From assembly GCA_019118345.1 (NCBI GenBank), contig DWZD01000051.1, positions 1,498 to 65,497 of the forward strand: DNA of 64,000 bases. Direction: 5' to 3'. The first letter of the stretch is position 1; every line of letters starts with the position of its first letter. The notes under the pieces were generated by a model, which had not been told where the DNA came from, searched no databases, and saw only the letters and a list, made by a program, of their open reading frames with translations. Below, one piece after another: positions 1 through 64,000 of the stretch. The DNA is from Candidatus Desulfovibrio intestinavium. GTDB taxonomy: Bacteria > Desulfobacterota > Desulfovibrionia > Desulfovibrionales > Desulfovibrionaceae. The translations under genes and the position numbers were made by a program.

Positions 1-177
1 GCCGCTCACCAGCAGACCTGACGCCCGGGCGAGGGGAAGCGGCTCGGGGATGCACAGCCTGCCATATTGCCATTCGTCAAAGGAGGTCACGAAGCACAGC
101 AGGCACAGAGCATTGCAACGCAGCCCCGCAAGCAGAACCCGGCTGACATATTTTATGCCCTTCTCCCTCGCGCTCAT
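1..177 (-). CDS. 5' part of an unidentified ORF that runs off the left edge (59 sense codons, no stop in window)
   Basis: ATG at 177-175 on the minus strand is followed by 59 open codons to base 1 (MSAREKGIKYVSRVLLAGLRCNALCLLCF...). GGAGGG lies directly upstream but with almost no spacer. It is absent from the ORF track because it is open-ended. I recognise no family. Confidence 0.2.
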   Translation of the reverse strand, partial: MSAREKGIKYVSRVLLAGLRCNALCLLCFVTSFDEWQYGRLCIPEPLPLARASGLLVSG

Positions 178-283
178 CCCTCCGGCCACGTTGCTTGTGC
201 AGACCACATAATCGACAACAGATCGAACTCCTACGTTTTCAGGTCAAAATCATGTTCCTGCACGTTGACAAACGATATGGCGG

Positions 284-1306
284 TTACCTCAAAACGCCTT
301 CTGGCGAGAGGGGACGGATATTTTGCAGAAGTATTTCCCACATGGCATGGAACGTATCCATATCTCCGTCAGGACTCTTGCCAGCCCCCATGGCGAGTGA
401 TGGAATAAAGGCATTTCTGCCTGGACCATTATAATTGAAAGACCAAAAGGCCATGTTATCGTCATCTTTTTTCAGTGACTCCCAGCCCTTGCCTGGGAAA
501 TAGGGTATCTTGATCATTTTGGATCGGGAATAAATGCCAAAGCCGCGCAAGTCCTTCATACGCTTTTCTATATGCGATTCCGATCTTGATCTTGGATTTG
601 TATTGGTGACTATCCTGAGTCTGTACGTGTCTTCAATGTCTGCAAAGAAAATTGCCATACGTTCATCATAATTAAAACTATTGTTTATCATCTCGCCATA
701 ATAGGTATGGAATACATTGCCGTGCTGAACATCATGTCCATGGCGATATTTTTTGTAAAAGTCAGCAAGAATACAAATAATCTTGTTGGTGACATCATCT
801 TTTTCAGGTTCATCTGGATACCTGTATGAATTTAATCCAACTATATGTAAAATATGACTTTTTTCAAGAATTACCATATGAAAATTATAATGTCTCCCTT
901 CATCATAACAAATAAAGTGAGCATGAGCATTGAATTTATTGCTTACATCCCAATCAAAATATAAATCATAACTATTTTTGTATTGTGTTATTACTTCTGA
1001 AACACTCTTTTCCCATTCCTGTTTTGCATTGCCAGAAATACTTTTAAGCGGATATTCATAAACCTTAATCGGATAAGCAAGCGAATAGTCCTTACCATCT
1101 GGCGTGCGACTGTCCCAAACAAAAACACACTTCTCAACCAGTGGTTTCAGAAAGCTGGGCACGGTTACAGAAAGCCGACCAAGCTGGTACGTGCGAAGCG
1201 GCATATTGGCCAAAGCAGGCACAGCGCCGCCCAGATTTCCGAGCCCCACCGTGGCGGCCGCGACTGCCGTAACACCGGCCTGTTTTAAAAAATCGCGTCT
1301 TCTCAT
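284..1306 (-). CDS. Tat-signal exported protein of unknown function, possibly a T6SS immunity Tli4-like family member
   Basis: Start chosen at the internal ATG (1306) preceded by GAGGGCAAGGGG. The N-terminus MRRRDFLKQAGVTAVAAATVGLG...ALA-N is a textbook twin-arginine signal. The mature part begins ...RTYQLGRLSVTVP and ends ...FHAMWEILLQNIRPL, which resembles my memory of Tli4-family immunity proteins (not verified). The core of the gene (~420-1100) is strikingly AT-rich. Confidence 0.75.
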   Translation of the reverse strand: MRRRDFLKQAGVTAVAAATVGLGNLGGAVPALANMPLRTYQLGRLSVTVPSFLKPLVEKCVFVWDSRTPDGKDYSLAYPIKVYEYPLKSISGNAKQEWEKSVSEVITQYKNSYDLYFDWDVSNKFNAHAHFICYDEGRHYNFHMVILEKSHILHIVGLNSYRYPDEPEKDDVTNKIICILADFYKKYRHGHDVQHGNVFHTYYGEMINNSFNYDERMAIFFADIEDTYRLRIVTNTNPRSRSESHIEKRMKDLRGFGIYSRSKMIKIPYFPGKGWESLKKDDDNMAFWSFNYNGPGRNAFIPSLAMGAGKSPDGDMDTFHAMWEILLQNIRPLSPEGVLR

Positions 1307-1766
1307 GGGACGCCCCTTGCCCTCTGCGATACCGAATGGAATTTTGTCCCCGACGCCAGTTGCCATGCGCCCAACATATTTGCCCATTAACGCCATCATG
1401 GCACCTGGCACTACCCTTGAAAAGATGCCGGATACCTGACCGCATTCATTTTGCCCAGAATTGTCTTGACTTCAGGGGCGGGTCATACATGCACATTCTC
1501 TCTCCCTCCGCGCTGCGGAGATACTCGGCAAGTCAGCGGCTTCTGAATCTCTGCGGCTGCTCTGGTGCTGGCTTGCCGCAACTTCTGGCTTTTTCATGTA
1601 AGGAGAAAAGCACCTTTTTGCAAGAAATCCGCCGCCAGCCCGGGGCCTTGCCCCGCGCTTGAGGCGCGGGACAAGGCATGCTATGGACATTGTCGGGCGG
1701 CGTGTTTCCTGCGCCGCCCTTCCTTTCATCATCCAGCCGCCGGAGGCCTCCGGCCGAGGAACACGC

Positions 1767-4700
1767 ATGTCCGATTTCGTGCATCTGCACTGCCATACCG
1801 AGTACAGCCTGCTGGACGGCGCCATTCGCCTCAAGGACTTGTGCAACCGGGCCAAGGATTACGGCATGCCCGCCTGCGCCATTACCGATCATGGCAACAT
1901 GTACGGCGCAGCCTATTTTGCCAGGCAGTGCGCCGAGGTCGGCATCAAGCCCATTTTCGGCTGCGAGGTCTATGTTTGCCATGACCATCTGGACAAAACC
2001 TCCGAGCTGGCCCGCAAGCGCAACCATCTCATCCTGCTGGCCCAGAACGATGCGGGCTACCACAACCTTGTCAAGCTCGTGACCAAGGGCTTTCTGGAGG
2101 GCTTTCATTACAAGCCGCGCGTGGACAAGGCCCTGCTGCGCCGCTACAGCGAGGGGCTTATCTGCCTCTCGGCCTGCATCGCGGGCGAGGTGCCGCGCGC
2201 CATTCAGGCCGGGGACATGGACAAGGCGCTTGCGCTGGCCCGGGAATACGCCGACATCTATCCGGATCGCTTCTATCTGGAATTGCAGTCCAACGGCCTG
2301 CAGGAGCAGGTGGTCGTCAACAACGGCCTGATGGAGATCGCCGAACAGCTCCGTCTGCCGTTGGTGGCCACCAACGACTGCCATTATCTCAATGCCGACG
2401 ACGTGGAAGCCCACGAGGTGCTGCTCTGCATCCAGACCCAGACCACGATGGACGATCCCAAGCACATGCGTTTCGAGACCACGGAACTCTATTACAAGAG
2501 CGTGGAGGAAATGGAGGCCGCCTTCGGCCATGTGCCGGAGGCGCTGGCCAATACCATGCGCATTGCCGAACAATGCAACGTGGAGCTGGATTTCGGCCAC
2601 CATTATTTCCCGGTCTATCCCCTGCCCGAGGGGGCCACGCTGGAATCGGAATTTCGGCGGCTGGCCGAGGAAGGGCTGGAACAGCGCCTGCGCAAGCATC
2701 CCGATCCCGCCTCGGTGGATGCGGACGCCTACCGCGAACGCCTGCGCTACGAGCTGGACGTCATCTGCGACATGGGCTTTCCGGGTTATTTTCTCATCGT
2801 GCAGGAGTTCATCAACTGGGCCAAGGATCACGGCATCCCGGTAGGGCCGGGGCGCGGTTCGGCGGCGGGCAGCCTCGTGGCCTGGGCCTTGCGCATCACC
2901 AACCTGGATCCCATCCCCTACAATCTGCTGTTCGAGCGCTTCCTCAATGCCGAGCGCGTGAGCCTGCCCGATATCGACGTGGACTTCTGCGAACGCCGCC
3001 GCACGGAAGTCATCCAGCACATGGTGGACACCTACGGCAAGGACAGCGTGGCGCAGATCACCACCTTCGGCACCATGAAGGCCAAGGGCGTGGTGCGCGA
3101 CGTGGGCCGGGCGCTGGGCATGAGCTTTGCCGAGACCGACCGCATCGCCAAGATGGTGCCCGACGATCTCAAGATGACCGTCAACAAGGCCATGGAAGCC
3201 GAACCGGAACTGCAAAAGCTCTATGACGGCGATCCGCAGGTCAAGAAGCTGCTGGACACGGCCCGGCGGCTGGAAGGGCTGGCCCGCCACGCCTCCACCC
3301 ATGCGGCGGGGCTGGTGGTCTCCGACAAGCCGATGGACGAATATCTGCCGCTCTATACGGGCAAGCGCGGCGAACTCGTCACCCAGTTCGACGGCCCCAT
3401 GACCGAGCAGACCGGCCTTGTGAAGTTCGACTTCCTCGGCCTCAAGACCATGACGCTCATTCAGGACACCCTGGACAACATCAGCCTGCAGGGACAGACG
3501 CCGCCGGATCTCGACAATCTGCCGCTCACCGACGCGGCCACCTATGAACTCTATTCGCGCGGGGACACGGACGGCGTCTTTCAGGTGGAAAGTTCGGGCA
3601 TGCGCCAGTATCTGCGCATGCTCAGGCCCTCCTGCTTCGAGGACGTCATCGCCATGCTGGCCCTCTACCGGCCCGGGCCGCTGGGTTCGGGCATGGTGGA
3701 TGAATTCATCAAGCGCAAGCACGGGCAGGTGCCGGTCATCTATCCGCACGACTCCCTGAACGACTGCCTGCGGGATACGTACGGCGTCATCGTCTATCAG
3801 GAACAGGTCATGCAGATCGCCCAGATCATCGCCAATTACACCCTGGGCGGGGCCGACCTGCTGCGGCGGGCCATGGGCAAGAAGAAGGCCGAGGCCATGG
3901 CCAAGGAACGCGTCAAGTTCGTGGACGGCGCCCTGGCCAACGGCATCGATCAGGCCAAGGCCGACGAAATCTTCGACCTCATGGAAAAATTCGCGGCCTA
4001 CGGCTTCAACAAGTCCCACTCGGCGGCCTATGCGCTGGTGTCCTACTTCACGGCCTACCTCAAGGTGCACCACAAGGTGGAATTCATGGCCGCGCTCATG
4101 ACCTCGGAAATGGGCAATCAGGACAAGCTGCTGAAGTACGTCTCCTGCTGCAAGGATATGGGCATCGACGTGGTGCAGCCCTCCATCAACGACAGCCAGC
4201 GGGCCTTTTCGGCCAAGGACGGCAAGGTGGTCTTCGGCCTCGGCGGCATCAAGAACGTGGGGGATGAAGCCATCCGCGAGATCATCGAGGCCCGGGCGGA
4301 CGACGGCCCCTATACCTCCCTGCTCGATCTCTGCTGCCGGGTGAACTTGCGCAAGGTGACCCGGCGGGTGCTGGAATCGCTCATCAAGGGCGGGGCCTGC
4401 GACTGCCTCGGCGTGAGCCGGGCGGCCCTTTTCGCCACCCTTGACGGGGTGGTGGCCCGAGCGCAGAAAAAGGCGAAGGAAAAGGAATCCAATCAGGTTT
4501 CCCTGCTGGCCCTGGCCCCGCAGGTGGAGAGCGCCCCGCCGCCCGGCATCGGCATGGATTTCCCCGAGGCGAACATGGCCGAATGGGATAATGACGAGAA
4601 GCTGCGCTTTGAAAAGGAGGCGCTCGGCTTCTTCCTCACCAGCCACCCCCTGCAGCCCTTCAGCCGCGAGATCCGGCGCATGAACCTCGTGACGCTGGAA

Positions 4701-5243
4701 GCCGCGCGAGATCGCTATCCCGGTGAGGAAATCGCCTGCCCGGCGCTGGTCACCAGCATCAAGGAGGTGCTCACCAAGTCCAAGGGCGAACGCATGGCCT
4801 TTGTGAGCATCGAGGATCTGACCGGACACGCCGAGGTGACCTTCTTTCCCCGGGCCTATGCCGAAGCCCGCGACCTGCTCAAGAGCGATCAGCCCCTCTG
4901 CCTGCGGGCGCGCCTTGACCGGCAGGACGATGTGGGGCAGGACAGCGAGGAGGACGGCGAGGAGACCCCGCGCGAGGTCAAGCTGCTGGGACAGGGCGTG
5001 CAGCTCTTGCGCGAGGCCTGCGGCCAGAACGACAATCCCTATGACGTGACCATCCCGGCCCGGCGGCTGGGCCGCGAGCATATCCTGAGCCTGAAGAACA
5101 TCCTGAGCGCCCATGCCGGCGAGGTGGAAACCCGGGCCATCGTCCAGCTGGACGGCTACTGCTGCCTGCTCCAGCTGGGGGCGCAATACCGGGTCAGCCC
5201 CGGCCCGGAGCTGGACAGCGCCCTGGCGGCCTGGGCCTCGTAG
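1767..5243 (+). CDS. dnaE: DNA polymerase III alpha subunit
   Basis: MSDFVHLHCHTEYSLLDGAIRLKDL... PHP domain start, 1158 aa, GAGGA RBS 7 nt upstream of the ATG at 1767. The ORF-track start at 1659 is an upstream extension. Confidence 0.97.
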   Translation: MSDFVHLHCHTEYSLLDGAIRLKDLCNRAKDYGMPACAITDHGNMYGAAYFARQCAEVGIKPIFGCEVYVCHDHLDKTSELARKRNHLILLAQNDAGYHNLVKLVTKGFLEGFHYKPRVDKALLRRYSEGLICLSACIAGEVPRAIQAGDMDKALALAREYADIYPDRFYLELQSNGLQEQVVVNNGLMEIAEQLRLPLVATNDCHYLNADDVEAHEVLLCIQTQTTMDDPKHMRFETTELYYKSVEEMEAAFGHVPEALANTMRIAEQCNVELDFGHHYFPVYPLPEGATLESEFRRLAEEGLEQRLRKHPDPASVDADAYRERLRYELDVICDMGFPGYFLIVQEFINWAKDHGIPVGPGRGSAAGSLVAWALRITNLDPIPYNLLFERFLNAERVSLPDIDVDFCERRRTEVIQHMVDTYGKDSVAQITTFGTMKAKGVVRDVGRALGMSFAETDRIAKMVPDDLKMTVNKAMEAEPELQKLYDGDPQVKKLLDTARRLEGLARHASTHAAGLVVSDKPMDEYLPLYTGKRGELVTQFDGPMTEQTGLVKFDFLGLKTMTLIQDTLDNISLQGQTPPDLDNLPLTDAATYELYSRGDTDGVFQVESSGMRQYLRMLRPSCFEDVIAMLALYRPGPLGSGMVDEFIKRKHGQVPVIYPHDSLNDCLRDTYGVIVYQEQVMQIAQIIANYTLGGADLLRRAMGKKKAEAMAKERVKFVDGALANGIDQAKADEIFDLMEKFAAYGFNKSHSAAYALVSYFTAYLKVHHKVEFMAALMTSEMGNQDKLLKYVSCCKDMGIDVVQPSINDSQRAFSAKDGKVVFGLGGIKNVGDEAIREIIEARADDGPYTSLLDLCCRVNLRKVTRRVLESLIKGGACDCLGVSRAALFATLDGVVARAQKKAKEKESNQVSLLALAPQVESAPPPGIGMDFPEANMAEWDNDEKLRFEKEALGFFLTSHPLQPFSREIRRMNLVTLEAARDRYPGEEIACPALVTSIKEVLTKSKGERMAFVSIEDLTGHAEVTFFPRAYAEARDLLKSDQPLCLRARLDRQDDVGQDSEEDGEETPREVKLLGQGVQLLREACGQNDNPYDVTIPARRLGREHILSLKNILSAHAGEVETRAIVQLDGYCCLLQLGAQYRVSPGPELDSALAAWAS

Positions 5244-5318
5244 GCGGCGGGTACGCTTTTTGAATGACCGTTTGCCACAGACGACAATCTGACGCTCCCC
5301 GGAGCCGGAGGAAACATC

Positions 5319-5477
5319 ATGTCCCTGTTTTCATGGTTGCAGAACCTTGTCACCCCGCCGCTGGACGATGACCCCGAAAGCGACGCCAGCTATGAATGGG
5401 ATCAGAACGCCCGCATCATTCTGGCCATCATCGTCATGGTCATCGCGGCCATCATCATGTATTGGATTCTCCGATGA
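5319..5477 (+). CDS. 52-aa small membrane protein (unannotated, below the ORF-track length cut-off)
   Basis: GGAGGAAACATC-ATG RBS. Translation is MSLFSWLQNLVTPPLDDDPESDASYEWDQNARIILAIIVMVIAAIIMYWILR, with an acidic N-terminus and one clear C-terminal TM helix. Its stop overlaps the queD start in an ATGA (5474-5477). Confidence 0.5.
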   Translation: MSLFSWLQNLVTPPLDDDPESDASYEWDQNARIILAIIVMVIAAIIMYWILR

Positions 5478-5893
5478 ACAGAAAGAAATGCTGGCGCCTC
5501 ACGGTGCGGGACGAATTTTCCTCCGGCCATGCCCTGCGGCATTATGAAGGCAAGTGCGAACGCCTGCACGGGCACAACTTCGGCGTGGAACTCACCGTAC
5601 AGGGCGAAAAGCTGCTGCCGGACACGGAACTGCTGCTGGATTTCAAGGTGCTGCGCGAGGCCCTCAAGGCCGCGCTGGACGAGCTGGATCACCGGGTGCT
5701 CAACGAGACGCCGCCCTTTGACGCGATCAATCCCTCCTCCGAGAATCTGGCCCGGCATATCTGGCAGAACGTGGCCCGTCGCCTGCGGGAGCATCCCGAT
5801 CCGCAGGCCCGTCAGGTGGAACTGGTGAGCGTGGCCGTTTCCGAAAAGGGACGCCAGACCGCCACCTATCTGGAATGGGACGAGCGGGATTGA
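5474..5893 (+). CDS. queD: 6-carboxy-5,6,7,8-tetrahydropterin synthase (6-pyruvoyl-tetrahydropterin synthase family)
   Basis: CWRLTVRDEFSSGHALRHYEGKCERLHGHNFGVELTV... matches the QueD/PTPS Cys plus His-x-His zinc/active-site pattern. Start at the internal ATG 5474, coupled to the upstream small ORF. Confidence 0.88.
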   Translation: MNRKKCWRLTVRDEFSSGHALRHYEGKCERLHGHNFGVELTVQGEKLLPDTELLLDFKVLREALKAALDELDHRVLNETPPFDAINPSSENLARHIWQNVARRLREHPDPQARQVELVSVAVSEKGRQTATYLEWDERD

Positions 5894-5897
5894 CCCC

Positions 5898-6752
5898 ATG
5901 AGCCGGGCGTTCTGCCTGCTGCATGCCAATTGTCAGGGCGAGGCCCTGCGCCTGCTGCTGGAGGCCAGCCCGGCCTTTGCCCGGCGCTTTCGCGTGCTGC
6001 ATGTGCTCAACTACACGCGCGAACAGCTGCCCGACGCCCTGCTCGACGGCTGCGCCCTCTACCTGCATCAGGAACTCGACGCCAAATGGGGCGAACTTTC
6101 CAGCGCCGAAATACGCCGCCGCCTGCCGCCTGCCTGTCAGGTTCTGCGCCTGCCCAATCTCTTCTTCCGGGGCTACTGGCCCACCTGGACGCATCTGCCC
6201 GGCGTGGATTTTGCCGACAGCCTGCTGGAAACATTGCTGCAGCGCGGCCTGTCCCCGCTGGAGGCCAGTTTTTTCTACGAGCGTGCGCGGCCTGCCGTCT
6301 TCGGCTCGCCGGCCGGCATCGCCGAAGCCTCCCTGCGCCGCGAGGAGGAAAAGGAACGCGACGCCCCCATCCGCTGCGCGCCGCTCCTGCGCGAACACTG
6401 GCGCACGGAACAGCTTTTCCTCACGGTCAATCATCCGGGCCGCCGCCTGACGCTCTTTGTGGCCGACAGCGTGCTGCGCCTGCTGGGACTGGGCGGCCTG
6501 CCGGAAAGCGCGGCCCGGGCCTTCGCCCTGCCGCAGGAGGACTTCTGGCTGCCCCTGCCCCCGGCCCTGGGCCAGCCCGAGGCCGACGGCGGCCTGGGCC
6601 TGCCCTTTGCAAGCCGCACGCGCCGCTACCGCATCTTTGCCCGACAGATGACCGCCGGCGACTATGCGCGCTGCTATCTGAGCTGCCGGGCGGCGGGCGA
6701 AGGCCATCTGCTTTCCTTTCTGTCCCATCTGCCGCCCGACCGGCCCGCCTGA
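5898..6752 (+). CDS. Hypothetical protein, possibly WcbI-family (polysaccharide-biosynthesis putative acetyltransferase)
   Basis: 284-aa ORF starting 5 nt after the queD stop. The N-terminal FCLLHANCQGEALRLLL resembles the (G/A)NCQ start I associate with WcbI-domain proteins. The family call is from memory only. Confidence 0.6.
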   Translation: MSRAFCLLHANCQGEALRLLLEASPAFARRFRVLHVLNYTREQLPDALLDGCALYLHQELDAKWGELSSAEIRRRLPPACQVLRLPNLFFRGYWPTWTHLPGVDFADSLLETLLQRGLSPLEASFFYERARPAVFGSPAGIAEASLRREEEKERDAPIRCAPLLREHWRTEQLFLTVNHPGRRLTLFVADSVLRLLGLGGLPESAARAFALPQEDFWLPLPPALGQPEADGGLGLPFASRTRRYRIFARQMTAGDYARCYLSCRAAGEGHLLSFLSHLPPDRPA

Positions 6753-6977
6753 CGCGAGGCCGGGACGGCTCGCCGGCGTCCCTTGACTTTGCGCGCGTCT
6801 TTGCGGAAAATTACCGCCTTATGAACAGACGGAGAGGCCCCTTGCCGGAAGACGCCGGCAAGCCGCCTTCACAGCCGTATGCAATGCCGTGAAAAGCCGG
6901 GCTTTTTGCGGGAAACGCGCTGTGCGCAACACGGGAAATGCACGGAGCCGCCCTTCCTATCCGCTCCGGGAGCCAGC

Positions 6978-9794
6978 ATGAGCGACTACAAGAAAACCTT
7001 GAATCTGCCCCAGACCGCCTTCCCCATGAAGGCCAATCTTGCCCAGCGCGAGCCGCAGATGCTCAAGCACTGGGAAGAGATCGACGCCTGCCGCGCCATG
7101 ATCGAGCACGATACCCGCAAGGGGCCATTTGTGCTGCATGACGGCCCGCCCTATGCCAACGGGCACATCCACATGGGCACGGCGCTCAACAAGATTCTCA
7201 AGGATATCATCATCAAGGCCCGCAACATGCAGGGTCACGAAGCCCGCTATGTGCCCGGCTGGGACTGCCACGGCCTGCCCATCGAGCTGAAGGTCGAACA
7301 GGAACTCAAGAAAAAGAAGAAGGAACTGCCTGCCCATGTGGTGCGCAAGCTCTGCCGCGAATACGCCGGCAAGTGGATCGACATCCAGCGCAAGGAATTC
7401 AAGCGCCTGGGCGTGCTGGGCGACTGGGACAATCCCTACATGAGCATGACGCCCGCCTACGAGGCGGCCACCGCGCGCGAACTGGCCAATTTCGTGGCGG
7501 CGGGCAACGTCATCCGGGCCAAGAAGCCCATTTACTGGTGCTGCTCCTGTCATACGGCCCTGGCCGAAGCCGAGGTGGAATATGCCGATCACAGCTCGCC
7601 CTCCATCTTCGTGCGCTTTCCGCTGACTGACGCCCGCCTGGGCGAGGCGCTGCCCGGGGCCGATCCGGCGCGGGCCTTTGTGGTCATCTGGACGACCACG
7701 CCGTGGACCCTGCCGGACAATATGGCCGTCTGCCTGCACCCGGAATTCGAGTATGTGCTGGTGGAGGTTGACGGCGCGCAATACCTGCTGGCCGCCGAGC
7801 TGCTGGAGAGCTGCGCCCGGACCTTCGGCTGGGGCGAACCGCGCATCGTGGCCCGGACGACGGGCGAGAAGCTGGAACATCTCACGGCCCGTCACCCCTT
7901 CTACGACCGGCCCTCGCCGCTCGTGCTGGGCCGCCATGTGACCCTTGACGCGGGCACGGGCTGCGTGCATACCGCGCCGGGTCACGGCCGCGAGGACTAC
8001 GAAGTGGGCCTTGCCTACGGCCTCGACATCTATTCGCCCCTGGACGACGCGGGCCGCTTTCTGCCCAGCGTGGAACATTTCGCGGGCCTCAACGTCTTCG
8101 AGGCCAATGGCCCGGTCATCGAAAAATTGAAGGAAGTGGGCAACCTGCTGCATGCGGGCACCATCTCCCACTCCTATCCGCATTGCTGGCGCTGCAAGAA
8201 GCCGGTCATCTTCCGGGCCACCACGCAGTGGTTCATCAGCATGGAGAAGAATGACCTCCGCCAGCGGGCGCTCACGGCCATCAACGAGAAGGTGCGCTGG
8301 ATTCCGGCCTGGGGCCGGGAACGCATTTACAATATGATCGAATCCCGGCCCGACTGGTGCATTTCGCGTCAGCGGCAGTGGGGCGTACCCATCATGGCCC
8401 TGATTTGCGAGGACTGCGGCGCGGCCTGGAACGACGCCGACTGGATGCGCGCCATGAGCGACCGCTTTGCCGCGCACCCCACCGGCTGCGACTACTGGTA
8501 CGAAGCGCCGCTGGAAGACATCGTGCCCGCCGGTCTGACCTGCCCCCACTGCGGCGGCTCGCACTGGAAGCGCGAAACCGACATCCTGGATGTCTGGTTC
8601 GATTCCGGCACGAGCTGGGCTGCGGTGCTGGAAGCCCGGCCCGAACTGTCCTTCCCGGCGGATCTTTACCTCGAAGGCTCGGATCAGCATCGGGGCTGGT
8701 TCCACAGCTCCCTGCTGGCGGCCGAGGGCACGCGCGGCACGCCGCCCTACCGGGCCGTGCTCACCCACGGCTACGTGGTGGACGGCAACGGACGCAAGAT
8801 GTCCAAATCCGTGGGCAATGTCATTGCGCCGCAGGAACTCATCGACAAATTCGGGGCCGAAATCATCCGCCTCTGGGTCAGTTCCGTGGAATACCGGGAA
8901 GACGTGCGCATTTCCGACGAAATTCTCGGCCGGCTCGTGGACGCCTACCGCCGCATTCGCAATACGGCCCGCTTCATGCTGGGCAATCTGGCCGACCTGC
9001 ACCGCACGGATCTCCTGCCTGTCGCCGAGCTGCTGCCGCTGGATCGCTATGCGCTGGATGTGGCCGCGCGCCTGCATCAGCGCATTCAGCAGGCCTATAC
9101 GGAATACGAGTTCCACAAGGTCTACCATTCCCTGCACAACTACTGCGCCACCGACCTTTCCGGCGTCTATCTGGACGGCCTCAAGGATCGGCTCTATGCC
9201 TCCGCGCCGGACAGCCGGGAACGGCGTTCGGCACAGACCGCCCTCTATCATCTGACCTGCCTGCTCGCGCGGGACATGGCCCCGGTGCTCTCCTTCACCG
9301 CGGAGGAAATCTACCTCGCCCTGCCCAATGATCTGCGCGACGCGGCCCCCACGGTCTTCGCCCTGCCCGCGCCGGACGTGACGCCCTTCCTGCTGGAAGA
9401 CGGCGTGCGCGACGACTGGAACGTGCTCATGGCCGTGCGCGGCGTGGTGACCCGCGCCATCGAGCCGTTGCGCCGCGACGGTGTGGTGGGCCATTCGCTG
9501 GATACCCGCATCACCCTCCATCTGAGTGATGAGCTGCGGGAACGGCTGGACAGCCTGCACGCCGATCTGCGGGAATTCTGCATTGTCTCGCAAATCCTGA
9601 CCGCGCCGCTGGCCGATGCGCCGCAAAATGCCCTGACCGATGCCGACCTGCCCGGCCTGGCCGTGGCTGTGGAGCGGGCACACGGCGAAAAGTGCGAACG
9701 CTGCTGGATCTACAGCACGGAACTGGGGCAGGATGCCGATCATCCCGGCCTTTGCCCGCGCTGCGCGGCGGTGATGAAGGAATCCGCCCGGTGA
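6978..9794 (+). CDS. ileS: Isoleucine--tRNA ligase
   Basis: [21 protein letters not shown]..., HIGH-type motif [16 protein letters not shown] motif ([10 protein letters not shown]), and a C-terminal Zn-finger CERCW...CPRC. 938 aa. Confidence 0.97.
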
Positions 9795-10288
9795 AGCTGC
9801 GTTACCGACAGCTTGGCGGCTATGCCCTGCTGGTGCTGCTGCTCGATCAGCTCAGCAAGTTCTGGGTGCTGTCCACCATTCCCGAGCACAAGAGCGTGCC
9901 CGTCATCCCCGGCCTGCTGGATCTCGTCAATATCCGCAACCGGGGCGCGGCCTTCGGCTTTCTCAACCGTTCGGACATCGAATGGCAGTTCTGGCTGTTC
10001 CTGCTGGCCACGCTGGCGGCCGTGACGGCCATCATCCTGCTGGTGCGCTCCTCGCCTGAGCAGCCGTGGCTGTTCCGGGCGCTGGGGCTGGTCATGGGCG
10101 GGGCGCTGGGCAATCTGGTTGATCGTCTGCGCTTCCGGGCGGTGGTGGATTTTCTGGATATCTATGTGGGCGACTGGCACTGGCCGGCCTTCAACGTGGC
10201 GGACATGGCCATTTGCGCGGGTGCGGGGCTGGCCTGCATCCTGCTCTGGCGGCAGCCCCATGCCCGACAGGGGAAGGACGCCTCATGA
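9791..10288 (+). CDS. lspA: Lipoprotein signal peptidase II
   Basis: The GTG start overlaps the ileS stop (GTGA at 9791-9794). [10 protein letters not shown]...NRGAAFGF...VVDFLD...FNVADMAI are typical LspA motifs. ileS-lspA synteny is classical. Confidence 0.9.
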
Positions 10289-10488
10289 CCTTTGCCTGGT
10301 GGCATATTCCGCTGGCCCTGCTGCCCATGCTGCCCGCATTCTGGAGCATCCTGCACATCTGGCGGCATCAGTTCGCCAGTCCGTTGCAGCGTGCCCTCTG
10401 GCTCCTGCTGGTGGTTTTTGTGCCCGTCCTCGGCGGGCTGATCTACATTGTGACCGGTCGCCGCAAGGCAGGCGACCCCTTCCCGTAA
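10285..10488 (+). CDS. Small membrane protein with a PLD-nuclease N-terminal (PLDc_N) type domain
   Basis: ATGA overlap with the lspA stop. The 67-aa product [26 protein letters not shown]...[24 protein letters not shown] has two TM helices and the PLDc_N-like C-terminal motif. Confidence 0.65.
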
Positions 10489-10501
10489 ATTGAGGTGCTT
10501 C

Positions 10502-11461
10502 ATGAAACACACTCGTCTGTTTGCCGCCCTTGGTCTTTTCTGCGGCGCTTCGCTTCTCGGCGGTTGCGTCGGCAGCAGCTCGTCTTCCTCCTCGCTGGAT
10601 CTCGAACAGCGCGTGCAGCAGCAGGATTCCCAGTTGCGCCAGCTCCAGCCCGCGCAGGCGGAAATGTGGAATCAGGTACAGGCCCTGCGGCAGGAGGTCA
10701 ATTCCCTCAAGGGGCAGGTCTATGACCTGCAGCAGGTGGGCGGAGCGCGCGCCGTGGTCGAACGCCTGAACAAGCATGACGCCGCCCTGCGGCAGGTGGA
10801 AACCAGCATGGCGCTCAATCTCAATCTGGGCGATCCCCTGCCCGCCCTGCCGGCGGCTTCGGCCACGCCGCCCGCCGCGTCCGTACCGGCGGCCGCCCCG
10901 GCCGACAGCGGCTGGGGGCAGGCCGCGGCGCAACCGGCCACCAGCGCCGCCACCGGCGAAACCTGGGGGCAGGCCAGCCCTGTGGCCGCGGGAGGCGCGG
11001 CCGCCGCCGGCGCCACGGCTGCCGTGGATCAGAGCAGCACCTGGGGCCAGCCCACGCCGCAGCCGCAGGCCCCGGCCCCGCAGAAGGACGTGTCCATGGC
11101 GCTCTATGACGCCGGGATCAATGCCTTCACCAATCGCAAGTACGACGAGGCCCAGCGTTCCTTTTCCGACTTTGTCAAGAACTACCCCAATCATACCATG
11201 ACCGCCGAGGCCCAGTACCATCTGGCGGAATGCTACTTCCAGCGCAACCAGTTTGCCGATGCGGCCTTGGCTTACGATACGGTCATCACCAAGTACGGCA
11301 ATTCTTCGCGCGCCCCGGGAGCCTATCTCAAGCAGGGCATCTGCTTCAGCAAGATGAAGCAGGCTCCCGCCGCCAAGGCCCGGATGCAGGAACTGATCAA
11401 GAAGTATCCCAATTCCCCCGAAGCAGCCCGCGCCAAGACCTTTCTCAAGACCAACAAGTAA
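10502..11461 (+). CDS. cpoB: Tol-Pal system protein CpoB/YbgF (lipoprotein-type signal, coiled coil, Ala/Pro-rich linker, TPR)
   Basis: MKHTRLFAALGLFCGASLLGGC signal/lipobox, an N-terminal coiled coil (LDLEQRVQQQDSQLRQL...), and a C-terminal YbgF-type TPR (YDAGINAFTNRKYDEAQRSF...YPNS..AAEAQYHLAECY). GAGGTG RBS. Confidence 0.8.
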   Translation: MKHTRLFAALGLFCGASLLGGCVGSSSSSSSLDLEQRVQQQDSQLRQLQPAQAEMWNQVQALRQEVNSLKGQVYDLQQVGGARAVVERLNKHDAALRQVETSMALNLNLGDPLPALPAASATPPAASVPAAAPADSGWGQAAAQPATSAATGETWGQASPVAAGGAAAAGATAAVDQSSTWGQPTPQPQAPAPQKDVSMALYDAGINAFTNRKYDEAQRSFSDFVKNYPNHTMTAEAQYHLAECYFQRNQFADAALAYDTVITKYGNSSRAPGAYLKQGICFSKMKQAPAAKARMQELIKKYPNSPEAARAKTFLKTNK

Positions 11462-11478
11462 CGCCGTCGGAGCCTGAC

Positions 11479-12114
11479 ATGAGCGGAGCAGAGCATCAAA
11501 GCGTGTACCGTCAGCTCAATGACGATATGCGCGAGGGACTCAAGCGCATCTACCAGCAGATTTCGGAAGCCACCAGCGGTCAGATGCTGGGCTGCGACGA
11601 GGCGGATCATTTGTTCAACGAAGCCTCGGATCAGCTGCGCGAGGTGATGGAAGCCACGGAAAAGGCCACCATGAGCATCCTTGAGGTGGTGGAAAAACAG
11701 CTGGAGCGGCAGGAGGAATCCGCCGAGATCCTTGCCGCCGTGGCCAACGGCACCGCCACGCCCGGCCAGGTGGAGCGCCTCAGGGCCATCAACAACGGCC
11801 TCGGCGACGACCTGACCACCGTGCTCACCACCCTGAGCTTTCAGGACATTACCGGCCAGCGCATCCGGAAGGTGGTGCAGGCCCTCAACCGCATCGAAGG
11901 CACGGTGGTGGAACTCTACGTCTCCTCCGGCCTCTTTCTGGACGGCGCGGAAAAGAATCCCACCAAGGACGCGCAGGAATTGCGCGACGAAGTCAGCCGG
12001 GCCGTGGAGGACTTCCGCCAGAGCCGCACCGAGCACAGCCAGCTCAAGGGGCCGAGCAGCGACGGCTGCTCCCAGAACGCCATTGACGACATGCTGGCCC
12101 AGCTCGGCCTGTAA
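11479..12114 (+). CDS. cheZ: CheZ-like chemotaxis protein phosphatase
   Basis: 211 aa. Contains SFQDITGQRIRKVV, equivalent to the catalytic FQDLTGQ (Asp/Gln) motif of CheZ. GGAG RBS. The ORF-track start at 11230 overlaps cpoB and is rejected. Confidence 0.75.
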   Translation: MSGAEHQSVYRQLNDDMREGLKRIYQQISEATSGQMLGCDEADHLFNEASDQLREVMEATEKATMSILEVVEKQLERQEESAEILAAVANGTATPGQVERLRAINNGLGDDLTTVLTTLSFQDITGQRIRKVVQALNRIEGTVVELYVSSGLFLDGAEKNPTKDAQELRDEVSRAVEDFRQSRTEHSQLKGPSSDGCSQNAIDDMLAQLGL

Positions 12115-12190
12115 GCCCCGCATGGCCTGAACGATGTTGTCGGCTCACGGGAGATCTTGCCCGCCGTACCCGTGACGCCTGACGCACCCA

Positions 12191-12219
12191 AAAAGCCGCC
12201 GGTTTTCCGGCGGCTTTTT
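12191..12219 (+). terminator. Rho-independent terminator after cheZ
   Basis: AAAA-GCCGCCGG-tttt-CCGGCGGC-TTTTT. Perfect 8-bp GC stem plus T-run, and A-run upstream, so potentially bidirectional. Confidence 0.85.
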
Positions 12220-12397
12220 GGGTGGCCCTCCGCTGCGGCCCTGCCGCCGGGGGGCGAAAGCCCGTGACAAGGCGAGGCATCTCAACTAGTATGCGTCTCA
12301 CACATCACGCTCCCGACAGGAGACCGGGCAGGCGCTTCGCGCCGCCGATGCTTACGGGAGCGTCGCCCGTCACCGCTTTTTGAAAAAGGAACACCGT

Positions 12398-12676
12398 ATG
12401 CGCAAGCCCTTTCTTATTGCCGCCGCTGCCCTTGTTCTGTCCGCCCTGCTTGCCTGCCCGTCCCAGGCCGCCTGCACGGAAGAAGAAGCCAATCAGAAAG
12501 CCGCCGCCCTCATGCAGGCGATGTATGAACTTTCCCAAAAGGATCCGGAAAAATACGAAGCGCTCAGCAGTGAGTTTGATCAGGAGATGCAGCGGCTGGA
12601 GGCGCAGAACAAGGGTAACGACATGCAAGCCATATGCACCTTCGCCGACAAGGTGCTGCGACGCATCAAGAAGTAA
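12398..12676 (+). CDS. Small secreted protein of unknown function
   Basis: AAGGAA RBS. MRKPFLIAAAALVLSALLACPSQAA signal peptide followed by a helical, charged ~65-aa domain. No family recognised. Confidence 0.6.
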   Translation: MRKPFLIAAAALVLSALLACPSQAACTEEEANQKAAALMQAMYELSQKDPEKYEALSSEFDQEMQRLEAQNKGNDMQAICTFADKVLRRIKK

Positions 12677-12920
12677 TTGCCGCCGTTCCCGCCTTGCGTT
12701 CGCCCGCCGGGCAACGGCATCCCGGCCCGCCGCCGCTTCCGGCAGGGCGGCGGGCAAGGCTGCATTGTCCCTGCGCAGCCGGGCCGCGTCACGCGCCGCG
12801 CCCCTCTTCAGTCATGGCGAGAGACGGTGACGGTCAGGGGAGCCTTCGCCACGGGCCGCGCGACCGATATTGCCCGGAAAGCCGGCGGCCCTCAGGACAG
12901 GCGGCAGGCCGGGCCAGTCC

Positions 12921-13421
12921 CTAAAAGCGCAGCGCGTGTCCGGCCCAACGCTGGGCCTGATGCAGCACATCCTCGAAGCGCGGCCCCAGAAAGAGCGCGA
13001 AGCAGCCCAGCATGGCCGCCAGAAAGACGTATTCCCCGATGCTCCCCGTGGAGCACAGACGGAGGGAAAAACGTCGCTTGCGGCTGAAGGGCTGCAGGGG
13101 CACGCCGCCGGGGGTGAGCATGTCCAGCAGCACATGACTCAGGCCGCCGAAGCCCAGCCCGAGAACGGCCGCCCGGACATGCGGCGGCACGGGCAGCCAG
13201 GCTGCCAGCAGGAAGATCGCCAGCCACCAGCCGAACCAGTGGGTCACGCCGCGATGGATGCGGTTGAAGGTGCGCTGCGGGTTGCGCGTCAGGCGCGCGG
13301 CGCGCTGATCCAGCATGTCGGGCAGCACCGCGCCCAGACAGGAAGCCAGCACTCCGGCTGGCGGCAAATGCCAGACCAGAGCCAGCCCCACGGCGGCGGT
13401 CTGATGGGTTATCCATTTCAT
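12921..13421 (-). CDS. Membrane-bound metal-dependent hydrolase (YdjM/DUF457 family)
   Basis: MKWITHQTAAVGLAL...LPDMLDQ...HRGVTHW...GGLSHVLLDMLT. His/Asp motifs in TM helices are typical of the YdjM/LexA-regulon inner-membrane hydrolase family. Confidence 0.7.
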   Translation of the reverse strand: MKWITHQTAAVGLALVWHLPPAGVLASCLGAVLPDMLDQRAARLTRNPQRTFNRIHRGVTHWFGWWLAIFLLAAWLPVPPHVRAAVLGLGFGGLSHVLLDMLTPGGVPLQPFSRKRRFSLRLCSTGSIGEYVFLAAMLGCFALFLGPRFEDVLHQAQRWAGHALRF

Positions 13422-13461
13422 GGCAGCCTCGCGTCCGGCTTTCGGACGCCCATCCGTTCAT

Positions 13462-13499
13462 CGCGAAAGGGCAGGGGCCGCCCATGACGCCCCCTGCCC
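13462..13499 (-). terminator. Probable intrinsic terminator downstream of nrdJ
   Basis: Minus-strand RNA: GGGCAGGGGC-gtcatgggc-GGCCCCTGCCC followed by TTTCG. Confidence 0.5.
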
Positions 13500-13548
13500 G
13501 CAAAACATCATCCCTGCCTCCCGGCGGTCGTCCGACCCCGGAAACGCC

Positions 13549-15807
13549 CTAGCCGCAGCGGGAGAAGCCGCAGGCCGGGCAGATCAGGCAGCCTTCCTGA
13601 AAGACCAGTTCCGCGCCGCATTCGGGGCAATGCTGCTGCTCGATGTCCGTGACGCCGGATCCGAGCCGCTCATCCTTGAGGTAGCGCCGTTCCAGCACCC
13701 AGGCAATGGCATCGGGAATGGACAGCAGCAGGCCCTTGCCCCGGAAGACGGGATGTTCGCCGCCGATGCCCTTGATCTGGGCCACGATGTCCCGCACCTC
13801 GATGCCCGAGCGCAGGGCCAGGGACACCAGCCGGCCAATGGCCTCGGCCTTGGCGGTAATGGAGCGCCCGGACTTGCCGATGGTGGCAAAAACCTCGAAG
13901 GGCTTGCCGTCCAGCTCGTTGACCGTCAGATACATGGCCCCGAGGCCGGTCTGCACCTTCTGGGTGAAGCCCTGCACCACATCGGGCCGCTTGCGCACGG
14001 CGGAAACCGGCGCGGGTGCGCTCGCGCCGTCCATCTTTTTCTGCCCCTCGCCGGTGGCCAGCACCTGCAGGGCCTTGCAGCCGTCGCGGTAAACGGTGAC
14101 GCCCTTGCAGCCCTCCTTGAAGGCCAGCCAGTAAATGTCGTAAATGTCCTGTTCGGTGGCGCTGTTGGGCAGATTGACCGTCTTGGATACGGCATTGTCC
14201 GTATGCCGCTGGAAGGCGGCCTGCATGCGCAGATGCCAGACCGGATCGATGTCCATGGCCGTCACGAACACCCGCCGCAGGCTTTCGGGCAGGAAGTCCA
14301 TTTCGCGGATGGAGCCCTTTTCCAGCACATTTTGCATGAGTTCCGCCGAATCCAGTCCGGCGGCCCGCACGGCCTGCTCAAAGTGGGGATTGACCTCCAG
14401 CAGCTTTTCCCCGTCCAGGATGTTGCGGGTAAAGCAAAGGGCAAAGAGCGGCTCCACGCCGGAGGAGCAGCCCGCCAGCAGGGACAGGGTGCCGGTGGGC
14501 GCGATGGTGGTCACCGTGGCATTGCGGTAGGGGCCTTCGCCGCGCCGCGCATAGGCGGATTGCTCCCAGGCCGGGAAGGGGCCGCGCTCGCGCGCCAGCT
14601 CAGCCGAGGCCCTGTGGGCCTCCTCGTTGACAAAGGCCATGATGCGCTCGCCGAGGGCCGTGCCGGCCTCCGAGTCATAGGCAATGCCCAGTTCATAGAG
14701 CAGATCCGCAAAACCCATGACGCCCAGACCGATCTTGCGGTTGCGGCGCACGGTCTCGGCAATGCGCTCCAGCGGGAAGCGCGAGGCGTCAATGACATTG
14801 TCGAGAAAGTGCACGGACAGGTGGATGACCTCGCGCAGGGCGTCCCAGTCGATGCCTTTGGCGGCGGGATCGGCGTCCTCGTTATGGCCGGGCCGGTAGA
14901 AGCAGGACAGATTGATGGAGCCGAGGTTGCAGGCCTCGTAGGGCAGGAGCGGCTGTTCGCCGCAGGGATTGGTGGATTCGATGTCCCCCTGCTCAGGCGT
15001 GGGATTGTCCCGGTTGATGCGATCCAGAAAAATGATGCCCGGATCGCCCGACTGCCAGGCCTTCTTGACCAGCAGATCGAAGATCTCGCGGGCGCGCAGG
15101 CGCTTGACCGCCTCGCCGTTCTGCGGCTGGATCAGGTCGTATTCGGCATCCTGCTCCACGGCCTGCATGAAGGCTTCCGTCAGGCCCACGGACAGGTTGA
15201 AGTTGTTGAACTCGCCGTCCTTTTCCTTGGCGCGGATGAACTCCACGATGTCGGGATGATCCACGCGCAAAATGCCCATGTTGGCCCCGCGCCGCGTGCC
15301 GCCCTGCTTGACCTGCTCGGTGGCCGTATTGAAAATGCGCAGGAAGGATACCGGCCCGGACGCCACGCCGCCCGTGGAACCCACCCGGCTGGCCTTGGGG
15401 CGCAGGCGGGAGAAGGAAAAGCCCGTGCCGCCGCCGGATTTGTGGATCATGGCCGCGTACTTGACCGCGTCAAAAATTTCCTCGATGGAGTCGCCCACGG
15501 GCAGCACGAAGCAGGCCGAAAGCTGCCCCAGATCCGTGCCCGCATTCATGAGGGTGGGCGAGTTGGGCAGAAATTTCCACGAGGTCATCAGGTCATAGAA
15601 ACGGCGGGCCAGCGCGGCCTGCGCTTCCCGGGCAACGCCGTAGCGCCCGTCCTCGGCGGCGATGGCCGCAGCCACGCGCCAGAACAGGTCGCGCGGCTCC
15701 TCGACCAGCTGCCCCTCAGGATCCTTGCGCAGATAGCGCTTTTTCAGCACGACTTCGATATTGGGCGTAAGCTGCGGATGCGGCAGCTCAGAAGGCATGG
15801 GGATCAT
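13549..15807 (-). CDS. nrdJ: Adenosylcobalamin-dependent ribonucleotide reductase (class II)
   Basis: Contains ...LMNAGT..., TNPCGEQPLLPYEACNLGSINLS, and a C-terminal Zn ribbon CPECGAELVFQEGCLICPACG. Start placed at ATG 15807 (MIPMPSEL), which has an AGGGAAAG RBS. An in-frame ATG at 15834 is an alternative. Confidence 0.93.
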   Translation of the reverse strand: MIPMPSELPHPQLTPNIEVVLKKRYLRKDPEGQLVEEPRDLFWRVAAAIAAEDGRYGVAREAQAALARRFYDLMTSWKFLPNSPTLMNAGTDLGQLSACFVLPVGDSIEEIFDAVKYAAMIHKSGGGTGFSFSRLRPKASRVGSTGGVASGPVSFLRIFNTATEQVKQGGTRRGANMGILRVDHPDIVEFIRAKEKDGEFNNFNLSVGLTEAFMQAVEQDAEYDLIQPQNGEAVKRLRAREIFDLLVKKAWQSGDPGIIFLDRINRDNPTPEQGDIESTNPCGEQPLLPYEACNLGSINLSCFYRPGHNEDADPAAKGIDWDALREVIHLSVHFLDNVIDASRFPLERIAETVRRNRKIGLGVMGFADLLYELGIAYDSEAGTALGERIMAFVNEEAHRASAELARERGPFPAWEQSAYARRGEGPYRNATVTTIAPTGTLSLLAGCSSGVEPLFALCFTRNILDGEKLLEVNPHFEQAVRAAGLDSAELMQNVLEKGSIREMDFLPESLRRVFVTAMDIDPVWHLRMQAAFQRHTDNAVSKTVNLPNSATEQDIYDIYWLAFKEGCKGVTVYRDGCKALQVLATGEGQKKMDGASAPAPVSAVRKRPDVVQGFTQKVQTGLGAMYLTVNELDGKPFEVFATIGKSGRSITAKAEAIGRLVSLALRSGIEVRDIVAQIKGIGGEHPVFRGKGLLLSIPDAIAWVLERRYLKDERLGSGVTDIEQQHCPECGAELVFQEGCLICPACGFSRCG

Positions 15808-16377
15808 CTGCTTTCCCTTGCGTATGGAGTTCATAAAAAAAAGGCGCGCCGGCGACACAGCCTGACAATGGCAGCCACAACGCACCCTGCCGGCAGCAGG
15901 CTGACCGCCGCACGGAATCCGGCGTGGCCGTATCCGCGGCGAAACGAACCTGCCTGCAGGCGACCAATGCTATAGCCTGTCCCTGCGCTTTTGAAAAGGC
16001 CCGGGGCAGGTATTATTTCTGGCAACAATTTGAAAAAAAAGAAAAATTTTTTTGTCGTAACGCCTCGGGCGCATTCTTGCCGCCGGACGGCCATTGCGGC
16101 GGCGCGGGCCTTCCGCCGCTTCTCCGGTCTCTCAGAGCGGCGGCATCCCCCGGGGCCTGTGATCACGATTTGCCGCTTGTCGGGGGGAGGAAGGGGAAGC
16201 CCACAACTCGCGCGGGAGGGCTTCCCCTTCCCCACGCCCCCATCCCTTCCCCGACGCATTTTTTTCGGGAGAAACGACTGGGACACAAGGCAGCCCCGCT
16301 CCCAACGGCAAGCTGAGCGTGCATGCCTCATGTATCGTATGTATTGCAATGCGTTGCAAAATTTGTCTTGCCAAGCC

Positions 16378-17007
16378 CTAGTGCCGGGCCGTGCGGCGGC
16401 TGCGTATCGCCTCACGCAGCAGCAGGGGAATCAGGGCGCACGCCCAGACAAGACCCAGCTGGTCAGCGAGGCAAAGCGCGGGCCAGTGCAGCCGCGCGGC
16501 CAGCAGCAACAGGGCTGCCAGCGCCATGCCCGTGGCGTAGACCTGTTCTTCCATGAGCCGGGAGGCGTCGCCCAGCAGCATGTCGCGCAGGAGGCTGGTC
16601 AGCCCGGCAATGAGCCAGGCCAGCAGGCAGAGGCCGATTTGCGCCTCATACAGACCGGAAGCCAGTCCCGAATGGACAAGCAAGGCCGTCAGCAGGAAGA
16701 ATCCCAGAGCGTCCAGCGCCGGGAGCAGTCGCTCGGTCCGAAGCCGACCGCCCACCGCCCAACCCGCGAGTCCTCCGGCCAGCATGGCGGCCAGCACAAG
16801 CACAGGATGCACAACAAAGAGATACTGCCCGCTGCGCAGCAAAACATGGCGCAGGCCTTCGGCCAGCAACGGCGTGAGCACGGCCGCCACCAGGGCGGCG
16901 GTACGCCCAGCGCCGCACCAGCGCGCCCTGCCGGCCGCGCCAAGGGCCAGCAGGAACGCGACAGGGAGTTCGCTGAGCAGCAGGATCAGCAGCCAAGGCC
17001 CGTTCAT
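16378..17007 (-). CDS. Trimeric intracellular cation channel / UPF0126 (YadS-YicG) family membrane protein
   Basis: Seven-TM-like 209-aa protein with the two UPF0126 repeats (DALGFFLL...; LLRDMLLGD). Starts 5 nt after the rny stop. Confidence 0.75.
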   Translation of the reverse strand: MNGPWLLILLLSELPVAFLLALGAAGRARWCGAGRTAALVAAVLTPLLAEGLRHVLLRSGQYLFVVHPVLVLAAMLAGGLAGWAVGGRLRTERLLPALDALGFFLLTALLVHSGLASGLYEAQIGLCLLAWLIAGLTSLLRDMLLGDASRLMEEQVYATGMALAALLLLAARLHWPALCLADQLGLVWACALIPLLLREAIRSRRTARH

Positions 17008-17012
17008 GCCGT

Positions 17013-18572
17013 CTACTTGGCAAAGCCCGAGGCCCGGCGCTCACGGATGACGGTCACCCGGATCTGCCCGGGATAGGTCAGATTCTTTTCAATCTTTTCG
17101 GCAATGTCCTTGCAGAGCAGGTAGGTGCTGTCGTCATCCACGCTTTCGGGATTGACCATGACCCGGATCTCGCGCCCGGCCTGAATGGCATAGGCCTTGG
17201 CCACCCCGTCAAAGGAGGTGGCGATGTTTTCCAGATCTTCCAGGCGCTTGACGTAATTTTCCAGCAGTTCCTTGCGCGCGCCGGGCCGCGCCCCGGAAAT
17301 GGAATCCGCCGCCTGCACCAGCACGGCCAGCGCCGTGGAGGGGCGCTGATCCTCGTGGTGGGCGGCAATGGCGTGCACAATGTCCTTGCCTTCATTGTAT
17401 TTCTTGGCAATGTCCGCGCCGATGATGGCGTGCGGGCCTTCGACCTCGTGATCCACGGCCTTGCCGATGTCGTGCAGCAGGCCGGCCCGCTTGGCCTTCT
17501 TGACGTCCATGCCCAGTTCGGCGGCCATCATGCCGCAGAGGGCCGAGACTTCCAGCGAGTGTTGCAGGACATTCTGGGTGAACGAGGTGCGGTAGCGCAG
17601 CTGCCCCAGCAGGCGCACAATCTCGGGATGGATGCCGTGCACCCCGGCGTCGAAGGTGGCCTGTTCGCCCACCTCCCGCACCTGGGTATCCAGTTCCTGT
17701 TCGCATTTCTGGACAATGTCCTCGATGCGGGCGGGGTGGATGCGCCCATCCTGGATGAGCCGCTCCAGGGCCATTTTGGCCACCTGCCGCCGCAGGGGGC
17801 TGTAGGCGGAGAGGATGACGGTCTCGGGCGTGTCGTCAATGATGAGATCCACGCCGGTGGCCGACTCCAGCGCCCGGATATTGCGGCCCTCGCGACCGAT
17901 GATGCGGCCTTTCATGTCCTCGCTGGGCAGGCTGACCGCGGTCACGGTCTGCTCGTTGACGTAATCCCCGGCGTAGCGCTGAATGACGCTGCACAGGATT
18001 TCCTTGGCCTTGCGATCAGCGGTTTCGCGGGCTTCGGTCTCGATCTGGCGGATCATGCGCGCGGACTCGTGGCGCGTGCGGGCCTCAATGTCCGCAAGCA
18101 ACCGTTCGCGCGCTTCATCGGGCGTGAGTCCGGCAATTTCGGACAGGCGCTGCTCCTGTTCCTCAATGCGGGTCTGGAGGTATTCCTCGTTTTCCTCGAG
18201 CTGGCGTTCCTTGCGGGCCAGATTCTTTTCCGTGGCGAGGAGTTCGTGTTCCTTTTCCGTGGCCTTGCCCAGGCGCTCCTCGAGGCGCTCGCCCATTTCC
18301 TCCAGCTTGCGTTCGCGGTTCTTGATCTCGCGTTCGCGCTCCTTGAACTCGTTTTCCTGTTCGCGCTTCTGGTTGTAGAGATCGTTCTGCCCCTGAATGA
18401 GGATTTCCTTTTTCTGGGCCTGCGCTTCCTTGCGGGCTTCCTCCACGATGCGCTTGGCCAGCTCGTCCGCATCGCCGATGCGTTTGGTTGTGGCGCGGCT
18501 CTGCAGCACATAGCCCAGCGCCGCGCCAATGACGAGCGCCAGCACTGTCAGCCCGATGGTCATGATATCCAT
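17013..18572 (-). CDS. rny: Ribonuclease Y
   Basis: N-terminal TM helix [21 protein letters not shown], a long Lys/Glu coiled coil, a KH domain ([15 protein letters not shown]) and an HD domain (HSLEVS...LLHDIGKA). GGGGGA RBS. 519 aa. Confidence 0.95.
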
Positions 18573-18714
18573 AGATTTTCCCCCGTGCGGCAAAACCGCA
18601 CACACGTCGCGCCACAAGGCGCGGCGGTCATCATATGACCACGGCGGGGGCAGGTAGAGACGCGCCATTGCGGCGCAGGACAGGCACACCCGGCATGTCC
18701 GGGGCAAATGCCCC

Positions 18715-18880
18715 AGAGTGCCGTGTCATGACTTGGGTGCAGAACCTGGTCTCCCAGGTGGGCACCGAGGCGCTCCTTTCAGGCTTCCCTTGCGGGCATG
18801 CTCACCAAGAGCGGGTACGGCTCCCGTTTGTATGCTTGTAAGGTCAGCACCGAGTCATGGATCACGCGCACCCCAGGGGG
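18715..18880 (-). ncRNA. ssrS: 6S RNA
   Basis: Lies immediately downstream of zapA, as in E. coli. The minus-strand RNA has a long interrupted closing stem: 5' CCCCUGGGGUGC..CAUGACUCGGUGCUGACC pairs with 3' GGUUCUGCACCCAAGUCAUG..GCACUCUGGGG. The core CUUGGUGAGCAUGCCCGCAAGGGAAGCCUGAAAG closely matches the E. coli 6S segment GGUUGGUGAGCAUGCUCGG..CCGAGAAGCCUUAAAA as I remember it. Ends are approximate to within about 10 nt. Confidence 0.85.
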
Positions 18881-19162
18881 TTAAAGAGATTCCGACTCTT
18901 CTATTTGCGTAAGCAGGTTCTGAATGCGATTCTGCACATTCGCCTGCTCTTTCTGCGCTTGCAGCAAATCGTCCGCCAGCCCAAGGGCCAAGTACGTCAG
19001 CAGAATATCTTTGGTCTGCGCGCCGTGGGACCTCAGTTTCAATTCGGCGAACCGCTCTTCCACCATGCCGATGACGGTTCGGAACCTTTCCAGATCGGCA
19101 CCCGGTCGGAAAAAGATTTCCGTTCCCAGAACGGTCAGCCTGCTCGCGTTGTCCAGGCTCAT
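18881..19162 (-). CDS. zapA: Cell division protein ZapA
   Basis: The 93-aa product MSLDNASRLTVLGTEIFFRPGADLERFRTVIGMVEERFAELK... matches the typical ZapA pattern (xVxIxGxxYxl.., then a C-terminal coiled coil). GGAG RBS. The ORF-track start at 19240 is rejected. Confidence 0.8.
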   Translation of the reverse strand: MSLDNASRLTVLGTEIFFRPGADLERFRTVIGMVEERFAELKLRSHGAQTKDILLTYLALGLADDLLQAQKEQANVQNRIQNLLTQIEESESL

Positions 19163-19167
19163 GTCAC

Positions 19168-19413
19168 CTACTCCACGCCGCCTTCGGCTTCCACCCGTCT
19201 GAGCAGGGCATCCAGCCGGGCAAGGGCCTCGGCTCGCCACGCTCGTTCGCGGGCCAGAGCTTGCAGCAGCGCATTATTTTCGGCCACAAGAGCCTCATTT
19301 TCCTTCGCAGCGACCGCCATCTCGCTTTGATGCCGCGCACTGTCGGCCTGTGCGGCTTCCAGCCGGCGCAAAAGCTCCGAAATGCGGATTTCTAGCTGCT
19401 CCAGAACATCCAT
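19168..19413 (-). CDS. ZapB-like coiled-coil cell division protein
   Basis: The 81-aa all-coiled-coil protein MDVLEQLEIRISELLRRLEAAQ...ENEALVAENNALLQAL sits directly upstream of zapA. Confidence 0.6.
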   Translation of the reverse strand: MDVLEQLEIRISELLRRLEAAQADSARHQSEMAVAAKENEALVAENNALLQALARERAWRAEALARLDALLRRVEAEGGVE

Positions 19414-19552
19414 GAAGAAATTTATAGCATTACCGCCCCGCTTAGGCAAGACGCCGGTGCAGGAAAAGCGCGCCCCGGCCTTCGCGGCGGGCGCATCGAC
19501 CCCGCAGGGCCTTCCGGCGGCGCATTGCCGCCGGCCTGCGGGCAAAAAATGG

Positions 19553-19822
19553 TTAGTGGATATAGTTCGGCAAGTTGATCAGCACTTCGCGGGTGAAGGA
19601 AACCACCCGTTCCATGATCCACGGCAGGGCCAGCAGAAGCGCGACGAACATGCTGATAATCTTGGGAATGAAGCTCAGGGTGGTTTCCTGAATCTGGGTG
19701 GCGGCCTGCACGATGCTCACCACCACCCCCACGGCCAGACCCACGGCCAGCATGGGCAGGGCCATCATGAGGCAGAGTTCAATGGCCTGACGGCCAAAGC
19801 CGATCACAAAATCCGTGGTCAT
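19553..19822 (-). CDS. fliQ: Flagellar export apparatus protein FliQ
   Basis: The 89-aa product MTTDFVIGFGRQAIELCLMMALPMLAVGLAVGVVVSIVQAATQIQETTLSFIPK is a canonical FliQ. Confidence 0.93.
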   Translation of the reverse strand: MTTDFVIGFGRQAIELCLMMALPMLAVGLAVGVVVSIVQAATQIQETTLSFIPKIISMFVALLLALPWIMERVVSFTREVLINLPNYIH

Positions 19823-19832
19823 GTCGCCTCCG

Positions 19833-20630
19833 TCAGAGCAGAAAACTGTTCACCAGCGAACCGACCAGCAGGTTCCAGCCGTCCACCATGACAAAGAGCA
19901 GGAGCTTGAACGGCATGGAAACCATCATGGGCGGCAGCATCATCATGCCCATGGCCAGCAGCACGCTGGAAATGACCATGTCCAGCACGAGGAAGGGGAT
20001 GTAGATGAGAAAGCCGATGGTGAAGGCCGTCTTCAGCTCGCTGATGACAAAGGCCGCCGCCAGCATGATGGTGGGCACCTCGTCCTTGTTGTTCGGCGCG
20101 TCCATCCGGGAAATGGCGTAGAAGACGGAAATGTCCTTTTCCCGGGTATGCTTGAACATGAATTCGCGCAGGGGGGCCTGCGCCCTGTCCAGCGCCACCC
20201 GGTAGTCGATCTGCTCCTGCAGATAGGGCTGCAGGGCTTCGTCATTGATGCGCTTGCCCACCGGGAACATGATGACCACGGTCATGAAGACGGCCAGACT
20301 GGCCAGCACCTGGGTGGGCGGCAGCTGCTGCACGCCCATGGCCTGCCGCAGAAAGCTGAACACGATGATGATGCGCGTGAAGCTCGTCACCGTCAGCATG
20401 ATGGACGGCGCCACGGAAAGCACGGTCAGCAGGAAGAGGATTTCCAGCAGGACGGAAACCTTGCCGGGTTCGCTCGCGCCGCCGGAAAGGGTGAGCTGCA
20501 TGCTGGGCAGGGTCAGATCCTGCGCGGCTCCCGCCAGCTCAGGCGCGAGAGCCGTCAGCAGCAGCGCCGTCAGCAGCGCCGGCAGCGCTCTGCTCCAGGA
20601 TGCGCTGAAAATCCTGACAAAGCGTTTCAT
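19833..20630 (-). CDS. fliP: Flagellar export apparatus protein FliP
   Basis: Signal peptide followed by ...LLTVLSVAPSIMLTVTSFTRIIIVFSFLRQAMG...GFLIYIPFLVLDMVISSVLLAMGMMMLPP, a canonical FliP. Confidence 0.95.
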   Translation of the reverse strand: MKRFVRIFSASWSRALPALLTALLLTALAPELAGAAQDLTLPSMQLTLSGGASEPGKVSVLLEILFLLTVLSVAPSIMLTVTSFTRIIIVFSFLRQAMGVQQLPPTQVLASLAVFMTVVIMFPVGKRINDEALQPYLQEQIDYRVALDRAQAPLREFMFKHTREKDISVFYAISRMDAPNNKDEVPTIMLAAAFVISELKTAFTIGFLIYIPFLVLDMVISSVLLAMGMMMLPPMMVSMPFKLLLFVMVDGWNLLVGSLVNSFLL

Positions 20631-21054
20631 GATCTGCGCTCTCCTCTGTCAGCAGGCTGATCTGCTGCTCGGTCACGCCCAGCAGCAGCCTGCGATCCAT
20701 GAAGCGCACCACCATCAGCCCCTTGCGGGGGCCAAGCGGCATTTGTGCTTCCATGATCAGGGCATCCCGGGGCAGACTGCCGGGACGCGGAATGAAGTTG
20801 AAGCGCCCATAGCGGCGCAGCAGCCAGACCCCGAGCCAGAGCACGCCCAGCAGCAGGCAAAGTATGGCCAGCGCCTGCACATAGTTGCCCCAGGAAAAGA
20901 CCGGCTGCCCGAGCGTGCTGCCGGTCGGGGCGGAAGCCGCCGCGGCCCCGGCGGCATCAGCGGCAAGAGCGACCGGAGGCAGCGCCCCGATCGCCCAGCA
21001 GATCAGTCCTGCTGTCAACAGGCTGACGCACGCGAAGCCGCACCGGCTAGCCAA
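20539..21054 (-). CDS. fliO: Flagellar biosynthesis protein FliO
   Basis: Sits between fliN and fliP. Single central TM followed by a basic patch (ALAILCLLLGVLWLGVWLLRRYGRF) and a FliO-type C-terminal domain (GLMVVRFMDRRLLLGVTEQQISLL). Its 3' end overlaps the annotated fliP start by 92 nt. Confidence 0.7.
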   Translation of the reverse strand: MASRCGFACVSLLTAGLICWAIGALPPVALAADAAGAAAASAPTGSTLGQPVFSWGNYVQALAILCLLLGVLWLGVWLLRRYGRFNFIPRPGSLPRDALIMEAQMPLGPRKGLMVVRFMDRRLLLGVTEQQISLLTEESADHETLCQDFQRILEQSAAGAADGAAADGSRA

Positions 21055-21601
21055 GCTGCTTCACCCGCTCGATGGGGCTGATGATGTCCGTCAGGCGCAC
21101 GCCGAACTTTTCATTGATGACCACGGCCTCGCCGCGCGCCACCAGCTTGCCGTTGACGAACACTTCCAGCGGTTCGCCGGCCAGCTTGTTCAGCTCCACC
21201 ACCGAACCTTGCCCGAGCTGCAGCAGTTCATTGATGAGCAGACGGGTGCGCCCCAGTTCGGCGGAAACGTCCAGCGGAATGTCCAGGATGAAGTCCAGCT
21301 CGCGCTTGAGCTTCTGATCCTGCGGCTGGCGGGCGGCCTCGGTCATGTCCTTGAACTGGGCATCCGTGGCCTGTTCGGCAAAGCTCGAGAGCTTGTCCGA
21401 ACCGCCCTTTTTCTCGTCATTGGCCAGGGCTTCGGCCCATTCCGCCGCAAGGGCCTCGTCCTCGCCGCCGGCCTTGCCCGGGGCCGAGGCCTCCCCCACG
21501 AGATCGCCCAGGCCGTCGGCAAGCAGGTCGTCCGCTCCCCCCGTCCCTTCCAGCTGGGCCGCCCACTGGGCCGCCAAATCGTCCTGATTGTCCTGCGCCA
21601 T
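21047..21601 (-). CDS. fliN: Flagellar motor switch protein FliN
   Basis: C-terminal SpoA domain LDFILDIPLDVSAELGRTRLLINELLQLGQGSVVELNKLAGEPLEVFVNGKLVARGEAVVINEKFGVRLTDI. Confidence 0.93.
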   Translation of the reverse strand: MAQDNQDDLAAQWAAQLEGTGGADDLLADGLGDLVGEASAPGKAGGEDEALAAEWAEALANDEKKGGSDKLSSFAEQATDAQFKDMTEAARQPQDQKLKRELDFILDIPLDVSAELGRTRLLINELLQLGQGSVVELNKLAGEPLEVFVNGKLVARGEAVVINEKFGVRLTDIISPIERVKQLG

Positions 21602-21631
21602 GCTTACATCCTCGTTTCAGGCGTGGGGGAA

Positions 21632-22279
21632 CTATTCCACCACAAAGTTGGTAAAGTACACACGGATGACGCGCTGTGCACCCAGAATCTGATTGAGCCG
21701 GGCGGCGATCTCGTGCTTGAGCAGCACCTTGCCCTCGGGCGTGGAAATATCGCCGTAGGTCTTCCCGGCCAGCAGCATGATGATGGCGTCATTGATGCGC
21801 GCGCCCTGGGCCTTGAGATCGGCCGACACATCGCTGTTGACCTCGATTTCCATGCCAACCGTCAGGTAGCGCCGCCCGCTGGGATCCGTCAGGTTGACCC
21901 GGATGGGGTCAAGCGGCAGGACAATGCCCTGGGTGCGCGGCGCTTGCGTTTGCGCCTCGATGCGGGCTTCCGCGCCGGGCGCGGCGCCCGTGCTGGCCTT
22001 GCCGACATTGGTTCCGCCGGCGGCAGCGGGCTTGGCCCCGCCGGGCGCGGCATCCTTTTCCGCGGGAGCGGCGGCTTCGGCGGCAGCGTCCGCCGACGTC
22101 GCGCCGGCAGGATCACGCAGGAATATCCACCAGTAGGCCGCGCCGCCCGCGGCGCTCAGGGTAATGAGCAAGATTGTCAAAAGAATGACAAGCCGCTTGA
22201 CGCGGGACGATTTTTTGGGCTTTTCCGCCCCTCCCGGGGGGAGAGCCTGGGATTCCTTGCTGCCGTCTTTGGCTGCCAT
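21632..22279 (-). CDS. fliL: Flagellar basal-body-associated protein FliL
   Basis: N-terminal TM (LVILLTILLITLSAAGG) and a FliL domain (LPLDPIRVNLTDPSGRRYLTVGMEIEV...INDAIIMLLAGKTYGDISTPEGKVLLKHEI). Confidence 0.9.
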   Translation of the reverse strand: MAAKDGSKESQALPPGGAEKPKKSSRVKRLVILLTILLITLSAAGGAAYWWIFLRDPAGATSADAAAEAAAPAEKDAAPGGAKPAAAGGTNVGKASTGAAPGAEARIEAQTQAPRTQGIVLPLDPIRVNLTDPSGRRYLTVGMEIEVNSDVSADLKAQGARINDAIIMLLAGKTYGDISTPEGKVLLKHEIAARLNQILGAQRVIRVYFTNFVVE

Positions 22280-22384
22280 AGATGCTCCTTACCGTTGGCA
22301 ATATCCCGAAAAAAATCATTCCCGGCCTTGCGCCGCATGGCGGAGGCCGGTCAGACGCCGCAAGGGCGCGTTGCCTCCGAATCC

Positions 22385-22400
22385 TGCAACAAACGGGCCA
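22385..22400 (-). promoter_or_regulatory. Candidate sigma54 (-24/-12) promoter for the fliL operon
   Basis: The minus strand reads TGGCCCGTTTGTTGCA, against consensus TGGCACG-N4-TTGCW. GG and GC are correctly spaced, with a single mismatch. It lies ~105 nt upstream of the fliL ATG. Confidence 0.6.
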
Positions 22401-22402
22401 GA

Positions 22403-23110
22403 CTAAACCTTTGGCGGACGCGGGCCGAAAATGTCCGTGCCGATGCGGACGATGGTCGCCCCCTCGGCCACCGCCGCCGGAAAATCGCCGGACATGCCCA
22501 TGGACAGATGCGGCAGCGCCAGCCCCGTGCGCGCGCGCAGGGCCTCGCGCAGTTCCCGCAGGCGGGCAAAATACGGACGGGCGGCCTCGCCCGCATCGAA
22601 GACTGGCGGCAGGCACATGAGTCCTTCCACCGCCAGATGCGGGCAATGCTCCTGAACATAATCGGCAAGTTCCGGCAAATCTTCAGCCATGATGCCGGAT
22701 TTTTGCGGCTCAGCCCCCACATTGATCTCGAAGAGCACAGCCTGCCGGGCATCCAGGGCCGCAAGGCGCTTTTCCAGACCGTCGGCCAGCTTGCGGGAAT
22801 CCAGCGTGTGCACGAGGGCAAAGGCCCCGGCCACCTGCGGGGCCTTGCGGCTCTGCACATGGCCGATCATGTGCCAGCGGATGTTTGCGCAGGCCGGGTT
22901 GCCGGCCAGATCCTGCCGCTTCTGCAGGGCCTCCTGCACATAGTTTTCCCCGAAGTCCAGCTGACCGGCCGCAGCCACGGCGGCCACATCCTCAGCCGGG
23001 TGCAGCTTGGAGACGGCCACAAGGGTCACCTCCTCGCGGCGGCGGCCCGCCGCGCTCACCGCCTTGTCCAGCCGTTCCAGCACCGATGCGTAACGCGCGC
23101 GCACATCCAT
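22403..23110 (-). CDS. yggS: YggS-family pyridoxal-phosphate homeostasis protein
   Basis: VTLVAVSKLHPAEDV (PLP lysine), GENYVQE, HMIGHVQSRK and SMGMSGDF motifs. 235 aa. Confidence 0.9.
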   Translation of the reverse strand: MDVRARYASVLERLDKAVSAAGRRREEVTLVAVSKLHPAEDVAAVAAAGQLDFGENYVQEALQKRQDLAGNPACANIRWHMIGHVQSRKAPQVAGAFALVHTLDSRKLADGLEKRLAALDARQAVLFEINVGAEPQKSGIMAEDLPELADYVQEHCPHLAVEGLMCLPPVFDAGEAARPYFARLRELREALRARTGLALPHLSMGMSGDFPAAVAEGATIVRIGTDIFGPRPPKV

Positions 23111-23111
23111 C

Positions 23112-24041
23112 CTAGCGAACCTCCTCGATGCGGGTCAGCTCCTGCACGAAAGCCGGATCTTCCGTCCAGTTTTCCCGCACCTTGACCCAGAGTTCCAGAT
23201 GCACCTTGCCGCCCAGCAATTCCTGAATATCCTTGCGGGCTTCCATGCCCACCTGCTTGAGCACCTTGCCGCCCTTGCCGATGACCATGCCCTTGTGCAT
23301 GGGCCGGGCCACATAAATGACGGCGTGAATGACGGTCTGCCCGCGGGCTTCGTCCTCTTCCCAGTGCTCCACCTCCACGGCGATGCAGTACGGCACTTCC
23401 TGCCGCAATTGCAGGAAGAGCTTTTCCCGGATGATCTCCGCCGCCATGAAGCGCACCGGCGCCGTGGAGATCTGATCCTCGGGGAATTGCGCCTCCCCTT
23501 CCGGCAGGCGCGAACGCACCAGCTCCATGAGCGCAGGCAGCCCGTCCTTCATGAGCGCCGACACGGGGAAGATTTCCGCCGTGGGCCACATTTCGCTCAG
23601 CCGGGTCAGCAGGGGCAGCATGCGGCTCTTGTCCGCAAAGAGATCCACCTTGTTGACCACCACGATCATGGGCCGTTCCTCGCTGGCCAGGGCCTCGGCC
23701 ACGGGGGCGAGGTCGCGCTCCAGATACTCGGGGTGGCGAATGTACAGATGACTGTCCAGCACGGGCATGATGACGTCGGCCTGATTGAGACTCTGCCAGA
23801 CGGCCTGCAGCATGGCCTTGCTCAGCCGCCCGCGTACCTGGGAAAGGCCCGGCGTGTCCATGAAGATGGTCTGCGCGGCCTCGTCGGTGTGGATGCCCAC
23901 AATCTGATTGCGCGTGGTTTGCGGCTTGGGCGTGACAATGGTGATCTTCTGGCCCAGCAGCGCATTGAGCAGGGTGGATTTGCCCGCATTGGGCGGCCCC
24001 ATGAGCGCCACCCAGCCGCAGCGATAGTGTTGCGCGGTCAT
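23112..24041 (-). CDS. era: GTPase Era
   Basis: [22 protein letters not shown] (G1), DTPG (G3), NKVD (G4) and a C-terminal KH domain ([25 protein letters not shown]). GAGG RBS at the ATG 24041. Confidence 0.95.
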
Positions 24042-24130
24042 GTGATGCCTCGTCTTTCTTTGCAAGAATGATAGCCCATGTCTTTCACAACCCGGCCTTG
24101 CGGTCAAGCCTGCCCGCCCTCGGGCCGGCG

Positions 24131-24167
24131 AAAATGCGCGCAGGCGTCCGCCGGGGCGGACGCCTGC
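24131..24167 (-). terminator. Intrinsic terminator downstream of metQ
   Basis: Minus-strand RNA: GCAGGCGTCCGCC-cc-GGCGGACGCCTGC, followed by gcgcaTTTT. Confidence 0.55.
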
Positions 24168-24237
24168 CGGGGCGAACCGTGCGCCAGCGGCGCGGCCTGC
24201 CCCCTCCGCCGCACGCGGCGAAGGCTTTTCGGTCGTC

Positions 24238-25026
24238 TTAGTTGTGGGAGGGCAGCACGGCCCCGGCGTACTTCTGCTTCATGAAGGCCGCCAGTTCCGG
24301 ACTGGTCAGGGCCTTGTAGAGGGCCGCCAGCTCGGGGCGCTGCTCATCGCCGGCGCGCACAGCCAGAATATTGGCATAGGTGGCGGCGGCCACGGAATCG
24401 GCAGCTTCCACGGCCAGGGCGTCGGCCACCTTCAGCCCGCCGAGGATGGCATAATTGCCGTTGATGATGGCCACATCCACATCGGGCAGGGCGCGCACAA
24501 GCTGGGCGGCCTCGATTTCCTCAATCTTGAGGTTTTTGGGATTCTCGGCAATGTCGCGCCGGGTGGCGGCCAGACCGGCGTCCTTCTTCAGCTTGATGAG
24601 GCCCACGGCTTCCATGAGCAGCAGGGCGCGACCCTCGTTGGTGGCGTCATTGGGCACGGCCACCTGCGCGCCGTCCTTGAGATCCTTGAGGCTCTTGCAC
24701 TTGCCCGCATAGATGCCGAAGGGTTCGTAGTGCACGCCGCCCATGCTCACGAGTTTGGTGCCCTTCTGGGCGTTGAAGTCGTCCAGATAGGGCTTGTGCT
24801 GAAAGTAGTTGGCGTCCAGATCCTTGCTTTCCAGGGCCATATTGGGCTGCACATAGTCGGAATATTCCACGATCTTGAGTTCATAGCCGTCCTTCTTCAG
24901 CAGCTTGGCGGCTTCGTTCAGAATTTCGGCATGGGGCGTGGGCGAAGCGCCCACCACGATGGTGTTGCCCGCATGGGCGGAAAGGGGCAGCAGCAGGGCC
25001 GCCAGAGCGAGAAGCAGTTTTTTCAT
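24238..25026 (-). CDS. metQ: Methionine ABC transporter substrate-binding lipoprotein (MetQ/NlpA family)
   Basis: [19 protein letters not shown] signal. [34 protein letters not shown] is nearly the E. coli MetQ signature. GGGAG RBS. Confidence 0.9.
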
Positions 25027-25103
25027 GGTCATATCTCCCACAGGCTAAAGGGTGTCGTGCGCGGCCCCCTCGGCACGGGGCGCACCGCACGGAAAAAGCG
25101 GAA

Positions 25104-25766
25104 TCAGGAACCGCGCTTGTCGCTGCGCCGGGTGGCCCAGTTGCCGAAGCTCTGGAAGGCCTGCACGATGATGATGAGCAGCACCACGGTCATGATCATG
25201 ATGTCGGTCTGATAGCGGTTGTAGCCATACATGATGGCCAGCTTGCCCAGGCCCCCGCCGCCCACGGCCCCGGACATGGCCGAATAGCCAAGGATGGTGA
25301 TGGCCGAGACCGCGCTGCCGTTGATGAGCGAGGGCAGGGCCTCGGGCAGGAGCACCTTGCGGATGATCTGCCAGGTGGATGCGCCCATGCTCTGGGCGGC
25401 CTCCACCACCCCGCTGTCCACTTCCAGCAGGGAGGCTTCCACCAGACGGGCCACAAAGGGCGCGGCGGCCAGCACCAGCGGCACCACGGTGGCATTGTTG
25501 CCGATGGTCGTGCCCACAAGGAAACGGGTAAAGGGAATGACGGCGATCATGAGAATGAGGAAGGGGAAGGAGCGGGTCAGGTTGACCACCACATCCAGCA
25601 CCCCGTACACCAGCGCATTGGGCCGGATGCCGTCCTTGCGGCAGATGACCAGCACCACGCCCATGACCAAACCGAAAACATAGGACAGGAACGTGGCCGC
25701 AAGGGTCATGTAGAGGGTGTCCAGCACCCCTTCAAGGAGCATTTCGACGGTTTGGTGGTCAATCAC
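25104..25766 (-). CDS. metI: Methionine ABC transporter permease
   Basis: SFPFLILMIAVIPFTRFLVGTTIGNNATVVPLVLAAAPFVARLVE...VLLPEALPSLING matches MetI. GTG start at 25766, 7 nt after GGAGGAA and overlapping the metN stop. ATG 25742 is an alternative. Confidence 0.88.
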   Translation of the reverse strand: MIDHQTVEMLLEGVLDTLYMTLAATFLSYVFGLVMGVVLVICRKDGIRPNALVYGVLDVVVNLTRSFPFLILMIAVIPFTRFLVGTTIGNNATVVPLVLAAAPFVARLVEASLLEVDSGVVEAAQSMGASTWQIIRKVLLPEALPSLINGSAVSAITILGYSAMSGAVGGGGLGKLAIMYGYNRYQTDIMIMTVVLLIIIVQAFQSFGNWATRRSDKRGS

Positions 25767-26763
25767 GGCGCATTTCCTCCAGCAGGATGTTGTGGGCGCG
25801 GGCATAGGCCATGATGCGCTCGCGCGAAGCCTCGCGCGCGGGCAGCTGCAGCACCATCTGGCCAAAGGCCACGCCGTTGATGTCGCGGGTGTCGGCGTAC
25901 ATGATGTTCACCGGGCAGCCGCATTCCAGCACCATATTGGCGATGACCGGCTCGAAGGAGGAACGCCCGTTGAAAATGAGCCGGTACATGTGCTCGCCGG
26001 GCAGCTTCTGCAGGGCCTCGGGCAGGACGAGCCGCCGCGCGGCCTCGGTCTGCGGATGAAAGAAGACCTCCTCCACCAGTCCCTGCTCCTCGATGACGCC
26101 CTTGTTGATGATGGCCACATGGCTGCAGATCTTTTCGATGACGCTCATCTCGTGGGTGATGACCACGGCGGTGATGCCCAACTGCGCATTGATGTCCTTG
26201 ATCAGGGCGAGGATGGAATCCGTGGTGGCCGGGTCAAGGGCCGAGGTGGCCTCGTCGCAGAGCAGCACGCGCGGATTGGTGGCCAGGGCGCGGGCAATGG
26301 CCACGCGCTGCTTCTGCCCGCCGGAAAGCTGTGAGGGATAGGCATCCTGCCGACCGGAAAGGCCCACCAGCTCCAGCAATTCCAGGGCACGCGCGCGGGC
26401 CGCCGCCTGCGACGTGCCCACCAGCTCCAGCGGAAAGCAGACATTCTGCAGGGCCGTGCGCTGCATGAGCAGGTTGAACTGCTGAAAGATCATGCCCATG
26501 GAACGCCGGGCCGCGCGCAGTTCCGCCTCCGGCAGGCGGCAGAGATCCTTGCCCTCGAAGAGCACGCTGCCGCCCGTGGGCCGCTCCAGCATGTTGATGC
26601 AGCGCACAAGGGTGGACTTGCCCGCACCGCTCTGGCCGATGATGCCGAAGATGTCGCCCTTTTCTATGGCGAGATCAATGCCGCGCAGGGCGTATACGTC
26701 AGCCTTCTTGCCGGGAAAGCGTTTTTCCAGTCCGATTATCTGAATGATGGGCGCACCGGCCAT
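25759..26763 (-). CDS. metN: Methionine ABC transporter ATP-binding protein
   Basis: Walker A GQSGAGKSTLVRC, signature LSGGQKQRVAIARAL, Walker B LLCDEATSALD, and a C-terminal NIL/ACT-like domain. GGAGGAAATC-ATG at 26763. The long ORF-track extension to 27162 is rejected. Confidence 0.93.
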   Translation of the reverse strand: MAGAPIIQIIGLEKRFPGKKADVYALRGIDLAIEKGDIFGIIGQSGAGKSTLVRCINMLERPTGGSVLFEGKDLCRLPEAELRAARRSMGMIFQQFNLLMQRTALQNVCFPLELVGTSQAAARARALELLELVGLSGRQDAYPSQLSGGQKQRVAIARALATNPRVLLCDEATSALDPATTDSILALIKDINAQLGITAVVITHEMSVIEKICSHVAIINKGVIEEQGLVEEVFFHPQTEAARRLVLPEALQKLPGEHMYRLIFNGRSSFEPVIANMVLECGCPVNIMYADTRDINGVAFGQMVLQLPAREASRERIMAYARAHNILLEEMRRD

Positions 26764-26900
26764 GATTTCCTCCGCCGAACGTCTTTCCGCTCGCGCACGG
26801 GCAAAACCCGCCCCGCGACATACGGTGGCGCAGCCTAGCATGTTTTTCGCCGGGCGCAAAGGGGAGAACCCGCGCCCGCCTTGCCCCTCCGTCCGGGCAG

Positions 26901-26936
26901 CAAAAGCGGGAGGGACGTTGCCGCATCCCTCCCGCA
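26901..26936 (-). terminator. Intrinsic terminator downstream of secA
   Basis: Minus-strand RNA: GCGGGAGGGA-tgcggcaacg-TCCCTCCCGC-TTTTG. Confidence 0.8.
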
Positions 26937-26959
26937 CCAATGGCCGCATCCGTTCGCCG

Positions 26960-29485
<2,526 letters not shown>

Positions 29486-29681
29486 CGGGACTCCTGACAA
29501 ACGACCGCGCCCGCGCGATCGGGGAAGTGGGGTTCATGGGTGGGGAGGGCAAGCCCCCGGCCTGTTCCCGTATAGTATAGGCAGGCTTTGCCGTTTGGCA
29601 ATGCCGCCATTCCGCAAAGAAAAAGGAACGGGACGCTAATGTCCGGGAGTTCCGAGCCGATAAGAGAGAAGGAACTGAGCG

Positions 29682-30062
29682 TCAACAGCGGTCTGCATCC
29701 GTGGGCGGCAGCTCTTCCTTGATCACGGCTTCGGCCTTGATGCGATCCAGCAATTCCGCAAAGACGGCCTTGACGTTTTCGCGGATGTCGCCGGCCACCA
29801 CAAGAAAGAGCAAATCGTCGCCGGGGCGCAGTTCGCCTTCCGCAGCTTCGGCCAGTATGGCAAAGATGCCGGGGCGGCGCTCCATTTCGCGGCAGATGGC
29901 GGCCATGCGTTCCCGGTCGGGCCGCACGACAACGCGCCCCACCGCCGCGTGATCCGCGCGGGACCAGGCCCGCACCACGCCGTTGTGCACGAGCATCATG
30001 CCCACATGTTCGCTGAAGCCGGGGCGTCGTTTCAGTTCCTGCAGAGTTTGGGTAATGTCCAT
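29682..30062 (-). CDS. MoaE-like protein (molybdopterin synthase catalytic subunit fold)
   Basis: 126 aa. VGMMLVHNGVVRAWSR... and ...EGELRPGDDLLFLVVAGDIRENVKAVFAELLDRIKAEAVIKEE parallel E. coli MoaE GAVVTFTGKVR... / IGELWPGDEIVFVGVTSAHR..DYLKTRAPFWKRE. GGGAGG RBS. Confidence 0.55.
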   Translation of the reverse strand: MDITQTLQELKRRPGFSEHVGMMLVHNGVVRAWSRADHAAVGRVVVRPDRERMAAICREMERRPGIFAILAEAAEGELRPGDDLLFLVVAGDIRENVKAVFAELLDRIKAEAVIKEELPPTDADRC

Positions 30063-30142
30063 ACGTCGAGCCTCCCTGTTGCGCACACGTCGTCAGACGC
30101 AACAGCCTACATGTATCGCCGCCCGGCATAAAGGATTTTTTC

Positions 30143-32893
30143 ATGGCCAACCTGTCGCAGCTTCTCAACCGTCTGCCCGAAATTCCCGTGGTGCGCATGA
30201 GCACCATGGGCCACGCCGTGTGGGTTTGCTGGCACAAGACGCCGCCCGCCGCCGTCAATCAGACGCTGCTCAACTATGGCGGCATGCTGCTGGCCGAAGA
30301 AAGCGATCAGGCGCTCTGGTTCTTCTTTACCGACGACGCCTTTCTGGCGCTGGCGCGCCTTTCGGTCTGGGGAAACTTCAACGACCTGGCCGTTGCCATT
30401 GAAATCTTCCCGGGGCGACTGCAGTTCGGCGCGCGCCGCGAAATGAATCTCTGGGTGGACGGCAAGCTGGCCGCCCAGCAGATGATGGTGCGCGAGAATC
30501 TGGAAGTCTGGGTGCATCCCAAGAGCCGCGAGGGCAAGAACACCCTGCCCGGCATCGAATTTGAAAAGATGCCGCCCCTGCAGGGCATGGCCTCGCTGGA
30601 CTGGGCGCTGCTCAAGGCCGACGTGCGCATGCCCTACACGTCCACCCAGGCCTGGTTTGCCCTGCTGCATCCGCTGGGCAGCCCGCTGGACAAGGACTAT
30701 CAGGTGGGCTGGCCCGCCATGTTCGCCCGTCTGGAGAGCATCTTCCAGGCCCACAAGATGCGCTTTCTCGTGCACGAGAGTTTCGTCATGGTGGCCGTGG
30801 AAAATCTGCTCATGCTGCGCACCTTCCTGCGCGACTACCTCCAGACCTTTGATCGCGAAAACGATCAGAATGCGCCCTGCTGGCCCTGCGTCTGCGTGGT
30901 GACGGATCGCAAGAACCTCAATTTCAACAGCGATCTGCCCAAGAAGGTCGGCCTGAAGTGGGACAGCCTCATGCCGGACTTCCCCTACATGAGCTACCGC
31001 AACGCCTACCTGCTGGGCGAGGGCTTCACCATTCGCGACATCGCCTTTTCCGGCGACCAGTCCAGCATGGAGAGCTGGTGCAACATCATCCTGGATGAAA
31101 ACAGCGTCAGCCGCCGCTCCATCCCCCTGCTCATGGCCGGGCAGCTGGCCGCCAGCGGCGCGTCCGACGTGGGCTGCTTCTACTGCGGCATTCGCACCCA
31201 CACCGCCGCCCAGTGCCCCACCCGCATCAGCGCCCCCAGCCGCCCCCAGATCTGGGACGAACTGGCCGCCCTTGATCTGGACGCCATCAATGAAGGCTTC
31301 CGCCAGATCGAGCAGCAGCTCGTGACCAGAGGGCTGGACGGTTATGATGAGCTGCTGCACACCCCGGGGCCGACGGCCACCCTGCTGCAGGCCGTGCTCG
31401 ATCTCAACGGGGCCGGGCAGCTGCGCAACGTGCCCCGGCAGTGGCTCTATCGCATGCGCGACCTCGACGAGGACGAAAACCCCCAGCGCGACGACAGCCC
31501 GGCCTGGGATTTTCTCGACAAGCTGGCCCAGACCCCGGCAGACAGCCTCCTGCCGCTGGAAAAGGCCATCAATGATTCCATCACCCGGCACTCCCGCGAT
31601 CCGCGCCTGCGCACGGTGCTGGGCTTTCTGCAGGTGGAGCGCGCCGACTATGCCCACGCGCAGCAATCCTTCCGCGACGCCGCCAGCCTGACCCCCTCGC
31701 CGGCCCTGCAAGCCTGGAATGAATATCTCCAGGGCCGTTTGCACGAGGAACTCGGTCACTATGCGCAGGCCCTCGAGCAGTATGCACAGGTGCTGCGCCT
31801 CATGCCCCAATGGCATGACCTGCGCTACCGGGAAATTGTCTGCAAGGTCAAGATGGGCTTCGGCGAGCAGGTGCTCGATCAGATCTCGCGCCTTGTCCAT
31901 GACGAACCCGCCTTTTTCAACCGCATCCTCATCGACCCCGCCCTCGAACGCGGCCGCCTGCTCATCCTCTCCTCGCTCTACGATATCTGGGACGCCGCCC
32001 ACAGCCGCGCTCTCGAGGAAAGCGGACGCATCAGCGAGATGGAGGAACGCCTCAACCAGTGGTTCGAGGAGGATCACCCCGTTCATATCAAGCTCGGCCG
32101 ACGCATCAGCCAGCTCAAGCACATGAGCGAGGTGAAGAACTATACCGCCTTCTTGCGCGTGGTCGAGGAAACCACCCCCCTGGAAAAGGAACTTGACGAG
32201 TGCATCCAGCACGAGGTCGATGACCTGCGCGAGCGCTACAAGGGGTATCTGGAACGCCTGCAGGAAGTGCGCGACGAGGCCTCCTGGTTTCCCTTCCCCT
32301 CGGCCCTCAAGGAATTCAGCCAGGAATTCAATGAATGCGCGGGCATCATCAACTGGGCCTTTGCCTGCAACTTCAACGATGCCGCCACCTTCAAGCGCGC
32401 CCAGACCACCACGCCGCGCCTCAATCAGCTCCTGCGCGACCTGCGCCGCCGCCTCAAGTTCCTGCGCATGGTGCGCGATGTCACCCTCTTTGCCATGACG
32501 ATGGGCAAGACATTCCTCTGGGTGGAAATCATCGGCCTCATTCTCTGCTTCCTCGGCATTCCCGCCGTGGTGCTCTGGGGGCAGCATTTCCACCTCGGCT
32601 GGCTGCGCGACCTCATCGGCGAAAACCAATGGGACATTCAAAAGGTTCTCGTCTTCATCGTCAGCGTCATCGCTCTGGGCATCTCCGCCCTGCGCTCCAC
32701 CCTCGTCTTTGAGTCCAAGCGGGAAAAGCTCCTTGACGAAGCCCGCGAGCAACGCGAAAAGGCCCAGCAGATGCGCCTTGACCGCATCCGCCGTCAACGT
32801 CAGATGGAAGCCGACAACGCCCGCCGCCTGCAGGAAGCCGAAGCCGAGCGCCAGCGGCAGGAAGAGCTGCGCCGCCGCATGGAAGACAACTGA
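30143..32893 (+). CDS. 916-aa conserved hypothetical: duplicated N-terminal domain, CCHC zinc knuckle, TPR region, two C-terminal TM helices and an Arg/Glu/Gln-rich tail
   Basis: Long ORF with coding-like composition and an AAAGGA RBS. CFYCGIRTHTAAQC (nt 31175-31216) fits CX2CX4HX4C exactly. TPR-like repeats run from ADYAHAQQSFRDAASL to HYAQALEQYAQVLRLMP. TM helices are FLWVEIIGLILCFLGIPAVVLWG and VLVFIVSVIALGISALRSTLVF. The tail is EAREQREKAQQMRLDRIRRQRQMEADNARRLQEAEAERQRQEELRRRMEDN. Confidence 0.85.
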   Translation: MANLSQLLNRLPEIPVVRMSTMGHAVWVCWHKTPPAAVNQTLLNYGGMLLAEESDQALWFFFTDDAFLALARLSVWGNFNDLAVAIEIFPGRLQFGARREMNLWVDGKLAAQQMMVRENLEVWVHPKSREGKNTLPGIEFEKMPPLQGMASLDWALLKADVRMPYTSTQAWFALLHPLGSPLDKDYQVGWPAMFARLESIFQAHKMRFLVHESFVMVAVENLLMLRTFLRDYLQTFDRENDQNAPCWPCVCVVTDRKNLNFNSDLPKKVGLKWDSLMPDFPYMSYRNAYLLGEGFTIRDIAFSGDQSSMESWCNIILDENSVSRRSIPLLMAGQLAASGASDVGCFYCGIRTHTAAQCPTRISAPSRPQIWDELAALDLDAINEGFRQIEQQLVTRGLDGYDELLHTPGPTATLLQAVLDLNGAGQLRNVPRQWLYRMRDLDEDENPQRDDSPAWDFLDKLAQTPADSLLPLEKAINDSITRHSRDPRLRTVLGFLQVERADYAHAQQSFRDAASLTPSPALQAWNEYLQGRLHEELGHYAQALEQYAQVLRLMPQWHDLRYREIVCKVKMGFGEQVLDQISRLVHDEPAFFNRILIDPALERGRLLILSSLYDIWDAAHSRALEESGRISEMEERLNQWFEEDHPVHIKLGRRISQLKHMSEVKNYTAFLRVVEETTPLEKELDECIQHEVDDLRERYKGYLERLQEVRDEASWFPFPSALKEFSQEFNECAGIINWAFACNFNDAATFKRAQTTTPRLNQLLRDLRRRLKFLRMVRDVTLFAMTMGKTFLWVEIIGLILCFLGIPAVVLWGQHFHLGWLRDLIGENQWDIQKVLVFIVSVIALGISALRSTLVFESKREKLLDEAREQREKAQQMRLDRIRRQRQMEADNARRLQEAEAERQRQEELRRRMEDN

Positions 32894-32899
32894 CGCCCC

Positions 32900-32927
32900 G
32901 CCCCCCGCCCTGCGGGGGGCTTTTTTT
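32900..32927 (+). terminator. Rho-independent terminator
   Basis: GCCCCCCGC-cct-GCGGGGGGC-TTTTTTT, immediately after the stop of the 916-aa gene. Confidence 0.85.
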
Positions 32928-32975
32928 CCCCGGCGGGCGGGATCAAAAAAACCAAGCCAAGCGCTAAGAAACAGC

Positions 32976-33004
32976 TTGACTATCCTTTCAGGAATCGTTA
33001 CTGT
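32976..33004 (+). promoter_or_regulatory. Candidate sigma70 promoter for the 33027 gene
   Basis: TTGACT (32976-32981), 17-bp spacer, TACTGT (32999-33004). The AAGGAGG RBS follows at 33014. Confidence 0.4.
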
Positions 33005-33026
33005 TTATTCAACAAGGAGGCACACC

Positions 33027-33371
33027 ATGTCGAGTCTTAAGGATTTCGCCTTGTATGATATATCGTGGAACCTGTCGCCCGAGCACGCCGTCACCATGTA
33101 TCTGGAATGGGGCAACAACGACTGGCATGCGGAATATCCGCCCGTCCGCTCCAAGGAAGACGTTTCGTATTACTTCGTGGTGGACAACTGGGGCGAAAAG
33201 CCTGTGGTGCGCCTTGTGCGGCGCAACTCGGAAAATGCCGAGGATCTGATTTCCGTTCCCCTGCCCGACAGCCTGCTGGCGGACTTCCACGCTGTACACG
33301 GCACCTGTCGCGGCATCAGCGAACCCACGCCGGCCATCAAAAACTGGCTGCGCCACGAAATGGGCCAATAA
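33027..33371 (+). CDS. Hypothetical cytoplasmic protein (114 aa)
   Basis: Strong AAGGAGG RBS 7 nt upstream of the ATG, its own promoter-like element and its own terminator. Product MSSLKDFALYDISWNLSPEHAVTMYLEWGNNDWHAEYPP.... The ORF-track start at 32709 overlaps the preceding gene and is rejected. Confidence 0.7.
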   Translation: MSSLKDFALYDISWNLSPEHAVTMYLEWGNNDWHAEYPPVRSKEDVSYYFVVDNWGEKPVVRLVRRNSENAEDLISVPLPDSLLADFHAVHGTCRGISEPTPAIKNWLRHEMGQ

Positions 33372-33456
33372 TCCCGCCCCCCCCCCGAGCGGACAACATA
33401 CCCTCCCACTCCTCGCGGTACTCGCCATACCGCTGCATCACACCATCCCAACCGCG

Positions 33457-33494
33457 AAAGGGGCCTGTTGACGGACAGGCCCCTTTCCTTTTGC
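33457..33494 (+). terminator. Rho-independent terminator
   Basis: AAAGGGGCCTGT-tgacgg-ACAGGCCCCTTT-ccTTTTgc. Confidence 0.65.
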
Positions 33495-34000
33495 TCGCCT
33501 GCCCGGCGGGCGACCGAATGGCGGCCCGCAGGGCCGTGCCCGTTGCGACGAAGGAAGCTACGGGCATCGACAGCAGAGCTGCCTGCAGCGGCCTTGGGTT
33601 TTCTGCTTTTTTTTCTTTCGATGGATTGCGGCTTCGGCCCGGCACCCGGGCCGGGTCGCCTGCCCGGCGCGGGGCAGGGGGCAGGGGCTTGGCAGCCCCT
33701 AGCCCCCTACAACCCCTACCCCGCCTTGGGCAGCCATTGCTTGCGGGGAGCGTGACCCTTCAGGCGTACCCTGCCTCCCTTTGCTGTCGCGCGTCCTTTG
33801 GCAACGCCCTTCCGCTGTCCCGCACGCGGGACGAGCGTTCGGGCGGCGTCGGAGGGCCTGCGGCGGCCTTGGGGTTTCTTCTTTTTTTCGTTCGTTGAAT
33901 GGCGGCCTCATCCAAGCATTTGATCGTGGCCGCCTGCGCGGCGGGGCGGCAGGGGGCAGGGGCTTGGCAGCCCCTCGCCCCCTACAACCCCCTTCCCCCC
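33482..34000. repeat. Two tandem, degenerate ~230-240 bp repeat units with GC-rich hairpin cores
   Basis: Unit 1 is ~33482-33724 and unit 2 is ~33774-34000. Both share CCT(T/C)CC(T)TTTGCT..., CTGC(A/G)GCGGCCTTGGG(G)TTTCT..TTTTTTT and GGGGGCAGGGGCTTGGCAGCCCCT(A/C)GCCCCCTACAACCCC. The last contains a perfect AGGGGCT-tggc-AGCCCCT hairpin extended by GGGGGC/GCCCCC. There is no convincing ORF. Confidence 0.7.
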
Positions 34001-34014
34001 ACAAAAACCATATT

Positions 34015-34569
34015 TTATGGCAAGCAAGGGCTGGCGGCGGCCCATTCCGTGCGCAAGACGGCGTAGATCAGGGTATTTTCGTAGACGGGGCGGCCCTGTT
34101 CATCATTGACAAAAGCGGCAAACTCCCGCAGCAGCCCTTCCCTGCGCATGCCGAGGCGTTCGCAGAGTTTTTGCGAGGACAGATTGTTTTCCTCGACATA
34201 GGCGTAAATTCTTCGGGCCTTTTTCTGGTCGAAGAGGAAGGCGAGGTAGGCTCGGGCTGCTTCGGCGGCATAGCCCCTGCCGGTATAGGCCGGATTGAGG
34301 TGCCAGCCGACGCCATGATTGCCGTGTTCTTCCTCTTGCGAAAAAAGATTGCCGATAAGGGCGCCGTTGGCCCTGAGGCAGACGGCCAGTTCGGCGCCGT
34401 TGGGGCGCGCGTTGCGCTCGCGGATGCTTTGCAGCGCATCTTGGATGCTGGTCAGGCGTTCGGGGTAAAAGCACGATGCGCGAGGCTGCCGGAAATAGGC
34501 CAGCAGCTCTTCTGCATCGTCGGCGCGGAAGTTGCGCAGAACCAGGCGTTCGGTGGTGATGGGCATCAT
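34015..34569 (-). CDS. GNAT-family N-acetyltransferase (RimJ/RimL-like)
   Basis: ITTERLVLRNFRADDAEELLAYF... / ...GWHLNPAYTGRGYAAEAARAYLAFLF...RIYAYVEENNLSSQKLCERLGMRREG matches the acetyl-CoA binding Q/RxxGxG/A pattern. Confidence 0.85.
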   Translation of the reverse strand: MMPITTERLVLRNFRADDAEELLAYFRQPRASCFYPERLTSIQDALQSIRERNARPNGAELAVCLRANGALIGNLFSQEEEHGNHGVGWHLNPAYTGRGYAAEAARAYLAFLFDQKKARRIYAYVEENNLSSQKLCERLGMRREGLLREFAAFVNDEQGRPVYENTLIYAVLRTEWAAASPCLP

Positions 34570-34743
34570 GGCGGGAGCATAGCGACAAGGGGAGCGTTTG
34601 CCAAGGCCGCCCGGTACGGGACGGATGTTCCAGCGTAGGCGGGGATGGCGGTGGAAGCGTCAGGGCCTCTTGTTTTTGCGGCGGCGCGGGCTTACACCAG
34701 CAGGGAGGCCGCGTGGCCGACGTGTCCGGGAAAGGGGGGCGCT

Positions 34744-35691
34744 ATGGTTTTCTGGCTTGCGTTGCAGGGGGTTCTGGGCCTGCTTTTGATCAGCATAGTG
34801 GGCTATGTGCTGGCGGCCAAGGGCTGGTTTGACGATCACGCCATCATCATGATGCCGCGCCTGATTACCTGCGTCGCCCTGCCGCCGTATCTGTTCTACA
34901 CGGTGAGCCATTCCTTTCAGCGGGAACAGCTCCTGCACATGATTGTCAGCTCGCTGTTTCCGCTGCTGTCCATGCTGGTGACCTTTGCCCTGGCCTGGGT
35001 GCTGGCGCGGCTGTTCCGGGTGAAGGAGGGGCGGCGCGGGCTGTTCTGCGCGGGCATGTCCGCATCCAATACGATGTACATCGGCCTGCCGGTCAATCTG
35101 GCCCTGTTCGGCGAGGAGGCCCTGCCCTTTGTGCTCCTCTATTTCTTTGCCAACACGGTGTTTTTCTGGACGGTGGGCAATTACGCCATCAGCCATGACA
35201 AGGTGGAACTGCGGGCCGGGGCGAGTTTGTGGAGCAATGCCCGGCACATCCTGTCGCCGCCCATGATCGGCATGTTGAGCGGGGCGGCGCTGGTGATCTT
35301 TTCGCTGCGCCTGCCGCGCTTTCTGGAATCCTGCGCCCAGTATCTGGGCAATATGACCACGCCGCTGGCCCTCATTTTCATTGGCGTTTCCCTGTACAAG
35401 ATGGATTTGCGCCACCTGCACATCGACCGGGATCTGGTGCTGGGCATTGTGGGCAAGCTGGTGCTGGCCCCGCTGGTGCTGGCCGTCATGCTGGCGTACT
35501 GCCTGCCGGACGTGCCGGATTTGATGCGCAAGGTGTTCATCATTCAGGCCGGGCTGCCCAGCATCCTGCAAACCGCGCTCATGAGCGCCTATTACGACAC
35601 GGATCCGCAATACGGGGCGCTGATGGTGACGCTGACGACCCTGCTGTCCACCCTGACCATCCCGCTGGCCATGACGCTCGTGTCATTGTAG
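34744..35691 (+). CDS. AEC (auxin efflux carrier) family transporter
   Basis: 315-aa protein with ~10 TM helices. MVFWLALQGVLGLLLISIVGYVLAAKGWFD...LPVNLALFGEEALPFVLLYFFANTVFFWTVG...IIQAGLPS are typical membrane-transport (Mem_trans) motifs. Confidence 0.85.
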   Translation: MVFWLALQGVLGLLLISIVGYVLAAKGWFDDHAIIMMPRLITCVALPPYLFYTVSHSFQREQLLHMIVSSLFPLLSMLVTFALAWVLARLFRVKEGRRGLFCAGMSASNTMYIGLPVNLALFGEEALPFVLLYFFANTVFFWTVGNYAISHDKVELRAGASLWSNARHILSPPMIGMLSGAALVIFSLRLPRFLESCAQYLGNMTTPLALIFIGVSLYKMDLRHLHIDRDLVLGIVGKLVLAPLVLAVMLAYCLPDVPDLMRKVFIIQAGLPSILQTALMSAYYDTDPQYGALMVTLTTLLSTLTIPLAMTLVSL

Positions 35692-35804
35692 GGGCCGCAA
35701 TGACGGACGCCGGGGCGGCAAGGCCCCGGCGCCGGGAGGGAAGGGGTCGGGACGGTCGCGTTCATCCCGGCCTGACGCGCGCTGCGTCGCGCGTTCCGAT
35801 GAGG

Positions 35805-35829
35805 AAAGGCCGTTTCGCGGACGGCCTTT
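35805..35829. terminator. Hairpin between convergent AEC transporter and aldehyde dehydrogenase genes (possible bidirectional terminator)
   Basis: AAAGGCCGT-ttcgcgg-ACGGCCTTT. The T/A tracts form part of the stem, so the poly-U is weak. Confidence 0.45.
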
Positions 35830-35839
35830 CAGCTGTTGG

Positions 35840-37330
35840 TTACTGTGCGGCGGGGTAGAAGCCTGTGGGCTGTTCCTTCAAGTTGATCATGATGTTCTTC
35901 ATCTGGGTGTAGTGTTCCAGAATGATCTTGTGGGTTTCGCGGCCGATGCCGGATTCCTTGTAGCCGCCGAAGGGTGCGCCTTCGGGTATGGCGTTGTAGG
36001 TATTGACCCACATGCGGCCGGTTTCCACATGCATGGAGACGCGCAGCGCGCGATTGAGATCGCGCGTCCAGACCGCGCCGCCGAGGCCGAATTCGCTGTT
36101 GTTGGCCATGCGGATGACTTCTTCCTCGGTGCGGAACTTGATGATGCAGGCCACAGGGCCGAAGATTTCCTCACGGGCCACGCGCATGTCGTTGGTCACA
36201 TTGCCCAGCAGGGTGGGCCGCAGGAAGCAGCCCCTGCCGAGTTCGCCTTCGGTTTCCTGCCGGCCGCCGCACAGCACGGTGGCGCCTTCCTTGCGGCCGA
36301 TTTCCACATAGTCCAGAATTTTTTTCATGTGCCCCTGGCCGATCTGGCAGCCCATTTGCGTTTCGGTTTCCCAGGGCAGGCCGACCTTGACGGCATTGAA
36401 GCGTTTGACGGCTTCTGCCACAAAGCGATCGTAGATGCCTTCCTGCACGAAGACGCGCGAACCGGCGCAGCAGACCTGCCCCTGATTGAAGAGAATGCCG
36501 ACCTGCAGGCCATCCATGGCCATTTCCCAATCGCAATCGTCAAAGAAGATATTGGCGGACTTGCCGCCCAGTTCCAGCGTGGCCGGAATCAGGCGCTGGG
36601 CGGCGGCCAGCGCCACGCTGCGTCCCACTTCGGTGGAACCGGTGAAGGCCAGTTTGCGGAAGCCCTTGTGATCGAGCATGTACTGACCGGATTTGCTGCC
36701 CGAGCCGGTAATGACGTTGAATACGCCCGCCGGAATCACGTCCTGCACGAGGCGGGCGAATTCCAGCACGCTGAGGGGGGTTGCGCTGGACGTCTTGAGT
36801 ACGGTGCAGCAGCCGCTGGCCAGCACGGGCGCGAGTTTCCAGGCGGCCATGAGGAAGGGGAAATTCCACGGCACAATCTGGCCCACGACGCCGAGGGGTT
36901 CCTTGAGAACAAGGCTCAGGGGCGATCCGTCCAGCAGGTTGGAGCTGCCTTCCTCGGCCATGACGCAGCCCGCGAAATAGCGGAAATGCTGGGCGGCCAT
37001 GGGAATATCCACGGCGAGGGTTTCGCGGATGGGTTTGCCGTTGTCGAGGGTTTCGACCATGGCCAGATGATCGCGGTGGGCGTCGATGATGTCCGCCACC
37101 CTGTTCAGCAGGGCGGCACGCTCATTGGCGCTGACGGTTTTCCAGTAGGCAAAGGCTTTCCAGGCAGCATCCACGGCGGCGTCCACGTCCTCGCGCGTGG
37201 CTTCGGCGCAGGCGGCAAGCACTTCGCCGTCGGCCGGGCAGGTGGTGGTAAAGGTTCCGCCGTCGGAAGCGTCCTTCCATTGGCCGTCGATGAAGAGCTG
37301 ATAGCGATCCTGCAAGGGCACCTTTTTCAT
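35840..37330 (-). CDS. NAD(P)+-dependent aldehyde dehydrogenase
   Basis: 496 aa. The catalytic region FNQGQVCCAGSRVFV (Cys) and LELGGKS (Glu), plus ...FGGYKESGIGRE, are canonical ALDH family motifs. AGGAGA RBS at the ATG 37330. Confidence 0.93.
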   Translation of the reverse strand: MKKVPLQDRYQLFIDGQWKDASDGGTFTTTCPADGEVLAACAEATREDVDAAVDAAWKAFAYWKTVSANERAALLNRVADIIDAHRDHLAMVETLDNGKPIRETLAVDIPMAAQHFRYFAGCVMAEEGSSNLLDGSPLSLVLKEPLGVVGQIVPWNFPFLMAAWKLAPVLASGCCTVLKTSSATPLSVLEFARLVQDVIPAGVFNVITGSGSKSGQYMLDHKGFRKLAFTGSTEVGRSVALAAAQRLIPATLELGGKSANIFFDDCDWEMAMDGLQVGILFNQGQVCCAGSRVFVQEGIYDRFVAEAVKRFNAVKVGLPWETETQMGCQIGQGHMKKILDYVEIGRKEGATVLCGGRQETEGELGRGCFLRPTLLGNVTNDMRVAREEIFGPVACIIKFRTEEEVIRMANNSEFGLGGAVWTRDLNRALRVSMHVETGRMWVNTYNAIPEGAPFGGYKESGIGRETHKIILEHYTQMKNIMINLKEQPTGFYPAAQ

Positions 37331-37658
37331 GGCAATGGTCTCCTGCGCATTGAGCGCCTGTTGGTGATCCGTCCGGAAGGGGCGGCCCCGCCCCATGCGG
37401 GGCTTTTTGCATGCTGACAGGAAACAGGAAAGGGGCGGCTGGGGTCAAGGCGACACGTTTTTGGGCAAAAAAGAACGGGTACAGGCCGCTTTTTTGTGCA
37501 CTGCGCGTGCGCCGTACATGGGCGGGCTGACGGCAGGGAGGCGGTATGCCGTCCTCTTTTGCGGCGGGGGCCGGATCAAGACACGAATTGAGGAAAAAAC
37601 GTGAGTTGGTGTCCTCCCTGTGGCATGCGTCTATATTCGGAACGATTCGGGAGGATGC

Positions 37659-38762
37659 ATGGTTTCGGTGGAGCGGCGCGAAGAGCTGGAAAGTCTGCTG
37701 CGCAGTCTGGGGGCTGATGAGCGGAAGTGGTTGCAGCAAAACCTGTTGCGACGGGAGACGGCCGGCCTGCTTTGTGAGGCGACAAGCCTCAGTGAAGAGG
37801 AACTGCTGACGGCGGAAAACTGGTTCCGGCGGCAGTTTGCCGAAGCGGATTGCCTGCGCATGCGGCGCAGCCACGCGCGCCTCTGGTGTCTGTTCATGCT
37901 GCTCCGGTACGGGGGCCTGCGTCTTGTGGAGGCCCTGTCGCTGGAGCTGCGGCATATGGACTGGGACAGCGGCAGCATTTGTCTGGAAGGCGACCGCGCC
38001 CGGCGCGTCCCCTTGCCGTGGGCGCCGTGCCGCCGCCTGCGCCAGCTGCTGGAAGATCCCTCGCTTTTTCCGCCCAGCGGCAGGCCGTTGCAATGTGATG
38101 CCAGTCATGTGCGGCGCAGTCTCAAGCAATGCGGTCAGGCCTGCGGCTTGCCCGCTGGCCTGCTGACCGCCCGCAGCCTGCGGCAGGCCCGCATTCTCGA
38201 GCTGATCCGGCAGGGCCTGCCCGCGCCGGTGGCGGACATCTTCTTTGCCGGGCGCAACAGCCCGCAGGCCGGGGGCATACGGTATAATGCCGAGGTCGCA
38301 CAGAGCCTGTTGTGTGAGCACATCCAGCGGGCTACCGGCCCCCGTACCAGCGCGCGCAATGTGTTTCAGGGCCGCATCGAGGAAATCCGCGTCGCCGGGC
38401 TTATGGTACGGGTAAGCCTTTGCACGGCGGGCGGCCTGCGCCTCGCCGCCGTCATCACCGATGAAAGTTTCCGCAGCCTGCGGCTTGCGGAAGGCATGCT
38501 CGTGACGGCCATCATCAAGGCCCCGTGGATCGTCTTCGAGCCGGATCCCGATCAGGACGAGCCGCATGCCGTGGCCATGAATTGCTTTCGCGGTACGGTT
38601 TCGCGGGTGCGGCAGGACGGGATGTTTGCCGAGATTCTCGTGGAACTGGCCGACGGCAGTCAGGCCTGTGCTTTGCACGTCTGCGGCGAACGTCCCGTTC
38701 CCGCTGAGGGCAGTGCCGTCTGGATCATCTTCAAGGCCCTGTCCGTCATTCTGACCCTGTAA
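37659..38762 (+). CDS. TunR-family transcriptional regulator (XerC/D-like DNA-binding domain fused to two ModE-type Mop/TOBE molybdate/tungstate-binding domains)
   Basis: The N-terminal half has a degenerate tyrosine-recombinase core (LLRYGGLRLVEALSLELRHMD ... TARSLRQARILELIRQGLP ... FAGR). The His residues of HxLR and LGH are replaced and there is no C-terminal catalytic Tyr segment. The C-terminal half has two molbindin repeats, TSARNVFQGRIEEIRVAGLMVRVSL...AVITDESFRSLRLAEGMLVTAIIKAPWIVF and NCFRGTVSRVRQDGMFAEILVEL...AVWIIFKALSVIL. The start is uncertain: ATG 37659 or GTG 37620. Confidence 0.75.
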   Translation: MVSVERREELESLLRSLGADERKWLQQNLLRRETAGLLCEATSLSEEELLTAENWFRRQFAEADCLRMRRSHARLWCLFMLLRYGGLRLVEALSLELRHMDWDSGSICLEGDRARRVPLPWAPCRRLRQLLEDPSLFPPSGRPLQCDASHVRRSLKQCGQACGLPAGLLTARSLRQARILELIRQGLPAPVADIFFAGRNSPQAGGIRYNAEVAQSLLCEHIQRATGPRTSARNVFQGRIEEIRVAGLMVRVSLCTAGGLRLAAVITDESFRSLRLAEGMLVTAIIKAPWIVFEPDPDQDEPHAVAMNCFRGTVSRVRQDGMFAEILVELADGSQACALHVCGERPVPAEGSAVWIIFKALSVILTL

Positions 38763-38882
38763 GCGGAACCGCACGGAAGAGAGCCGCCGGAGACGCTTTA
38801 CTTTTCCGCTGAATACCGTCAAGCTGACAGCACTGAAAAAGCAACCTTTCCCGGGCGGATGCCAGAGTCGTGGAGGCTTGCC

Positions 38883-41800
38883 ATGCGCGTTCTCGCGTCG
38901 TTTCTGCTGCTGGCGGCGGTCATGCTGCTGCCCTGCGCCGTGGCCGAATGCGCCACCGCCAGAGAACCGGCCTACAAGGCCGTGACCCTTGTGCACAATT
39001 ACCCGTGGCCGGAAGGCCTGAGCCTCAGGTTCGCCACGGATGAACAGCTTTGCCGCGCCAAATACGGCCAAAACTGGCAAGTCAGGTGCGCGGCCGAGCT
39101 GGGCGAGCCGGGGGCAACCGCCACGGGCGTGCGCCTGACGCCGCCTCTTGACGGACATTGGGAATGGCGCCACAGCGGCCGGATGGATTTTGTGTTGGCT
39201 GCGGGGGAGGCGCCCGCTCCTGAGACGACCTACACGGTCGATCTGGAGGGCATGCGCCTGCCTGCGTCGGTGAAGCTCGACAAAACGCGCCTGTCCCTGC
39301 GCACGCCGCCTCTGAGCGTGCGCCTGCAGGAAGGGCGCTTCTGGGTGGATCCTTCGCCGCAGGCGCGGCACCGTCTGGCCGTCTCGCTGGAGTTCAACTT
39401 TCCCGTGGGCGCGAAGGAGCCGGTCATCCGCTGCAGCGCGCCGGGCGTGGCGTTCGGCGAGCCGGAGCGCGTCTGGAACGCCGCGCGCGATCGGCTGAAC
39501 CTGGCCTTCCCGGTGACGAAGCTGCCGTCGGAAACGGTCGAGGCGCGTATCGTGGTGGAAGGGCTGCCGTCGTTCAGCCCGGAGGACGGCACCCTGGGGC
39601 CCCGGGCGCAGGGGCAGGAAGGGGATACGGCCTTCCGCGTGAGCGTGACCGGCAGCCGTTCGCTTTTTGCCGTCAGGGCTGCCGCGCTGGAAATCGCCCC
39701 GGATGACAACCTGAACAAGGAATATGTGCTCACGGTCGAGACGTCGCTCTATGTCTCGCCGGAAGAGGTGTTGCGCCATCTTGACGTCCGGCAGCTGCCC
39801 CGCTTCAACACGCCGGCGGACAGCCGCCCCTACAACTGGCTTGCCGCACCGGTCGTGCCTGCCGAGGCTCTGGAACGGGGAAGGAAGCTCACGCCCGTTT
39901 CCCTCATGCCGGACAATACGCCCGTTTCCCGCCTGCGTTTCCGTCTGCCCGCCGAAGCGGACAGTTATCTGCTTGTCGGCGTCCATGAGCGGTGCGCCGC
40001 CGCATCCGGGCTGACGCTGGGCAAGCCCTGGCGGAAAATCCTGCGTGTGGGCAAGGCCGGGGCGGATCTGGACTTTCTCCAGCCCGGCAATGTCCTGTCG
40101 CTTTCGGGCGAAAATACGCTGGACATCTATGCCACCAATCTCGACGCCGTCCGCTGGGAGGCGCAACTTGTGCGCGACCCCTTCCTGGCCCTGCTGGCGC
40201 AGGGATCGAGCCGCTCATTCACCGAGCCGCTGGCGGAAAGCAATCTGGGCCTTGAGGCGCTGAGCGAAAGCGTCCGGGGGGAACTGCCCCTGCCTGCGGT
40301 CGCGCCGGGCGCGGCGCAATTTGCCGGGCTGAATCTGTCGCCGGTGCTGGATGCGGCGGGCAGCGATGCGCGCGGCCTTCTGCGCGTGAATCTCATCGGT
40401 CTCAAGGACGGCAAGGAAGCGGCCTTCGCCTCCCGCATGGTGCTGGTCACGGATCTGGGGCTGCTGGTGAAGCGCACGGCTCTGGGCGGCTATGACGCCT
40501 TTGTCCATTCCTTCCGCACGGGCCAGCCCGTGGCGGGAGTGCGGGTCAGCGTGCTCGGCGCCAACGGCAAGCCGGTGGCCGGCGGCAATACGGACGCGGG
40601 CGGGCATGTGGCCTTTCCGCCGCTCGGCGGGCTGGCGCGCGAGGGGCGGCCCGTGGCCGTGGTGGCGGAATACGCCGGCGGCAAGCGCGGGGATCTGGCC
40701 TGGCTGCCCCTGACCGACGTTTCGCGCGAGCTGAATTTTTCCGATTTCCCGGTGGGCGGCAAGTTGTCCTCGCCTGACGGTCTCATGGCCTTTGTCTTTG
40801 CCCAGCGCGGCATGTTTCGCCCGGGTGAAGTCCTGCATTTCGGCTGCGTGCTGCGGCGGGCCGACTGGGCCGCCCTGCCGCCGGATCTGCCCCTTGTGGC
40901 TCAGGTGCGCAATCCGCTGGGCAAGATTGTCCTGAAGCGCCCCTTCACCGCCGGCGAGAGCGGCATGGCCATCTTTGACTGGGCGTCGCCGGAAACGGCC
41001 CCCAGCGGCAGCTATACCCTGAGCGTGCTCACGGCCGGCGGAGCCGAGATGCTCGGCAGCACGCAGGTGCGCGTGGAGTCGTTTCAGCCCGACACGCTGG
41101 CCCTGAAGCTGGAACGCCCGGCAAGCAAGGGCTGGCTGGTCGTGGACGGCAAGACGCCGCCCCGTCTCGGCGCACGCTTGACGAATCTGCACGGCGCGCC
41201 TGCCGTCGGACACGCGGTGCGGGGGCAGGCGATCTTTGCGCCCGCGCGTTTTGTCTTCCCCGGCTGGGAGGAATTTACCTTTCTTGATCCGGCGCCCTTT
41301 GCCGGGACGGAGCAGCGGCGGGATCTGGCCGAGAGCCTGACCGACAAGGACGGCATGGCCGGTCTGACGCTGCCCGCCGGTCTGCCGGGGCTGGCCTCGG
41401 CGCGCTGCACCCTGTCCGTGGAGGGCTTCGAGGCGGGCGGCGGTCGGCCCACGGTCGCCCGTACGTCCTTCCTGATTTCTCCGCGCACATCCCTGCTGGG
41501 GTACCGCCCTGTGGGGGCGCTGACCAATCTGCAATTCATCCCGCAGCATGGCCGGGCCGAACTGGAATTTGTGGCCATCAATCCTGAGCTGGCGCGCATC
41601 CCGCTGGACGATCTGACCTTTTCCGTTTTCGAACGGCGGTATGTCACCAGTCTGGTGCGGGACGCCGCCGGCGACTTCCGCTATGACGAGACGCCCGTGG
41701 ATGCGCCCGTCAGCCGCGTGCGCCGGCAGGTGGGCGCGGAGGGGCTGCGGTTTGCGCTGGATACGGCGGAAGCCGGGGAATACCTGCTCGCCGTGCGGGA

Positions 41801-44432
41801 TGCCTCGGGCGCGCTGCTGGCCTCGGTGCCCTATGTGGTGGCCGGGGAGCGCCCCTTGCCGCCCGGGGCGGAGCTGGCCTCGGGCAGGATGCGCCTGCGT
41901 CTGGACAAGACGGCCTATGCGGCGGGCGAGACCATGCGGCTGGCCATGTCCCTGCCCTATGACGGCACGGGGCTGATCACCCTGGAGCGCGACGGCGTGG
42001 CGGCCTTTGCCTGGTTCACGGCCCGGGCGGGCGATACGGTGCAGCACCTGACCGTGCCCGAGGATTTCGAGGGGCGCGGATATGTGAACGTGTCCTTTGT
42101 ACGCGCCCCCGAGGCCGGCGCGGCCTATATGACCCCGCATACCTATGCGGTGGCGCCGTTCACGTCCAATATCCGGCAGCGCGACATGGGCCTGAGCATT
42201 GAGGCGCCGGAGAGCGCGCTGCCCGGAACCGCACTGCGCGTGACCCTGCGTGCCCGGCGGGCGGGCAAGGCCGTGCTCTTTGCCGTGGATGAGGGCGTGC
42301 TCCAGCTGACCCGTTTTGCCACGCCGTCCCCGCTGGACAGCCTGCTGGCGGATCGTGCGCTGGAGGTGCGCACCTTTCAGGCTCTGGATCTGCTCATGCC
42401 CCGGCGGCTTTCCCCCTTTGGCGGGGGCGACGGCGGCGGCATGGGCGGCGGACGCTTCCAAAATCCCTTCAAGCGGCGGGAAGAGCCGCCGGTGGCCACC
42501 TGGTCGGCCCTGCTGGATGTGACGCCGGAGGGCACGAGCGTGGAAATTCCCCTGCCGTCCTATTATAACGGCAAGCTGCGCCTCATGGCGGTGGGGGCCT
42601 CGCCCGGGGCGGCCGGTTCGGCGGCCCGGGCCAATACGGTGGCGGCCCCGCTGGTGCTGACGCCGCAACTGCCCCTGACGGTCTCGCCGGGCGATGTCTT
42701 TGCAGGCACGCTGGTGCTGGCCAATACCACGGATCAGCCGCTCAGGGCGGAAGTCGCGGCGGAGGCGGACGCGGGCCTTGCCTTCCTGAACGGGCTGCCG
42801 CCGGAAGCTGAGGTGGGCGCGCGGGCCGAGATCGTCTTGCCGTTCCGCATGCGGGCCGGGGAACAGCCCGGCGCGGCGGATGTGCGCTTCACGGCGCGGG
42901 GCGGCGACGGGACATATGCGCGCACGGCGTCCCTGTCCGTGCGTCCCGCCAGCCCCCTGCGCACCAGCGTGCAGGCCGGGAGTGCCGCGACGTCCGTCGA
43001 AGTGCCCGTGGTTCGGCGCGTACATGCCTGCGGGGCGCACAGCGCGGCCTCGCTGTCGGCTCTGCCCCTGCCGCTGGTGCGCGGTTTTGCCGACTATCTG
43101 CGGGCCTATCCCTACGGCTGCACGGAACAGCTCGTCAGCCGCGCCCTTGTCCGGGTGCTGCTGCGCGCTTATCCCGGCATCCTTGCGGACGAAAAGGAAA
43201 ATGAAGCCATCCTGGAATCTGCCATCGGCGCCATCCGCGAGCGGCTGACCCCTGACGGGCTGGCGCTCTGGCCCGACGGCCCGGCGGATCCCCTGCTCAC
43301 GGTCTATGCGGCGGACTTTTTGCTGGCGATGCGTGAAGCCGGGCGGGGCGGGGCCGAGGATCTGCTGCAGCAGGTCTGCGATGCGGTGGAGCGTGTGGCC
43401 GCCCTGAACGAGACTTCGCTGGCAGCGGCCCGCACGTCGGCCTATGCCATCTGGGTGCTGACCCGCGAGGGTCGCGTGACCACCCAGCTTCTGGAAAATC
43501 TGCGGGAGACCCTCGGGGAACGCAAGGTGGCGGACTGGGAGACGGATCTGACGGCCGTGCTCATGGCCGCGAGCCGCCGACAGATGCACATGCGGGATAG
43601 CGAGCCGCCCGCTGTGGTGGAATACCGTCCGGCGGGCTGGTTTGACGCGCTGGCCCAGCAGGCTCTGCACATGAGCCTGCTGGCGCGGCATTTCCCTGCG
43701 CAGTGCGCGGACGAGCACAGGAACGACCTGTTCGAGGCGGCGGTCATGGCCCTGCGGAGCGGCAGCTACGCCACCTTTTCCGCCGCCCAGGGGGCGCGGG
43801 CGCTGTTGGCCGTCGGCGCGGGCGCGGCGGCGGACATGACGCGCGCGCGGCTGACCTGCGTTGACGGGGACGGGGAGGCGCGCGAGGCCGTGCTGGCCGA
43901 GGGGATGCTGCTCACCGTGGACATGCCGCAATGCCGCCGCTATGCGCTGACCCTGCCCGCGGATTCGCCGCGCTGTTACTGGCAGGTGGCCACCACGGGC
44001 CATGACGTGCGGCCCCCGGACACGGCGGCGGCCAACGGCCTTGAGGTGAGCCGGGTCTATCTGGACGCGCAGGGCGAGCCGGTACAATCGGCGCGGCAGG
44101 GCGATGTGCTGACCGTGCGGATCAGCGTGCGTGCCCAGCGGCAGGCTGCGGCGGATTGCGTGATCAGCGATCTCTTGCCCGGCGGTTGCGAGATGGTGCT
44201 GCCGCGTCCCGGCGAGGCGGAAGCGGCGCAGCCGCAGGGCCTGAAGTTCGCCGAACGGCGGGAGGATCGCCTGCTGCTCTTTGCCGATGTGGGCCGGGAA
44301 GCCCTTGTCTATACCTATCGCATCCGCGCGGTGAATCGGGGAACCTTCCTTGTGCCGCCCATCGTGGCCCAAGCCATGTACGATCAGGCCTGCAACGGGC
44401 ACAGCGCCGCCGGAACGCTGGAAGTTCGCTGA
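38883..44432 (+). CDS. Bacterial alpha-2-macroglobulin family protein (YfhM-like) with intact thioester motif
   Basis: 1849 aa, N-terminal signal (MRVLASFLLLAAVMLLPCAVA). The thioester motif YPYGCTEQLVS has CTEQ at nt 43119-43130. Repeated MG-type beta domains. GGAGG RBS 7 nt upstream of the ATG 38883. Followed by pbpC, as in the E. coli yfhM-pbpC pair. Confidence 0.9.
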   Translation: MRVLASFLLLAAVMLLPCAVAECATAREPAYKAVTLVHNYPWPEGLSLRFATDEQLCRAKYGQNWQVRCAAELGEPGATATGVRLTPPLDGHWEWRHSGRMDFVLAAGEAPAPETTYTVDLEGMRLPASVKLDKTRLSLRTPPLSVRLQEGRFWVDPSPQARHRLAVSLEFNFPVGAKEPVIRCSAPGVAFGEPERVWNAARDRLNLAFPVTKLPSETVEARIVVEGLPSFSPEDGTLGPRAQGQEGDTAFRVSVTGSRSLFAVRAAALEIAPDDNLNKEYVLTVETSLYVSPEEVLRHLDVRQLPRFNTPADSRPYNWLAAPVVPAEALERGRKLTPVSLMPDNTPVSRLRFRLPAEADSYLLVGVHERCAAASGLTLGKPWRKILRVGKAGADLDFLQPGNVLSLSGENTLDIYATNLDAVRWEAQLVRDPFLALLAQGSSRSFTEPLAESNLGLEALSESVRGELPLPAVAPGAAQFAGLNLSPVLDAAGSDARGLLRVNLIGLKDGKEAAFASRMVLVTDLGLLVKRTALGGYDAFVHSFRTGQPVAGVRVSVLGANGKPVAGGNTDAGGHVAFPPLGGLAREGRPVAVVAEYAGGKRGDLAWLPLTDVSRELNFSDFPVGGKLSSPDGLMAFVFAQRGMFRPGEVLHFGCVLRRADWAALPPDLPLVAQVRNPLGKIVLKRPFTAGESGMAIFDWASPETAPSGSYTLSVLTAGGAEMLGSTQVRVESFQPDTLALKLERPASKGWLVVDGKTPPRLGARLTNLHGAPAVGHAVRGQAIFAPARFVFPGWEEFTFLDPAPFAGTEQRRDLAESLTDKDGMAGLTLPAGLPGLASARCTLSVEGFEAGGGRPTVARTSFLISPRTSLLGYRPVGALTNLQFIPQHGRAELEFVAINPELARIPLDDLTFSVFERRYVTSLVRDAAGDFRYDETPVDAPVSRVRRQVGAEGLRFALDTAEAGEYLLAVRDASGALLASVPYVVAGERPLPPGAELASGRMRLRLDKTAYAAGETMRLAMSLPYDGTGLITLERDGVAAFAWFTARAGDTVQHLTVPEDFEGRGYVNVSFVRAPEAGAAYMTPHTYAVAPFTSNIRQRDMGLSIEAPESALPGTALRVTLRARRAGKAVLFAVDEGVLQLTRFATPSPLDSLLADRALEVRTFQALDLLMPRRLSPFGGGDGGGMGGGRFQNPFKRREEPPVATWSALLDVTPEGTSVEIPLPSYYNGKLRLMAVGASPGAAGSAARANTVAAPLVLTPQLPLTVSPGDVFAGTLVLANTTDQPLRAEVAAEADAGLAFLNGLPPEAEVGARAEIVLPFRMRAGEQPGAADVRFTARGGDGTYARTASLSVRPASPLRTSVQAGSAATSVEVPVVRRVHACGAHSAASLSALPLPLVRGFADYLRAYPYGCTEQLVSRALVRVLLRAYPGILADEKENEAILESAIGAIRERLTPDGLALWPDGPADPLLTVYAADFLLAMREAGRGGAEDLLQQVCDAVERVAALNETSLAAARTSAYAIWVLTREGRVTTQLLENLRETLGERKVADWETDLTAVLMAASRRQMHMRDSEPPAVVEYRPAGWFDALAQQALHMSLLARHFPAQCADEHRNDLFEAAVMALRSGSYATFSAAQGARALLAVGAGAAADMTRARLTCVDGDGEAREAVLAEGMLLTVDMPQCRRYALTLPADSPRCYWQVATTGHDVRPPDTAAANGLEVSRVYLDAQGEPVQSARQGDVLTVRISVRAQRQAAADCVISDLLPGGCEMVLPRPGEAEAAQPQGLKFAERREDRLLLFADVGREALVYTYRIRAVNRGTFLVPPIVAQAMYDQACNGHSAAGTLEVR

Positions 44433-44504
44433 CGGGGCCGTATCCCGCCCGGGAGAGGGTACGGCCCGCCGCCCGGCGGAAAGAGCATTGCGAGGTAATG
44501 AGCC

Positions 44505-46886
44505 ATGCGCGGCCTCTCCGCTTTGTTGTCGTCCGTTGCCGCCTGTCTGCCGCGCTGGTTGCGGCGGGCGGCGGGCGCTATCGGTCTGACGGCGGCCTGC
44601 GGTCTGCTGGCATATGGCCTGCTGGGCCTGTGCGCGCCGCCGCCCCTGCTGGAGGGCGTGCCCTTTGGCCGTCTGGTGCTGGATGCGGAGGGGGGCATGC
44701 TGCGCCTTGCGCTGGCCGGGGATCAGGCCTACCGCCTGCGCGTCCCGCTGGATGCCGTCGCCCCGGAGGCGGTCAGGGCGACGCTGGCCTATGAGGATAG
44801 GCATTTTTTCGCCCATCCCGGGATCAATCCCCTTTCTCTGCTGCGGGCGGCTTGGGTCACCTATGCGGGCGGGGGGCGGCGCATGGGCGCGTCCACCATC
44901 ACCATGCAGGTGGCCCGCCTGCGCCTCGGCCTGAATACGACCGGCATTGCCGGAAAGCTGCGGCAGATCTGGGCGGCCCTGCTGCTGGAACGGCATTACG
45001 GCAAGCAGGAGATTCTGGAAGCCTATTTCAATCTTGCGCCCTACGGCGGCAACATAGAGGGCATCGAAGCCGCCGCGCGCATCTACTTCGGCAAGCCCGC
45101 CGCGCAGCTGACTGCGCTGGAAAGCCATGCGCTGGCCGTCATTCCGCAGAATCCCGTCCACCGCCATCCCCTGCATGGCCGCGACTTTGCGGCGGCGCGC
45201 GCCCGGCTGGAAGGCCTGCTGGCGGCGGAGGACGGCTCCGCCGGCGGCGCACAGCCTCTGGCCCTGCCGCCCCTGCGGGTGCGCTCTCCGGCGCATTTGC
45301 CCTTTGGTGCGCCCCATGTCTGCGCGGAACTGCTGGCCGATGCCGCCGCGCCGGATGCGCGGGGCGTCATTGCCGCCACCATCGAGCCGGATGCGCAGCG
45401 GCTGCTGGAGGATCAGCTGTCCGCCCTCACGGCCCGGGGGCGCGTCCGGGGCATCCGCAATGCGGCGGCCCTGCTGCTGCGGGCCTCGGACATGCGGGTC
45501 TGCGCCCTGGCCGGTTCCGCCGATTTCCTTGATGCGGCCATCGACGGGCAGGTGGACGGCAGCCGTGCCCGCCGCTCGCCCGGTTCGACGCTCAAGCCCT
45601 TCATTTATGCCCTGGCGCTGGAGCAGGGCCTGATCCATCCCATGACCCTGCTCATGGACAGTCCGCGCTCCTTTGGCGGCTATGATCCGGAAAATTTCGA
45701 CAAGGGCTTTCGCGGCCCCCTGCCTGCCCATGAGGCGCTCAAGGCCAGCCGCAACCTGCCCGCCATTGCGCTGGCGGAACGGCTGGCCGCGCCGGGGCTG
45801 TACGGCTTTTTGCGGCAGGCGGGCGTGGCCCTGCCCAGGACGCCGGAGCATTACGGGCTGGCCCTGGTGCTGGGCGGGGCCGAGGTCAGCATGCGGGAAC
45901 TGGCGGGCCTGTATGCCATGCTGCTCAATCAGGGCCTGTGGCAGCCGTTGCGCCTGCGCCGCGATGCGCCCGTTGTGGCGCCGCGCCGCCTGCTCTCGCC
46001 GGAAAGCGCCTATGTGACCCTGCGCATGCTGGAACGGGATGACCTGATCCTGCCCACCCGCCACGGGCCGCTGCCCCTGCGCTGCAAGACGGGCACGTCC
46101 AACGGCTTCCGGGATGCCTGGACGGCGGGGATCGTCGGGGAGTATGTGCTGGTGGTCTGGGTGGGCAATTTCGACAATCGTCCCAACCCCTATCTTGTGG
46201 GCGGGGAAGTGGCGTTGCCGCTTTTCCGGGATACGGCACGCGCTCTGGCGGCCCTGCGTCCGCTGCGCGATCCCCTGCCTGCCCGGCGGGCGGGCCTGAA
46301 CGTGACGGAAATTCCCGTGTGCACCGCCACCGGGGACGTGGACGTTTCCCGCTGTGCCGAAACCACGCAAAGTCTGTTCATTCCCGGGGTGTCCCCGTTG
46401 CGCGACAGCGGCATCCTGCGGCCCATCCTCATCGACAAGGCCACGGGCCTGCGGGCCTGCGAAGCGCGCGAGGGCGAGACCGAGGAACGCTATTGGGAGT
46501 TCTGGCCGTCAGATGCCCGCGAGCTTTTTGCCCGGGCGGGCATCCACAAGCCCCTGCCGCCGGACTGGCTGCCGCAGTGCCGCCGTCAGTGCGCCGAGGC
46601 CTCCCTCGCGCCCGCAGGCAGGCCGCCGCGCATCCTGCTGCCCAAGAAGCATGTGGCATATTATCAAACGCTTTCCGGCGACAATCGCAGCCTGCCGCTG
46701 CTGGCCGCCGCCGAGCCGGACGTGCGGCGCATTCACTGGTTTGCGGGCAGAACCTATCTGGGCAGCGCGGCGCCGGGCGAAGTGCTGCTCTGGCGGCCTT
46801 CGAGCGCCGGGATGGTGGACATTCTGGCCGTGGATGATCTGGGGCGCAGCGCGCGGCAGACATGCCGCATCCGCCTGACGCCCTAG
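44505..46886 (+). CDS. pbpC: Penicillin-binding protein 1C (glycosyltransferase/transpeptidase)
   Basis: The GT51 motifs are RATLAYEDRHFFAHPGINPLSLLRA and GASTITMQVARL. The transpeptidase motifs are SPGSTLKPF (SxxK) and KTGTS. There is also a C-terminal PbpC-specific domain. GAGGTAA RBS. Confidence 0.93.
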   Translation: MRGLSALLSSVAACLPRWLRRAAGAIGLTAACGLLAYGLLGLCAPPPLLEGVPFGRLVLDAEGGMLRLALAGDQAYRLRVPLDAVAPEAVRATLAYEDRHFFAHPGINPLSLLRAAWVTYAGGGRRMGASTITMQVARLRLGLNTTGIAGKLRQIWAALLLERHYGKQEILEAYFNLAPYGGNIEGIEAAARIYFGKPAAQLTALESHALAVIPQNPVHRHPLHGRDFAAARARLEGLLAAEDGSAGGAQPLALPPLRVRSPAHLPFGAPHVCAELLADAAAPDARGVIAATIEPDAQRLLEDQLSALTARGRVRGIRNAAALLLRASDMRVCALAGSADFLDAAIDGQVDGSRARRSPGSTLKPFIYALALEQGLIHPMTLLMDSPRSFGGYDPENFDKGFRGPLPAHEALKASRNLPAIALAERLAAPGLYGFLRQAGVALPRTPEHYGLALVLGGAEVSMRELAGLYAMLLNQGLWQPLRLRRDAPVVAPRRLLSPESAYVTLRMLERDDLILPTRHGPLPLRCKTGTSNGFRDAWTAGIVGEYVLVVWVGNFDNRPNPYLVGGEVALPLFRDTARALAALRPLRDPLPARRAGLNVTEIPVCTATGDVDVSRCAETTQSLFIPGVSPLRDSGILRPILIDKATGLRACEAREGETEERYWEFWPSDARELFARAGIHKPLPPDWLPQCRRQCAEASLAPAGRPPRILLPKKHVAYYQTLSGDNRSLPLLAAAEPDVRRIHWFAGRTYLGSAAPGEVLLWRPSSAGMVDILAVDDLGRSARQTCRIRLTP

Positions 46887-47096
46887 GGGCTGCCGCCGCC
46901 GGGGACAGCCTGGCCGGGGGTGGCCCCGCTCTGCCCCGATGCCTGCACGGCCCGCGTCCGCCGCCGGCGCGCGCGGGGGATCCTCTCGCCCGACCCATCC
47001 TTCCGCTTGGGGAGGGACGGGGCACACGCCTTCACCGCAAGCCATGCGGCGTTGCGCAGGGGCCGCGCCCGCCGCCAGCCGCGGCGTCACTCTCCA

Positions 47097-47873
47097 TCAA
47101 CTGAAGCCGTAGTAGTCCACATAGCTGACCAGATCCTCCACCGTATCCCGCAAGGGGCCGAGCATGGCGTTCACGAAGCCGTCAATGGGGCCATAAATGG
47201 TCTGCGTGACGCTCACGGCGTACTTGACCGGCACCTTTTCGCTCAGAATGGGAATGGCCAGCCCCTTGAGCGAGGGATAAAGCTCCCCGTCCATGACGGC
47301 ATATCCCCGCTTGCGCACTTCCTCCAGATCCCGCAGCAGCTGTTCCGGGCTGCTGGTCGTCTTTTCCGTGAAGGTGGCGAATTCCGTCCGCTGCAGGTAG
47401 GCGTTCAGATCCTTTTCCGGCAGATGGGCCAGAATGGCCTTGCCCAGGGCTGAACAATAGGCCGGCACTGATCGCCCGACGGAAAACTGGGCATAGCTGG
47501 AATTGGTGCTTTGCAGGCGGTAGACGATGTCCTTGCCGTTCCACATGCCGAGATTGCATATCCCGTTGTTGTCCTTGTTTTTCTTTGCCAGTTCATCCAG
47601 AAACTGGATGGCGATCTGATCAAAGTCGCGTTTGGGCAGGATGCCCTTGCCGAGTTTGGACAGTTTGTCGGTGAGCACATAGTTGTTGTGCTGATCCTTG
47701 TCCACATAGCCGTGCAGGCGCAGGGTACTCAGAAAACGATAGCTGGCGCTTTTCTGCATGCCCATGCGTTTGGCCACGCTGGTGACGGTGACGTGCTTCT
47801 CCTCAACGAGCAGCTCCAGGAGTTGCAGGCCTTTTTCAAATGTTTGCACATAGATGACGCTGTTCTTCCCCAT
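47097..47873 (-). CDS. IclR-family transcriptional regulator
   Basis: N-terminal wHTH (VQTFEKGLQLLELLVEEKHVTVTSVAKRMGMQKSASYRFLSTLRLHGYV) and a C-terminal IclR effector domain (GRSVPAYCSALGKAILAHL...YAVMDGELYPSLKGLAIPI). Divergent from the GRE operon. Confidence 0.9.
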   Translation of the reverse strand: MGKNSVIYVQTFEKGLQLLELLVEEKHVTVTSVAKRMGMQKSASYRFLSTLRLHGYVDKDQHNNYVLTDKLSKLGKGILPKRDFDQIAIQFLDELAKKNKDNNGICNLGMWNGKDIVYRLQSTNSSYAQFSVGRSVPAYCSALGKAILAHLPEKDLNAYLQRTEFATFTEKTTSSPEQLLRDLEEVRKRGYAVMDGELYPSLKGLAIPILSEKVPVKYAVSVTQTIYGPIDGFVNAMLGPLRDTVEDLVSYVDYYGFS

Positions 47874-47952
47874 TACGAAATCCTTTTCCCCTCAGGATGA
47901 CGATTTTCCTAGCAACAAGATAGCCTGTTTTGCTTTTCACGTCGATAAATCC

Positions 47953-47981
47953 TTGACAAAGTGTGGCCTGTAAACAATACT
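47953..47981 (+). promoter_or_regulatory. Candidate sigma70 promoter of the cupin-SDR-GRE operon
   Basis: TTGACA (47953-47958), 17-bp spacer, AATACT (47976-47981). Confidence 0.45.
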
Positions 47982-47988
47982 AGAAAAA

Positions 47989-48007
47989 AATTCACGATAT
48001 GTGAATT
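47989..48007. promoter_or_regulatory. Perfect inverted repeat between the -10 element and RBS (candidate operator)
   Basis: AATTCAC-gatat-GTGAATT, with 7-bp perfect arms, 12 nt upstream of the cupin ATG and overlapping the predicted transcription start region. Confidence 0.5.
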
Positions 48008-48019
48008 AAGGAGGCTCCC

Positions 48020-48379
48020 ATGCAAAAGGTGATTCAGCTCGGCGACAAGGGAACCCCGACCGAAGTCGTGGAGGCCCTCGCGCCCAACCCGCTGTCGGGC
48101 CATCCCGTCACCCGTGTGCGGCGGCAGTTTGTGCATCCCGCGGGGCTGGTGAACGCCGGCATCTGGGAGTGTGCCGCGGGCAGCTTCGAAATTCCCGCCC
48201 ACCCCAGCCATGAGATGTGCACCATCCTGGAAGGGGAGGCCGTCATCGAGCATGATGACGGCAGCCGTCTGCCGGTGAAGGCCGGGGACAGCATTCTCAT
48301 CCCCAAGGGGACGCGCAACATCTGGCATGTGTCCGAGCGCATCAGAAAAATATTCATGTGTTGTTTTGAACCGGAGTAG
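48020..48379 (+). CDS. Cupin_3 (DUF861)-type small cupin protein
   Basis: 119 aa. ...AGIWECAAGSFEIPAHPSHEMCTILEGEAVIEHDDGSRLPVKAGDSILIPKG... matches the GIWEC..G.F....HE.c.iLEG pattern of the EutQ/ureidoglycine-hydrolase-like cupin_3 family. AAGGAGG RBS. Confidence 0.8.
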   Translation: MQKVIQLGDKGTPTEVVEALAPNPLSGHPVTRVRRQFVHPAGLVNAGIWECAAGSFEIPAHPSHEMCTILEGEAVIEHDDGSRLPVKAGDSILIPKGTRNIWHVSERIRKIFMCCFEPE

Positions 48380-48411
48380 CCGCAAGCGCGGACAATCACG
48401 AGGAGGAAGCA

Positions 48412-49227
48412 ATGAGTCAGGTACCCGTAGCCGTAGTGACCGGCGGCAGCCGCGGCATCGGCAAGGCCGTGGCCGATGAATGCATGAGCCTTGGTTTCCG
48501 TGTGGTGCTGGTGGCGCGCAGCGCGCGCAATCTGGAACAGGCCTGCCGGGAGTTGAGCGAAAAACACGCCCCGGATGCGGCCCACCAGCCCGACATGGTG
48601 TCCGTGGATGTGGCGGATGTGGCGGCCGTCAAGGCGGCGGCCGACGACATCATCCGTCGGCACGGTCATGTGGATCTTCTGTTCAATGCCGCCGGCATCA
48701 GCATTCCCGGCACCTTTGAACTGGATGCGGAAACCTTTACCCGCCTGTTTGAAATCAACCTCCGCGCGCCCTTCCTTTTTATGCAAGCCTTTCTGCCGCA
48801 CATGGCGGCGCAGGGCGGCGGGCGCGTGGTCAACGTGGCGTCGCGCAACGGCAAGGTGGCCGTGGCGGGACTGGGCGGCTATTCGGCCTCAAAATACGGT
48901 CTGGTGGGTCTGAGCGAATCCGCCTACCGGGCCTATGCGGCGCAGGGCATCAGCATCACGACCATCTGTCCCGGCTGGGTCAATACGGAGATGGCCGCCA
49001 ATGAAGGGCCGTCCCTCAGGCCCGAGGAAATGGTGCAGCCGGAAGATGTGGCCAAGACCCTGCGCTGGCTGCTGAGCATGAGTCCGTCCGTGCGGGTCAT
49101 GGAAGTCATGCTCGAATGCGCCAAGGATGTGGAACGCCGGGCCTCGGTGGAACTGGCCAAGCTGTATGCCCTCAAGCACCGGCATGAAGATGAATTCAGC
49201 ACCCTGGACGTACAGGCGGAATCATGA
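48412..49227 (+). CDS. Short-chain dehydrogenase/reductase (classical SDR)
   Basis: TGGSRGIGKAV cofactor motif, NAAG, and the catalytic S...YSASK tetrad region. 271 aa. GAGGAGGAAG RBS. Confidence 0.92.
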   Translation: MSQVPVAVVTGGSRGIGKAVADECMSLGFRVVLVARSARNLEQACRELSEKHAPDAAHQPDMVSVDVADVAAVKAAADDIIRRHGHVDLLFNAAGISIPGTFELDAETFTRLFEINLRAPFLFMQAFLPHMAAQGGGRVVNVASRNGKVAVAGLGGYSASKYGLVGLSESAYRAYAAQGISITTICPGWVNTEMAANEGPSLRPEEMVQPEDVAKTLRWLLSMSPSVRVMEVMLECAKDVERRASVELAKLYALKHRHEDEFSTLDVQAES

Positions 49228-50138
49228 AGGCCGTCATAGAGAATATTCAGCATTTCAGCCTGCATGACGGGCCGGGTACGCGAACCACGGTCTTTTTCAA
49301 GGGCTGTCCCCTCCGCTGCGCCTGGTGTTCCAATCCCACCACGCAGAATTTCGGGGTCGAACTCCTGCAAAAGGCGGACAAGTGCCTGCGCTGCGGCGCC
49401 TGCGCCGCGGTCTGCCCGCATCAGGCCGTGAGCATGGTTCCCGGCTCGCTGCCGCGCATCGACAGAAGCCGTTGCGTCAATTGCGGCCTGTGCACCGCCT
49501 CCTGTCCCGGCAAGGCGCTGGTCATGGCCGGGCAGGAATACACGCTGGAAAGCGTGGTGACCAATATTGCGGCCGATATGCTCTTTTACCGCAATTCCGG
49601 CGGCGGGGTCACCCTGTCCGGCGGCGAGGTGCTGGCCCAGAGCGACTTTGCCGTGGCGCTCTGCGAGGAATGTCACGCCCTCGGCATCCAGACGGCCGCA
49701 GAAACCTCGGGCTATGCGCCCTACGAGAATCTGCGCCGCCTGTCGTCGGTGACGGATATTCTGTTCATGGACATCAAGCATGCGGACAACGCCGAACACA
49801 AGCGGCTCACGGGCATGGACAATGCGCATATCCTCGACAATTTCGCCCGACTGCTCCGGGACAGGGTGGAGCCGGTTCATGTGCGGCTGCCGCTGATCCC
49901 GGGCTGCAACGACAGCGACGACCATCTGGCCGCCTATGCGGCGCTGCTGTCGGGCATGGAAGGGAATTTTGATCTGGAGGTGCTGCCCTATCACCGTCTC
50001 GGCAAGAACAAATACGACATGCTGGGCCGGGAGTATGCCCTCGGGGATACCCCTCCGCTTGAGGAAGAACGGGTCGCCCGGGCGGTGTCCCTGCTGCGCG
50101 AGGGCCTCGGGCGCATTCCCGTCCTGTGTACGGCCTGA
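49224..50138 (+). CDS. Glycyl-radical enzyme activating enzyme (radical SAM, with two auxiliary ferredoxin-type clusters)
   Basis: HDGPGTRTTVFFKGCPLRCAWCSNP (CX3CX2C), followed by CLRCGACAAVCP and CVNCGLCTASCP. The ATGA overlaps the SDR stop. 304 aa. Confidence 0.95.
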   Translation: MKAVIENIQHFSLHDGPGTRTTVFFKGCPLRCAWCSNPTTQNFGVELLQKADKCLRCGACAAVCPHQAVSMVPGSLPRIDRSRCVNCGLCTASCPGKALVMAGQEYTLESVVTNIAADMLFYRNSGGGVTLSGGEVLAQSDFAVALCEECHALGIQTAAETSGYAPYENLRRLSSVTDILFMDIKHADNAEHKRLTGMDNAHILDNFARLLRDRVEPVHVRLPLIPGCNDSDDHLAAYAALLSGMEGNFDLEVLPYHRLGKNKYDMLGREYALGDTPPLEEERVARAVSLLREGLGRIPVLCTA

Positions 50139-50188
50139 CCGCTGGAACGAACAAACCTGTCATGAGCAACGTTTCTGGAGGAACAATC

Positions 50189-52573
50189 ATGGCTCTTACC
50201 GAAGAGGCGCGTCTTGATCGCGTCATGAAGCTGAAGTCCCAGTTCTTTTCACATCGCCCCAGCGTCTGCATTGAAGGCGCGCTGTCCAAGACCGAGGTGT
50301 TCAAGGCGACCGAAAGCGAACCCATGATCATCCGCCGCGCCAAGGCCTTCAAGCGGCATTGCGAAACCAAGACCATCACCATCCAGCCCCATGAGCTTAT
50401 CGTGGGCAATGCGGGCGCAGTGGCCCGCAGCATCCATGTGAACCCGGAATTGTCCAACAACTGGTTCTATGACGAGCTGGACACCATGAGCACCCGGCCG
50501 CAGGATCCCTACCAGATCACCGAGGAGCAAAAGCGCCTGTACCGTGAGGTCGTCTATCCCTACTGGAAGGGCAAGACCCTGCGCGACTACTGGAATGCCC
50601 GCGCCCCCGAGGATGTGCGCGAACTGGTGGCCGTGGGCGGCGTGTGCGACAATGACGTGAAGATCGAATGCACGCCCGGCGACATGGTGCCGGCGTTTCA
50701 GCAGATCATTCTTCCGCTGGGCTTCGACGGCATCCGCCGGCAGGCGGAAGAACATCTGAAGGATCTGGACTTCAACCAGATCGAAAACTTCGCCCGCCGG
50801 GACTTCTGGCGTTCCGTCATCATCTGCTGCGAGGGCTTTTCCGCGCTCTGCGAGCGGCATGCCGACATGGCCCGCGCGCTTCAGGTGGGCGCCGACGAGC
50901 AGCGCCGCGAGGATCTGCGCCGCATCGAGGCGGCCTGCCGGGCCATTGCCCACAATCCGCCCAGCACCTTCCACGAGGCCGTGCAGCTGGTCTACTTCGT
51001 CTTTGTGGGCCTGTTCATCGAGGGCAATGCCGGCGGCTATTCGCCGGGCCTGCTCGACCAGTACCTGCTGCCCTATTATGAAAAGGCGCAGGCCGACGGC
51101 ATGAGCGACGAGGAGATTCTCGAGATCATCGAATGCTTCTATGTCAAGACCGGCGAACAAATCTGGTACTGGAACGAGCCGGCCGCCCGGCACTATTCGG
51201 GCTACTGCGCCTTCCAGAACATCGCCCTCGGCGGTCTGGACACCTACGGGCGGGATGCCGTCAATCCGCTGACCTATCTCATGCTTCAGGCGGGCATCGA
51301 CGTGCAGATGGTGCAGCCCTCGCTCTCCGTGCGCATCAGCAAGAAGAATCCCGAAGCCTTCTTCCTCAAGGTGGCCGAACTGGTGCAGACCGGCTCCGGC
51401 TTCCCGGCGGTGTTCAGTGATGACGTGGGCTACAAGATGCTGCTCAAGAAGGGCATCCCCGCCCACCTTGCCCGCGACTGGGCGCCCATCGGCTGCGTGG
51501 AAGCCCAGCTGGCCGGGCGGCACTATCAGTGGAGTTCCGCGGGCCATTACAATCTGGGCAGCGCCGTGGAATTTGCCATGACCAACGGCATCCACCTGCA
51601 AAGCGGCAAGAGGCTTGGCATCGAAACCGGCGATCCGGCCACCTTCACGACCTTCGAGCAGTTCAAGGAAGCGCTCTTTGCCCAGCTGCGCCACCTGCTG
51701 CATCAGTTCTCCGTATCGCAGAATACGCTGGAAGAACTGCATTATCAGTATCTGCCCAATCCCGTGGCCTCCATGTTCACCGCCGGCTGCATGGAAAAGG
51801 GCCTTGACCTCACCCACGGCGGCGCGGAATTCAATACCGGCCCCGGCATGAACGGCAACGGCGTGGGCGACTTCGTGGATTCCCTGGCTGCGGTCAAGAA
51901 GATCATCTTTGACGAAAAGCGCTTCAGCATGGCCGATCTGGCCGCGGCCATCAAGGCCGACTTCAAGGGCTATGAGGCCCTGCAACGCGCCCTTGAGGAA
52001 GATGCGCCCAAGTGGGGCAACAATGACCCTGAAGCCGACGAGGCCATGATCGCCATGTGCGACGTGATCATCCGCGAAATCGACACCTATCGCGGCAAGC
52101 TCGGCAATCACAAGCTGCCCGCGCTCTATCCCGTGTCCTCCAACGTGCCGCAGGGCATGGCCGTGGCGGCCCTGCCGTCGGGCCGCAATGCGGGCAAGCC
52201 GCTGGCCGACGGCTGCTCGCCCTCGCAGGGCCGCGACCGCCTTGGCCCCACCGCCATTTTGCAATCGCTCGGCAAGCTGCCCCACGAAAGCATTGACGGC
52301 GGCACCCTGCTGAACATCAAGTTCACGCCGCAGGTCATTCAGGGCAAGGAGGGCCGTGCCCGCATTTCGGCCTTCCTCAAGACCTTCCTTGACCTTGATG
52401 TGTTCCATGTGCAGTTTAACGTGGTCAGCCACGAAATCCTGCGCTGCGCCCAGAAGAATCCTGAGGAGTACAAGAGTCTGCTGGTGCGTGTGGCGGGCTA
52501 CAGCGCTTACTTTGTGGAGCTGAGCAAGGAAATTCAGGAAGACATCCTGAGCCGCACGGCGCACGAACTCTAA
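50189..52573 (+). CDS. Glycyl radical enzyme of the 1,2-eliminase (dehydratase/lyase) type, substrate unknown
   Basis: 794 aa from the ATG 50189 (GGAGGA RBS). The Cys loop is WAPIGCVEAQLAG (Cys436/Glu438 by my count; TGC at 51494). The glycyl radical motif is LLVRVAGYSAYFVEL (Gly770; GGC at 52496). The conserved LGIETGDP segment is present. There is no CC dyad, so this is not a pyruvate formate-lyase. Confidence 0.93.
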   Translation: MALTEEARLDRVMKLKSQFFSHRPSVCIEGALSKTEVFKATESEPMIIRRAKAFKRHCETKTITIQPHELIVGNAGAVARSIHVNPELSNNWFYDELDTMSTRPQDPYQITEEQKRLYREVVYPYWKGKTLRDYWNARAPEDVRELVAVGGVCDNDVKIECTPGDMVPAFQQIILPLGFDGIRRQAEEHLKDLDFNQIENFARRDFWRSVIICCEGFSALCERHADMARALQVGADEQRREDLRRIEAACRAIAHNPPSTFHEAVQLVYFVFVGLFIEGNAGGYSPGLLDQYLLPYYEKAQADGMSDEEILEIIECFYVKTGEQIWYWNEPAARHYSGYCAFQNIALGGLDTYGRDAVNPLTYLMLQAGIDVQMVQPSLSVRISKKNPEAFFLKVAELVQTGSGFPAVFSDDVGYKMLLKKGIPAHLARDWAPIGCVEAQLAGRHYQWSSAGHYNLGSAVEFAMTNGIHLQSGKRLGIETGDPATFTTFEQFKEALFAQLRHLLHQFSVSQNTLEELHYQYLPNPVASMFTAGCMEKGLDLTHGGAEFNTGPGMNGNGVGDFVDSLAAVKKIIFDEKRFSMADLAAAIKADFKGYEALQRALEEDAPKWGNNDPEADEAMIAMCDVIIREIDTYRGKLGNHKLPALYPVSSNVPQGMAVAALPSGRNAGKPLADGCSPSQGRDRLGPTAILQSLGKLPHESIDGGTLLNIKFTPQVIQGKEGRARISAFLKTFLDLDVFHVQFNVVSHEILRCAQKNPEEYKSLLVRVAGYSAYFVELSKEIQEDILSRTAHEL

Positions 52574-52580
52574 TGTATGC

Positions 52581-52604
52581 GGGCCGGGGCCTGTGCCCCG
52601 GCCC
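52581..52604 (+). other. Intercistronic perfect stem-loop between the GRE and binding-protein genes
   Basis: GGGCCGGGGC-ctgt-GCCCCGGCCC begins 8 nt after the GRE stop. No T-run follows, and the RBS GGAGG of the next gene follows at 52612. Confidence 0.6.
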
Positions 52605-52625
52605 CTGATCCCGGAGGCATGAACC

Positions 52626-53675
52626 ATGAAGCAAGTTTTTTTCTGGGCAGTGCTCTGCCTGCTGCTCGCCACGACGGCGCAGGCTGCCCCTGTAACGGTG
52701 AAAAGCGCCTGGCTTGACGAGTACGAGGCCCTGCCCGCCTGGTATGCCCATGAGCGGCAATGGGATGCGGAGGCGGGGATCAGCCTTGACATGCGCATCT
52801 ATCCTTCGGGCAAATTTCTCATGGACAACATGAGCAGCATCAAATGGGACGTGGCCGGTCTGGGCGGCGCGCCGGCCGTGCCGGGCATGCTGCGCAAGCA
52901 GGCCATTGTGGTGGGCATCGGTTCTGACGAGGCCGCTGCCAATGCCGTGTATGTGCGTCCTGACAGTCCGCTGCTGACGGCTTTTCAGCAAAAGCTGTCC
53001 GCCCGCGATTACGCCCGGCTGGTGACGGGCAAGGTGGTGCTCTGCCCGCGCGGCACGAGCGCGCACCAGCTGCTTCTGCTCTGGCTGGATCGCATGGGCC
53101 TCAGCGAGGAAAGCATCTCGCTCATGGATACGCCCCCCGCCGAAAGCGTGGGCAATCTCAGCGGCGGGGTGGGGGATATGGCCGTGCTCTGGTCGCCCGA
53201 GACCTGGGCCGCCGAGCAGGCCGGACTGAAAGCCCTGCTGACCGGCAAGGATCTCGGCCTCGTCCAGCCGACCCTGCTCATGGCCCGCTGCGACTATGCG
53301 GAAAAGAATCCCGACGGCGTCCGGGCCTTTCTGGCCTGCTATCTGCGGGCCGTCGAGGCCCTGCGGGCCATGCCCGCCGAGGAACTGGGCGCGCTGTACC
53401 GGCAGTTCCAGAAGGAATTTTGCGGCAAGGACATCAGCGCGGAACAGGCCGCGCGGGACGTGGCGAGCCATACGCTGTACCCCCTTGACCGACAGCGGGA
53501 GGTGCTTGCCTCGGAAGGGGAGCTGTTGACGTGGCTGGGGGATGTCATCGCCTTCCATGAGCGTACCGGCGAGCTCAGCCGGGGCCAGACGCGCGCCATC
53601 AGGGAACTGTCGCTGGTGCGGGCGGATTTTCTGCCCGCGTCTCTGCCCGAATCGCATGCCTCTGACGGGCAGTGA
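52626..53675 (+). CDS. Periplasmic substrate-binding protein of the NitT/TauT (SsuA/TauA/NMT1) ABC family; no cognate permease or ATPase nearby
   Basis: Signal peptide MKQVFFWAVLCLLLATTAQAA. The 349-aa protein has SsuA/TauA-like architecture (...IYPSGKFLMDNM.. WDVAGLGGAPAV ... VVLCPRGTSAHQLLLLWLDRMGL ... GDMAVLWSPE...). The family call rests on overall resemblance only. Confidence 0.7.
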   Translation: MKQVFFWAVLCLLLATTAQAAPVTVKSAWLDEYEALPAWYAHERQWDAEAGISLDMRIYPSGKFLMDNMSSIKWDVAGLGGAPAVPGMLRKQAIVVGIGSDEAAANAVYVRPDSPLLTAFQQKLSARDYARLVTGKVVLCPRGTSAHQLLLLWLDRMGLSEESISLMDTPPAESVGNLSGGVGDMAVLWSPETWAAEQAGLKALLTGKDLGLVQPTLLMARCDYAEKNPDGVRAFLACYLRAVEALRAMPAEELGALYRQFQKEFCGKDISAEQAARDVASHTLYPLDRQREVLASEGELLTWLGDVIAFHERTGELSRGQTRAIRELSLVRADFLPASLPESHASDGQ

Positions 53676-53761
53676 AAGCGGGCAGGCGGCCGTCGCGGCC
53701 TTTTGCCAAGCATTGATCTGAAACGCCGCCCGTAGTGCGCGGCAGGGAGAACGCTGATGCG

Positions 53762-53800
53762 GGGGAGCGGCTTTTTTGCCGTTCCCCCGTTCTGTTTGCG
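53762..53800 (+). terminator. Possible terminator of the GRE operon
   Basis: GGGGGAGCGGC-tttttt-GCCGTTCCCCC followed by GTTCTGTTTG. Confidence 0.4.
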
Positions 53801-53846
53801 TCTTCTGCCGGGGAGGCGGCAGGGGGAGATCGCGGCGGTATTATTG

Positions 53847-53891
53847 AGAAAGAAATGCAATTGTAATTTTTTTCACAATTTTTTTCTTTCT
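53847..53891. promoter_or_regulatory. 45-bp imperfect palindrome in an AT-rich spacer just upstream of the TRAP promoter (candidate regulator site)
   Basis: The outer arms are AGAAAGAAA (53847-53855) and TTTCTTTCT (53883-53891). The inner arms are AATTGTAA and TCACAATT, centred on a T7 run. It ends 13 bp before the -35 hexamer. Confidence 0.45.
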
Positions 53892-53904
53892 GCCCATAAA
53901 AGCC

Positions 53905-53933
53905 TTGACTCGTGAAAATCCCTTCTCTAAAAT
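53905..53933 (+). promoter_or_regulatory. Near-consensus sigma70 promoter for the TRAP operon
   Basis: TTGACT (53905-53910), 17-bp spacer, TAAAAT (53928-53933). It would give a ~130-nt AT-rich leader before dctP. Confidence 0.55.
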
Positions 53934-54070
53934 TTAAATTACATAAAACAAGTTTTATTAAATAGAACAAAGTGAGGGGGGGGGTGAAAAAAATTTTCAT
54001 TATTTCACTTGGGTAAGGTTCATATCTCCCGGAACTGGCCGGGGAAACAGGAAAATCAAAGGAGTGTCCC

Positions 54071-55096
54071 ATGAAGCTGTTGCAAACCATGATATGCACG
54101 CTTGCCGTGTGTGCCCTTGTTCTTGGCGGTCTGAGCGAATCGGTCAAGGCCGAACCCAAGGAAATCAAGCTGCTCTTCCCCGAACCCTTCAGCGCGGCCT
54201 CCTCCTATGCCGAAGGGCAGGCCGTGGGCATCTATTACGGCGCTCTGGACTTTTACATGCAGAACCATCCCGCCCTGCGTGGCAAGTTCAAGATGCGCTG
54301 GGTGGGCGACGTGGTGAAGTCCCCGGCCGACGCCCTCAATGCCGTGGCCACCGGGGCCGGGCAGATTACCTACACCCTGCCGCAGTTCATCGAACAGTTT
54401 GACCCCGATTGGCGCATCATCACCACGCCCGGCATGTTTGTGGACATGGCCCACTTCCTGCGCGCCATGAGTACGCCGGAATGGAAGGCCAAGCAGGAAA
54501 TGCTGGAAAAGAACTGCGGCTTCAAGATTCTCAAGTGGACGAACTCCATCGGGCACTTCTACCTCTGGACCAAGACCGGCCCGGCCGACACCCTCAAGGC
54601 CCTGCGCAACCAGAAGATCCGCTATGCCGGCCAGCAGTCCTATGCCGTGGCCTTCAACAAGCTGGGCCTCGTGGGCGTGGCGCTGCCCTATACCGAAGTG
54701 GTTTCCGCTCTGCAGACCAACATGATCGAAGGGCTGACCAACGACATTTTCGGCTACACCTATTACGATCTGCCGCGCCAGACCAAGTACATGCTGCCGG
54801 TTCCCTTCGGCTTCGGGCCGCAGGCGCTGGTGGTGAACGCGGAATGGTGGAACAACCTGCCCAAGGAGCAGCGCGACGCCATCAACTTCGTGGTGCAGTG
54901 CACGGACGTGCACCAGTACTTTGAAGCCGAGGAAAAGCGCATCCTCAAGTGGTGGGATGAAAACCCCGGCACCGAGCTGGTCAAGCTGACGCCTGAAGCG
55001 CGCGCCGAATGGGATGCCGCGCTGGCTGAAGCCGCCGCGGAATTCACCAAGGACGCCGATCCGGCCTTGCTCAAGGCCATTCGCGACAACAAGTAA
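54071..55096 (+). CDS. TRAP transporter substrate-binding protein (DctP family, divergent)
   Basis: Signal peptide MKLLQTMICTLAVCALVLGGLSESVKA. The 341-aa protein has DctP-like organisation, immediately followed by dctQ/dctM homologues. AAAGGAG RBS. Confidence 0.8.
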   Translation: MKLLQTMICTLAVCALVLGGLSESVKAEPKEIKLLFPEPFSAASSYAEGQAVGIYYGALDFYMQNHPALRGKFKMRWVGDVVKSPADALNAVATGAGQITYTLPQFIEQFDPDWRIITTPGMFVDMAHFLRAMSTPEWKAKQEMLEKNCGFKILKWTNSIGHFYLWTKTGPADTLKALRNQKIRYAGQQSYAVAFNKLGLVGVALPYTEVVSALQTNMIEGLTNDIFGYTYYDLPRQTKYMLPVPFGFGPQALVVNAEWWNNLPKEQRDAINFVVQCTDVHQYFEAEEKRILKWWDENPGTELVKLTPEARAEWDAALAEAAAEFTKDADPALLKAIRDNK

Positions 55097-55151
55097 GGAA
55101 TAACGGGGCCGGAGCCTCGGCTCCGGCCCGGCCGCAAGCCAGGGAGGCCGC

Positions 55152-55664
55152 ATGTCCGACCACACGACGACCCGTTACGAGCGCATCAAGCAGCGCTGGA
55201 TGGAATTCTGGGGACTGGTGTTTTTTCTGGGAGTGCTCATCAACTTTGCCGAAATCATCTGCCGCACCGTCTTTCATTTTTCCATTGACCTCATGTACGA
55301 CCTGCCCATCTGGCTGACCATCTGGGCGGTCATGATGCTGGCCGGCCCCATTCTGCTGGATGGGGAGCATGTTTCCGTGGATATGGTGCGCGACGCCGTG
55401 CACGGCAAGCCGCGCAAGTGCATCGAAATCATCAACTGTCTGGCGACCATTGCCTTCGGCGCGGTGGTGACCTGGAGCGGCTATATTTTCATTAGCCAGT
55501 GCTACCGCTTCAACATGAAGATTATCCGTTGCATCCCCGTCCCCCGCTGGATGGTGGAAATCTGCATTCCGCTGGGCATGGCCGTGTTCACCCTGTATGC
55601 CCTCATTCAGCTTGGCCGCGTGCTGCGCACCAATTACGACAAGAAGCCCGAAAACGGCGACTAG
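55152..55664 (+). CDS. TRAP transporter small permease (DctQ family)
   Basis: 170 aa with four TM helices, positioned between the DctP-like and DctM genes. GGGAGG RBS. Confidence 0.85.
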   Translation: MSDHTTTRYERIKQRWMEFWGLVFFLGVLINFAEIICRTVFHFSIDLMYDLPIWLTIWAVMMLAGPILLDGEHVSVDMVRDAVHGKPRKCIEIINCLATIAFGAVVTWSGYIFISQCYRFNMKIIRCIPVPRWMVEICIPLGMAVFTLYALIQLGRVLRTNYDKKPENGD

Positions 55665-55699
55665 ATTCTCACGCCTGTCGCATTGAACAAGGAGACGGC

Positions 55700-56983
55700 A
55701 TGGACACCACCACAATCCTTTCCCTGGCGTTGATCGTCCTCTTTTTCCTCATCGGCACGCCGCTGAGCGTCACCTTCAGTATCGGTTCCATCATCATCAT
55801 GATCCATACGATGGGCTTTCCCGTCGGCAATATTTCCCAGATTTTTTATACGACCATCAGCGGCTATCCCCTGCTGGCCATGCCGTTCTTCATCTTTGCG
55901 GGCAATGCCATCCTGTCCAGCGGCGGCATGGGCCATTTGCGCGACTTCATGAACCGTCTGGTCGGTCATCTGCCCGGCGGCATGGCCGTGGCCATCTGCA
56001 TCTTTGCCGCCTTTCTCGGTTCCATTTCCGGCTCCGCCACGGCCTGTCTGGCCATCATCGGCACCATCTTCGTGCCCATGCTGGCGGAATCCGGCTATTC
56101 CCGGGCCTTCGCATCCGGGCTGGCCGTGACCTCGGCCGGGCTGGGCGCGGTCATTCCGCCCAGCGTCTTCATGATCATTTTCGGCGCGAGCAATCGCATT
56201 TCCATTGCCGACCTGTTTGCCGCGGGCGTGGGGCCAGGCCTGCTGGCCGCCCTGCTCATGTGCGTGCTGACGGTGATCATCTCCCTGCGTCGCGGCTACT
56301 ACGGGGGAAAGAAGGCCAGCACGGCCGAACGGCTGGATGCCTTCCGCAAGGCCCTGCCCATTCTGCTCATGCCCATCATCGTGCTGGGCGGCATTTATTC
56401 CGGCATTTTCAGCCCCACGCAGGCGGCCTCGGTGGCCTGCGTCTATTCGCTCCTGCTCGGGGTGTTCATCTACAAGGGCATAACCTGGCGCGTCTTTCTC
56501 AATATGCTGGTGGAAACGGTGCGCCTGAGCAGCATGATTTATTTCCTCGTCATCGGCGGCGAACTGTTCGGGCGCGTGCTCGGCTATGTGGGCCTGCCGC
56601 AGATGATCAGCCAATGGGTCATCAACATGCACCTTGGCCCCACCTCCTTCCTCTTTGCGGTACAGGCGCTTCTGCTGGTCATGGGCTTTTTCTTCTCCTC
56701 CTTCCCGATGGTGGTCATCGTGCTGCCGCTCTTTTTGCCCAGCGTCATGGCGCTCGGCATTGACCCGGCCCTCTATGGCGCGCTGGCCGTGTTCTGCGCC
56801 ATCATCGGCGAAGTGACGCCGCCCATGGGGCCGCAGCTCTGGATCGCCGCGCCCATCTGCAAGGAGAAGATCGGCAACATCATGCGGGAATCCTGGGCCT
56901 TCCTCGGCGTGCAGGTGCTCACCCTGGGCATTGTCACCGTTTTTCCGCAGATTTCGCTGTTCCTCGTCAACCTCATGCGCTGA
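55700..56983 (+). CDS. TRAP transporter large permease (DctM family)
   Basis: 427 aa. MDTTTILSLALIVLFFLIGTPLSVTF..., ~12 TM helices, with typical DctM segments (GGMGHLRDFMNRLVGHLPGGMAVA, SGSATA, IPPS). AAGGAGA RBS. The ORF-track start at 55499 overlaps dctQ and is rejected. Confidence 0.92.
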   Translation: MDTTTILSLALIVLFFLIGTPLSVTFSIGSIIIMIHTMGFPVGNISQIFYTTISGYPLLAMPFFIFAGNAILSSGGMGHLRDFMNRLVGHLPGGMAVAICIFAAFLGSISGSATACLAIIGTIFVPMLAESGYSRAFASGLAVTSAGLGAVIPPSVFMIIFGASNRISIADLFAAGVGPGLLAALLMCVLTVIISLRRGYYGGKKASTAERLDAFRKALPILLMPIIVLGGIYSGIFSPTQAASVACVYSLLLGVFIYKGITWRVFLNMLVETVRLSSMIYFLVIGGELFGRVLGYVGLPQMISQWVINMHLGPTSFLFAVQALLLVMGFFFSSFPMVVIVLPLFLPSVMALGIDPALYGALAVFCAIIGEVTPPMGPQLWIAAPICKEKIGNIMRESWAFLGVQVLTLGIVTVFPQISLFLVNLMR

Positions 56984-57057
56984 CACGGCAGGCAGGCGCG
57001 GCTTGCGGGCCGCGTCGGCTGATGACGAGCATTCATTGACCCGGAAGGAGGAAGAAG

Positions 57058-58218
57058 ATGTCCAAGACCCTGCTTATCCTCGGACTCGGCGGCGTGGGCT
57101 GCTTTGCCGCCCACTTGGCGGCGCGCCTGCCCGGCCTGCATGTGGTGGTGGGCGATGTGCGTGAAGAACATGCGCGGCAGGTGGCCAACAGTCTGATCTC
57201 GGTCAATTTTTTCGAGGGGGCGGCGCAGCGCTTCCCCCGGGTGGATGCCGTGGGGCTGGACATGATGCGGCCGGAGGACATTGCCCGGGTACTGGAAACC
57301 TGGCGGCCGGACGTGATCTTCAACGCCACGACCCTGCTGTCGTGGTGGCATCTGCATCGCCTGCCCCATGCGCTGGCCCGCCGCATCTACTACGGCGATC
57401 CCGAAGGCTGCGGCCTGCGGCCCTGGGCGCCCGGTCATGGCGTGCTCCTGACCCATCTCATGCGGGTCGTGCGCGCCGTGCTGCCGCAAGCGCGGGTGGT
57501 CAACGTGTCCGGGCCGGACTATCTGCATGAGATGCTGGGCAAGGTGGGGCTGGCCCCGGATGTGGGCGTGGGCAATGTGGCCCTGCTGGAACCCATCCTG
57601 CGACGCATCGTGGCCGAAAAGCGAAACGTGCCGCCCGAAGCGCTGGACATCACCCTGGTGGGTCACCATTGCATGTGCATGCAGATTTTTCAGGAAGGCG
57701 CGCTGGCCCCGGAAATTCCCTTCCATCTCCGCATCGAGGAGGACAGGCGGGACATTACCGCCGAGCTGGATATCGACCGCGATCTCTGGGCGCGGGTTCC
57801 CGCCCATATGCCCCTGCTTTCGGAGGTCAATCAGCAATGCGTGGCGGCCTCGGCCCTCAGGATCATCCGGGCCATGCTCTACGATACCGGAGAGATCATG
57901 CATGCGCCGGGGCCGTGCGGCCTGCCCGCGGGCTGCCCGGTGCGGGTGGACGCTTCCGGCGTGAAGGTGGTCGTGCCGCCGGAACTGGGCCGGGAACGGA
58001 TGCTGCAAATCATGTACGAGGCCAACCGCCGTGAGGGCTTCGAGCCGACGGGCGAGGACGGCACGGTCACGGCCACGCCGCATTGCGCGGAGGTGGTTGA
58101 GGACGTTTTCGGCATCAGCTGGCGCTACCGGCGGTTCCGGCTGGAAGAAATGTTCGACGCCCATCAGGAAATGGCGGAGGCGTTCAGCCGGCTGCTGGCC
58201 CGCTATCCCGGAGCCTGA
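57058..58218 (+). CDS. Saccharopine-dehydrogenase-like NAD(P)-binding oxidoreductase
   Basis: N-terminal Rossmann LLILGLGGVGCFAAHLAARLPGLHVVVGDV, 386 aa. Overall it looks like the Sacchrp_dh / homospermidine-synthase-like superfamily; that family call is from memory. GGAAGGAGGAAG RBS. Last gene of the TRAP operon. Confidence 0.6.
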   Translation: MSKTLLILGLGGVGCFAAHLAARLPGLHVVVGDVREEHARQVANSLISVNFFEGAAQRFPRVDAVGLDMMRPEDIARVLETWRPDVIFNATTLLSWWHLHRLPHALARRIYYGDPEGCGLRPWAPGHGVLLTHLMRVVRAVLPQARVVNVSGPDYLHEMLGKVGLAPDVGVGNVALLEPILRRIVAEKRNVPPEALDITLVGHHCMCMQIFQEGALAPEIPFHLRIEEDRRDITAELDIDRDLWARVPAHMPLLSEVNQQCVAASALRIIRAMLYDTGEIMHAPGPCGLPAGCPVRVDASGVKVVVPPELGRERMLQIMYEANRREGFEPTGEDGTVTATPHCAEVVEDVFGISWRYRRFRLEEMFDAHQEMAEAFSRLLARYPGA

Positions 58219-58375
58219 TTTCTTTCGGCCAACTCCCTGAAACGCGCGGCCGTCGCAGACCATGCAGGCTGAGGCGGCCCGCGCCCCCCCTGTTCGTGCG
58301 CTCTCCCTGTCGCGGACAGGGCCCCGTCGGCAGGGCAACCGTCCCTGTCGTCCGATTTGTGGCGTTTGTAGGCAC

Positions 58376-58419
58376 AAAAAAAACATTCCGGCGCGCCGTC
58401 AGGCGAGCGCCGGAATGTT
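58376..58419 (-). terminator. Rho-independent terminator of typA
   Basis: Minus-strand RNA: AACATTCCGGCGC-tcgcctgacg-GCGCCGGAATGTT-TTTTTTT. Confidence 0.85.
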
Positions 58420-58453
58420 GTTGCCGCAGGCTGCGGGGCGGCCGCAAGGGCGG

Positions 58454-60283
58454 CTAGCCCTTCTTCTTGGCGCCCGCCATCTGATAGCGCTTCTGGGCGG
58501 AAAGTTCCGTCTTGCGCAGGCGGATGGATTGCGGGGTCACTTCCACCAGCTCATCCTCGCGCACGAAGTGCAGGGCATGTTCGAGGGTCATTTTCTTCAC
58601 CGGGGTGAGGATGACGTTTTCATCCTTGCCTGCGGCGCGGAGGTTGGTGAGCTTCTTTTCCTTGGTGGCATTGACGTCGATGTCGTTGTCGCGGTTATGC
58701 TCGCCCACGATCATGCCCTCGTAGACCGGGTCGCCCGGCTCCACAAAGAGCGTGCCGCGCGGTTCGAGATTGAAGAGGGCATAGGCCACGGCGCTGCCTG
58801 CCCGGTCGGCCACGATGGAGCCGGTGAAGCGGGTGGGGAAGTCCCCGCGCCATTTCTCGTAGCCGTCCAGATAGGAATTCATGATGCCCGTGCCCTTGGT
58901 GTCGGTGAGAAATTCGTCGCGGTAGCCGATGAGGCCGCGCGAGGGCACGGTGAACTCCAGCCGCACGCGGCCGGTGCCGTTGTTGATGCAGTTGAGCATG
59001 CGGCCCTTGCGCTGGTTGAGCTTGTCCGTCACCACGCCCATGAAGTATTCGTCGCAGTCCACATAAAGGTGTTCAATGGGTTCGAGAGTCTTGCCGTTCC
59101 CGTCCTTCTTGAGGATGACCTCCGGGCGGCCCACGGACAGCTCGAAACCTTCGCGGCGCATGGTTTCGATGAGAATGGCCATCTGGAACTCGCCGCGCCC
59201 CTTGACGAGAAAGGCATCCTTGTCCGCCGTGTCTTCCAGCCGCACGGCCACGTTGCGCAGGCATTCCTTTTCCAGCCGATCCCGGATGGCGCGGCTCTGC
59301 ACGATCTTGCCCTCGCGTCCGGCCAGCGGCGAGGTGTTGATGCCGAAGCGCATGGCCACGGTGGGTTCGTCCACCCGGATGCGGGGCAGGGCGCGCGGAT
59401 TGTCGCGGGTGCAGATGGTGTCGCCGATGGTCACATCCTCGATGCCCGCCAGCACCACGATGTCGCCAGGCCCGGCGGATTCCACCTCGGCCAGCTGCAG
59501 GCCGTCATAGACCTGCAGCTTGGTGGCGCGCAGGGGGGAGGGCTGGCCGTTTTCGCCCATGCAGACGAGCGCTTCCTTGGCGTACACCGTGCCGTGCATG
59601 ATGCGGCCCACGGCCAGACGGCCCAGATAATCGGAATAGTCGAGATCGGCCACCAGCATCTGGAAGGGTTCGGCCGGGTCATGGGTCGGGCCGGGAATAT
59701 GCTTGAGAATGGTCTCGAACAGCGGGGAAAGATCCGTCCGCTCGTCCTCCAGACCGTACATGGCCACGCCCTCGCGGCCGATGGCGTAGAGCACGGGAAA
59801 TTCCAGCTGCTCGTCATTGGCCCCGAGATCGATGAAGAGATCATAGACCTCATTGAGCACTTCGTCGGGCCGGGCGTCCTTGCGGTCGATCTTGTTGACC
59901 ACCACCACCACGGGCAGGCCGGCTTCCAGCGTCTTCTTGAGCACGAAGCGGGTCTGCGGCAGGGGGCCTTCCGAGGCGTCCACCAGCAGGATGGCCCCGG
60001 TGGCCATGGACAGGGAGCGCTCCACCTCGCCGCCGAAATCGGCGTGGCCGGGCGTGTCGATGATGTTGATCTTCACGCCCTTCCAATGCACGGCGCAGTT
60101 CTTGGCGGCAATGGTGATGCCGCGTTCGCGTTCCAGATCCATCTTGTCCATGACGCGATCATCCACCTGCTGATCAGCGCGAAAGACGCCGCTCTGACGA
60201 AAGAGCGCATCCACCAGCGTGGTTTTGCCGTGATCGACGTGGGCGATGATGGCCACATTGCGAAGGGAGGTATTCTGTTCCAT
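58454..60283 (-). CDS. typA: Translational GTPase TypA/BipA
   Basis: [22 protein letters not shown]..., [19 protein letters not shown]. 609 aa with EF-G-like domains and the TypA C-terminal domain. Confidence 0.96.
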
Positions 60284-60396
60284 GAAAAAAACCTTTGCTT
60301 GCCGTTGCGTGGAATGACTGCGTCCGGCGGACGCAAGCCGCCCCGCTGACGACCGGCACGGCCTTTCGCGGGGCGGGCAGAAGGTGTACGCATTTT

Positions 60397-61239
60397 TCAG
60401 AACTTTGTCACCATGTCCAGCAGCAGGCGCTCCAGCTGCCTGCCGGCCCGGGCGGCCACCTCCACGATTTCCTCAAGGGATGTCGGGGCCATGCAGTCCG
60501 GCAGGTTCTTGTTGCTCAGGCAGGAAATGCCCAGCACCCGCAGGCCGAGATGGCGGGCGGCCAGCACCTCCAGCACGGTGCTCATGCCGATGGCGTCCGC
60601 GCCCCATTGCCGGAACATGCGGGTTTCGGCCGGGCTTTCCAGCTGCGGGCCGCGCACGCCGATGTAGACGCCGCGTTCCAGCCGGATGCCCAGCAGGGAG
60701 GCGCTTTCCATCGCCAGCGCCAGCAGTTCGGGATCAAAGATGCGGCTCATGTCCGGGAAGCGCGGCCCCCACTCGTCCACGTTGGGGCCGGCCAGCGGCG
60801 TGGCGCCGGTAAAGTTGATCTGATCCGTCATGGCCATGAGGCTTCCGGCGTCAAACTGCGGATTGAGCGCGCCCGCCGCATTGGTGATGACCACGGTGCG
60901 CACGCCAAGCCCGGCCATGACCCGCACGCCCATGCAGACCTGCGCCGGCTGGTAGCCCTCATAGAGGTGGCAGCGGCCCTGCTGGGCCAGCACGGTCACC
61001 CCCGCCACATCCCCCAGCACAAAAGCCCCTTCGTGCGAGTCCGTCGTGGAGACGGGAAAGCCCGGCAGCTCCGCGTAGGGGATGCGCACGCTGTCGCGCA
61101 TGGCCGACGCCAGTCCGGAGAGGCCCGTGCCGAGCACCATGCCCGCGCGGGGCGTGGCGGCCCGTCCCGTGCGGCCGGCGGCGGAAAGTTTTTGCTTCAG
61201 CGCCCGGACGGCGAGCTGGACTTCTGGCAGATTTTGCAT
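60397..61239 (-). CDS. Purine nucleoside phosphorylase (trimeric PNP/MTAP family)
   Basis: ...GRCHLYEGY..., VITNAAGALNP, GPRFPDMS and GADAIGMSTVLEV are canonical PNP-I motifs. 280 aa. Confidence 0.9.
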   Translation of the reverse strand: MQNLPEVQLAVRALKQKLSAAGRTGRAATPRAGMVLGTGLSGLASAMRDSVRIPYAELPGFPVSTTDSHEGAFVLGDVAGVTVLAQQGRCHLYEGYQPAQVCMGVRVMAGLGVRTVVITNAAGALNPQFDAGSLMAMTDQINFTGATPLAGPNVDEWGPRFPDMSRIFDPELLALAMESASLLGIRLERGVYIGVRGPQLESPAETRMFRQWGADAIGMSTVLEVLAARHLGLRVLGISCLSNKNLPDCMAPTSLEEIVEVAARAGRQLERLLLDMVTKF

Positions 61240-61400
61240 AACAATACCTTGTTGTGTTCGTCAGTTTTTTCGTGTGCGCGTCCACCTGCTCCGGCAGGCG
61301 GTCGCGTTTGCGCGCATCATAGCCCGGCCGGGCATGCACTTCAAGCAACGCTGCCGGACGGCAGGAGAGTGCCTTGCAGAATTTACAGGATCTTTATGCC

Positions 61401-62831
61401 ATGCCGCTGGAAAGCCACAAGGTGCTTGTGGCCAATCGCGGCGAAATCGCCATGCGCATCATGCGGGCCTGCCGCAAGCTGGGCGTGGCCTTTGCGGCCA
61501 TTTATACCGCCGAGGACGCGGCCTCGGGCCATGTGCGCCTGGCCCGCGAGACCGGCGGGGAAAAGAGCCTCTACCGCGTCTCCTCCTACCATGACGCCAA
61601 TGAACTCATGGCCGTGGCCGACGAAGCCGGCTGCACGGCCGTGCATCCGGGCTACGGCTTCTTTGCCGAGGATTTCCGCTTTGCCCGCCGCGTCATGAAG
61701 CGCGACCGCAAGATGATCTTCATCGGCCCCTCGTGGAAGATCATTCGCGAGCTGGGCGACAAGATCAACACCAAGCGCCTGGCCCGCAGCCTGGGCGTGC
61801 CCACGGTGCCCGGTTCCGACCGGCCCATTTACGACGAAATGGAAGCCGAGCGCATTGCCCGCAGCGTCTTTGAATTTCAGGAACAGCAGGGCATCCGGCG
61901 GCCGCTCGTGCTGGTCAAGGCCTCGGCGGGCGGCGGCGGCATGGGCATCGAGGAAGTCTACGATATCGACGTGTTCCGCTCCGTGTATCGCCGCATCCGC
62001 AATTACGCCCTGCGGCAGTTCAAGGATGAGGGCGTGCTCATCGAGCAGCGCATCACGGATTTCAACCATCTGGAAGTGCAGGTGGTCTCCGACCGCACGG
62101 GCCGCAATCCCGTGCATTTCGGCACCCGCAACTGCTCCATCCAGTCCACGGGCCTGCAAAAGCGCGTGGAGGTGGCCCCGGGCTTCGCCCCCGGCCCCAT
62201 CACCTATTCCTTTGACGCCTCCAAGGTGCTGGCCGACATCGTGGACTATTCGCTGACCATGGCCCGCAAGGTGGGCTACGACAACGTGGGCACCTGGGAA
62301 TGGATCGTCACCCGCAAGGGCGAACCCTTCCTCATGGAGGTCAATACCCGCATTCAGGTGGAAAACGGCGTCTCGGCCCGCATTTCCCGCATCCACAAGG
62401 ACGGGAAAACCATTGACGACGTGGATCTGCTGGCCGAACAGGTGCGCATCGGCCTCGGCCAGCCCCTGGGCTACGGGCAGGACGACATCAGCTTCGAGGG
62501 CGTGGGCGTGGAATACCGCCTCATTGCCGAAGACCCGGACAATCGCTTCACCCCCTGGGTGGGGCGCATCGAGCGCTTCCAGTGGAAGCCGCAGCCGTGG
62601 CTGACCATGTTGACCCATGTGCCCACGGACGCGCCCTATGAAATCCCCACGGAATTTGACCCCAACCTCGCCCTGGCCATCGTCTGGGGCAAGGATCTGG
62701 ATGAAGCCAGGCAGCGCGGCCTGTCCTTCCTTGACGACCTGCGGCTGGAAGGCCGCAACAATGCCGGCGAGGAGCTGAAATCCAACGTCAACTTCCTCCG
62801 GGCCAATACGGAACGCATCCTGCGCTTCTAG
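61401..62831 (+). CDS. Biotin carboxylase (acetyl-CoA carboxylase-type ATP-grasp subunit), no BCCP domain visible
   Basis: KVLVANRGEIAMRIMRACRKLG, an ATP-grasp core (ASAGGGGMGIE) and a biotin-carboxylase C-terminal domain (EVNTRIQVENGVS). Start at ATG 61401; the ORF-track TTG at 61374 is possible. Confidence 0.88.
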   Translation: MPLESHKVLVANRGEIAMRIMRACRKLGVAFAAIYTAEDAASGHVRLARETGGEKSLYRVSSYHDANELMAVADEAGCTAVHPGYGFFAEDFRFARRVMKRDRKMIFIGPSWKIIRELGDKINTKRLARSLGVPTVPGSDRPIYDEMEAERIARSVFEFQEQQGIRRPLVLVKASAGGGGMGIEEVYDIDVFRSVYRRIRNYALRQFKDEGVLIEQRITDFNHLEVQVVSDRTGRNPVHFGTRNCSIQSTGLQKRVEVAPGFAPGPITYSFDASKVLADIVDYSLTMARKVGYDNVGTWEWIVTRKGEPFLMEVNTRIQVENGVSARISRIHKDGKTIDDVDLLAEQVRIGLGQPLGYGQDDISFEGVGVEYRLIAEDPDNRFTPWVGRIERFQWKPQPWLTMLTHVPTDAPYEIPTEFDPNLALAIVWGKDLDEARQRGLSFLDDLRLEGRNNAGEELKSNVNFLRANTERILRF

Positions 62832-62901
62832 CGCCGGATGTGCGCGTGCGCGCATCTTTCCCCTCACGACAACTCGGATCGCTTAGCGGCGTGGGCGAAA
62901 T

Positions 62902-64000
62902 ATGATGGACAACAATATCGAGAAACGCATTCAGGGGCTGACGGACAGGCTTTCCTATGCCCGTGACATTTTTGCCGGCAAGCATGAGGACGACATCTCC
63001 CTGCTGGAGGAAAAGCTGGCGGCCTTTGTGGGCCGTGCCCGGCGCGGCGAGCTGGCCGACCCGTACAATGACGTGGTGGCGCTGGAAGAGCTGTTCAGCT
63101 TTGTGGAAAAACGGCTGGAAAATGCCGTGACCCCCATGGACAAGGTGCGCATCGTGCGGCATCCGCAGCGCATCTGTCTGCGCGACATCCTCGAAAACGT
63201 CTACGACAATTTCACCGAAGTGGGCGGACAGGACGAACACAGCCTTGACCCCGGCATGCTCATCGCCCGCGCCATCATCACCCGGCGGCGCGGCAAGAAG
63301 ACCTATACCCAGTCGGTCATGGTCATCGGTCAGGAAAAGGGCCACGGCGCGGAATTTCGCAACGGCGGCTCCGTGAAGCCCTGGGGCAATGCCAAGGCCA
63401 TGCATTACATGAATGTGGCCGAAACCGAGGGCATTCCCATTCACGCCTATATCTTCACGCCCGGTTCCTATCCCATCGAGGACTATCCCGGCGCGGCCCA
63501 GCAGATCGCCCGCAATATCTACGGCATGGCGGGCCTGCGCGTGCCCATTGTGGCCGTCATTTCCGAAGGCGGCTCCGGCGGGGCCGAGGCCATCGGCCTG
63601 GCCGACAAGCGCCTCATGCTCTCGCACGGCTATTATTCGGTGATCTCGCCCGAAGGGGCCGCGGCCATCGAGGGCCGCCTCAAGGCCGGCCAGCGCGCCA
63701 CGCCCGATCTCATCGAACATTGCGCAAGCAACCTCAAGATTACCGCGCAGGACAACCTCGCCTTCGGCTATATCGACCGCATCGTGCAGGAACCGCCCCT
63801 TGGCGCACGCCCCTACCATTTCGACTTCTTCCGCTCCCTGCGGCAGGAAGTGCTGCGCGCCACCGACGAGGTGGTGCTGAGCCACCGCAAATGGCCGGGT
63901 TTCCGCGGCCTTGCCGTGGCCCGCGTGCGCAATGAGGCCAACCTCGACGAGCTGCATACCCGCTGGGGCCTGACCGCTGCGGCCAAGAAGCGCATGGTGG
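62902..64000 (+). CDS. Acetyl-CoA carboxylase carboxyltransferase, AccA-like region (5' partial, continues past the window end)
   Basis: An open frame from ATGATG at 62902 runs to the window end. Not in the ORF track because no stop is reached. VRHPQRI, FTPGSYPIEDYPGAAQQIARN, VISEGGSGGAEAIG and SVISPEGAAAI parallel E. coli AccA. It is still open after 366 codons, longer than a stand-alone AccA, consistent with a fused alpha/beta carboxyltransferase. Confidence 0.85.
   Translation, partial: MMDNNIEKRIQGLTDRLSYARDIFAGKHEDDISLLEEKLAAFVGRARRGELADPYNDVVALEELFSFVEKRLENAVTPMDKVRIVRHPQRICLRDILENVYDNFTEVGGQDEHSLDPGMLIARAIITRRRGKKTYTQSVMVIGQEKGHGAEFRNGGSVKPWGNAKAMHYMNVAETEGIPIHAYIFTPGSYPIEDYPGAAQQIARNIYGMAGLRVPIVAVISEGGSGGAEAIGLADKRLMLSHGYYSVISPEGAAAIEGRLKAGQRATPDLIEHCASNLKITAQDNLAFGYIDRIVQEPPLGARPYHFDFFRSLRQEVLRATDEVVLSHRKWPGFRGLAVARVRNEANLDELHTRWGLTAAAKKRMV

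Follow-up and report, generated by a model that had tools for sequence, protein, structure and literature searches.

A probable transferable catabolic island built on a new clade of glycyl radical 1,2-eliminases in Desulfovibrionaceae, with amine release as a possible function

Which compound is degraded by the genes that separate pbpC from typA in Candidatus Desulfovibrio intestinavium? We analyzed a 64,000 nt stretch of contig DWZD01000051.1 (the window), in which positions 47097-58218 form an ~11 kb block composed of a divergent IclR regulator gene, operon 1 encoding a cupin_3 protein, a short-chain dehydrogenase (SDR), a glycyl radical enzyme (GRE) activase, the GRE and a binding protein, and operon 2 encoding the TRAP transporter DctPQM and a 386 aa ORF. 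Our best explanation is that the block is a transferable island that serves the catabolism of a small zwitterion taken up by the cell, and that its central enzyme represents a new clade of GRE 1,2-eliminases.

Organization and accessory status of the block

Profile searches of the window with Pfam and NCBIfam models found all genes of the initial annotation at the positions assigned to them (Table 1). The left neighbor of the block is PbpC (44505-46886), and the right neighbor is TypA on the minus strand (58454-60283; TIGR01394, 893 bits). In a nucleotide comparison, homology to three other Desulfovibrio MAGs begins at 47097-47101 and ends at 58181-58207, and the sequences flanking the block in these MAGs are unrelated to those in the window. 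As the limits of homology coincide with those of the block, which is inserted between other core genes in L005, the block is accessory, as had been proposed. The GC content falls from 0.70 to 0.55-0.63 at the block, but with a GC3 of 0.76-0.83 the island genes come near the flanks (0.83-0.85), so that composition alone is no proof of foreign origin. Foreign origin is shown by synteny, not by composition.

Table 1. Features of the island and their positions in the window
Feature	Position	Strand	Evidence
IclR-family regulator, divergent from operon 1	47097..47873	-	PF09339 + PF01614
Promoter-like TTGACA-17-AATACT, upstream of cupin gene	47953..47981	+	Consensus match only
Palindrome TTCAC-N5-GTGAA, candidate IclR operator, between -10 and ribosome-binding site	47991..48005	.	
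DUF861/EutQ-type small cupin, 119 aa	48020..48379	+	PF05899, 64.7 bits
Classical SDR, 271 aa	48412..49227	+	PF00106, 181.6 bits
GRE-activating radical SAM enzyme, 304 aa	49224..50138	+	TIGR02494, 333.8 bits (cut-off 174)
GRE, 794 aa, 1,2-eliminase type	50189..52573	+	PFL-like + Gly_radical domains
Secreted NMT1/SsuA/TauA-like solute-binding protein	52626..53675	+	PF13379, TIGR01728, signal peptide
Terminator-like hairpin closing operon 1	53759..53790	+	13 bp stem, 10 GC pairs
Promoter-like TTGACT-17-TAAAAT, upstream of dctP	53905..53933	+	Consensus match only
TRAP solute-binding subunit DctP	54071..55096	+	PF03480, NF037995
TRAP small membrane subunit DctQ	55152..55664	+	PF04290
TRAP large membrane subunit DctM, 427 aa from ATG behind AAGGAG	55700..56983	+	PF06808, TIGR00786 343 bits
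Orphan NAD(P)-Rossmann protein, LDH/MDH-like fold, 386 aa	57058..58218	+	AF2 model, Foldseek

Operon 1 is packed and partly overlapping, with a 4 nt overlap between the SDR and activase genes, and the hairpin separates it from operon 2. The GRE starts at an ATG behind a GGAGG site, and its activase harbors two ferredoxin-like cluster motifs in addition to CX3CX2C (residues 28-35). The promoter-like sequence from which a separate operon 2 promoter had been deduced is in place, but promoter-like sites overall are not above chance (4 found versus 2.9 expected); only the position of two of them in the two intergenic regions is suggestive. The palindrome upstream of the cupin gene occurs once in the window versus about one copy expected by chance and is found at the equivalent place in L006 and L017, which is weak evidence for a putative IclR operator. 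The IclR gene itself is found in most orthologous loci.

A conserved core with exchangeable importers

About 10-12 Desulfovibrionaceae lineages have the nine-gene set, arranged in at least five different ways, and nine GTDB species representatives carry it in full; the block is common to gut sulfide-producing bacteria including Bilophila wadsworthia. Thus, we encountered neither an unconserved neighborhood nor a characterized GRE of high identity with the same pocket and neighborhood, either of which would have spoken against the initial annotation. From gut Desulfovibrionaceae to marine Desulfobacterota, the constant core consists of the GRE, the activase, the DUF861/EutQ-type cupin and an importer, to which the Desulfovibrionaceae have added IclR, the SDR and the SsuA-like binding protein. 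The version with the SDR and the SsuA/TauA-like binder is confined to Desulfovibrionaceae; the module of the marine relatives lacks this binder and adjoins methylamine genes.

What constantly accompanies the GRE is the cupin rather than the SDR: the cupin is encoded at nearly every adequately flanked locus whose GRE is at least 55% identical and at none of 127 loci below 44%. Its AF2 model is closest to DUF861 3bcw and EutQ 2pyt/4axo, and an HxH metal motif was not found in its sequence. This partnership had been overlooked in the initial annotation. The SDR, with the uncharacterised Bacteroides thetaiotaomicron 3nyw as its best PDB match, is kept in the Desulfovibrionaceae loci and missing from most marine relatives. 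The carboxylate-binding residues Gln94/His144/Lys152 of 3-hydroxybutyrate dehydrogenase are not kept in the SDR, which has Ser97/Asn146/Leu154.

The best PDB matches of the secreted binder are SsuA (2x26) and TauA (6ssy). We found no ABC partner for it within the window, but its counterpart in B. wadsworthia is one component of a complete NitT/TauT-type ABC importer, so that the designation of the binder as an orphan is not supported. DctP is only distantly related to all solved TRAP binding proteins. The TRAP system supports the earlier proposal that the substrate is imported and bears an anionic group. At orthologous loci with an identical GRE pocket, the importer is TRAP in most, the NitT/TauT-type ABC system in B. 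wadsworthia and BCCT in Mailhella (L015). This swapping points to a shared substrate range, namely compounds with an onium group and an acid.

The 386 aa ORF had been described as saccharopine-dehydrogenase-like, with C-N chemistry drawn from that identity. The sole hint was a sub-threshold Pfam match (18.6 bits against a cut-off of 25.1, E 0.0024) that covers the Rossmann portion at the N-terminus. Neither the assignment nor this chemistry is supported: the ORF has neither a Pfam domain nor a PDB sequence match and belongs to an orphan family of 20 homologues only. Its AF2 model (pLDDT 92.5) is matched best by LDH/MDH in Foldseek (TM 0.56/0.67). The ORF is found only in L005, L006, L012, L017 and L018, is missing from the Bilophila, Mailhella and marine clusters, and travels with the TRAP genes as a lineage-specific add-on of a Desulfovibrio subgroup, outside the conserved core.

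A separate GRE clade and its pocket

The GRE carries the motifs RVAGY with Gly770 and GCVE with Cys436/Glu438. The CxE motif is common to all GRE eliminases, which upholds the radical 1,2-elimination suggested previously. BLAST identities are at most 42% (HpzG 42%, HpyG 40%, CutC 38%), and across GTDB genomes the identity to the GRE drops from 68% straight to 42%. Its top solved-structure matches, equal in length, are HpzG (E 4.5e-197; about 1e-197) and HpyG (about 1e-192). The GRE scores below every NCBIfam equivalog cut-off; the best model is CutC (TIGR04394; 664 bits, cut-off 1050), and the HpsG and HpfG models give 593 and 522 bits, respectively, against cut-offs of 1000. Therefore, the island very probably encodes a novel eliminase system distinct from any characterized GRE, as the initial annotation had it.

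We compared pocket residues by alignment, using the residue equivalences of PMC8473560. Asp216 and the cation-pi residue Phe395 of CutC, which hold the ammonium group, are both kept as Asp165 and Phe342, Thr502 corresponds to Ser449, and the Cys-loop segment GCVEAQLAGRHYQWSS is similar throughout to GCVEPQKSGRIYQWTS of CutC. Thr334 and Phe389 are replaced by Gly282 and Tyr336, which would provide space and an H-bond donor for an additional acid arm. Against a CutC-like reading, Tyr208 is changed to Ile/Val and Tyr506 to His453. The pocket signature is invariant across the clade from 94% to 64% identity and nearly invariant at 55-58%; Bilophila has paired GRE paralogues, one of which carries Glu165 instead of Asp165. 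Overall, the GRE sequence is marginally nearer to the dehydratases HpzG and HpyG than to CutC.

Candidate substrates and alternative readings

The best explanation of these data is that the GRE acts as an amine-releasing C-N lyase on a zwitterionic hydroxy-ammonium acid, to which we assign a probability of roughly 0.45. L-carnitine would be the prime candidate, but carnitine specifically is a more doubtful proposal. In support of amine release, MttB/MtbB methylamine methyltransferase genes lie beside 5 of ~25 clade loci but beside none of the 127 loci with other GREs (8e-5 in Fisher's test, with loci that are not fully independent). Against it, no MttB, corrinoid or BCCT gene was found in the window. 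The MttB-family gene of L015 contains an in-frame TAG and scores 446, under the equivalog cut-off of 525, and L089 has an MtbB gene with an in-frame TAG over its cut-off, plus BCCT and a corrinoid protein. At one locus each, Asp165 is accompanied by TAG-MttB, a trimethylamine context, and Glu165 by TAG-MtbB, a dimethylamine context. However, the low score of the L015 MttB and the non-Pyl type of three of the five neighboring MttB genes (L083, L090, L097) point to quaternary-amine demethylation rather than use of released trimethylamine.

These non-Pyl genes fit betaine demethylation ahead of the GRE step and thus a rather improbable alternative, in which the GRE is a HypD/HpyG/HpzG-type dehydratase of another N-methylated or cyclic hydroxy-imino acid, such as a trans isomer of N-methyl-4-hydroxyproline or a hydroxyproline-betaine derivative, and the SDR reduces the iminium product. 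HpzG and HpyG are the closest solved structures and share the CxE motif and the broad theme of methylated amino-acid catabolism, a likeness judged on the enzymes themselves, and the Bilophila paralogues recall the HpyG/HpzG stereoisomer pair. However, besides the low identity, nearly all residues common to both enzymes are altered in the GRE (Arg157/158 to Cys161, Glu161/162 to Asp165, Ser334 to Tyr336, Ser279-Ser280 to Gly-Gly, the CGCVETN loop to IGCVEAQ and Glu/Asp452 to His453), the cluster holds no P5C-reductase-type gene, and the TAG-containing MttB/MtbB neighbors imply free trimethylamine or dimethylamine, which is not a dehydratase product.

The initial annotation had favored a sulfonate or an N-substituted acid; the latter is in keeping with the pocket and with the methylamine genes beside clade members. 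Organosulfonate degradation, in which the GRE would cleave a C-S bond with sulfite release or dehydrate a hydroxy-sulfonate and feed sulfite respiration like IslA/IseG and HpsG, is unlikely. Those GRE eliminases also belong to accessory catabolic loci of Bilophila and Desulfovibrio, and isethionate and DHPS are likewise imported by TRAP systems. The SsuA/TauA-like binder, its ABC importer in the sulfonate specialist Bilophila and the confinement of this cluster version to sulfite/sulfate reducers suit a sulfonate as well as an amine. In contrast, the sulfonate-binding Arg-Gln-Arg triad of IslA, IseG and HpsG (Arg189/Gln193/Arg678), to which a comparison had been proposed, was absent from the GRE in the alignment, being replaced by Cys161 and Asp165 with no Arg in β8 643-652. 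With the acidic Asp165 in the pocket, a sulfonate is disfavored as the leaving group, scores with the HpsG and HpfG models are far under their cut-offs, sulfoacetaldehyde and DHPS dehydrogenase partners are missing from the island, and the marine module, which has no SsuA-like binder, lies next to methylamine genes. Dehydration of a nitrogen-free hydroxy-acid (sugar acid, glycerate or diol-acid) is more improbable still. Cupin, SDR and TRAP are a frequent uronate-type combination, and the cupin would be an isomerase and the SDR a keto-reductase, as in KdgF/KduI/KduD under an IclR/KdgR-type regulator; the regulator has a sub-threshold KdgR match, and many of the solved TRAP binding proteins distantly matched by DctP bind sugar acids. 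But the cupin is of the DUF861/EutQ type rather than KdgF/KduI, the pocket retains the cation-binding Asp/Phe pair with Asp165, not His, at the general-acid site of glycerol and hydroxyproline dehydratases, and the methylamine and BCCT contexts would be left unexplained.

For the preferred C-N lyase, the activase would install the radical on Gly770, and the substrate would be an acid that also bears an onium or amine function, its hydroxyl lying adjacent to the leaving group. Its carbinol hydrogen would be abstracted by the thiyl radical, the hydroxyl proton would pass to Glu438, and the methylated amine, kept in place by Asp165 and Phe342, would depart as in CutC. L-carnitine would thus be converted to trimethylamine and acetoacetate, and the keto-acid may be reduced or interconverted by the SDR, plus the LDH/MDH-like enzyme where present. 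The Glu165 paralogue of Bilophila may accept a less methylated analogue, e.g. norcarnitine. On the other hand, the cluster holds nothing to turn acetoacetate into a CoA ester, and the obligatory cupin is left without an assigned step in the carnitine route.

CutC is the sole C-N eliminase named in a June 2026 GRE review. Like CutC/CutD, the island has a GRE with an adjacent dedicated activase; unlike that system, it lacks microcompartment genes and has an obligate cupin partner, and its importers imply an acid group, which choline lacks. The known anaerobic carnitine routes, which run through cai to gamma-butyrobetaine and then the bbu cluster or through MtcB demethylation to norcarnitine, draw on the same proposed substrate pool in the same gut setting, but work with corrinoid methyltransferases or with flavin enzymes and CoA-dependent enzymes, and none employs a GRE or cleaves carnitine directly. 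Neither a GRE-cupin system nor a GRE carnitine lyase was found in the literature. If the proposal is correct, carnitine cleavage by an oxygen-sensitive radical enzyme would add a new pathway of trimethylamine formation.

Gene content and recurrence of the island

The gene map proposed in the initial annotation was confirmed by the ORF list and by Pfam/NCBIfam profile scans of the window.

Features of the island and its flanks (positions in the window)
Feature	Position	Strand	Remarks
Alpha-2-macroglobulin (A2M)	38859-44432	+	1857 aa; MG and bait-region domains; left flank, directly upstream of PbpC
PbpC	44505-46886	+	left flank of the island
IclR regulator	47097-47873	-	divergent from operon 1
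Cupin_3 protein	48020-48379	+	PF05899
Classical SDR	48412-49227	+	profile scan
GRE activase	49224-50138	+	overlaps the SDR gene by 4 nt; directly upstream of the GRE
GRE	50189-52573	+	likely start ATG 50189 after a GGAGG site; 794 aa
NMT1/SsuA-like binding protein	52626-53675	+	signal peptide
Strong hairpin	53759-53790		between the SsuA-like binder gene and dctP
Promoter-like site TTGACT-17-TAAAAT	53905-53933		AT-rich region before the second operon
DctP	54071-55096	+	PF03480
DctQ	55152-55664	+	PF04290
DctM	55700-56983	+	PF06808; TIGR00786, 343 bits
386-aa ORF	57058-58218	+	end of the second operon
TypA	58454-60283	-	right flank

The GRE consists of a PFL-like barrel (PF02901, 625.6 bits) and a C-terminal glycine-radical domain (PF01228, 108.9 bits), the latter with the radical motif RVAGY and the radical residue Gly770. 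The radical SAM activase scores 333.8 bits against TIGR02494 (cut-off 174) and contains a CX3CX2C motif and two ferredoxin-type motifs. The TRAP transporter is complete, its dctP, dctQ and dctM genes lying side by side. A2M-PbpC in the left flank is a known gene pairing. About 190 bp before dctP (53840-54030) are unusually AT-rich amid surroundings of 60-70% GC and carry several short inverted repeats, e.g. GTGAAAAAAATTTTCA; this stretch is a possible regulatory region. A single operator common to both promoters was rejected because the palindrome TTCAC-N5-GTGAA is confined to the first promoter and absent from the AT-rich stretch before dctP. On its right side the island is bounded by a GC-rich hairpin, AACATTCCGGCGC…GCGCCGGAATGTT, which follows an A8 run (58376-58425) and resembles a terminator for typA on the minus strand. 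The sole Rfam match in the window is a 6S/SsrS RNA gene at 18706-18882 (-), which scores 97 bits (gathering score 46.4).

To delimit the block, the window was compared by blastn with loci L005, L006 and L017, which come from three other uncultured Desulfovibrio MAGs and encode GREs 94% identical to that of the window. The alignments, at 83-85% nucleotide identity, start at 47097-47101 and end at 58181-58207, matching the limits of the block, and none was found outside it. In L005, genes for a class II tRNA synthetase, PfkB and CheV-like proteins flank the block at one end and those for FliR, an amino-acid kinase and GltX at the other, a core context unlike pbpC/typA of the window. The block is thus accessory, as had been proposed. 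Since GC3 differs little between the island genes (0.76-0.83) and the flanks (0.83-0.85), this case rests on synteny, and composition was rejected as evidence of horizontal transfer. The window contains no tRNA gene, nor did the flanks in L005 show an integrase.

The window proteins were searched by tblastn against all fetched loci. The IclR regulator, cupin, SDR, activase, GRE, SsuA-like binder and DctPQM co-occur in Desulfovibrio spp. (GRE identity 84-94%), in Bilophila spp. (80-81%), and in Mailhella and other Desulfovibrionaceae (70-76%), in at least five gene orders. Because the set recurs in several groups, it is neither restricted to this genome nor a chance neighbourhood. More distant relatives from marine and other Desulfobacterota (L083, L085, L086, L087 and L088; GRE 55-64%) retain the GRE together with its activase, the cupin, DctPQM and a regulator of the GntR or IclR type, although the set is incomplete in two of them, as L085 lacks a nearby activase gene and L083 the TRAP genes. 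At these loci the SDR is usually absent and the SsuA-like binder always. Across 172 loci, the cupin is encoded at nearly every adequately flanked locus with a GRE of ≥55% identity and at 0/127 loci with a GRE below 44%, and the TRAP genes show the same split. The constant partner of the GRE is the cupin. Directly before the GRE-activase-cupin-DctPQM genes of the marine locus L087, two polysaccharide-deacetylase-family genes, two SDRs and a Glt symporter (5883-9343) hint at an N-acylated precursor in that lineage.

The B. wadsworthia loci L016, L084 and L096 encode a complete NitT/TauT-type ABC importer, served by the SsuA-like binder, instead of TRAP, and they hold a further GRE, a paralogue with 60% identity. 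In other Bilophila species, TRAP occurs with a different GRE paralogue (55% identity). In the draft of B. wadsworthia ATCC 49260 (L016), the paralogous GRE is split into overlapping ORFs (6532-8109 and 8096-8896), a frameshift or assembly error; on the metagenome contig L084 the same paralogue is intact with 799 aa.

The cupin (PF05899, 64.7 bits against 23.5) has a single-domain fold of the DUF861/EutQ type and lacks the HxH metal motif; Glu65, Cys67, Glu71-Gly72, Gly89-Asp90, Pro95, Trp102 and Lys110 are conserved in it. The nearest structures to its model (pLDDT 78, core >85) are the DUF861 proteins of unknown function 3bcw (34% identity) and 3es4 and the EutQ structures 2pyt and 4axo. As the metal motif is missing and DddK is a lower-ranked structural match, a DddK-type metal-dependent lyase or an ectoine-synthase-like function was rejected. 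Acetate-kinase activity has been reported for EutQ.

The 386-aa ORF is restricted to the Desulfovibrio subgroup, where it always adjoins dctM, even in L018 with its relocated TRAP operon. Only 20 homologues were found in 5.8 billion proteins, all unnamed and without a Pfam domain. The initial annotation had called its product saccharopine-dehydrogenase-like. The match to PF03435 is below threshold (18.6 bits against 25.1) and covers the N-terminal 85 residues only, no PDB sequence matches, and a fold search with the model (pLDDT 92.5) returned LDH/MDH (TM 0.56/0.67, ~16% identity); the protein is therefore not of that family, nor does it belong to the core of the system. The best solved relative of the SDR is an uncharacterised B. 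thetaiotaomicron protein (3nyw). The ligand of DctP could not be assigned by homology because all solved TRAP binders are too distant (closest E 1e-13).

The GRE and its active-site pocket

The best solved-structure matches of the GRE are 8IOF and 8ID1, which are HpzG and HpyG, the N-methyl-cis-4-hydroxy-D- and L-proline dehydratases, respectively (June 2026 GRE review). BLAST identities are 42% to HpzG, 40% to HpyG and 38% to K. pneumoniae CutC. Every NCBIfam equivalog model fails its cut-off on the GRE, including those for CutC (TIGR04394; 664.4 bits, cut-off 1050), HpsG (NF048011; 592.8, 1000), HypD (560.5, 1100) and HpfG (NF048009; 522.4, 1000). With one genome per GTDB species, identity to the GRE drops from 68% straight to 42%. 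GRE clades without a characterised member are many. The same review counts six C-O, three C-S and one C-N eliminase and three isomerases, and none of its GREs fits the gene set of the island. Our literature search for a GRE and cupin system, for new Bilophila GREs or for this clade, i.e. the uncharacterised relatives of the window GRE, returned nothing. No characterised GRE is more than 60% identical, as the best match reaches 42%; with all equivalog cut-offs failed and the neighbourhood conserved, the view that this GRE pathway corresponds to no characterised system holds. The Cys loop G435-C436-V437-E438 bears a CxE motif (catalytic Cys436, general-base Glu438) that is invariant in the clade. 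Judged from sequence, the island is a conserved GRE pathway and its GRE is of the 1,2-eliminase type, with radical 1,2-elimination as its putative activity. D-cysteinolate was discarded as the substrate since it is accounted for by a separate, non-GRE cluster (PMC12814064).

For comparison of the pockets, the HpzG, HpyG and CutC sequences were rebuilt from HMMER alignments with the numbering calibrated on HpzG Cys435/Glu437, and the CutC residues Tyr208, Asp216, Thr334, Phe389, Phe395, Cys489, Thr502 and Tyr506 fell on the expected residue types. Equivalences among IslA, CutC and HypD were taken from PMC8473560.

Pocket positions of the GRE and their equivalents in characterised enzymes
CutC	IslA	HypD	HpzG	GRE
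Asp216	Gln193	His160	Glu161	Asp165
	Arg189	Arg156	Arg157	Cys161
Thr334		Asp278	Ser279	Gly282, then Gly283
Phe389		Ser334	Ser334	Tyr336
Phe395		Phe340		Phe342
Thr502				Ser449
Tyr506			Glu452	His453
		Thr645		Ser650

The GRE keeps the acidic and the aromatic residue with which CutC binds the ammonium group (here Asp165 and Phe342), and its segment after the Cys loop, GCVEAQLAGRHYQWSS, is close to GCVEPQKSGRIYQWTS of CutC. In contrast, Tyr208 of CutC is not kept, its equivalent being Val157 or Ile159 depending on how a 2-residue indel is aligned, and Thr334, Phe389, Thr502 and Tyr506 are replaced by Gly, Tyr, Ser and His. Of these changes, Thr334Gly would provide extra room and Phe389Tyr an extra hydroxyl. 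The pocket signature does not vary among GREs of 64-94% identity and hardly varies at 55-58%, and the main pocket change in the B. wadsworthia GRE paralogue is Asp165Glu.

The initial annotation suggested a sulfonate as one of two substrate classes. The sulfonate-binding Arg-Gln-Arg triad of IslA/IseG/HpsG (IslA Arg189, Gln193 and Arg678) is absent, as the GRE has Cys161, Asp165 and no Arg among β8 residues 643-652, the third position mapping by offset to Leu646. The pocket thus argues against a sulfonate, and a sulfonate lyase was rejected as the best reading. The GRE also differs from HypD, as the general acid His160 and the amine ligand Asp278 are replaced by Asp165 and Gly282, and from HpyG/HpzG, whose shared Arg157/158, Glu161/162, Ser334 and CGCVETN, picked as common to both enzymes by alignment and not as known substrate contacts, correspond to Cys161, Asp165, Tyr336 and IGCVEAQ.

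Methylamine genes beside GREs of the clade

Several loci of the clade contain genes of methylamine metabolism. In a Mailhella MAG (L015), the GRE shares 70% identity and its pocket with the window GRE. There, activase and GRE are followed by a 178-aa ORF, the cupin, a BCCT transporter and a gene of the MttB family, and an Fe-ADH gene comes next on the other strand. This MttB-family gene (15886-17406, +) contains an in-frame TAG (…YIAGG*TDSN…) and scores 446 bits, below the cut-off of 525 of the trimethylamine methyltransferase model. In a Eubacteriaceae MAG (L089), whose GRE has Glu165 and 48% identity, BCCT comes first, then an MtbB gene, a corrinoid protein, a sigma-54 activator, the GRE and the activase. 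This MtbB gene (6114-7508, +) was missed by the gene caller, has an in-frame TAG (…CMDGL*VGYGD…) and scores 473.6 bits, above the dimethylamine methyltransferase equivalog cut-off of 369.1. The pairing of Asp165 with TAG-MttB and of Glu165 with TAG-MtbB, seen at one locus each, suggests quaternary and tertiary amine leaving groups, respectively.

The GRE of Desulforhopalus sp. 52FAK (L083; 56%, Asp165) is surrounded by genes for a non-Pyl MttB, two corrinoid proteins, URO-D-type methyltransferases and a pterin-binding protein. A reverse-transcriptase (RVT_1) ORF between its MttB-family gene and the GRE (8245-8910, -) is possibly the remnant of a group II intron or retron. MttB-family genes lie on both sides of the GRE in L097 (52%), and one is nearby in L090 (50%). 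Altogether, methylamine genes were found at 5/~25 non-redundant clade loci versus 0/127 more distant GRE loci (Fisher's test, 8e-5, with loci that are not fully independent). The window has no MttB, corrinoid or BCCT gene. Bilophila uses Pyl-MttB for trimethylamine (PMC7593587); that study names Bilophila GREs ‘CutC/CutD’ by annotation alone, and these may or may not be genes of the clade.

Carnitine as a candidate substrate

An eliminase-type GRE is thus encoded with its own activase, an importer and a conserved cupin, and the importers at orthologous loci are TRAP, BCCT or NitT/TauT ABC. TRAP needs a carboxylate or sulfonate, BCCT takes onium compounds, and NitT/TauT ABC importers take taurine-like zwitterions. 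Because of these importer types, the cation-binding Asp/Phe pair, and the added room and hydroxyl, the substrate would most simply be a zwitterion bearing onium, acid and hydroxyl groups, the last of these adjacent to the C-N bond. The obvious candidate that is abundant in gut and sediments is L-carnitine. We therefore propose, with a probability of about three in ten, that the GRE is the first carnitine TMA-lyase, that the Glu165 paralogue cleaves demethylated analogues, and that the DUF861 cupin is a new, obligatory partner in a GRE pathway.

According to this proposal, gut Desulfovibrionaceae including Bilophila wadsworthia would convert L-carnitine to trimethylamine and acetoacetate in a single oxygen-independent step. 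The Cys436 thiyl would take H from C3, Glu438 would deprotonate the hydroxyl, trimethylamine would depart from C4 as in CutC, and the product radical would be quenched to acetoacetate. The keto or hydroxy acid would be the substrate of the SDR and, in Desulfovibrio, of the LDH/MDH-like protein as well, and the Glu165 paralogue would release dimethylamine from norcarnitine. A secondary carbinol is also the site of H-abstraction in HpsG, which thereby serves as a precedent (June 2026 GRE review).

The carnitine route has several weak points. The SDR does not keep the substrate residues of Pseudomonas fragi 3-hydroxybutyrate dehydrogenase; it was thus rejected as such an enzyme and lends no support to acetoacetate. 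In addition, the cluster has no acetoacetate-activating gene, the route assigns no step to the cupin, and the SsuA/TauA-like binder would suit a sulfonate equally well.

Several gut reactions relevant to health are driven by GRE eliminases, which produce trimethylamine from choline, release sulfite, and subsequently H2S, from isethionate, and dehydrate hydroxyproline. Members of the clade are frequent in gut metagenomes: the two GRE clusters from B. wadsworthia represent 901 and 1099 sequences, and 222 index blocks list the Bilophila GRE paralogue P0050. Whatever the substrate, the GRE-cupin-importer module is a defined, testable target and the first functional context for DUF861 cupins. Release of methylamines from carnitine-like compounds would constitute an uncounted source of trimethylamine or dimethylamine, tied to Pyl-dependent methylamine use within the same organisms. 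As a carnitine lyase, the GRE would join CutC as the second GRE to cleave a C-N bond, and dietary carnitine would gain a third microbial pathway to the TMAO precursor. This hypothesis on the substrate is both specific and testable, and it would, if correct, be relevant to trimethylamine biology in the gut.

Follow-up and report, generated by a model that had tools for sequence, protein, structure and literature searches.

Glycyl radical enzyme (GRE) eliminases of gut bacteria yield trimethylamine (TMA), precursors of H2S, and other host-active metabolites. The 1,2-eliminases among the GREs share a single catalytic Cys followed by x-Glu and have no Cys-Cys dyad (PMC13450708). According to a 2026 review of the field, CutC is the sole C-N-cleaving GRE, and whole clades are without an assigned function. 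Of the described enzymes, the N-methyl-cis-4-hydroxyproline dehydratases HpyG and HpzG resemble the protein studied here in length (~793 amino acids), the single Cys-x-Glu, and an adjacent activase. Choline trimethylamine-lyase CutC (PDB 5FAU and 5A0U) has a core collinear with it (TM 0.96 to 0.97) and works by the mechanism that we propose below, formation of a ketyl radical and then amine elimination. HypD (trans-4-hydroxy-L-proline dehydratase, PDB 6VXC) is equally compact, at ~790 amino acids, and shares a YSPG motif and the lack of Pro after GCVE. The sulfonate-cleaving enzymes IslA, IseG, and HpsG occur in the same organisms (Bilophila and Desulfovibrio), have the same CxE eliminase chemistry, and are associated with uptake systems of the TRAP or sulfonate type, but they are ~30 to 40 amino acids longer, and IslA is microcompartment associated. 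The B12-independent dehydratases GD and PD (PDB 1R8W, 5I2G, and 9RCO) have the same fold.

Here, we analyzed a window of 64,000 nucleotides from Candidatus Desulfovibrio intestinavium (GCA_019118345.1 DWZD01000051.1:1498-65497), in which positions 50189..52573 on the plus strand translate into 794 amino acids and a stop codon. A GGAGG Shine-Dalgarno sequence lies 7 nt upstream of the ATG at 50189, and the GRE homologs are likewise 792 to 797 amino acids long. The original prediction had described a 794-amino-acid GRE with a catalytic loop containing Cys436 and Glu438 and a glycyl motif with Gly770. Translation bore this out, with the loop WAPIGCVEAQLAG beginning at residue 431 (nt 51479-51517) and the glycyl radical motif RVAGYSAYF at residue 767 (52487..52513, plus strand). 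The Pfam matches to PFL-like (PF02901, E=1.4e-187) and Gly_radical (PF01228, E=2.2e-31) imply that this pair of motifs is no chance match. The TIGR01774 subfamily model gave 680 (cutoff, 678), and an AF2 model with a pLDDT of 91 superimposed on GRE crystal structures with TM values of 0.95 to 0.97. Across 24 homolog clusters (73 to 94% identity), the loop DWAPIGCVEAQLAGR is unchanged. The protein thus combines what is expected of the GRE superfamily, a PFL-like barrel and a C-terminal Gly radical domain with RVxG[FWY] together with a cognate radical-SAM activase gene nearby, with the single Cys-x-Glu (GCVE) without a Cys-Cys dyad of the 1,2-eliminases. Given the Pfam and NCBIfam matches, both motifs, the adjoining activase, and the confident model, the gene product is, by all sequence indications, a functional-looking glycyl radical 1,2-eliminase of the PFL-like type.

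Identity to any crystallized or otherwise solved GRE does not exceed 42%. The nearest characterized enzymes are HpzG (41 to 42% identity; 660 bits; TM 0.97), HpyG (39 to 40%; 644 bits; TM 0.96), and CutC (36 to 38%), HpzG (42%) being only slightly ahead of CutC (38%) in overall similarity. Identity to GD is 38%, and to HypD as well as to IslA, IseG, and HpsG it is 32 to 34%. In a neighbor-joining tree, the GRE fell into a tight clade of gut Desulfovibrionaceae (100% bootstrap), apart from all labeled GREs and nested in a Desulfobacterota superclade (100%) that also holds no labeled GRE. Neither CutC nor the HpyG/HpzG clade (100%) falls within this superclade; a node with 99% support unites all three against HypD and the PD-like enzymes, and the branching order among the three has a bootstrap of only 22 to 45%. 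Every NCBIfam equivalog model scored the protein below its cutoff: CutC TIGR04394, the best-scoring one, at 664.5 against 1050, HpsG NF048011 at 592.5 against 1000, HypD NF043068 at 560.6 against 1100, and HpfG NF048009 at 522.3 against 1000. True HypD orthologs score 1330 to 1530 on NF043068.

Alignment with the characterized enzymes indicates that the active-site pocket is a mosaic equal to that of none of them. In the beta1 segment CTPGDMVP (50669..50692, plus strand), Asp165 takes the position of CutC Asp216, HypD His160, and IslA Gln193, and Cys161 that of HypD Arg156 and IslA Arg189. The structural equivalences of the beta1 and HypD contact positions follow PMC8473560. Gly282 in the beta2 segment GGYSPGL (51032..51052, plus strand) corresponds to CutC Thr334 and HypD Asp278, and beta2 also carries Leu288 where 99% of other relatives have Arg. 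The aromatic segment YSGYCAFQN (51194..51220, plus strand) contributes Tyr336, equivalent to CutC Phe389, and Phe342, equivalent to CutC Phe395 and to the conserved Phe340 of HypD. Cys436, Glu438, Ala439, Ser449, and His453 lie in the Cys loop and the strand after it, WAPIGCVEAQLAGRHYQWSSAGHY (51479..51550, plus strand), where Ser449 matches CutC Thr502 and His453 matches CutC Tyr506 and HypD Tyr450. Tyr647 of the beta8 segment ALYPVSSN (52121..52144, plus strand) is a Leu in CutC, HpzG, and HpyG and a Tyr in GD/PD-like enzymes (Tyr640 in GD). HpyG and HpzG differ from the query in their GCVETNL loop, a beta1 Glu, an Arg at the Cys161 site, and the Leu at the Tyr647 site. They read S/C-Y-T where the query has QWS, part of a GRxYQW[S/T]S loop that it has in common with CutC. 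In the alignment, the pocket bears none of the signatures of HypD, GD/PD, or the sulfonate lyases.

All five residues of the CutC recognition set, Asp216, Phe395, Cys489, Glu491, and Gly821 (PMC4453576), are kept, as Asp165, Phe342, Cys436, Glu438, and Gly770. The choline contacts are altered, with Tyr208 replaced by Val157/Ile159, Thr502 by Ser449, and Tyr506 by His453, and further changes relative to CutC concern Thr334 (Gly282) and Leu698. Compared with CutC, the pocket would be enlarged by the exchanges of Thr334 for Gly282, Tyr208 for Val157/Ile159, and Pro492 for Ala439, and it would gain hydrogen bond donors through those of Leu for Tyr647, Tyr506 for His453, and Phe389 for Tyr336. A larger pocket with new donors would suit a choline-like head group with an extra anionic arm. 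On account of the fully supported clade, the identity of at most 42%, the failed equivalog cutoffs, and this unmatched pocket, the GRE belongs to a distinct clade outside the characterized families, in a lineage of gut sulfate reducers, with a substrate that is probably new. That it is an eliminase of new specificity, and not a CutC, HypD, HpyG/HpzG, IslA, or GD, is in our view very likely.

A distinct clade with a possible new substrate had also been the interpretation of the original prediction, and as far as sequence analysis goes this part stands: the protein did not fall inside a functionally uniform, characterized clade with all substrate contacts conserved. The kinship with the compact HypD enzymes that had been proposed along with it did not hold, although several of the accompanying details did. 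GCVEP is indeed read in CutC and PD-like enzymes, three NCBIfam-verified HypD orthologs read GCVETG and, at 786 to 792 amino acids, are close to the expected ~790, and the locus was correctly described as having no proline-metabolism genes. HypD is nevertheless among the more distant eliminases, on a far branch of the tree and with different contacts. Compact size and Cys-to-Gly spacing are no mark of HypD, being common to CutC, HpyG/HpzG, and GD; the spacing is 334 residues in the query, 332 in CutC and HpzG, 331 in HpyG, and 330 to 331 in HypD. Assignment to HypD was rejected on the replacement of His160, Asp278, Arg156, and Tyr450 by Asp165, Gly282, Cys161, and His453, respectively. The retention of the CutC hallmarks Asp216 and Phe395 had been passed over, and so had the transporter, short-chain dehydrogenase/reductase (SDR), and cupin neighbors, which hold most of the functional information.

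Upstream of the GRE gene and divergent from its operon lies a gene for an IclR-family transcriptional regulator (47097..47873, minus strand; Pfam HTH_IclR and IclR_C); among the related loci, 13 also carry an IclR gene. A candidate sigma-70-like promoter, TTGACA-17-AATACT (47953..47981, plus strand; 10/12 in a consensus scan, a pattern match only), precedes a gene for a small Cupin_3/EutQ-like cupin of 119 amino acids (48020..48379, plus strand; PF05899, E=6e-18). This cupin is the most widely conserved partner of the GRE superclade, found in Desulfovibrionaceae, Desulforhopalus, and other loci, and its nearest PDB entries are all uncharacterized proteins. It is followed by a classical SDR of 271 amino acids (48412..49227, plus strand; Pfam adh_short, E=1.6e-53), which is probably NADP(H) dependent, judging by its TGGSRGIG, VARSAR, and YSASK motifs. 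The SDR reached no NCBIfam equivalog cutoff; its best named similarities, to 3-hydroxybutyrate dehydrogenases and FabG, are generic and below all cutoffs. Next comes the GRE-activating radical-SAM enzyme of 304 amino acids (49224..50138, plus strand), which scored 333.8 bits with TIGR02494 (cutoff, 174). It has Pfam Radical_SAM and Fer4 domains, and its cysteine motifs, one CX3CX2C and a pair of ferredoxin-like CX2CX2C, lie at residues 28, 54, and 84.

Downstream of the GRE gene is one for a periplasmic NMT1/SsuA-like solute-binding protein of 349 amino acids with a Sec signal peptide (52626..53675, plus strand; Pfam NMT1_2). It weakly resembles SsuA and TauA, far below their cutoffs, and no ABC partner for it was found within the window. 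In Bilophila wadsworthia, its homolog is part of a complete NitT/TauT-type ABC transporter. A strong terminator-like hairpin with a 13-bp stem and 10 GC pairs (53759..53790, plus strand; pattern match) would end the transcription unit running from the cupin to the binding protein. Beyond it, a second candidate sigma-70-like promoter (53905..53933, plus strand; pattern match) precedes genes for a TRAP transporter: the substrate-binding subunit DctP (54071..55096, plus strand; 341 amino acids with a signal peptide; Pfam DctP, NCBIfam TRAP_S1), the small membrane subunit DctQ (55152..55664, plus strand; Pfam DctQ), and the large membrane subunit DctM (55700..56983, plus strand; 427 amino acids, with an RBS before its ATG at 55700; Pfam DctM, TIGR00786). 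The best PDB matches of DctP are hydroxy-acid binders, but the similarity is too weak (at most 53 bits) for its ligand to be inferred. The window contains neither EutM-like or other microcompartment shell genes nor genes for aldehyde or alcohol dehydrogenases, and sulfite-handling genes were likewise not found at the GRE locus.

The set of IclR, cupin_3, NADP-type SDR, activase, GRE, NMT1-like binding protein, and TRAP DctPQM recurs in shuffled order, its gene content being kept across at least 15 loci. The GRE is the catalytic core of this conserved catabolic module. At the L011 locus, whose GRE belongs to the clade, is 70% identical to the query, and shares its pocket, a gene for a BCCT betaine/carnitine/choline transporter is followed by an MttB-family gene, and an Fe-ADH gene is also present. 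The MttB domain reads through an in-frame TAG, like a Pyl-type TMA methyltransferase, and scores 444 against the NCBIfam cutoff of 525 for that enzyme. This BCCT and MttB context is known from a single locus in the tight clade, and the Mailhella label of its metagenome-assembled genome is at odds with a GC content of 35%. More distant members of the superclade adjoin MttB, corrinoid, and URO-D genes, BCCT and corrinoid protein genes, or EutH. Bilophila-type loci carry a tandem GRE paralog.

We propose, as a tentative reading to which we give nearly an even chance, that the enzyme, as a C-N lyase, cleaves a zwitterionic beta-hydroxy-amine, that is, a beta-hydroxy-ammonium acid. Its substrate would be a small imported zwitterion with a hydroxyl vicinal to a (methyl)ammonium group and with a carboxylate or sulfonate. 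The activase would install a radical on Gly770, the predicted radical store, and Cys436, as a thiyl radical, would take the substrate hydrogen from the carbinol carbon while Glu438 handled or deprotonated the hydroxyl. In a CutC-like reaction, the amine, held by Asp165, Phe342, and Tyr336, would then leave, and return of the hydrogen from Cys436 would give a keto or aldehydo acid. Whether a carbonyl or an iminium, the product of the eliminase might then be reduced by the SDR. TRAP and NitT/TauT-type ABC systems import anions, and the missing microcompartment shell genes fit a nonvolatile product. The likeness of the SDR to 3-hydroxybutyrate dehydrogenases and the amine-related neighbors (BCCT, MttB, and EutH) also suggest C-N cleavage. 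It counts against such a function that NMT1/SsuA-like binding proteins are classically tied to sulfonates and nitrate, not to betaines. Carnitine is the leading candidate for the substrate, although a doubtful one when taken by itself; L-carnitine would be converted to trimethylamine and acetoacetate. We found no report in the literature of carnitine use, or of direct conversion of carnitine to TMA, by Desulfovibrio or Bilophila.

It is also possible, though rather unlikely, that the enzyme is a dehydratase of the HypD/HpyG type. Its substrate would be a cyclic or N-methyl amino acid with a hydroxyl group, such as an isomer of hydroxyproline or N-methyl-hydroxyproline; abstraction of a hydrogen adjacent to the nitrogen, in the ring or secondary, would be followed by loss of water, with the SDR reducing the iminium in place of a P5C reductase. 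The nearest solved structures by sequence are those of HpzG and HpyG, and the query agrees with HypD, HpyG, and HpzG in having no Pro after GCVE and with HypD in the YSPG motif of beta2. HpzG and HpyG are acidic (Glu) at beta1 too, and since both are dehydratases, Asp165 is no proof of C-N cleavage. The MttB and corrinoid neighbors in the superclade would equally fit demethylation of a betaine followed by dehydration, and an NADPH-dependent SDR is plausible as an imine reductase. Opposed to this are the pocket, in which the Arg of HypD, HpzG, and HpyG at the HypD Arg156 site has given way to Cys161, Asp278 and His160 of HypD to Gly282 and Asp165, and GCVETNL to GCVEAQL, the position outside the HpyG/HpzG clade with 100% bootstrap, and the HypD equivalog score (561 against 1100). 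Nor does gene context agree, as the HpyG-clade locus has AraC and YbaK-like tRNA_edit genes and lacks the cupin, SDR, TRAP, and NMT1 genes, proline genes are absent from the locus in the window, and the in-frame-TAG MttB gene of L011 points to TMA and not to a ring amine. Choline itself is a very improbable substrate, even though the recognition set is complete (five of five), CutC is the best-scoring equivalog model, and the L011 locus has BCCT, Fe-ADH, and MttB genes. A divergent CutC would have to be reconciled with 36 to 38% identity, compared with 61 to 88% among accepted CutCs, a TIGR04394 score of 664 against 1050, and altered contacts at Tyr208, Thr502, and Tyr506. The query furthermore lacks the N-terminal extension, microcompartment, and cut genes of CutC, no genes occur in the window for an aldehyde dehydrogenase (CoA acylating in the cut cluster) or an alcohol dehydrogenase, and both transport systems there are of anion-binding types, with no choline transporter among the linked importers, unlike in CutC systems.

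Release of sulfite for sulfite-respiring Desulfovibrionaceae by an organosulfonate C-S lyase or dehydratase, akin to IslA or HpsG and acting on a compound related to isethionate, DHPS, or sulfolactate, appears unlikely. The SsuA/TauA-like binding protein co-transcribed with the GRE, the complete NitT/TauT-type ABC transporter in the B. wadsworthia module, and the sulfonate specialization of Bilophila speak for it, and related bacteria take up isethionate, taurine, and DHPS through TRAP systems (PMC11668362 and PMC13335735). The Arg/Gln/Arg triad of IslA, IseG, and HpsG (Arg189, Gln193, and Arg678 in IslA [PMC8473560, PMC13450708]) is however replaced by Cys161, Asp165, and no beta8 Arg, and the pocket has two acidic residues, Asp165 and Glu438. 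Low scores with the HpsG and HpfG models (592 and 522 against 1000), an identity of just 32 to 34% to the sulfonate enzymes, a binding protein far under the SsuA and TauA cutoffs, and the lack of sulfite-handling genes at the locus likewise disagree with a sulfonate substrate. Quite unlikely, too, is a GD/PD-type enzyme for the dehydration of a diol or hydroxy acid, which would act on an imported polyhydroxy carboxylate such as glycerate, erythronate, or threonate and whose aldehyde product the SDR would reduce. Tyr647, the beta8 Tyr of such enzymes, the hydroxy-acid binders among the weak DctP matches, the adjoining SDR gene, and the 38% identity to GD are consistent with it. Yet the catalytic beta1 His and Cys+14 Asp, His164 and Asp447 in GD, are replaced by Asp165 and Ser450, whereas all PD-like references, including L043, L045, and L029, carry both. 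Moreover, the query groups with CutC and HpyG/HpzG and not with the PD-like branch (99% bootstrap), and amine-related contexts recur over the superclade.

Returning to C-N cleavage, the active site and the neighboring genes suggest that an amine, possibly TMA, is split off from an imported carnitine-type hydroxy-betaine, a reaction not yet known for the GRE class. It is tempting to speculate, although we think it rather doubtful in this specific form, that the clade represents an anaerobic TMA-lyase for L-carnitine or a closely related beta-hydroxy-betaine, which would thus join CutC as the second C-N lyase among the GREs. If so, gut Desulfovibrionaceae, including relatives of B. wadsworthia, could convert a quaternary amine from the diet directly into TMA and a beta-keto acid with a single enzyme, independently of the known gamma-butyrobetaine/bbu path and of the oxygen-dependent CntAB, and the tandem paralog of the Bilophila-type loci would act on another isomer or on a demethylated analogue. 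Cleavage of a carnitine-like betaine would constitute a new methylamine source in the gut, and C-N lyase activity would tie in with the Pyl-dependent use of TMA, a known trait of Bilophila.

Even with another substrate, this conserved module of eight genes offers a well-defined target for the discovery of new functions. The clade carries every residue used for CutC calls in residue-based metagenome screens and may therefore be mistaken there for choline TMA-lyase or drop out unnoticed. Its members come from Desulfovibrio, Mailhella, and Bilophila, among them the pathobiont B. wadsworthia, and the clade is common in gut metagenomes, where homolog clusters comprise hundreds to ~1,100 sequences. 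The paralog P0053 was present in 222 blocks of the sequence collection.

The reading frame at 50189-52573(+) in the window translates without interruption into 794 residues and starts at an ATG (50189) with a GGAGG ribosome-binding site 7 nt upstream. The motif WAPIGCVEAQLAG begins at residue 431, placing the active-site residues at Cys436 and Glu438, and RVAGYSAYF begins at residue 767, placing the glycyl radical site at Gly770. According to Pfam, the protein contains a complete PFL-like domain (E=1.4e-187) together with a glycyl radical domain (E=2.2e-31). Translation, motif positions, and Pfam matches thus agree with the original prediction of a 794-aa glycyl radical enzyme (GRE) with a GCVE Cys loop, and by its sequence the protein is a bona fide GRE eliminase. 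Since the GC content of the window is 63.8%, long spurious open reading frames are common in other frames; the GRE frame is distinguished from these by its family matches and a GC3 of 0.82. An AF2 model made with 33 homologs (pLDDT, 91.1; pTM, 0.91) matched every eliminase structure with TM scores of 0.93-0.97, so the fold search confirmed the GRE fold but did not discriminate function. An 846-aa open reading frame at 26960-29500, considered as a second GRE in the window, turned out to be SecA.

The top PDB sequence matches were 8IOF (660 bits) and 8ID1 (644 bits), identified in a 2026 review (PMC13450708) as HpzG and HpyG, the N-methyl-cis-4-hydroxyproline dehydratases for the D and the L form, respectively. 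Choline trimethylamine-lyase CutC (563-601 bits) and glycerol dehydratase (GD; 553 bits) followed. In alignments, the GRE was 42% identical to HpzG, 40% to HpyG, and 38% to Klebsiella pneumoniae CutC, with HpzG and HpyG sharing 50% identity. Structure-based identities were 41% for HpzG, 39% for HpyG, 36-38% for CutC, 38% for GD, 31-34% for propanediol dehydratase (PD), 32% for trans-4-hydroxy-L-proline dehydratase HypD, 32-34% for the C-S lyases IslA, IseG, and HpsG, and 30% for HplG. The sole NCBIfam model passed was the broad PFL2/GD subfamily (680 versus a cutoff of 678), and none of the equivalogs was reached (CutC, 664 versus 1050; HpsG, 592 versus 1000; HypD, 561 versus 1100; HpfG, 522 versus 1000). 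Literature outside subscription journals yielded neither a characterized member of the clade nor any GRE that uses carnitine or amino alcohols as substrates, and CutC is the only C-N-cleaving GRE listed in the 2026 review (PMC13450708).

Size and Cys-to-Gly spacing had originally been taken to tie the enzyme to a compact HypD group. The general features cited for this purpose were sound: genuine HypD orthologs, picked among the fetched loci by the NCBIfam HypD equivalog model (scores of 1330-1530 bits; cutoff, 1100 bits), read GCVETG, without Pro after GCVE, and are compact (786-792 aa, versus about 790 aa predicted), and GCVEP is indeed found in CutC and PD-like enzymes. The tie itself did not hold, because the spacing of 334 residues is nearly matched in CutC (332), HpzG (332), and HpyG (331) as well as in HypD (330-331), making compactness nondiagnostic. 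Among the compared enzymes, only PD-like proteins, which carry an insertion, have a spacing of 380-390. The additional length of CutC is an N-terminal extension, and the cores are collinear (residues 10-791 versus 63-845 of CutC). A HypD affinity was rejected on the basis of identity, tree, and pocket.

A search of 5.8 billion proteins recovered homologs with 73-94% identity, all of which carry the loop DWAPIGCVEAQLAGR unchanged, and, beyond these, increasingly divergent subclades at 47-70% identity. In a scan of species-representative genomes, the close relatives were gut Desulfovibrionaceae, including uncultured Desulfovibrio, Bilophila, and Mailhella metagenome-assembled genomes; Bilophila wadsworthia ATCC 49260 encodes a homolog 68% identical to the GRE. 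In a neighbor-joining tree of 57 sequences including labeled references (100 bootstraps), the tight clade of the GRE was supported at 100% and nested in a Desulfobacterota-rich superclade, also at 100%, apart from CutC and from the HpyG/HpzG clade (100%). These three lineages grouped at 99% against HypD and the PD-like branch, with bootstraps of only 22-45% for the order of branching among them. A 60%-identical homolog (P0073) is deposited under the apicomplexan Porospora cf. gigantea and is probably a bacterial contamination, and a partial copy (73% identity) lies on a contig binned as Rikenellaceae, reflecting misbinning or horizontal transfer. Two GREs branching with CutC, in Dethiosulfatibacter aminovorans (L024:9989-12349) and Anaerotignum (L026:9105-11474), have Val in place of Glu at CxE (GCVVP...) and are thus eliminase-like without the catalytic Glu.

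Pocket sites were assigned by combining alignments with the structural equivalences of the IslA paper (PMC8473560), in which HypD Asp278, CutC Thr334, and IslA Thr312 correspond at beta2, and CutC Phe395 corresponds to the aromatic HypD Phe340. At beta1, the GRE carries Asp165 (Asp in CutC, Glu in HpzG and HpyG, His in HypD and PD-like enzymes), preceded by Cys161 (Arg in HypD, HpzG, HpyG, and IslA) and, at the site of CutC Tyr208, Val157/Ile159. Gly282 occupies beta2 (Thr in CutC, Asp in HypD, His in PD-like enzymes), and position 288 is Leu, whereas 99% of 86 other relatives have Arg there. Tyr336 and Phe342 match CutC Phe389 and Phe395. The residue after the catalytic Glu is Ala439, where CutC, GD, and PD have Pro and HypD, HpyG, and HpzG have Thr. 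It is followed by Ser449 at Cys+13 (CutC Thr502), Ser450 at Cys+14 (Asp in PD-like enzymes, equivalent to GD Asp447), and His453 at Cys+17 (Tyr in CutC and HypD). At beta8, the GRE shares Tyr647 with PD-like enzymes, whereas CutC, HpzG, and HpyG have Leu. All of these residues are invariant among clade members of at least 73% identity. Martinez-del Campo et al. (PMC4453576) told CutC from other GREs by Asp216, Phe395, Cys489, Glu491, and Gly821; all five are kept here, as is the GRxYQW[T/S]S loop, whereas the remaining choline contacts are altered. These substitutions would give a roomier pocket than that of CutC, with extra hydrogen-bond donors. The Arg/His/Asp set of HypD is absent. Alignment with crystallized GREs and tree placement leave the enzyme outside every labeled clade with altered pocket contacts. 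With its own fully supported group, failed equivalog cutoffs, and mosaic pocket, the distinct clade originally proposed is upheld: as judged from sequence comparisons, it is abundant, lacks a characterized member, and has a pocket unlike that of any characterized enzyme.

In the window, an IclR gene (47097-47873, minus strand) is followed on the plus strand by genes for a cupin_3 protein (48020-48379), a short-chain dehydrogenase/reductase (SDR; 48412-49227), the activase (49224-50138), the GRE, an orphan NMT1/SsuA-like periplasmic binding protein (52626-53675), and the TRAP components DctP (54071-55096), DctQ (55152-55664), and DctM (55700-56983). As noted originally, this list holds no proline-metabolism genes. 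Promoter-like sites precede the cupin gene and dctP, and a strong hairpin lies 3' of the binding-protein gene. No microcompartment shell gene was found in the window and no riboswitch in 46500-58500 (Rfam, E<=0.1). The SDR has NADP-type motifs, from which an NADP preference is inferred; it reaches no equivalog, and among named proteins it most resembles 3-hydroxybutyrate dehydrogenases. When DctP, the NMT1-like protein, the SDR, and the cupin were compared with PDB sequences, all matches were either weak or to uncharacterized structures, so these accessory proteins do not point to a ligand. The flanks are housekeeping genes; those downstream encode BipA and a phosphorylase of the PNP/UDP family (PF01048). 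Upstream, at 38859-46886 and unrelated to the GRE operon, an alpha-2-macroglobulin gene (1857 aa) is directly followed by that of a PBP1C-type transglycosylase/transpeptidase, a known gene pairing.

In at least 15 loci, the GRE occurs with the same genes in shuffled order and orientation, which argues for functional coupling. Neighborhoods in low-GC loci were taken from Pfam-annotated contigs, since the GC3-based caller miscalled several genes there, and one HpyG-clade locus served as proxy for HpyG-type gene context. In B. wadsworthia-type loci, a complete NitT/TauT-type ABC transporter around the NMT1-like protein stands in for TRAP, and a second GRE, 55-60% identical, shares the single activase. 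In another common Bilophila/Desulfovibrio type, the binding-protein gene lies between the gene for the 794-aa GRE and that for a paralog of 789 aa. Two paralogous GREs with 55-60% mutual identity and one shared activase were seen in the Bilophila-type loci L004-L007, L089, L012, and L079 (paralog, e.g., L005:5928-8294). The pocket of the paralog differs: beta1 reads Ser-Glu, a His precedes GCVE, the loop runs GCVEPD, and beta8 carries Ile. The two-GRE arrangement recalls the HpyG/HpzG isomer pair. The paralog P0053 is present in 222 blocks of the collection. The second GRE is whole (799 aa) on a metagenomic contig (L079) and broken into 525- and 266-aa open reading frames in B. wadsworthia ATCC 49260 (L012:6532-8896), the break being a frameshift, a pseudogene peculiar to that strain, or an assembly error.

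Substrate clues come from relatives' loci. A clade member 70% identical to the GRE, with an essentially identical pocket, lies in locus L011 in the order activase, GRE, DUF4125, cupin_3, a BCCT betaine/carnitine/choline-family transporter, and an MttB-family gene (15886-17406) adjoined by an Fe-ADH gene. The MttB-family gene contains an in-frame TAG (16864-16866; context, YIAGG-TAG-TDSN) through which the MTTB domain runs (residues 16-481), the same arrangement as in pyrrolysine-type trimethylamine (TMA) methyltransferases, making its product a candidate pyrrolysine-containing methyltransferase. TMA specificity is likely but not established, because it scored 444 on the TMA-methyltransferase equivalog, under the cutoff of 525. 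Pyrrolysine-dependent TMA use is already known in Bilophila. This BCCT/MttB evidence comes from a single locus, whose Mailhella label conflicts with its 35% GC. Further out in the superclade, in Desulforhopalus, a GRE-activase-cupin trio lies amid MttB, two corrinoid proteins, two URO-D-type methyltransferases, a pterin-binding protein, and CobW; a reverse-transcriptase (RVT_1) gene just upstream of the GRE in this island (L080:8245-9154) probably derives from a retron or else a group II intron. A Eubacteriaceae superclade member adjoins a BCCT transporter and a corrinoid protein, another the ethanolamine permease EutH, and further members cupin and TRAP genes. Upstream of a 58%-identical member (L086:5883-9343) are two SDR genes, two for NodB-type polysaccharide or N-acetyl deacetylases, and one for a Glt symporter, a context which suggests that some subclades act on a compound freed by de-N-acetylation.

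Uptake by both BCCT and TRAP/ABC anion-type systems would fit zwitterionic betaine-like acids, and radical 1,2-elimination needs a hydroxyl vicinal to the leaving group. We tentatively favor, at somewhat short of even chances, a C-N lyase resembling CutC whose substrate would be an imported zwitterionic beta-hydroxy-ammonium acid. L-Carnitine has all of these properties and would yield TMA and acetoacetate, and the weak likeness of the SDR to 3-hydroxybutyrate dehydrogenases is compatible with, though not diagnostic of, such a route; carnitine specifically as the substrate nevertheless appears doubtful. The main rival, in which a HypD/HpyG-type enzyme would dehydrate a hydroxylated N-heterocyclic acid, seems unlikely, even though HpzG and HpyG likewise have an acidic residue at beta1 and the GRE is overall slightly closer to HpzG than to CutC. 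Two lesser rivals are disfavored by the pocket: a sulfonate lyase, as the Arg/Gln/Arg triad of C-S lyases is missing and the pocket is acidic, and a diol-type dehydratase, as the His/Asp pair of those enzymes is missing.

CutC-like GREs such as those of this clade may be misannotated as CutC. A 2025 paper (PMC12125255) attributes cutC/cutD to B. wadsworthia, and a curated survey classed 97% of Bilophila genomes as non-TMA-producing. A 46%-identical homolog (P0097) was named "choline trimethylamine-lyase" by JGI, although its beta1 residue is Phe or Tyr, not Asp.

Follow-up and report, generated by a model that had tools for sequence, protein, structure and literature searches.

A TauA/SsuA-fold binding protein encoded with a glycyl radical enzyme belongs to a Desulfovibrionaceae lineage that probably lost ABC linkage

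Why does an operon for a glycyl radical enzyme (GRE) end in a gene for a secreted, sulfonate-type binding protein when no ABC transporter genes lie alongside, and what would such a protein serve? In the gut, Desulfovibrio and Bilophila relatives convert dietary and host sulfonates to hydrogen sulfide, a conversion whose first committed step is uptake. We addressed the question in a 64,000-nucleotide stretch of Candidatus Desulfovibrio intestinavium DNA (hereafter the window) and in the genomes of its relatives.

A secreted TauA/SsuA-fold protein at the end of a GRE operon

The gene (52626..53675, +) begins with ATG and encodes a 349-residue protein that we assign, from its open reading frame, Pfam matches, AlphaFold2 (AF2) model, Foldseek comparison and position in a tree of relatives, as a secreted solute-binding protein of TauA/SsuA fold. 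By inspection, the N-terminus MKQVFFWAVLCLLLATTAQA/AP reads as a Sec-type signal peptide covering approximately residues 1–20 without a lipobox; a hydrophobic N-terminus ending in AQA/AP is kept in all 17 aligned orthologs and in one further copy (locus L108), and the AF2 model has low pLDDT at residues 1–20. Pfam NMT1_2 scored 38.5 bits, above its cut-off of 24.7, and NMT1 fell marginally under its own (20.4 bits versus 20.5); these two were the only Pfam matches at E 0.001 or better, a threshold at which the DctP (PF03480), TAXI (NMT1_3) and TctC/Bug (PF03401) domains were absent. Scores for narrower families were low, with 54.7 bits for NCBIfam SsuA_fam (TIGR01728), far under the cut-off of 163.5, and 28–29 bits for the TauA models TIGR01729 and NF008553, which miss the equivalog cut-offs of 304 and 490. 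Sequence matches in the Protein Data Bank included SsuA 2x26 (8.7e-8) and TauA 6ssy (1.3e-6). The AF2 model (pLDDT 89.1, pTM 0.85) has the two lobes of a type II periplasmic binding fold and most resembles solved NitT/TauT-family members, and Foldseek placed TauA 6ssy first (E 8.6e-18), followed by SsuA 2x26 and 3ksj, with further sulfonate binders, Thi5 and NrtA also among the top matches, each at probability 1.00. The Thi5 match was weaker (E 2.5e-13) than those to TauA and SsuA, and a cytoplasmic enzyme of the Thi5/NMT1 HMP-P synthase type would not be expected to carry a signal peptide. HMM search, structure search and inspection of the N-terminus therefore all bear out the initial annotation of this gene as encoding a signal-peptide-bearing member of the NitT/TauT family.

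The surrounding island (47.1–58.4 kb) comprises genes for an IclR-family regulator, a cupin, a short-chain dehydrogenase/reductase (SDR), an activase, the GRE, the binding protein, the TRAP transporter subunits DctP, DctQ and DctM, and a last enzyme with a weak saccharopine-dehydrogenase-like match. Pfam identifies the divergent IclR regulator (47097..47873, −; also NCBIfam), the SDR (48412..49227, +), the GRE-activating radical SAM enzyme (49224..50138, +; also NCBIfam) and the upstream GRE of the binding-protein operon (50126..52573, +; PFL-like and Gly_radical domains). The GRE reached no NCBIfam equivalog, and its closest solved structures are HpzG 8IOF and HpyG 8ID1. On the other side of the binding-protein gene lie genes for a divergent DctP-type TRAP binding subunit with its own signal peptide (54071..55096, +; Pfam DctP 6.9e-29, NCBIfam TRAP_S1), the small membrane subunit DctQ (55152..55664, +; Pfam) and the large membrane subunit DctM (55661..56983, +, start approximate; Pfam DctM 2.5e-87 on a longer open reading frame, 55499–56983). 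No ABC genes occur in the island, in agreement with the initial annotation, which had named the TRAP system as its transporter; the ABC system present in the window, MetNIQ (24238–27162, −), is of methionine type and not of NitT/TauT type.

Between the GRE stop codon (52571–52573) and the binding-protein gene lies a perfect 10-bp GC hairpin (52581..52604, +), evident from sequence and fold, in which the arms GGGCCGGGGC (52581–52590) and GCCCCGGCCC (52595–52604) pair at 10 of 10 positions around a 4-nt loop. For the 71 nt around it the folding energy is −30.9 kcal/mol (z = −3.1 relative to shuffled sequences), and the sequence has no T-run 3′ of the hairpin, which is probably an intercistronic stabilizer or attenuator. 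A GGAGG ribosome-binding site follows (52613..52617, +), 8 nt 5′ of the ATG. A terminator-like hairpin of 13 pairs with a T-rich tail (53759..53790, +) closes the cupin–SDR–activase–GRE–binding-protein operon, and a promoter-like site 5′ of dctP (TTGACT-17-TAAAAT, 53905..53933, +; consensus match only) suggests separate transcription of the TRAP genes as a second unit. The stem-loop and separate ribosome-binding site described at the outset are thus present in the sequence, and the arrangement supports the proposed co-transcription with the GRE. Among six orthologous loci examined, five have a strong GC hairpin 3′ of the GRE stop, immediately after it in L032, L033, L035 and L036 and approximately 70 nt downstream in L031, and none is evident in L034; the hairpin sequences are not alike from locus to locus. 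RNA-library contigs from chicken-gut samples cover parts of the binding-protein gene and, being assembled contigs that attest only the presence of pieces, give a weak hint that it is transcribed.

Lineage, genomic context and selection

We constructed a tree of 85 relatives from Desulfovibrionaceae genomes, in which the solid result is an unrooted split of 34 and 51 sequences (support 99/100) that places the island gene among the 34. On the 51-member side, 37 genes belong to NitT/TauT ABC operons that encode a pair of permeases and a pair of ATPases, and 2 are linked to TRAP or tripartite TTT genes. Within the 34-member clade an ABC permease occurs within 5 kb of only one member, whereas TRAP or TTT genes adjoin 27. 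The ABC-linked state is likely ancestral, although not securely so, because the sole outgroup has a very long branch (3.9 substitutions per site). The island protein is therefore not a one-off orphan and belongs to a Desulfovibrionaceae lineage that probably lost ABC linkage. Neighbors of the 34 include TRAP genes, TTT genes, a sulfoacetate-like cluster, M20 and amidohydrolase genes and GRE genes, and five members lie immediately 3′ of dctM in M20–dctPQM operons with gaps of 60–210 bp. One genome of 2.17 Mb on a single contig (G017; approximately 43–46% G+C in the loci examined) has clade members both right after dctM and beside TTT genes. A literature search found no paper on this clade or on TRAP/TTT linkage of such binding proteins. 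Long open frames that resembled DctM fusions (for example 807–811 amino acids at L062 in G146) proved to arise where GC-rich DNA lets the binding-protein frame run on through dctM, which itself lies in a different frame. A few genome-search matches contained in-frame TGA or TAG codons, which we took as alignments overrunning the ends of open reading frames, and a related-loci search of genome contigs with the binding protein alone as query gave no match.

All 11 GRE-island copies, from 11 genomes, form a single clade (support 100/100) nested in the 34-member clade. The same arrangement of SDR, activase, GRE and binding protein with DctPQM and IclR is found at loci in 10 further genomes, which represent three additional genera and the genus of the window. 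TRAP genes accompany the binding protein in 10 of 10 GRE islands whose contig permits a look, and ABC permease or ATPase genes adjoin none of the 11 orthologs. Co-occurrence with the GRE is nevertheless incomplete, since versions of the island in G125 (GRE 92% identical), G017 and G240 have no binding-protein gene, which indicates that the protein is dispensable for the enzyme pathway. We looked for a pseudogene remnant in G125, whose DNA is homologous to the window only as far as the GRE stop; tblastn at E 5 or better detects no trace. Three ABC-linked paralogs also lie beside GRE genes, two of them encoding GREs 61–68% identical and one a GRE 35% identical to the island enzyme. The case named at the outset as a refutation, a cognate permease/ATPase pair beside orthologs elsewhere with this copy as a remnant, is therefore borne out halfway: such pairs adjoin paralogs of 25–35% identity, but not the GRE-island orthologs.

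The binding protein is the fastest-evolving product of the island, 42–48% identical to its counterparts in loci L031–L037, where the GRE is 73–84% identical; in a comparison of two congeneric species, its identity is 61% and that of its neighbors 87–95%. The dN/dS of 0.08–0.44 indicates that the gene is maintained, under constraint two to four times weaker than on the GRE in the same genome pairs. The binding protein is thus under purifying selection, weaker than on the neighboring genes.

Ligand site and possible partners

To examine the ligand site, we aligned the protein with E. coli TauA, in which Gly61, Gly79 and Thr132 contact the sulfonate (PMC6906117). These positions align with Gly62, Gly80 and Ser145 of the binding protein, and TauA His134 aligns with His147. 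On each side of the tree, Gly62, Gly80 and His147 recur in 90% or more of the sequences; Ser145 is kept in all inspected sequences but two. Judged from this alignment, a TauA/SsuA-type oxyanion site of two glycine loops and a Ser/Thr helix N-cap is kept, which would define the scaffold and not the ligand. TauA Asp205, which contacts the taurine amine, aligns to a gap left by an insertion absent from the binding protein, in an ambiguous part of the alignment; Glu102 near the hinge, one of four family-wide conserved acidic or aromatic residues (with Trp29, Glu32 and Glu34), may stand in for TauA Glu106, where the alignment is again ambiguous. Ligand-loop positions 60–67 and position 148 are flanked by residues particular to the GRE-island clade; their conservation among copies only 32–48% identical overall points to a defined ligand. 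The conserved pocket positions would suit a sulfonate-like compound, small and anionic or zwitterionic, a class that we infer. To approach the substrate of the island through this ligand, as first proposed, remains reasonable, backed by the GRE-island-specific conservation around the pocket. Between the ABC-less clade and the ABC-linked side, a single signature residue (Gln214) differs, which gives no clear sign that the docking surface was re-tooled.

We then surveyed the genome itself (2.5 Mb, 99.98% complete), which holds three members of this binding-protein family, none of them adjoined by ABC genes. Two, the island gene and a copy on contig C39, belong to the ABC-less clade; the third, on contig C38 between alanine dehydrogenase and MFS genes, falls on the ABC-linked side, yet its ABC genes are lost. 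No two-permease/two-ATPase NitT/TauT system was found in this genome. One simpler system is left on C39 (approximately 120.7–123.2 kb), another contig, 100+ kb away from the island, and consists of one SsuC/TauC-like permease (approximately 121.4–122.3 kb), one TauB-like ATPase and its own binding protein, which is too distant to be recovered with the island protein as query. All six genomes checked retain at least one NitT/TauT-like ABC permease; in this genome, G017 and G250 it belongs to a complete system including a binding protein, and the three permeases are mutually only approximately 30% identical. The early suggestion that the protein feeds a distantly encoded ABC importer is weakened by these data: the two-permease system is not found, and what stands is the one simpler system on the other contig, equipped with its own binding protein.

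We tentatively favor a reading in which the protein is a functional periplasmic receptor for the island substrate, derived from an ABC binding subunit and acting alongside the TRAP transporter with no dedicated ABC importer. The ancestral protein would have served an ABC importer of two permeases and two ATPases as its binding subunit; in the 34-member clade the membrane and ATPase genes would have become unlinked, and the catabolic clusters would instead be served by TRAP or TTT secondary transporters. Last in the cupin–SDR–activase–GRE operon, the gene would be transcribed through the conserved GC hairpin, which probably holds the level of the binding protein under that of the enzyme. Once exported, the protein would close on a small compound, anionic or zwitterionic and probably of sulfonate type, that is the substrate of the island or closely precedes it. 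As an auxiliary receptor of high affinity, the protein would serve the pathway beside the co-encoded DctPQM, presumably working independently of any ABC importer. Counted against this reading are the dispensability in G125, G017 and G240, constraint weaker than on the GRE, a NitT/TauT permease in six of six genomes, the constant presence of DctP or TctC and the clade distinction by Gln214 alone.

The chief rival, which we consider rather unlikely, is that the orphan protein feeds the C39 translocator in competition with that system's own binding protein and is merely co-regulated with the catabolic genes for its ligand. One ABC translocator serving several binding proteins is established, as for HisJ/ArgT and LivJ/LivK; an SsuC/TauC-like permease and a TauB-like ATPase exist in this genome, G017 and G250 hold similar single systems, and a docking surface could be retained across a boundary marked by Gln214 only. 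At only about 30% identity, however, the three permeases are no conserved partner for the clade; the C39 binding protein is beyond detection with the island protein, the ancestral relatives use a heterodimeric two-permease system not found here, and the steady TRAP/TTT placement would go unexplained. That the protein is a relic of an ABC importer replaced by TRAP, expressed and folded and drifting slowly with no pathway role, would fit its rapid evolution, its loss from some islands and the existence of related GRE clusters with full ABC systems (L112, L113 and L091), but is very improbable given that 11 of 11 GRE-island copies are intact, the signal peptide is retained in the 17 aligned orthologs and the L108 copy, dN/dS lies far under 1, pocket residues are conserved at low overall identity and a 2.5 Mb genome still keeps three family members.

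Two related proposals tie the clade to the secondary transporters directly. In one, judged improbable, it would be a new class of binding subunit that docks on DctQM or TctAB as a second receptor widening or sharpening the substrate range. In the other, for which the chances are slim, the clade would have switched partner, its members serving as second receptors on DctQM and/or TctAB or on their regular binding subunits, a third structural class for secondary transporters specialized for sulfonate-type substrates of gut sulfidogens. As TAXI proteins illustrate, TRAP-type membrane proteins can work with a type II binding fold that differs from DctP, and direct docking would fit the 27 of 34 members beside TRAP or TTT genes, the five directly after dctM and, within GRE islands, the company of TRAP genes at 10 of 10 loci whose contig permits a look. 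Against it, the clade is linked to two unrelated machineries and also to none, its protein has no Pfam match to DctP, TAXI or TctC, no fusion to a membrane subunit is seen (the long L062 frame is an alternative frame across dctM), and the island copy is transcribed with the enzymes and not with dctPQM. A DctP or TctC gene is always present, so no locus examined shows the binding protein replacing the regular subunit. Recruitment to TRAP, as first proposed, thus retains circumstantial support from 27 of 34 members beside TRAP/TTT genes versus one beside an ABC permease, and loses ground to the ever-present DctP or TctC. The remaining early proposal, a sensor or chemoreceptor partner, gained no local support: the island encodes a cytoplasmic IclR protein as its regulator, with neither a kinase nor a chemoreceptor gene in the vicinity. 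Docking of the loaded protein on a chemoreceptor or membrane sensor encoded elsewhere (compare MBP–Tar and TorT–TorS), steering chemotaxis or expression instead of transport, is in our estimate quite unlikely. Where a TRAP or TTT system is already complete, an additional binding protein beside it would be available for this function, and fast evolution is compatible with a changing partner, but we know of no member of this family that signals. Kinase, chemoreceptor and cyclase genes adjoin the binding protein in none of the loci examined, and the regulators that recur beside it are cytoplasmic proteins, namely IclR in this island and PrpR_N-domain sigma-54 activators at other loci; binding proteins as such are known as co-receptors (review PMC8050422).

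Comparison with known binding proteins

A coherent clade of sulfonate-type binding proteins that travels with TRAP and TTT genes and has no ABC partner genes is a testable lead. Knowing which ligand this small soluble protein binds could show what class of substrate the GRE acts on, and the docking partner of the protein would show either a new use of binding proteins by secondary transporters or a hub-and-spoke ABC arrangement in reduced genomes; a plain case of a shared translocator would be an ordinary result.

E. coli TauA (6SSY; PMC6906117) is the best structural match (TM 0.68–0.79), with the same two-lobe type II fold, a periplasmic location (by predicted signal for the island protein) and a common backbone oxyanion site of aligned Gly, Gly and Ser/Thr with an aligned His nearby, but identity is approximately 19% and the island protein has no TauB or TauC genes alongside. 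SsuA of E. coli and Xanthomonas (2X26 and 3KSJ) provides the best sequence match in the Protein Data Bank and the second-best fold match and shares the G-[ST]-[ST]-x-H helix-cap motif; unlike SsuA, the island protein carries Trp29, Glu32, Glu34 and Glu102 and has no linked SsuBC genes. The ABC-linked Desulfovibrionaceae relatives are of the same family at 25–35% identity, with the same family-wide conserved residues, in a gene order of ATPase, binding protein, two permeases and ATPase, some beside alanine dehydrogenase or GRE paralogs (GRE genes adjoin L091, L112 and L113); unlike the island protein, these relatives across the 99/100 branch keep their permease and ATPase genes and do not have the GRE-island signature residues. 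In Taurinivorans muris LT0009, tauABC homologs are not clustered and not expressed on taurine, and neither of the two TauA proteins was detected by proteomics (PMC10507020); the same paper notes the unclustered tauA homologs without analysis of the proteins or of TRAP/TTT placement. AdpC is a cited example of an orphan of Bug/TctC type (PMC8050422). Bug/TctC orphan binding proteins and TAXI proteins are precedents for genes distant from their partners and for a non-DctP fold on TRAP-type transporters; the island protein differs from both in carrying none of their Pfam domains and in being of ABC-type pedigree.

An exported binding protein at the end of the enzyme operon

The binding-protein gene at 52626–53675 (+) is an intact open reading frame of 349 codons, and by inspection its product begins with an apparent Sec signal peptide that ends in AQA/AP and has no lipobox. 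The protein matches Pfam NMT1_2 (38.5 bits; cut-off 24.7), with sub-threshold matches to SsuA_fam (54.7 bits; cut-off 163.5) and to the TauA models in NCBIfam. A PDB sequence search returned SsuA 2x26 and TauA 6ssy, and an AlphaFold2 model built from a 17-orthologue alignment (pLDDT 89.1) has TauA (E 8.6e-18) and SsuA as its best Foldseek matches. Its membership in an established fold family is clear, and the Pfam, Foldseek and N-terminal evidence bears out the NitT/TauT-type assignment and signal peptide proposed in the initial annotation.

The surrounding island (47.1–58.4 kb), flanked by pbpC and typA, encodes IclR, a small cupin, an SDR, the glycyl radical enzyme (GRE) activase, the GRE, the binding protein, DctP, DctQ, DctM and an enzyme weakly resembling saccharopine dehydrogenase. 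The GRE gene ends at 52573 (+) upstream of the binding-protein gene; the two genes are separated by the perfect 10-bp GC stem described earlier (52581–52590 paired with 52595–52604, +; loop CTGT), and the separate GGAGG motif lies at 52613–52617 (+), 8 nt before the ATG. The 71-nt region around the hairpin has a folding energy of −30.9 kcal/mol (z = −3.1), and no T-run occurs 3′ of the stem in the sequence. Because a terminator-like hairpin (53759–53790, +) and a promoter-like site (53905–53933, +) precede dctP, the binding-protein gene closes the enzyme operon and does not open the TRAP operon. The gene following dctM (57058–58218, +) matches the saccharopine-dehydrogenase NADP-binding domain only weakly (E 0.0024) and also adjoins dctM in same-genus islands, at 71–72% identity. 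The solved structures nearest the GRE are the N-methyl-cis-4-hydroxyproline dehydratases HpzG and HpyG, followed by CutC, and the GRE reaches no NCBIfam equivalog. As originally claimed, the island contains no ABC genes; the sole ABC system of the whole window is a complete methionine-type importer, MetNIQ (24238–27162, −), with a MetQ-like lipoprotein, MetI permease and MetN ATPase. Fragments of the island, among them stretches of the binding-protein gene, occur on contigs assembled from chicken-gut RNA libraries (X4 bins 52760–53527; X7 contig 52705–52960), which is no proof of transcription or of its level.

Conservation and divergence of GRE islands

Members of the binding-protein family occur in 88 of 400 sampled Desulfovibrionaceae genomes. 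Its co-occurrence with a GRE extends to loci of 10 other genomes, from the window's own and three further coded genera, in which SDR, activase, GRE and binding protein are accompanied by DctPQM and IclR. At locus L038 of genome G234 the GRE is of the second, paralogous type (58% identity), genus g18 has the order activase-GRE-cupin-binding protein, and in genus g62 (L032, L033, L035 and L036) a second GRE, 55–56% identical to the first, lies between the binding protein and dctP without a second activase, so that two radical enzymes flank the binding protein. A strong GC hairpin of differing sequence follows the GRE stop in five of six orthologous loci examined, directly at the stop in the four g62 loci and ~70 nt downstream in L031; none is evident in L034.

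The enzyme operon does not require the binding protein, because in three genomes the GRE occurs without it. G125, although of another genus, carries a cupin-SDR-activase-GRE block (L107, 9711–14564) whose GRE is 92% identical to that of the window, nucleotide homology to the window breaks off precisely at the stop codon of this GRE, and the 9.7 kb downstream contains no binding-protein or TRAP gene; this pattern suggests that the enzyme operon may have been transferred laterally in recent times without either. In G017 the GRE and TRAP genes stand without the binding protein, and in G240 the GRE stands by itself.

Of all island genes, that of the binding protein has diverged most, by a wide margin, with 42–48% identity to the L031–L037 copies, 45% to the L038 copy and 32–33% to g18 copies, compared with 73–84% for orthologous GREs. 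Nei-Gojobori estimates on the same genome pairs gave dN/dS of 0.08–0.44 for the binding protein and 0.04–0.15 for the GRE. Between the same-genus loci L031 and L034, binding proteins are 61% identical (dS 0.80), whereas GRE, activase, SDR, DctM and IclR are 87–95% identical (dS 0.27–0.42). Given these dN/dS values and this local excess of change, the gene is maintained but is a hot spot of change within the island. The L031/L034 divergence peak could stem from recombination that replaced an allele or, the protein being exposed, from pressure to diversify.

In TauA the sulfonate is bound by Gln30 and by the main chain of Gly61, Gly79 and Thr132 (PMC6906117). A phmmer alignment pairs these last three residues with Gly62, Gly80 and Ser145 of the binding protein, and the neighboring TauA His134 with His147. 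Trp29, Glu32, Glu34, Gly62, Gly80, Glu102, Asn106, Arg111, His147, Trp189, Tyr239 and His282 are conserved family-wide in any transporter context. The GRE-island clade adds His42, Pro60, Thr61, Leu65, Asp67, Gln148, Asp168 and Glu173, which flank two ligand loops and are kept at 32–48% overall identity. We read these proteins as probably sharing a scaffold suited to small ligands of anionic or zwitterionic character, with each clade tuned in its own way.

Transporter context across the family

We surveyed ~15 kb around 85 family members; a panel of proteins from the window and its genome served as tblastn queries to mark neighbors, and neighbor clusters that recurred were classified with Pfam. 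In a maximum-likelihood tree, a branch with 99/100 support splits 34 rows, including the window gene, from 51. A NitT/TauT permease lies within 5 kb of 37 members on the 51-row side, usually in the layout ATPase, binding protein, two permeases, ATPase, and of one on the 34-row side (L050, 3.6 kb away on the opposite strand). TRAP or TTT genes accompany 2 and 27 members, respectively; rows share kinship, and these 27 represent some five or six lineages. The 34-row group, which as a whole is marked by Gln214 only, comprises 11 GRE islands forming one clade (100/100), five M20 peptidase-dctP-dctQ-dctM-binding protein operons with the gene 60–210 bp after dctM, eight tctB-tctA-M20-tctC-binding protein clusters, four clusters with succinyl-CoA-ligase-like subunits, aldehyde dehydrogenase and tctCBA, and a few true orphans, some adjoining dnaA. 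Four GRE-island labels were assigned by hand after locus inspection, including L032, where the contig stops short of the place at which TRAP genes would be expected. Rooted on the sole outgroup available, the tree places the ABC-less clade within ABC-linked lineages; this suggests a single loss of ABC linkage, on a root made insecure by a very long outgroup branch.

On the 51-row side several members adjoin alanine dehydrogenase and three adjoin GRE genes (L091, L112 and L113). The GRE paralogues of L112 (G306) and L113 (G125), 61–68% identical, stand beside complete ABC operons with a family binding protein, and L112 also seems to have another, frameshifted copy of the GRE, which was matched as two fragments. 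Amidohydro_3 enzymes of ~548 aa recur beside family members (L046, L065, L066 and others) and share family and size with the short amidohydrolases of Bilophila for which weak bile-salt-hydrolase activity has been reported. This association hints that some binding-protein paralogues may serve the use of taurine conjugates.

Candidate partners and known systems

Without anything to dock onto, an exported binding protein would tie up substrate, and a partner is therefore expected. The genome (G000; 2.53 Mb, 64.6% G+C, 99.98% complete; from chicken-gut material, judging by the runs in which it occurs) contains three members of the family. The window gene and a copy on contig C39 belong to the ABC-less clade; a C38 copy (L024 6352–10261, outside the window), flanked by alanine dehydrogenase and an MFS transporter, groups with the ABC-linked side yet also lacks ABC genes. 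In same-genus relatives (L054 and L057) the corresponding position is occupied by a two-permease/two-ATPase ABC operon, which G000 appears to have lost. Among ten BPD_transp_1 permease genes in G000, only one is of NitT/TauT type, in a system of one permease, one ATPase and its own NMT1-type binding protein. This system shares a stretch of C39 (~120.7–127 kb, L027 4685–10886, outside the window) with its immediate neighbors, genes matching PylD_N, a PylC-like ATP-grasp enzyme, a PylB-like radical SAM protein and a PylS-like class II tRNA-synthetase core, which suggest a candidate pyrrolysine cluster.

The distant ABC importer first proposed thus has one simple system to draw on in G000, although one already provided with a binding protein, and G017 likewise has a single such system. 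The probably ancestral two-permease type was not found in G000, where tblastn with that system from relatives matched only the C39 NitT/TauT locus at 28–32% identity, and no ABC partner is conserved across genomes that carry the clade, because the best matches to the G000 permease in five other genomes are ~30% identical. We tentatively favor an accessory periplasmic receptor for the pathway that acts independently of ABC transporters, counting for it these two absences and the repeated clade-wide placement beside TRAP/TTT genes. That the protein instead feeds a shared ABC translocator encoded elsewhere is rather unlikely, although several points speak for it: simple ABC systems are retained, only one residue is specific to the clade, its members are associated with two membrane machineries that are unrelated to each other, and DctP or TctC is always present. 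The last of these also bears on the suggested recruitment to TRAP components: proximity holds for 27 of 34 rows, but every TRAP or TTT locus also has a regular DctP or TctC gene and none has the binding protein in its place, and we consider direct docking on TRAP/TTT improbable. We would give hardly better prospects to signaling, as the proposed sensor partnership is unsupported by any neighboring sensor gene. Least probable is a relic, against which stand the intact gene, its dN/dS and the conservation of pocket residues specific to the GRE-island clade.

Orphans are frequent among binding proteins. That tauABC homologues form no cluster in Taurinivorans muris is no more than a passing remark in the paper on that species (PMC10507020), and a literature search found no publication on an ABC-less clade of TauA/SsuA-type proteins. 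What is new is the pattern of such a coherent clade, embedded in catabolic loci that TRAP or TTT systems serve, among sulfidogenic bacteria of the gut. The C39 copy (L023 8158–15879, outside the window) lies beside succinyl-CoA-ligase-like alpha and beta subunits, aldehyde dehydrogenase and tctC/tctB/tctA, and the four clusters of this type match, in domain content and order, the published Bilophila gene cluster for sulfoacetate, SauCD/SauS/SauXYZ (PMC10413351), to which they are putatively orthologous; the Bilophila paper names no such binding protein.
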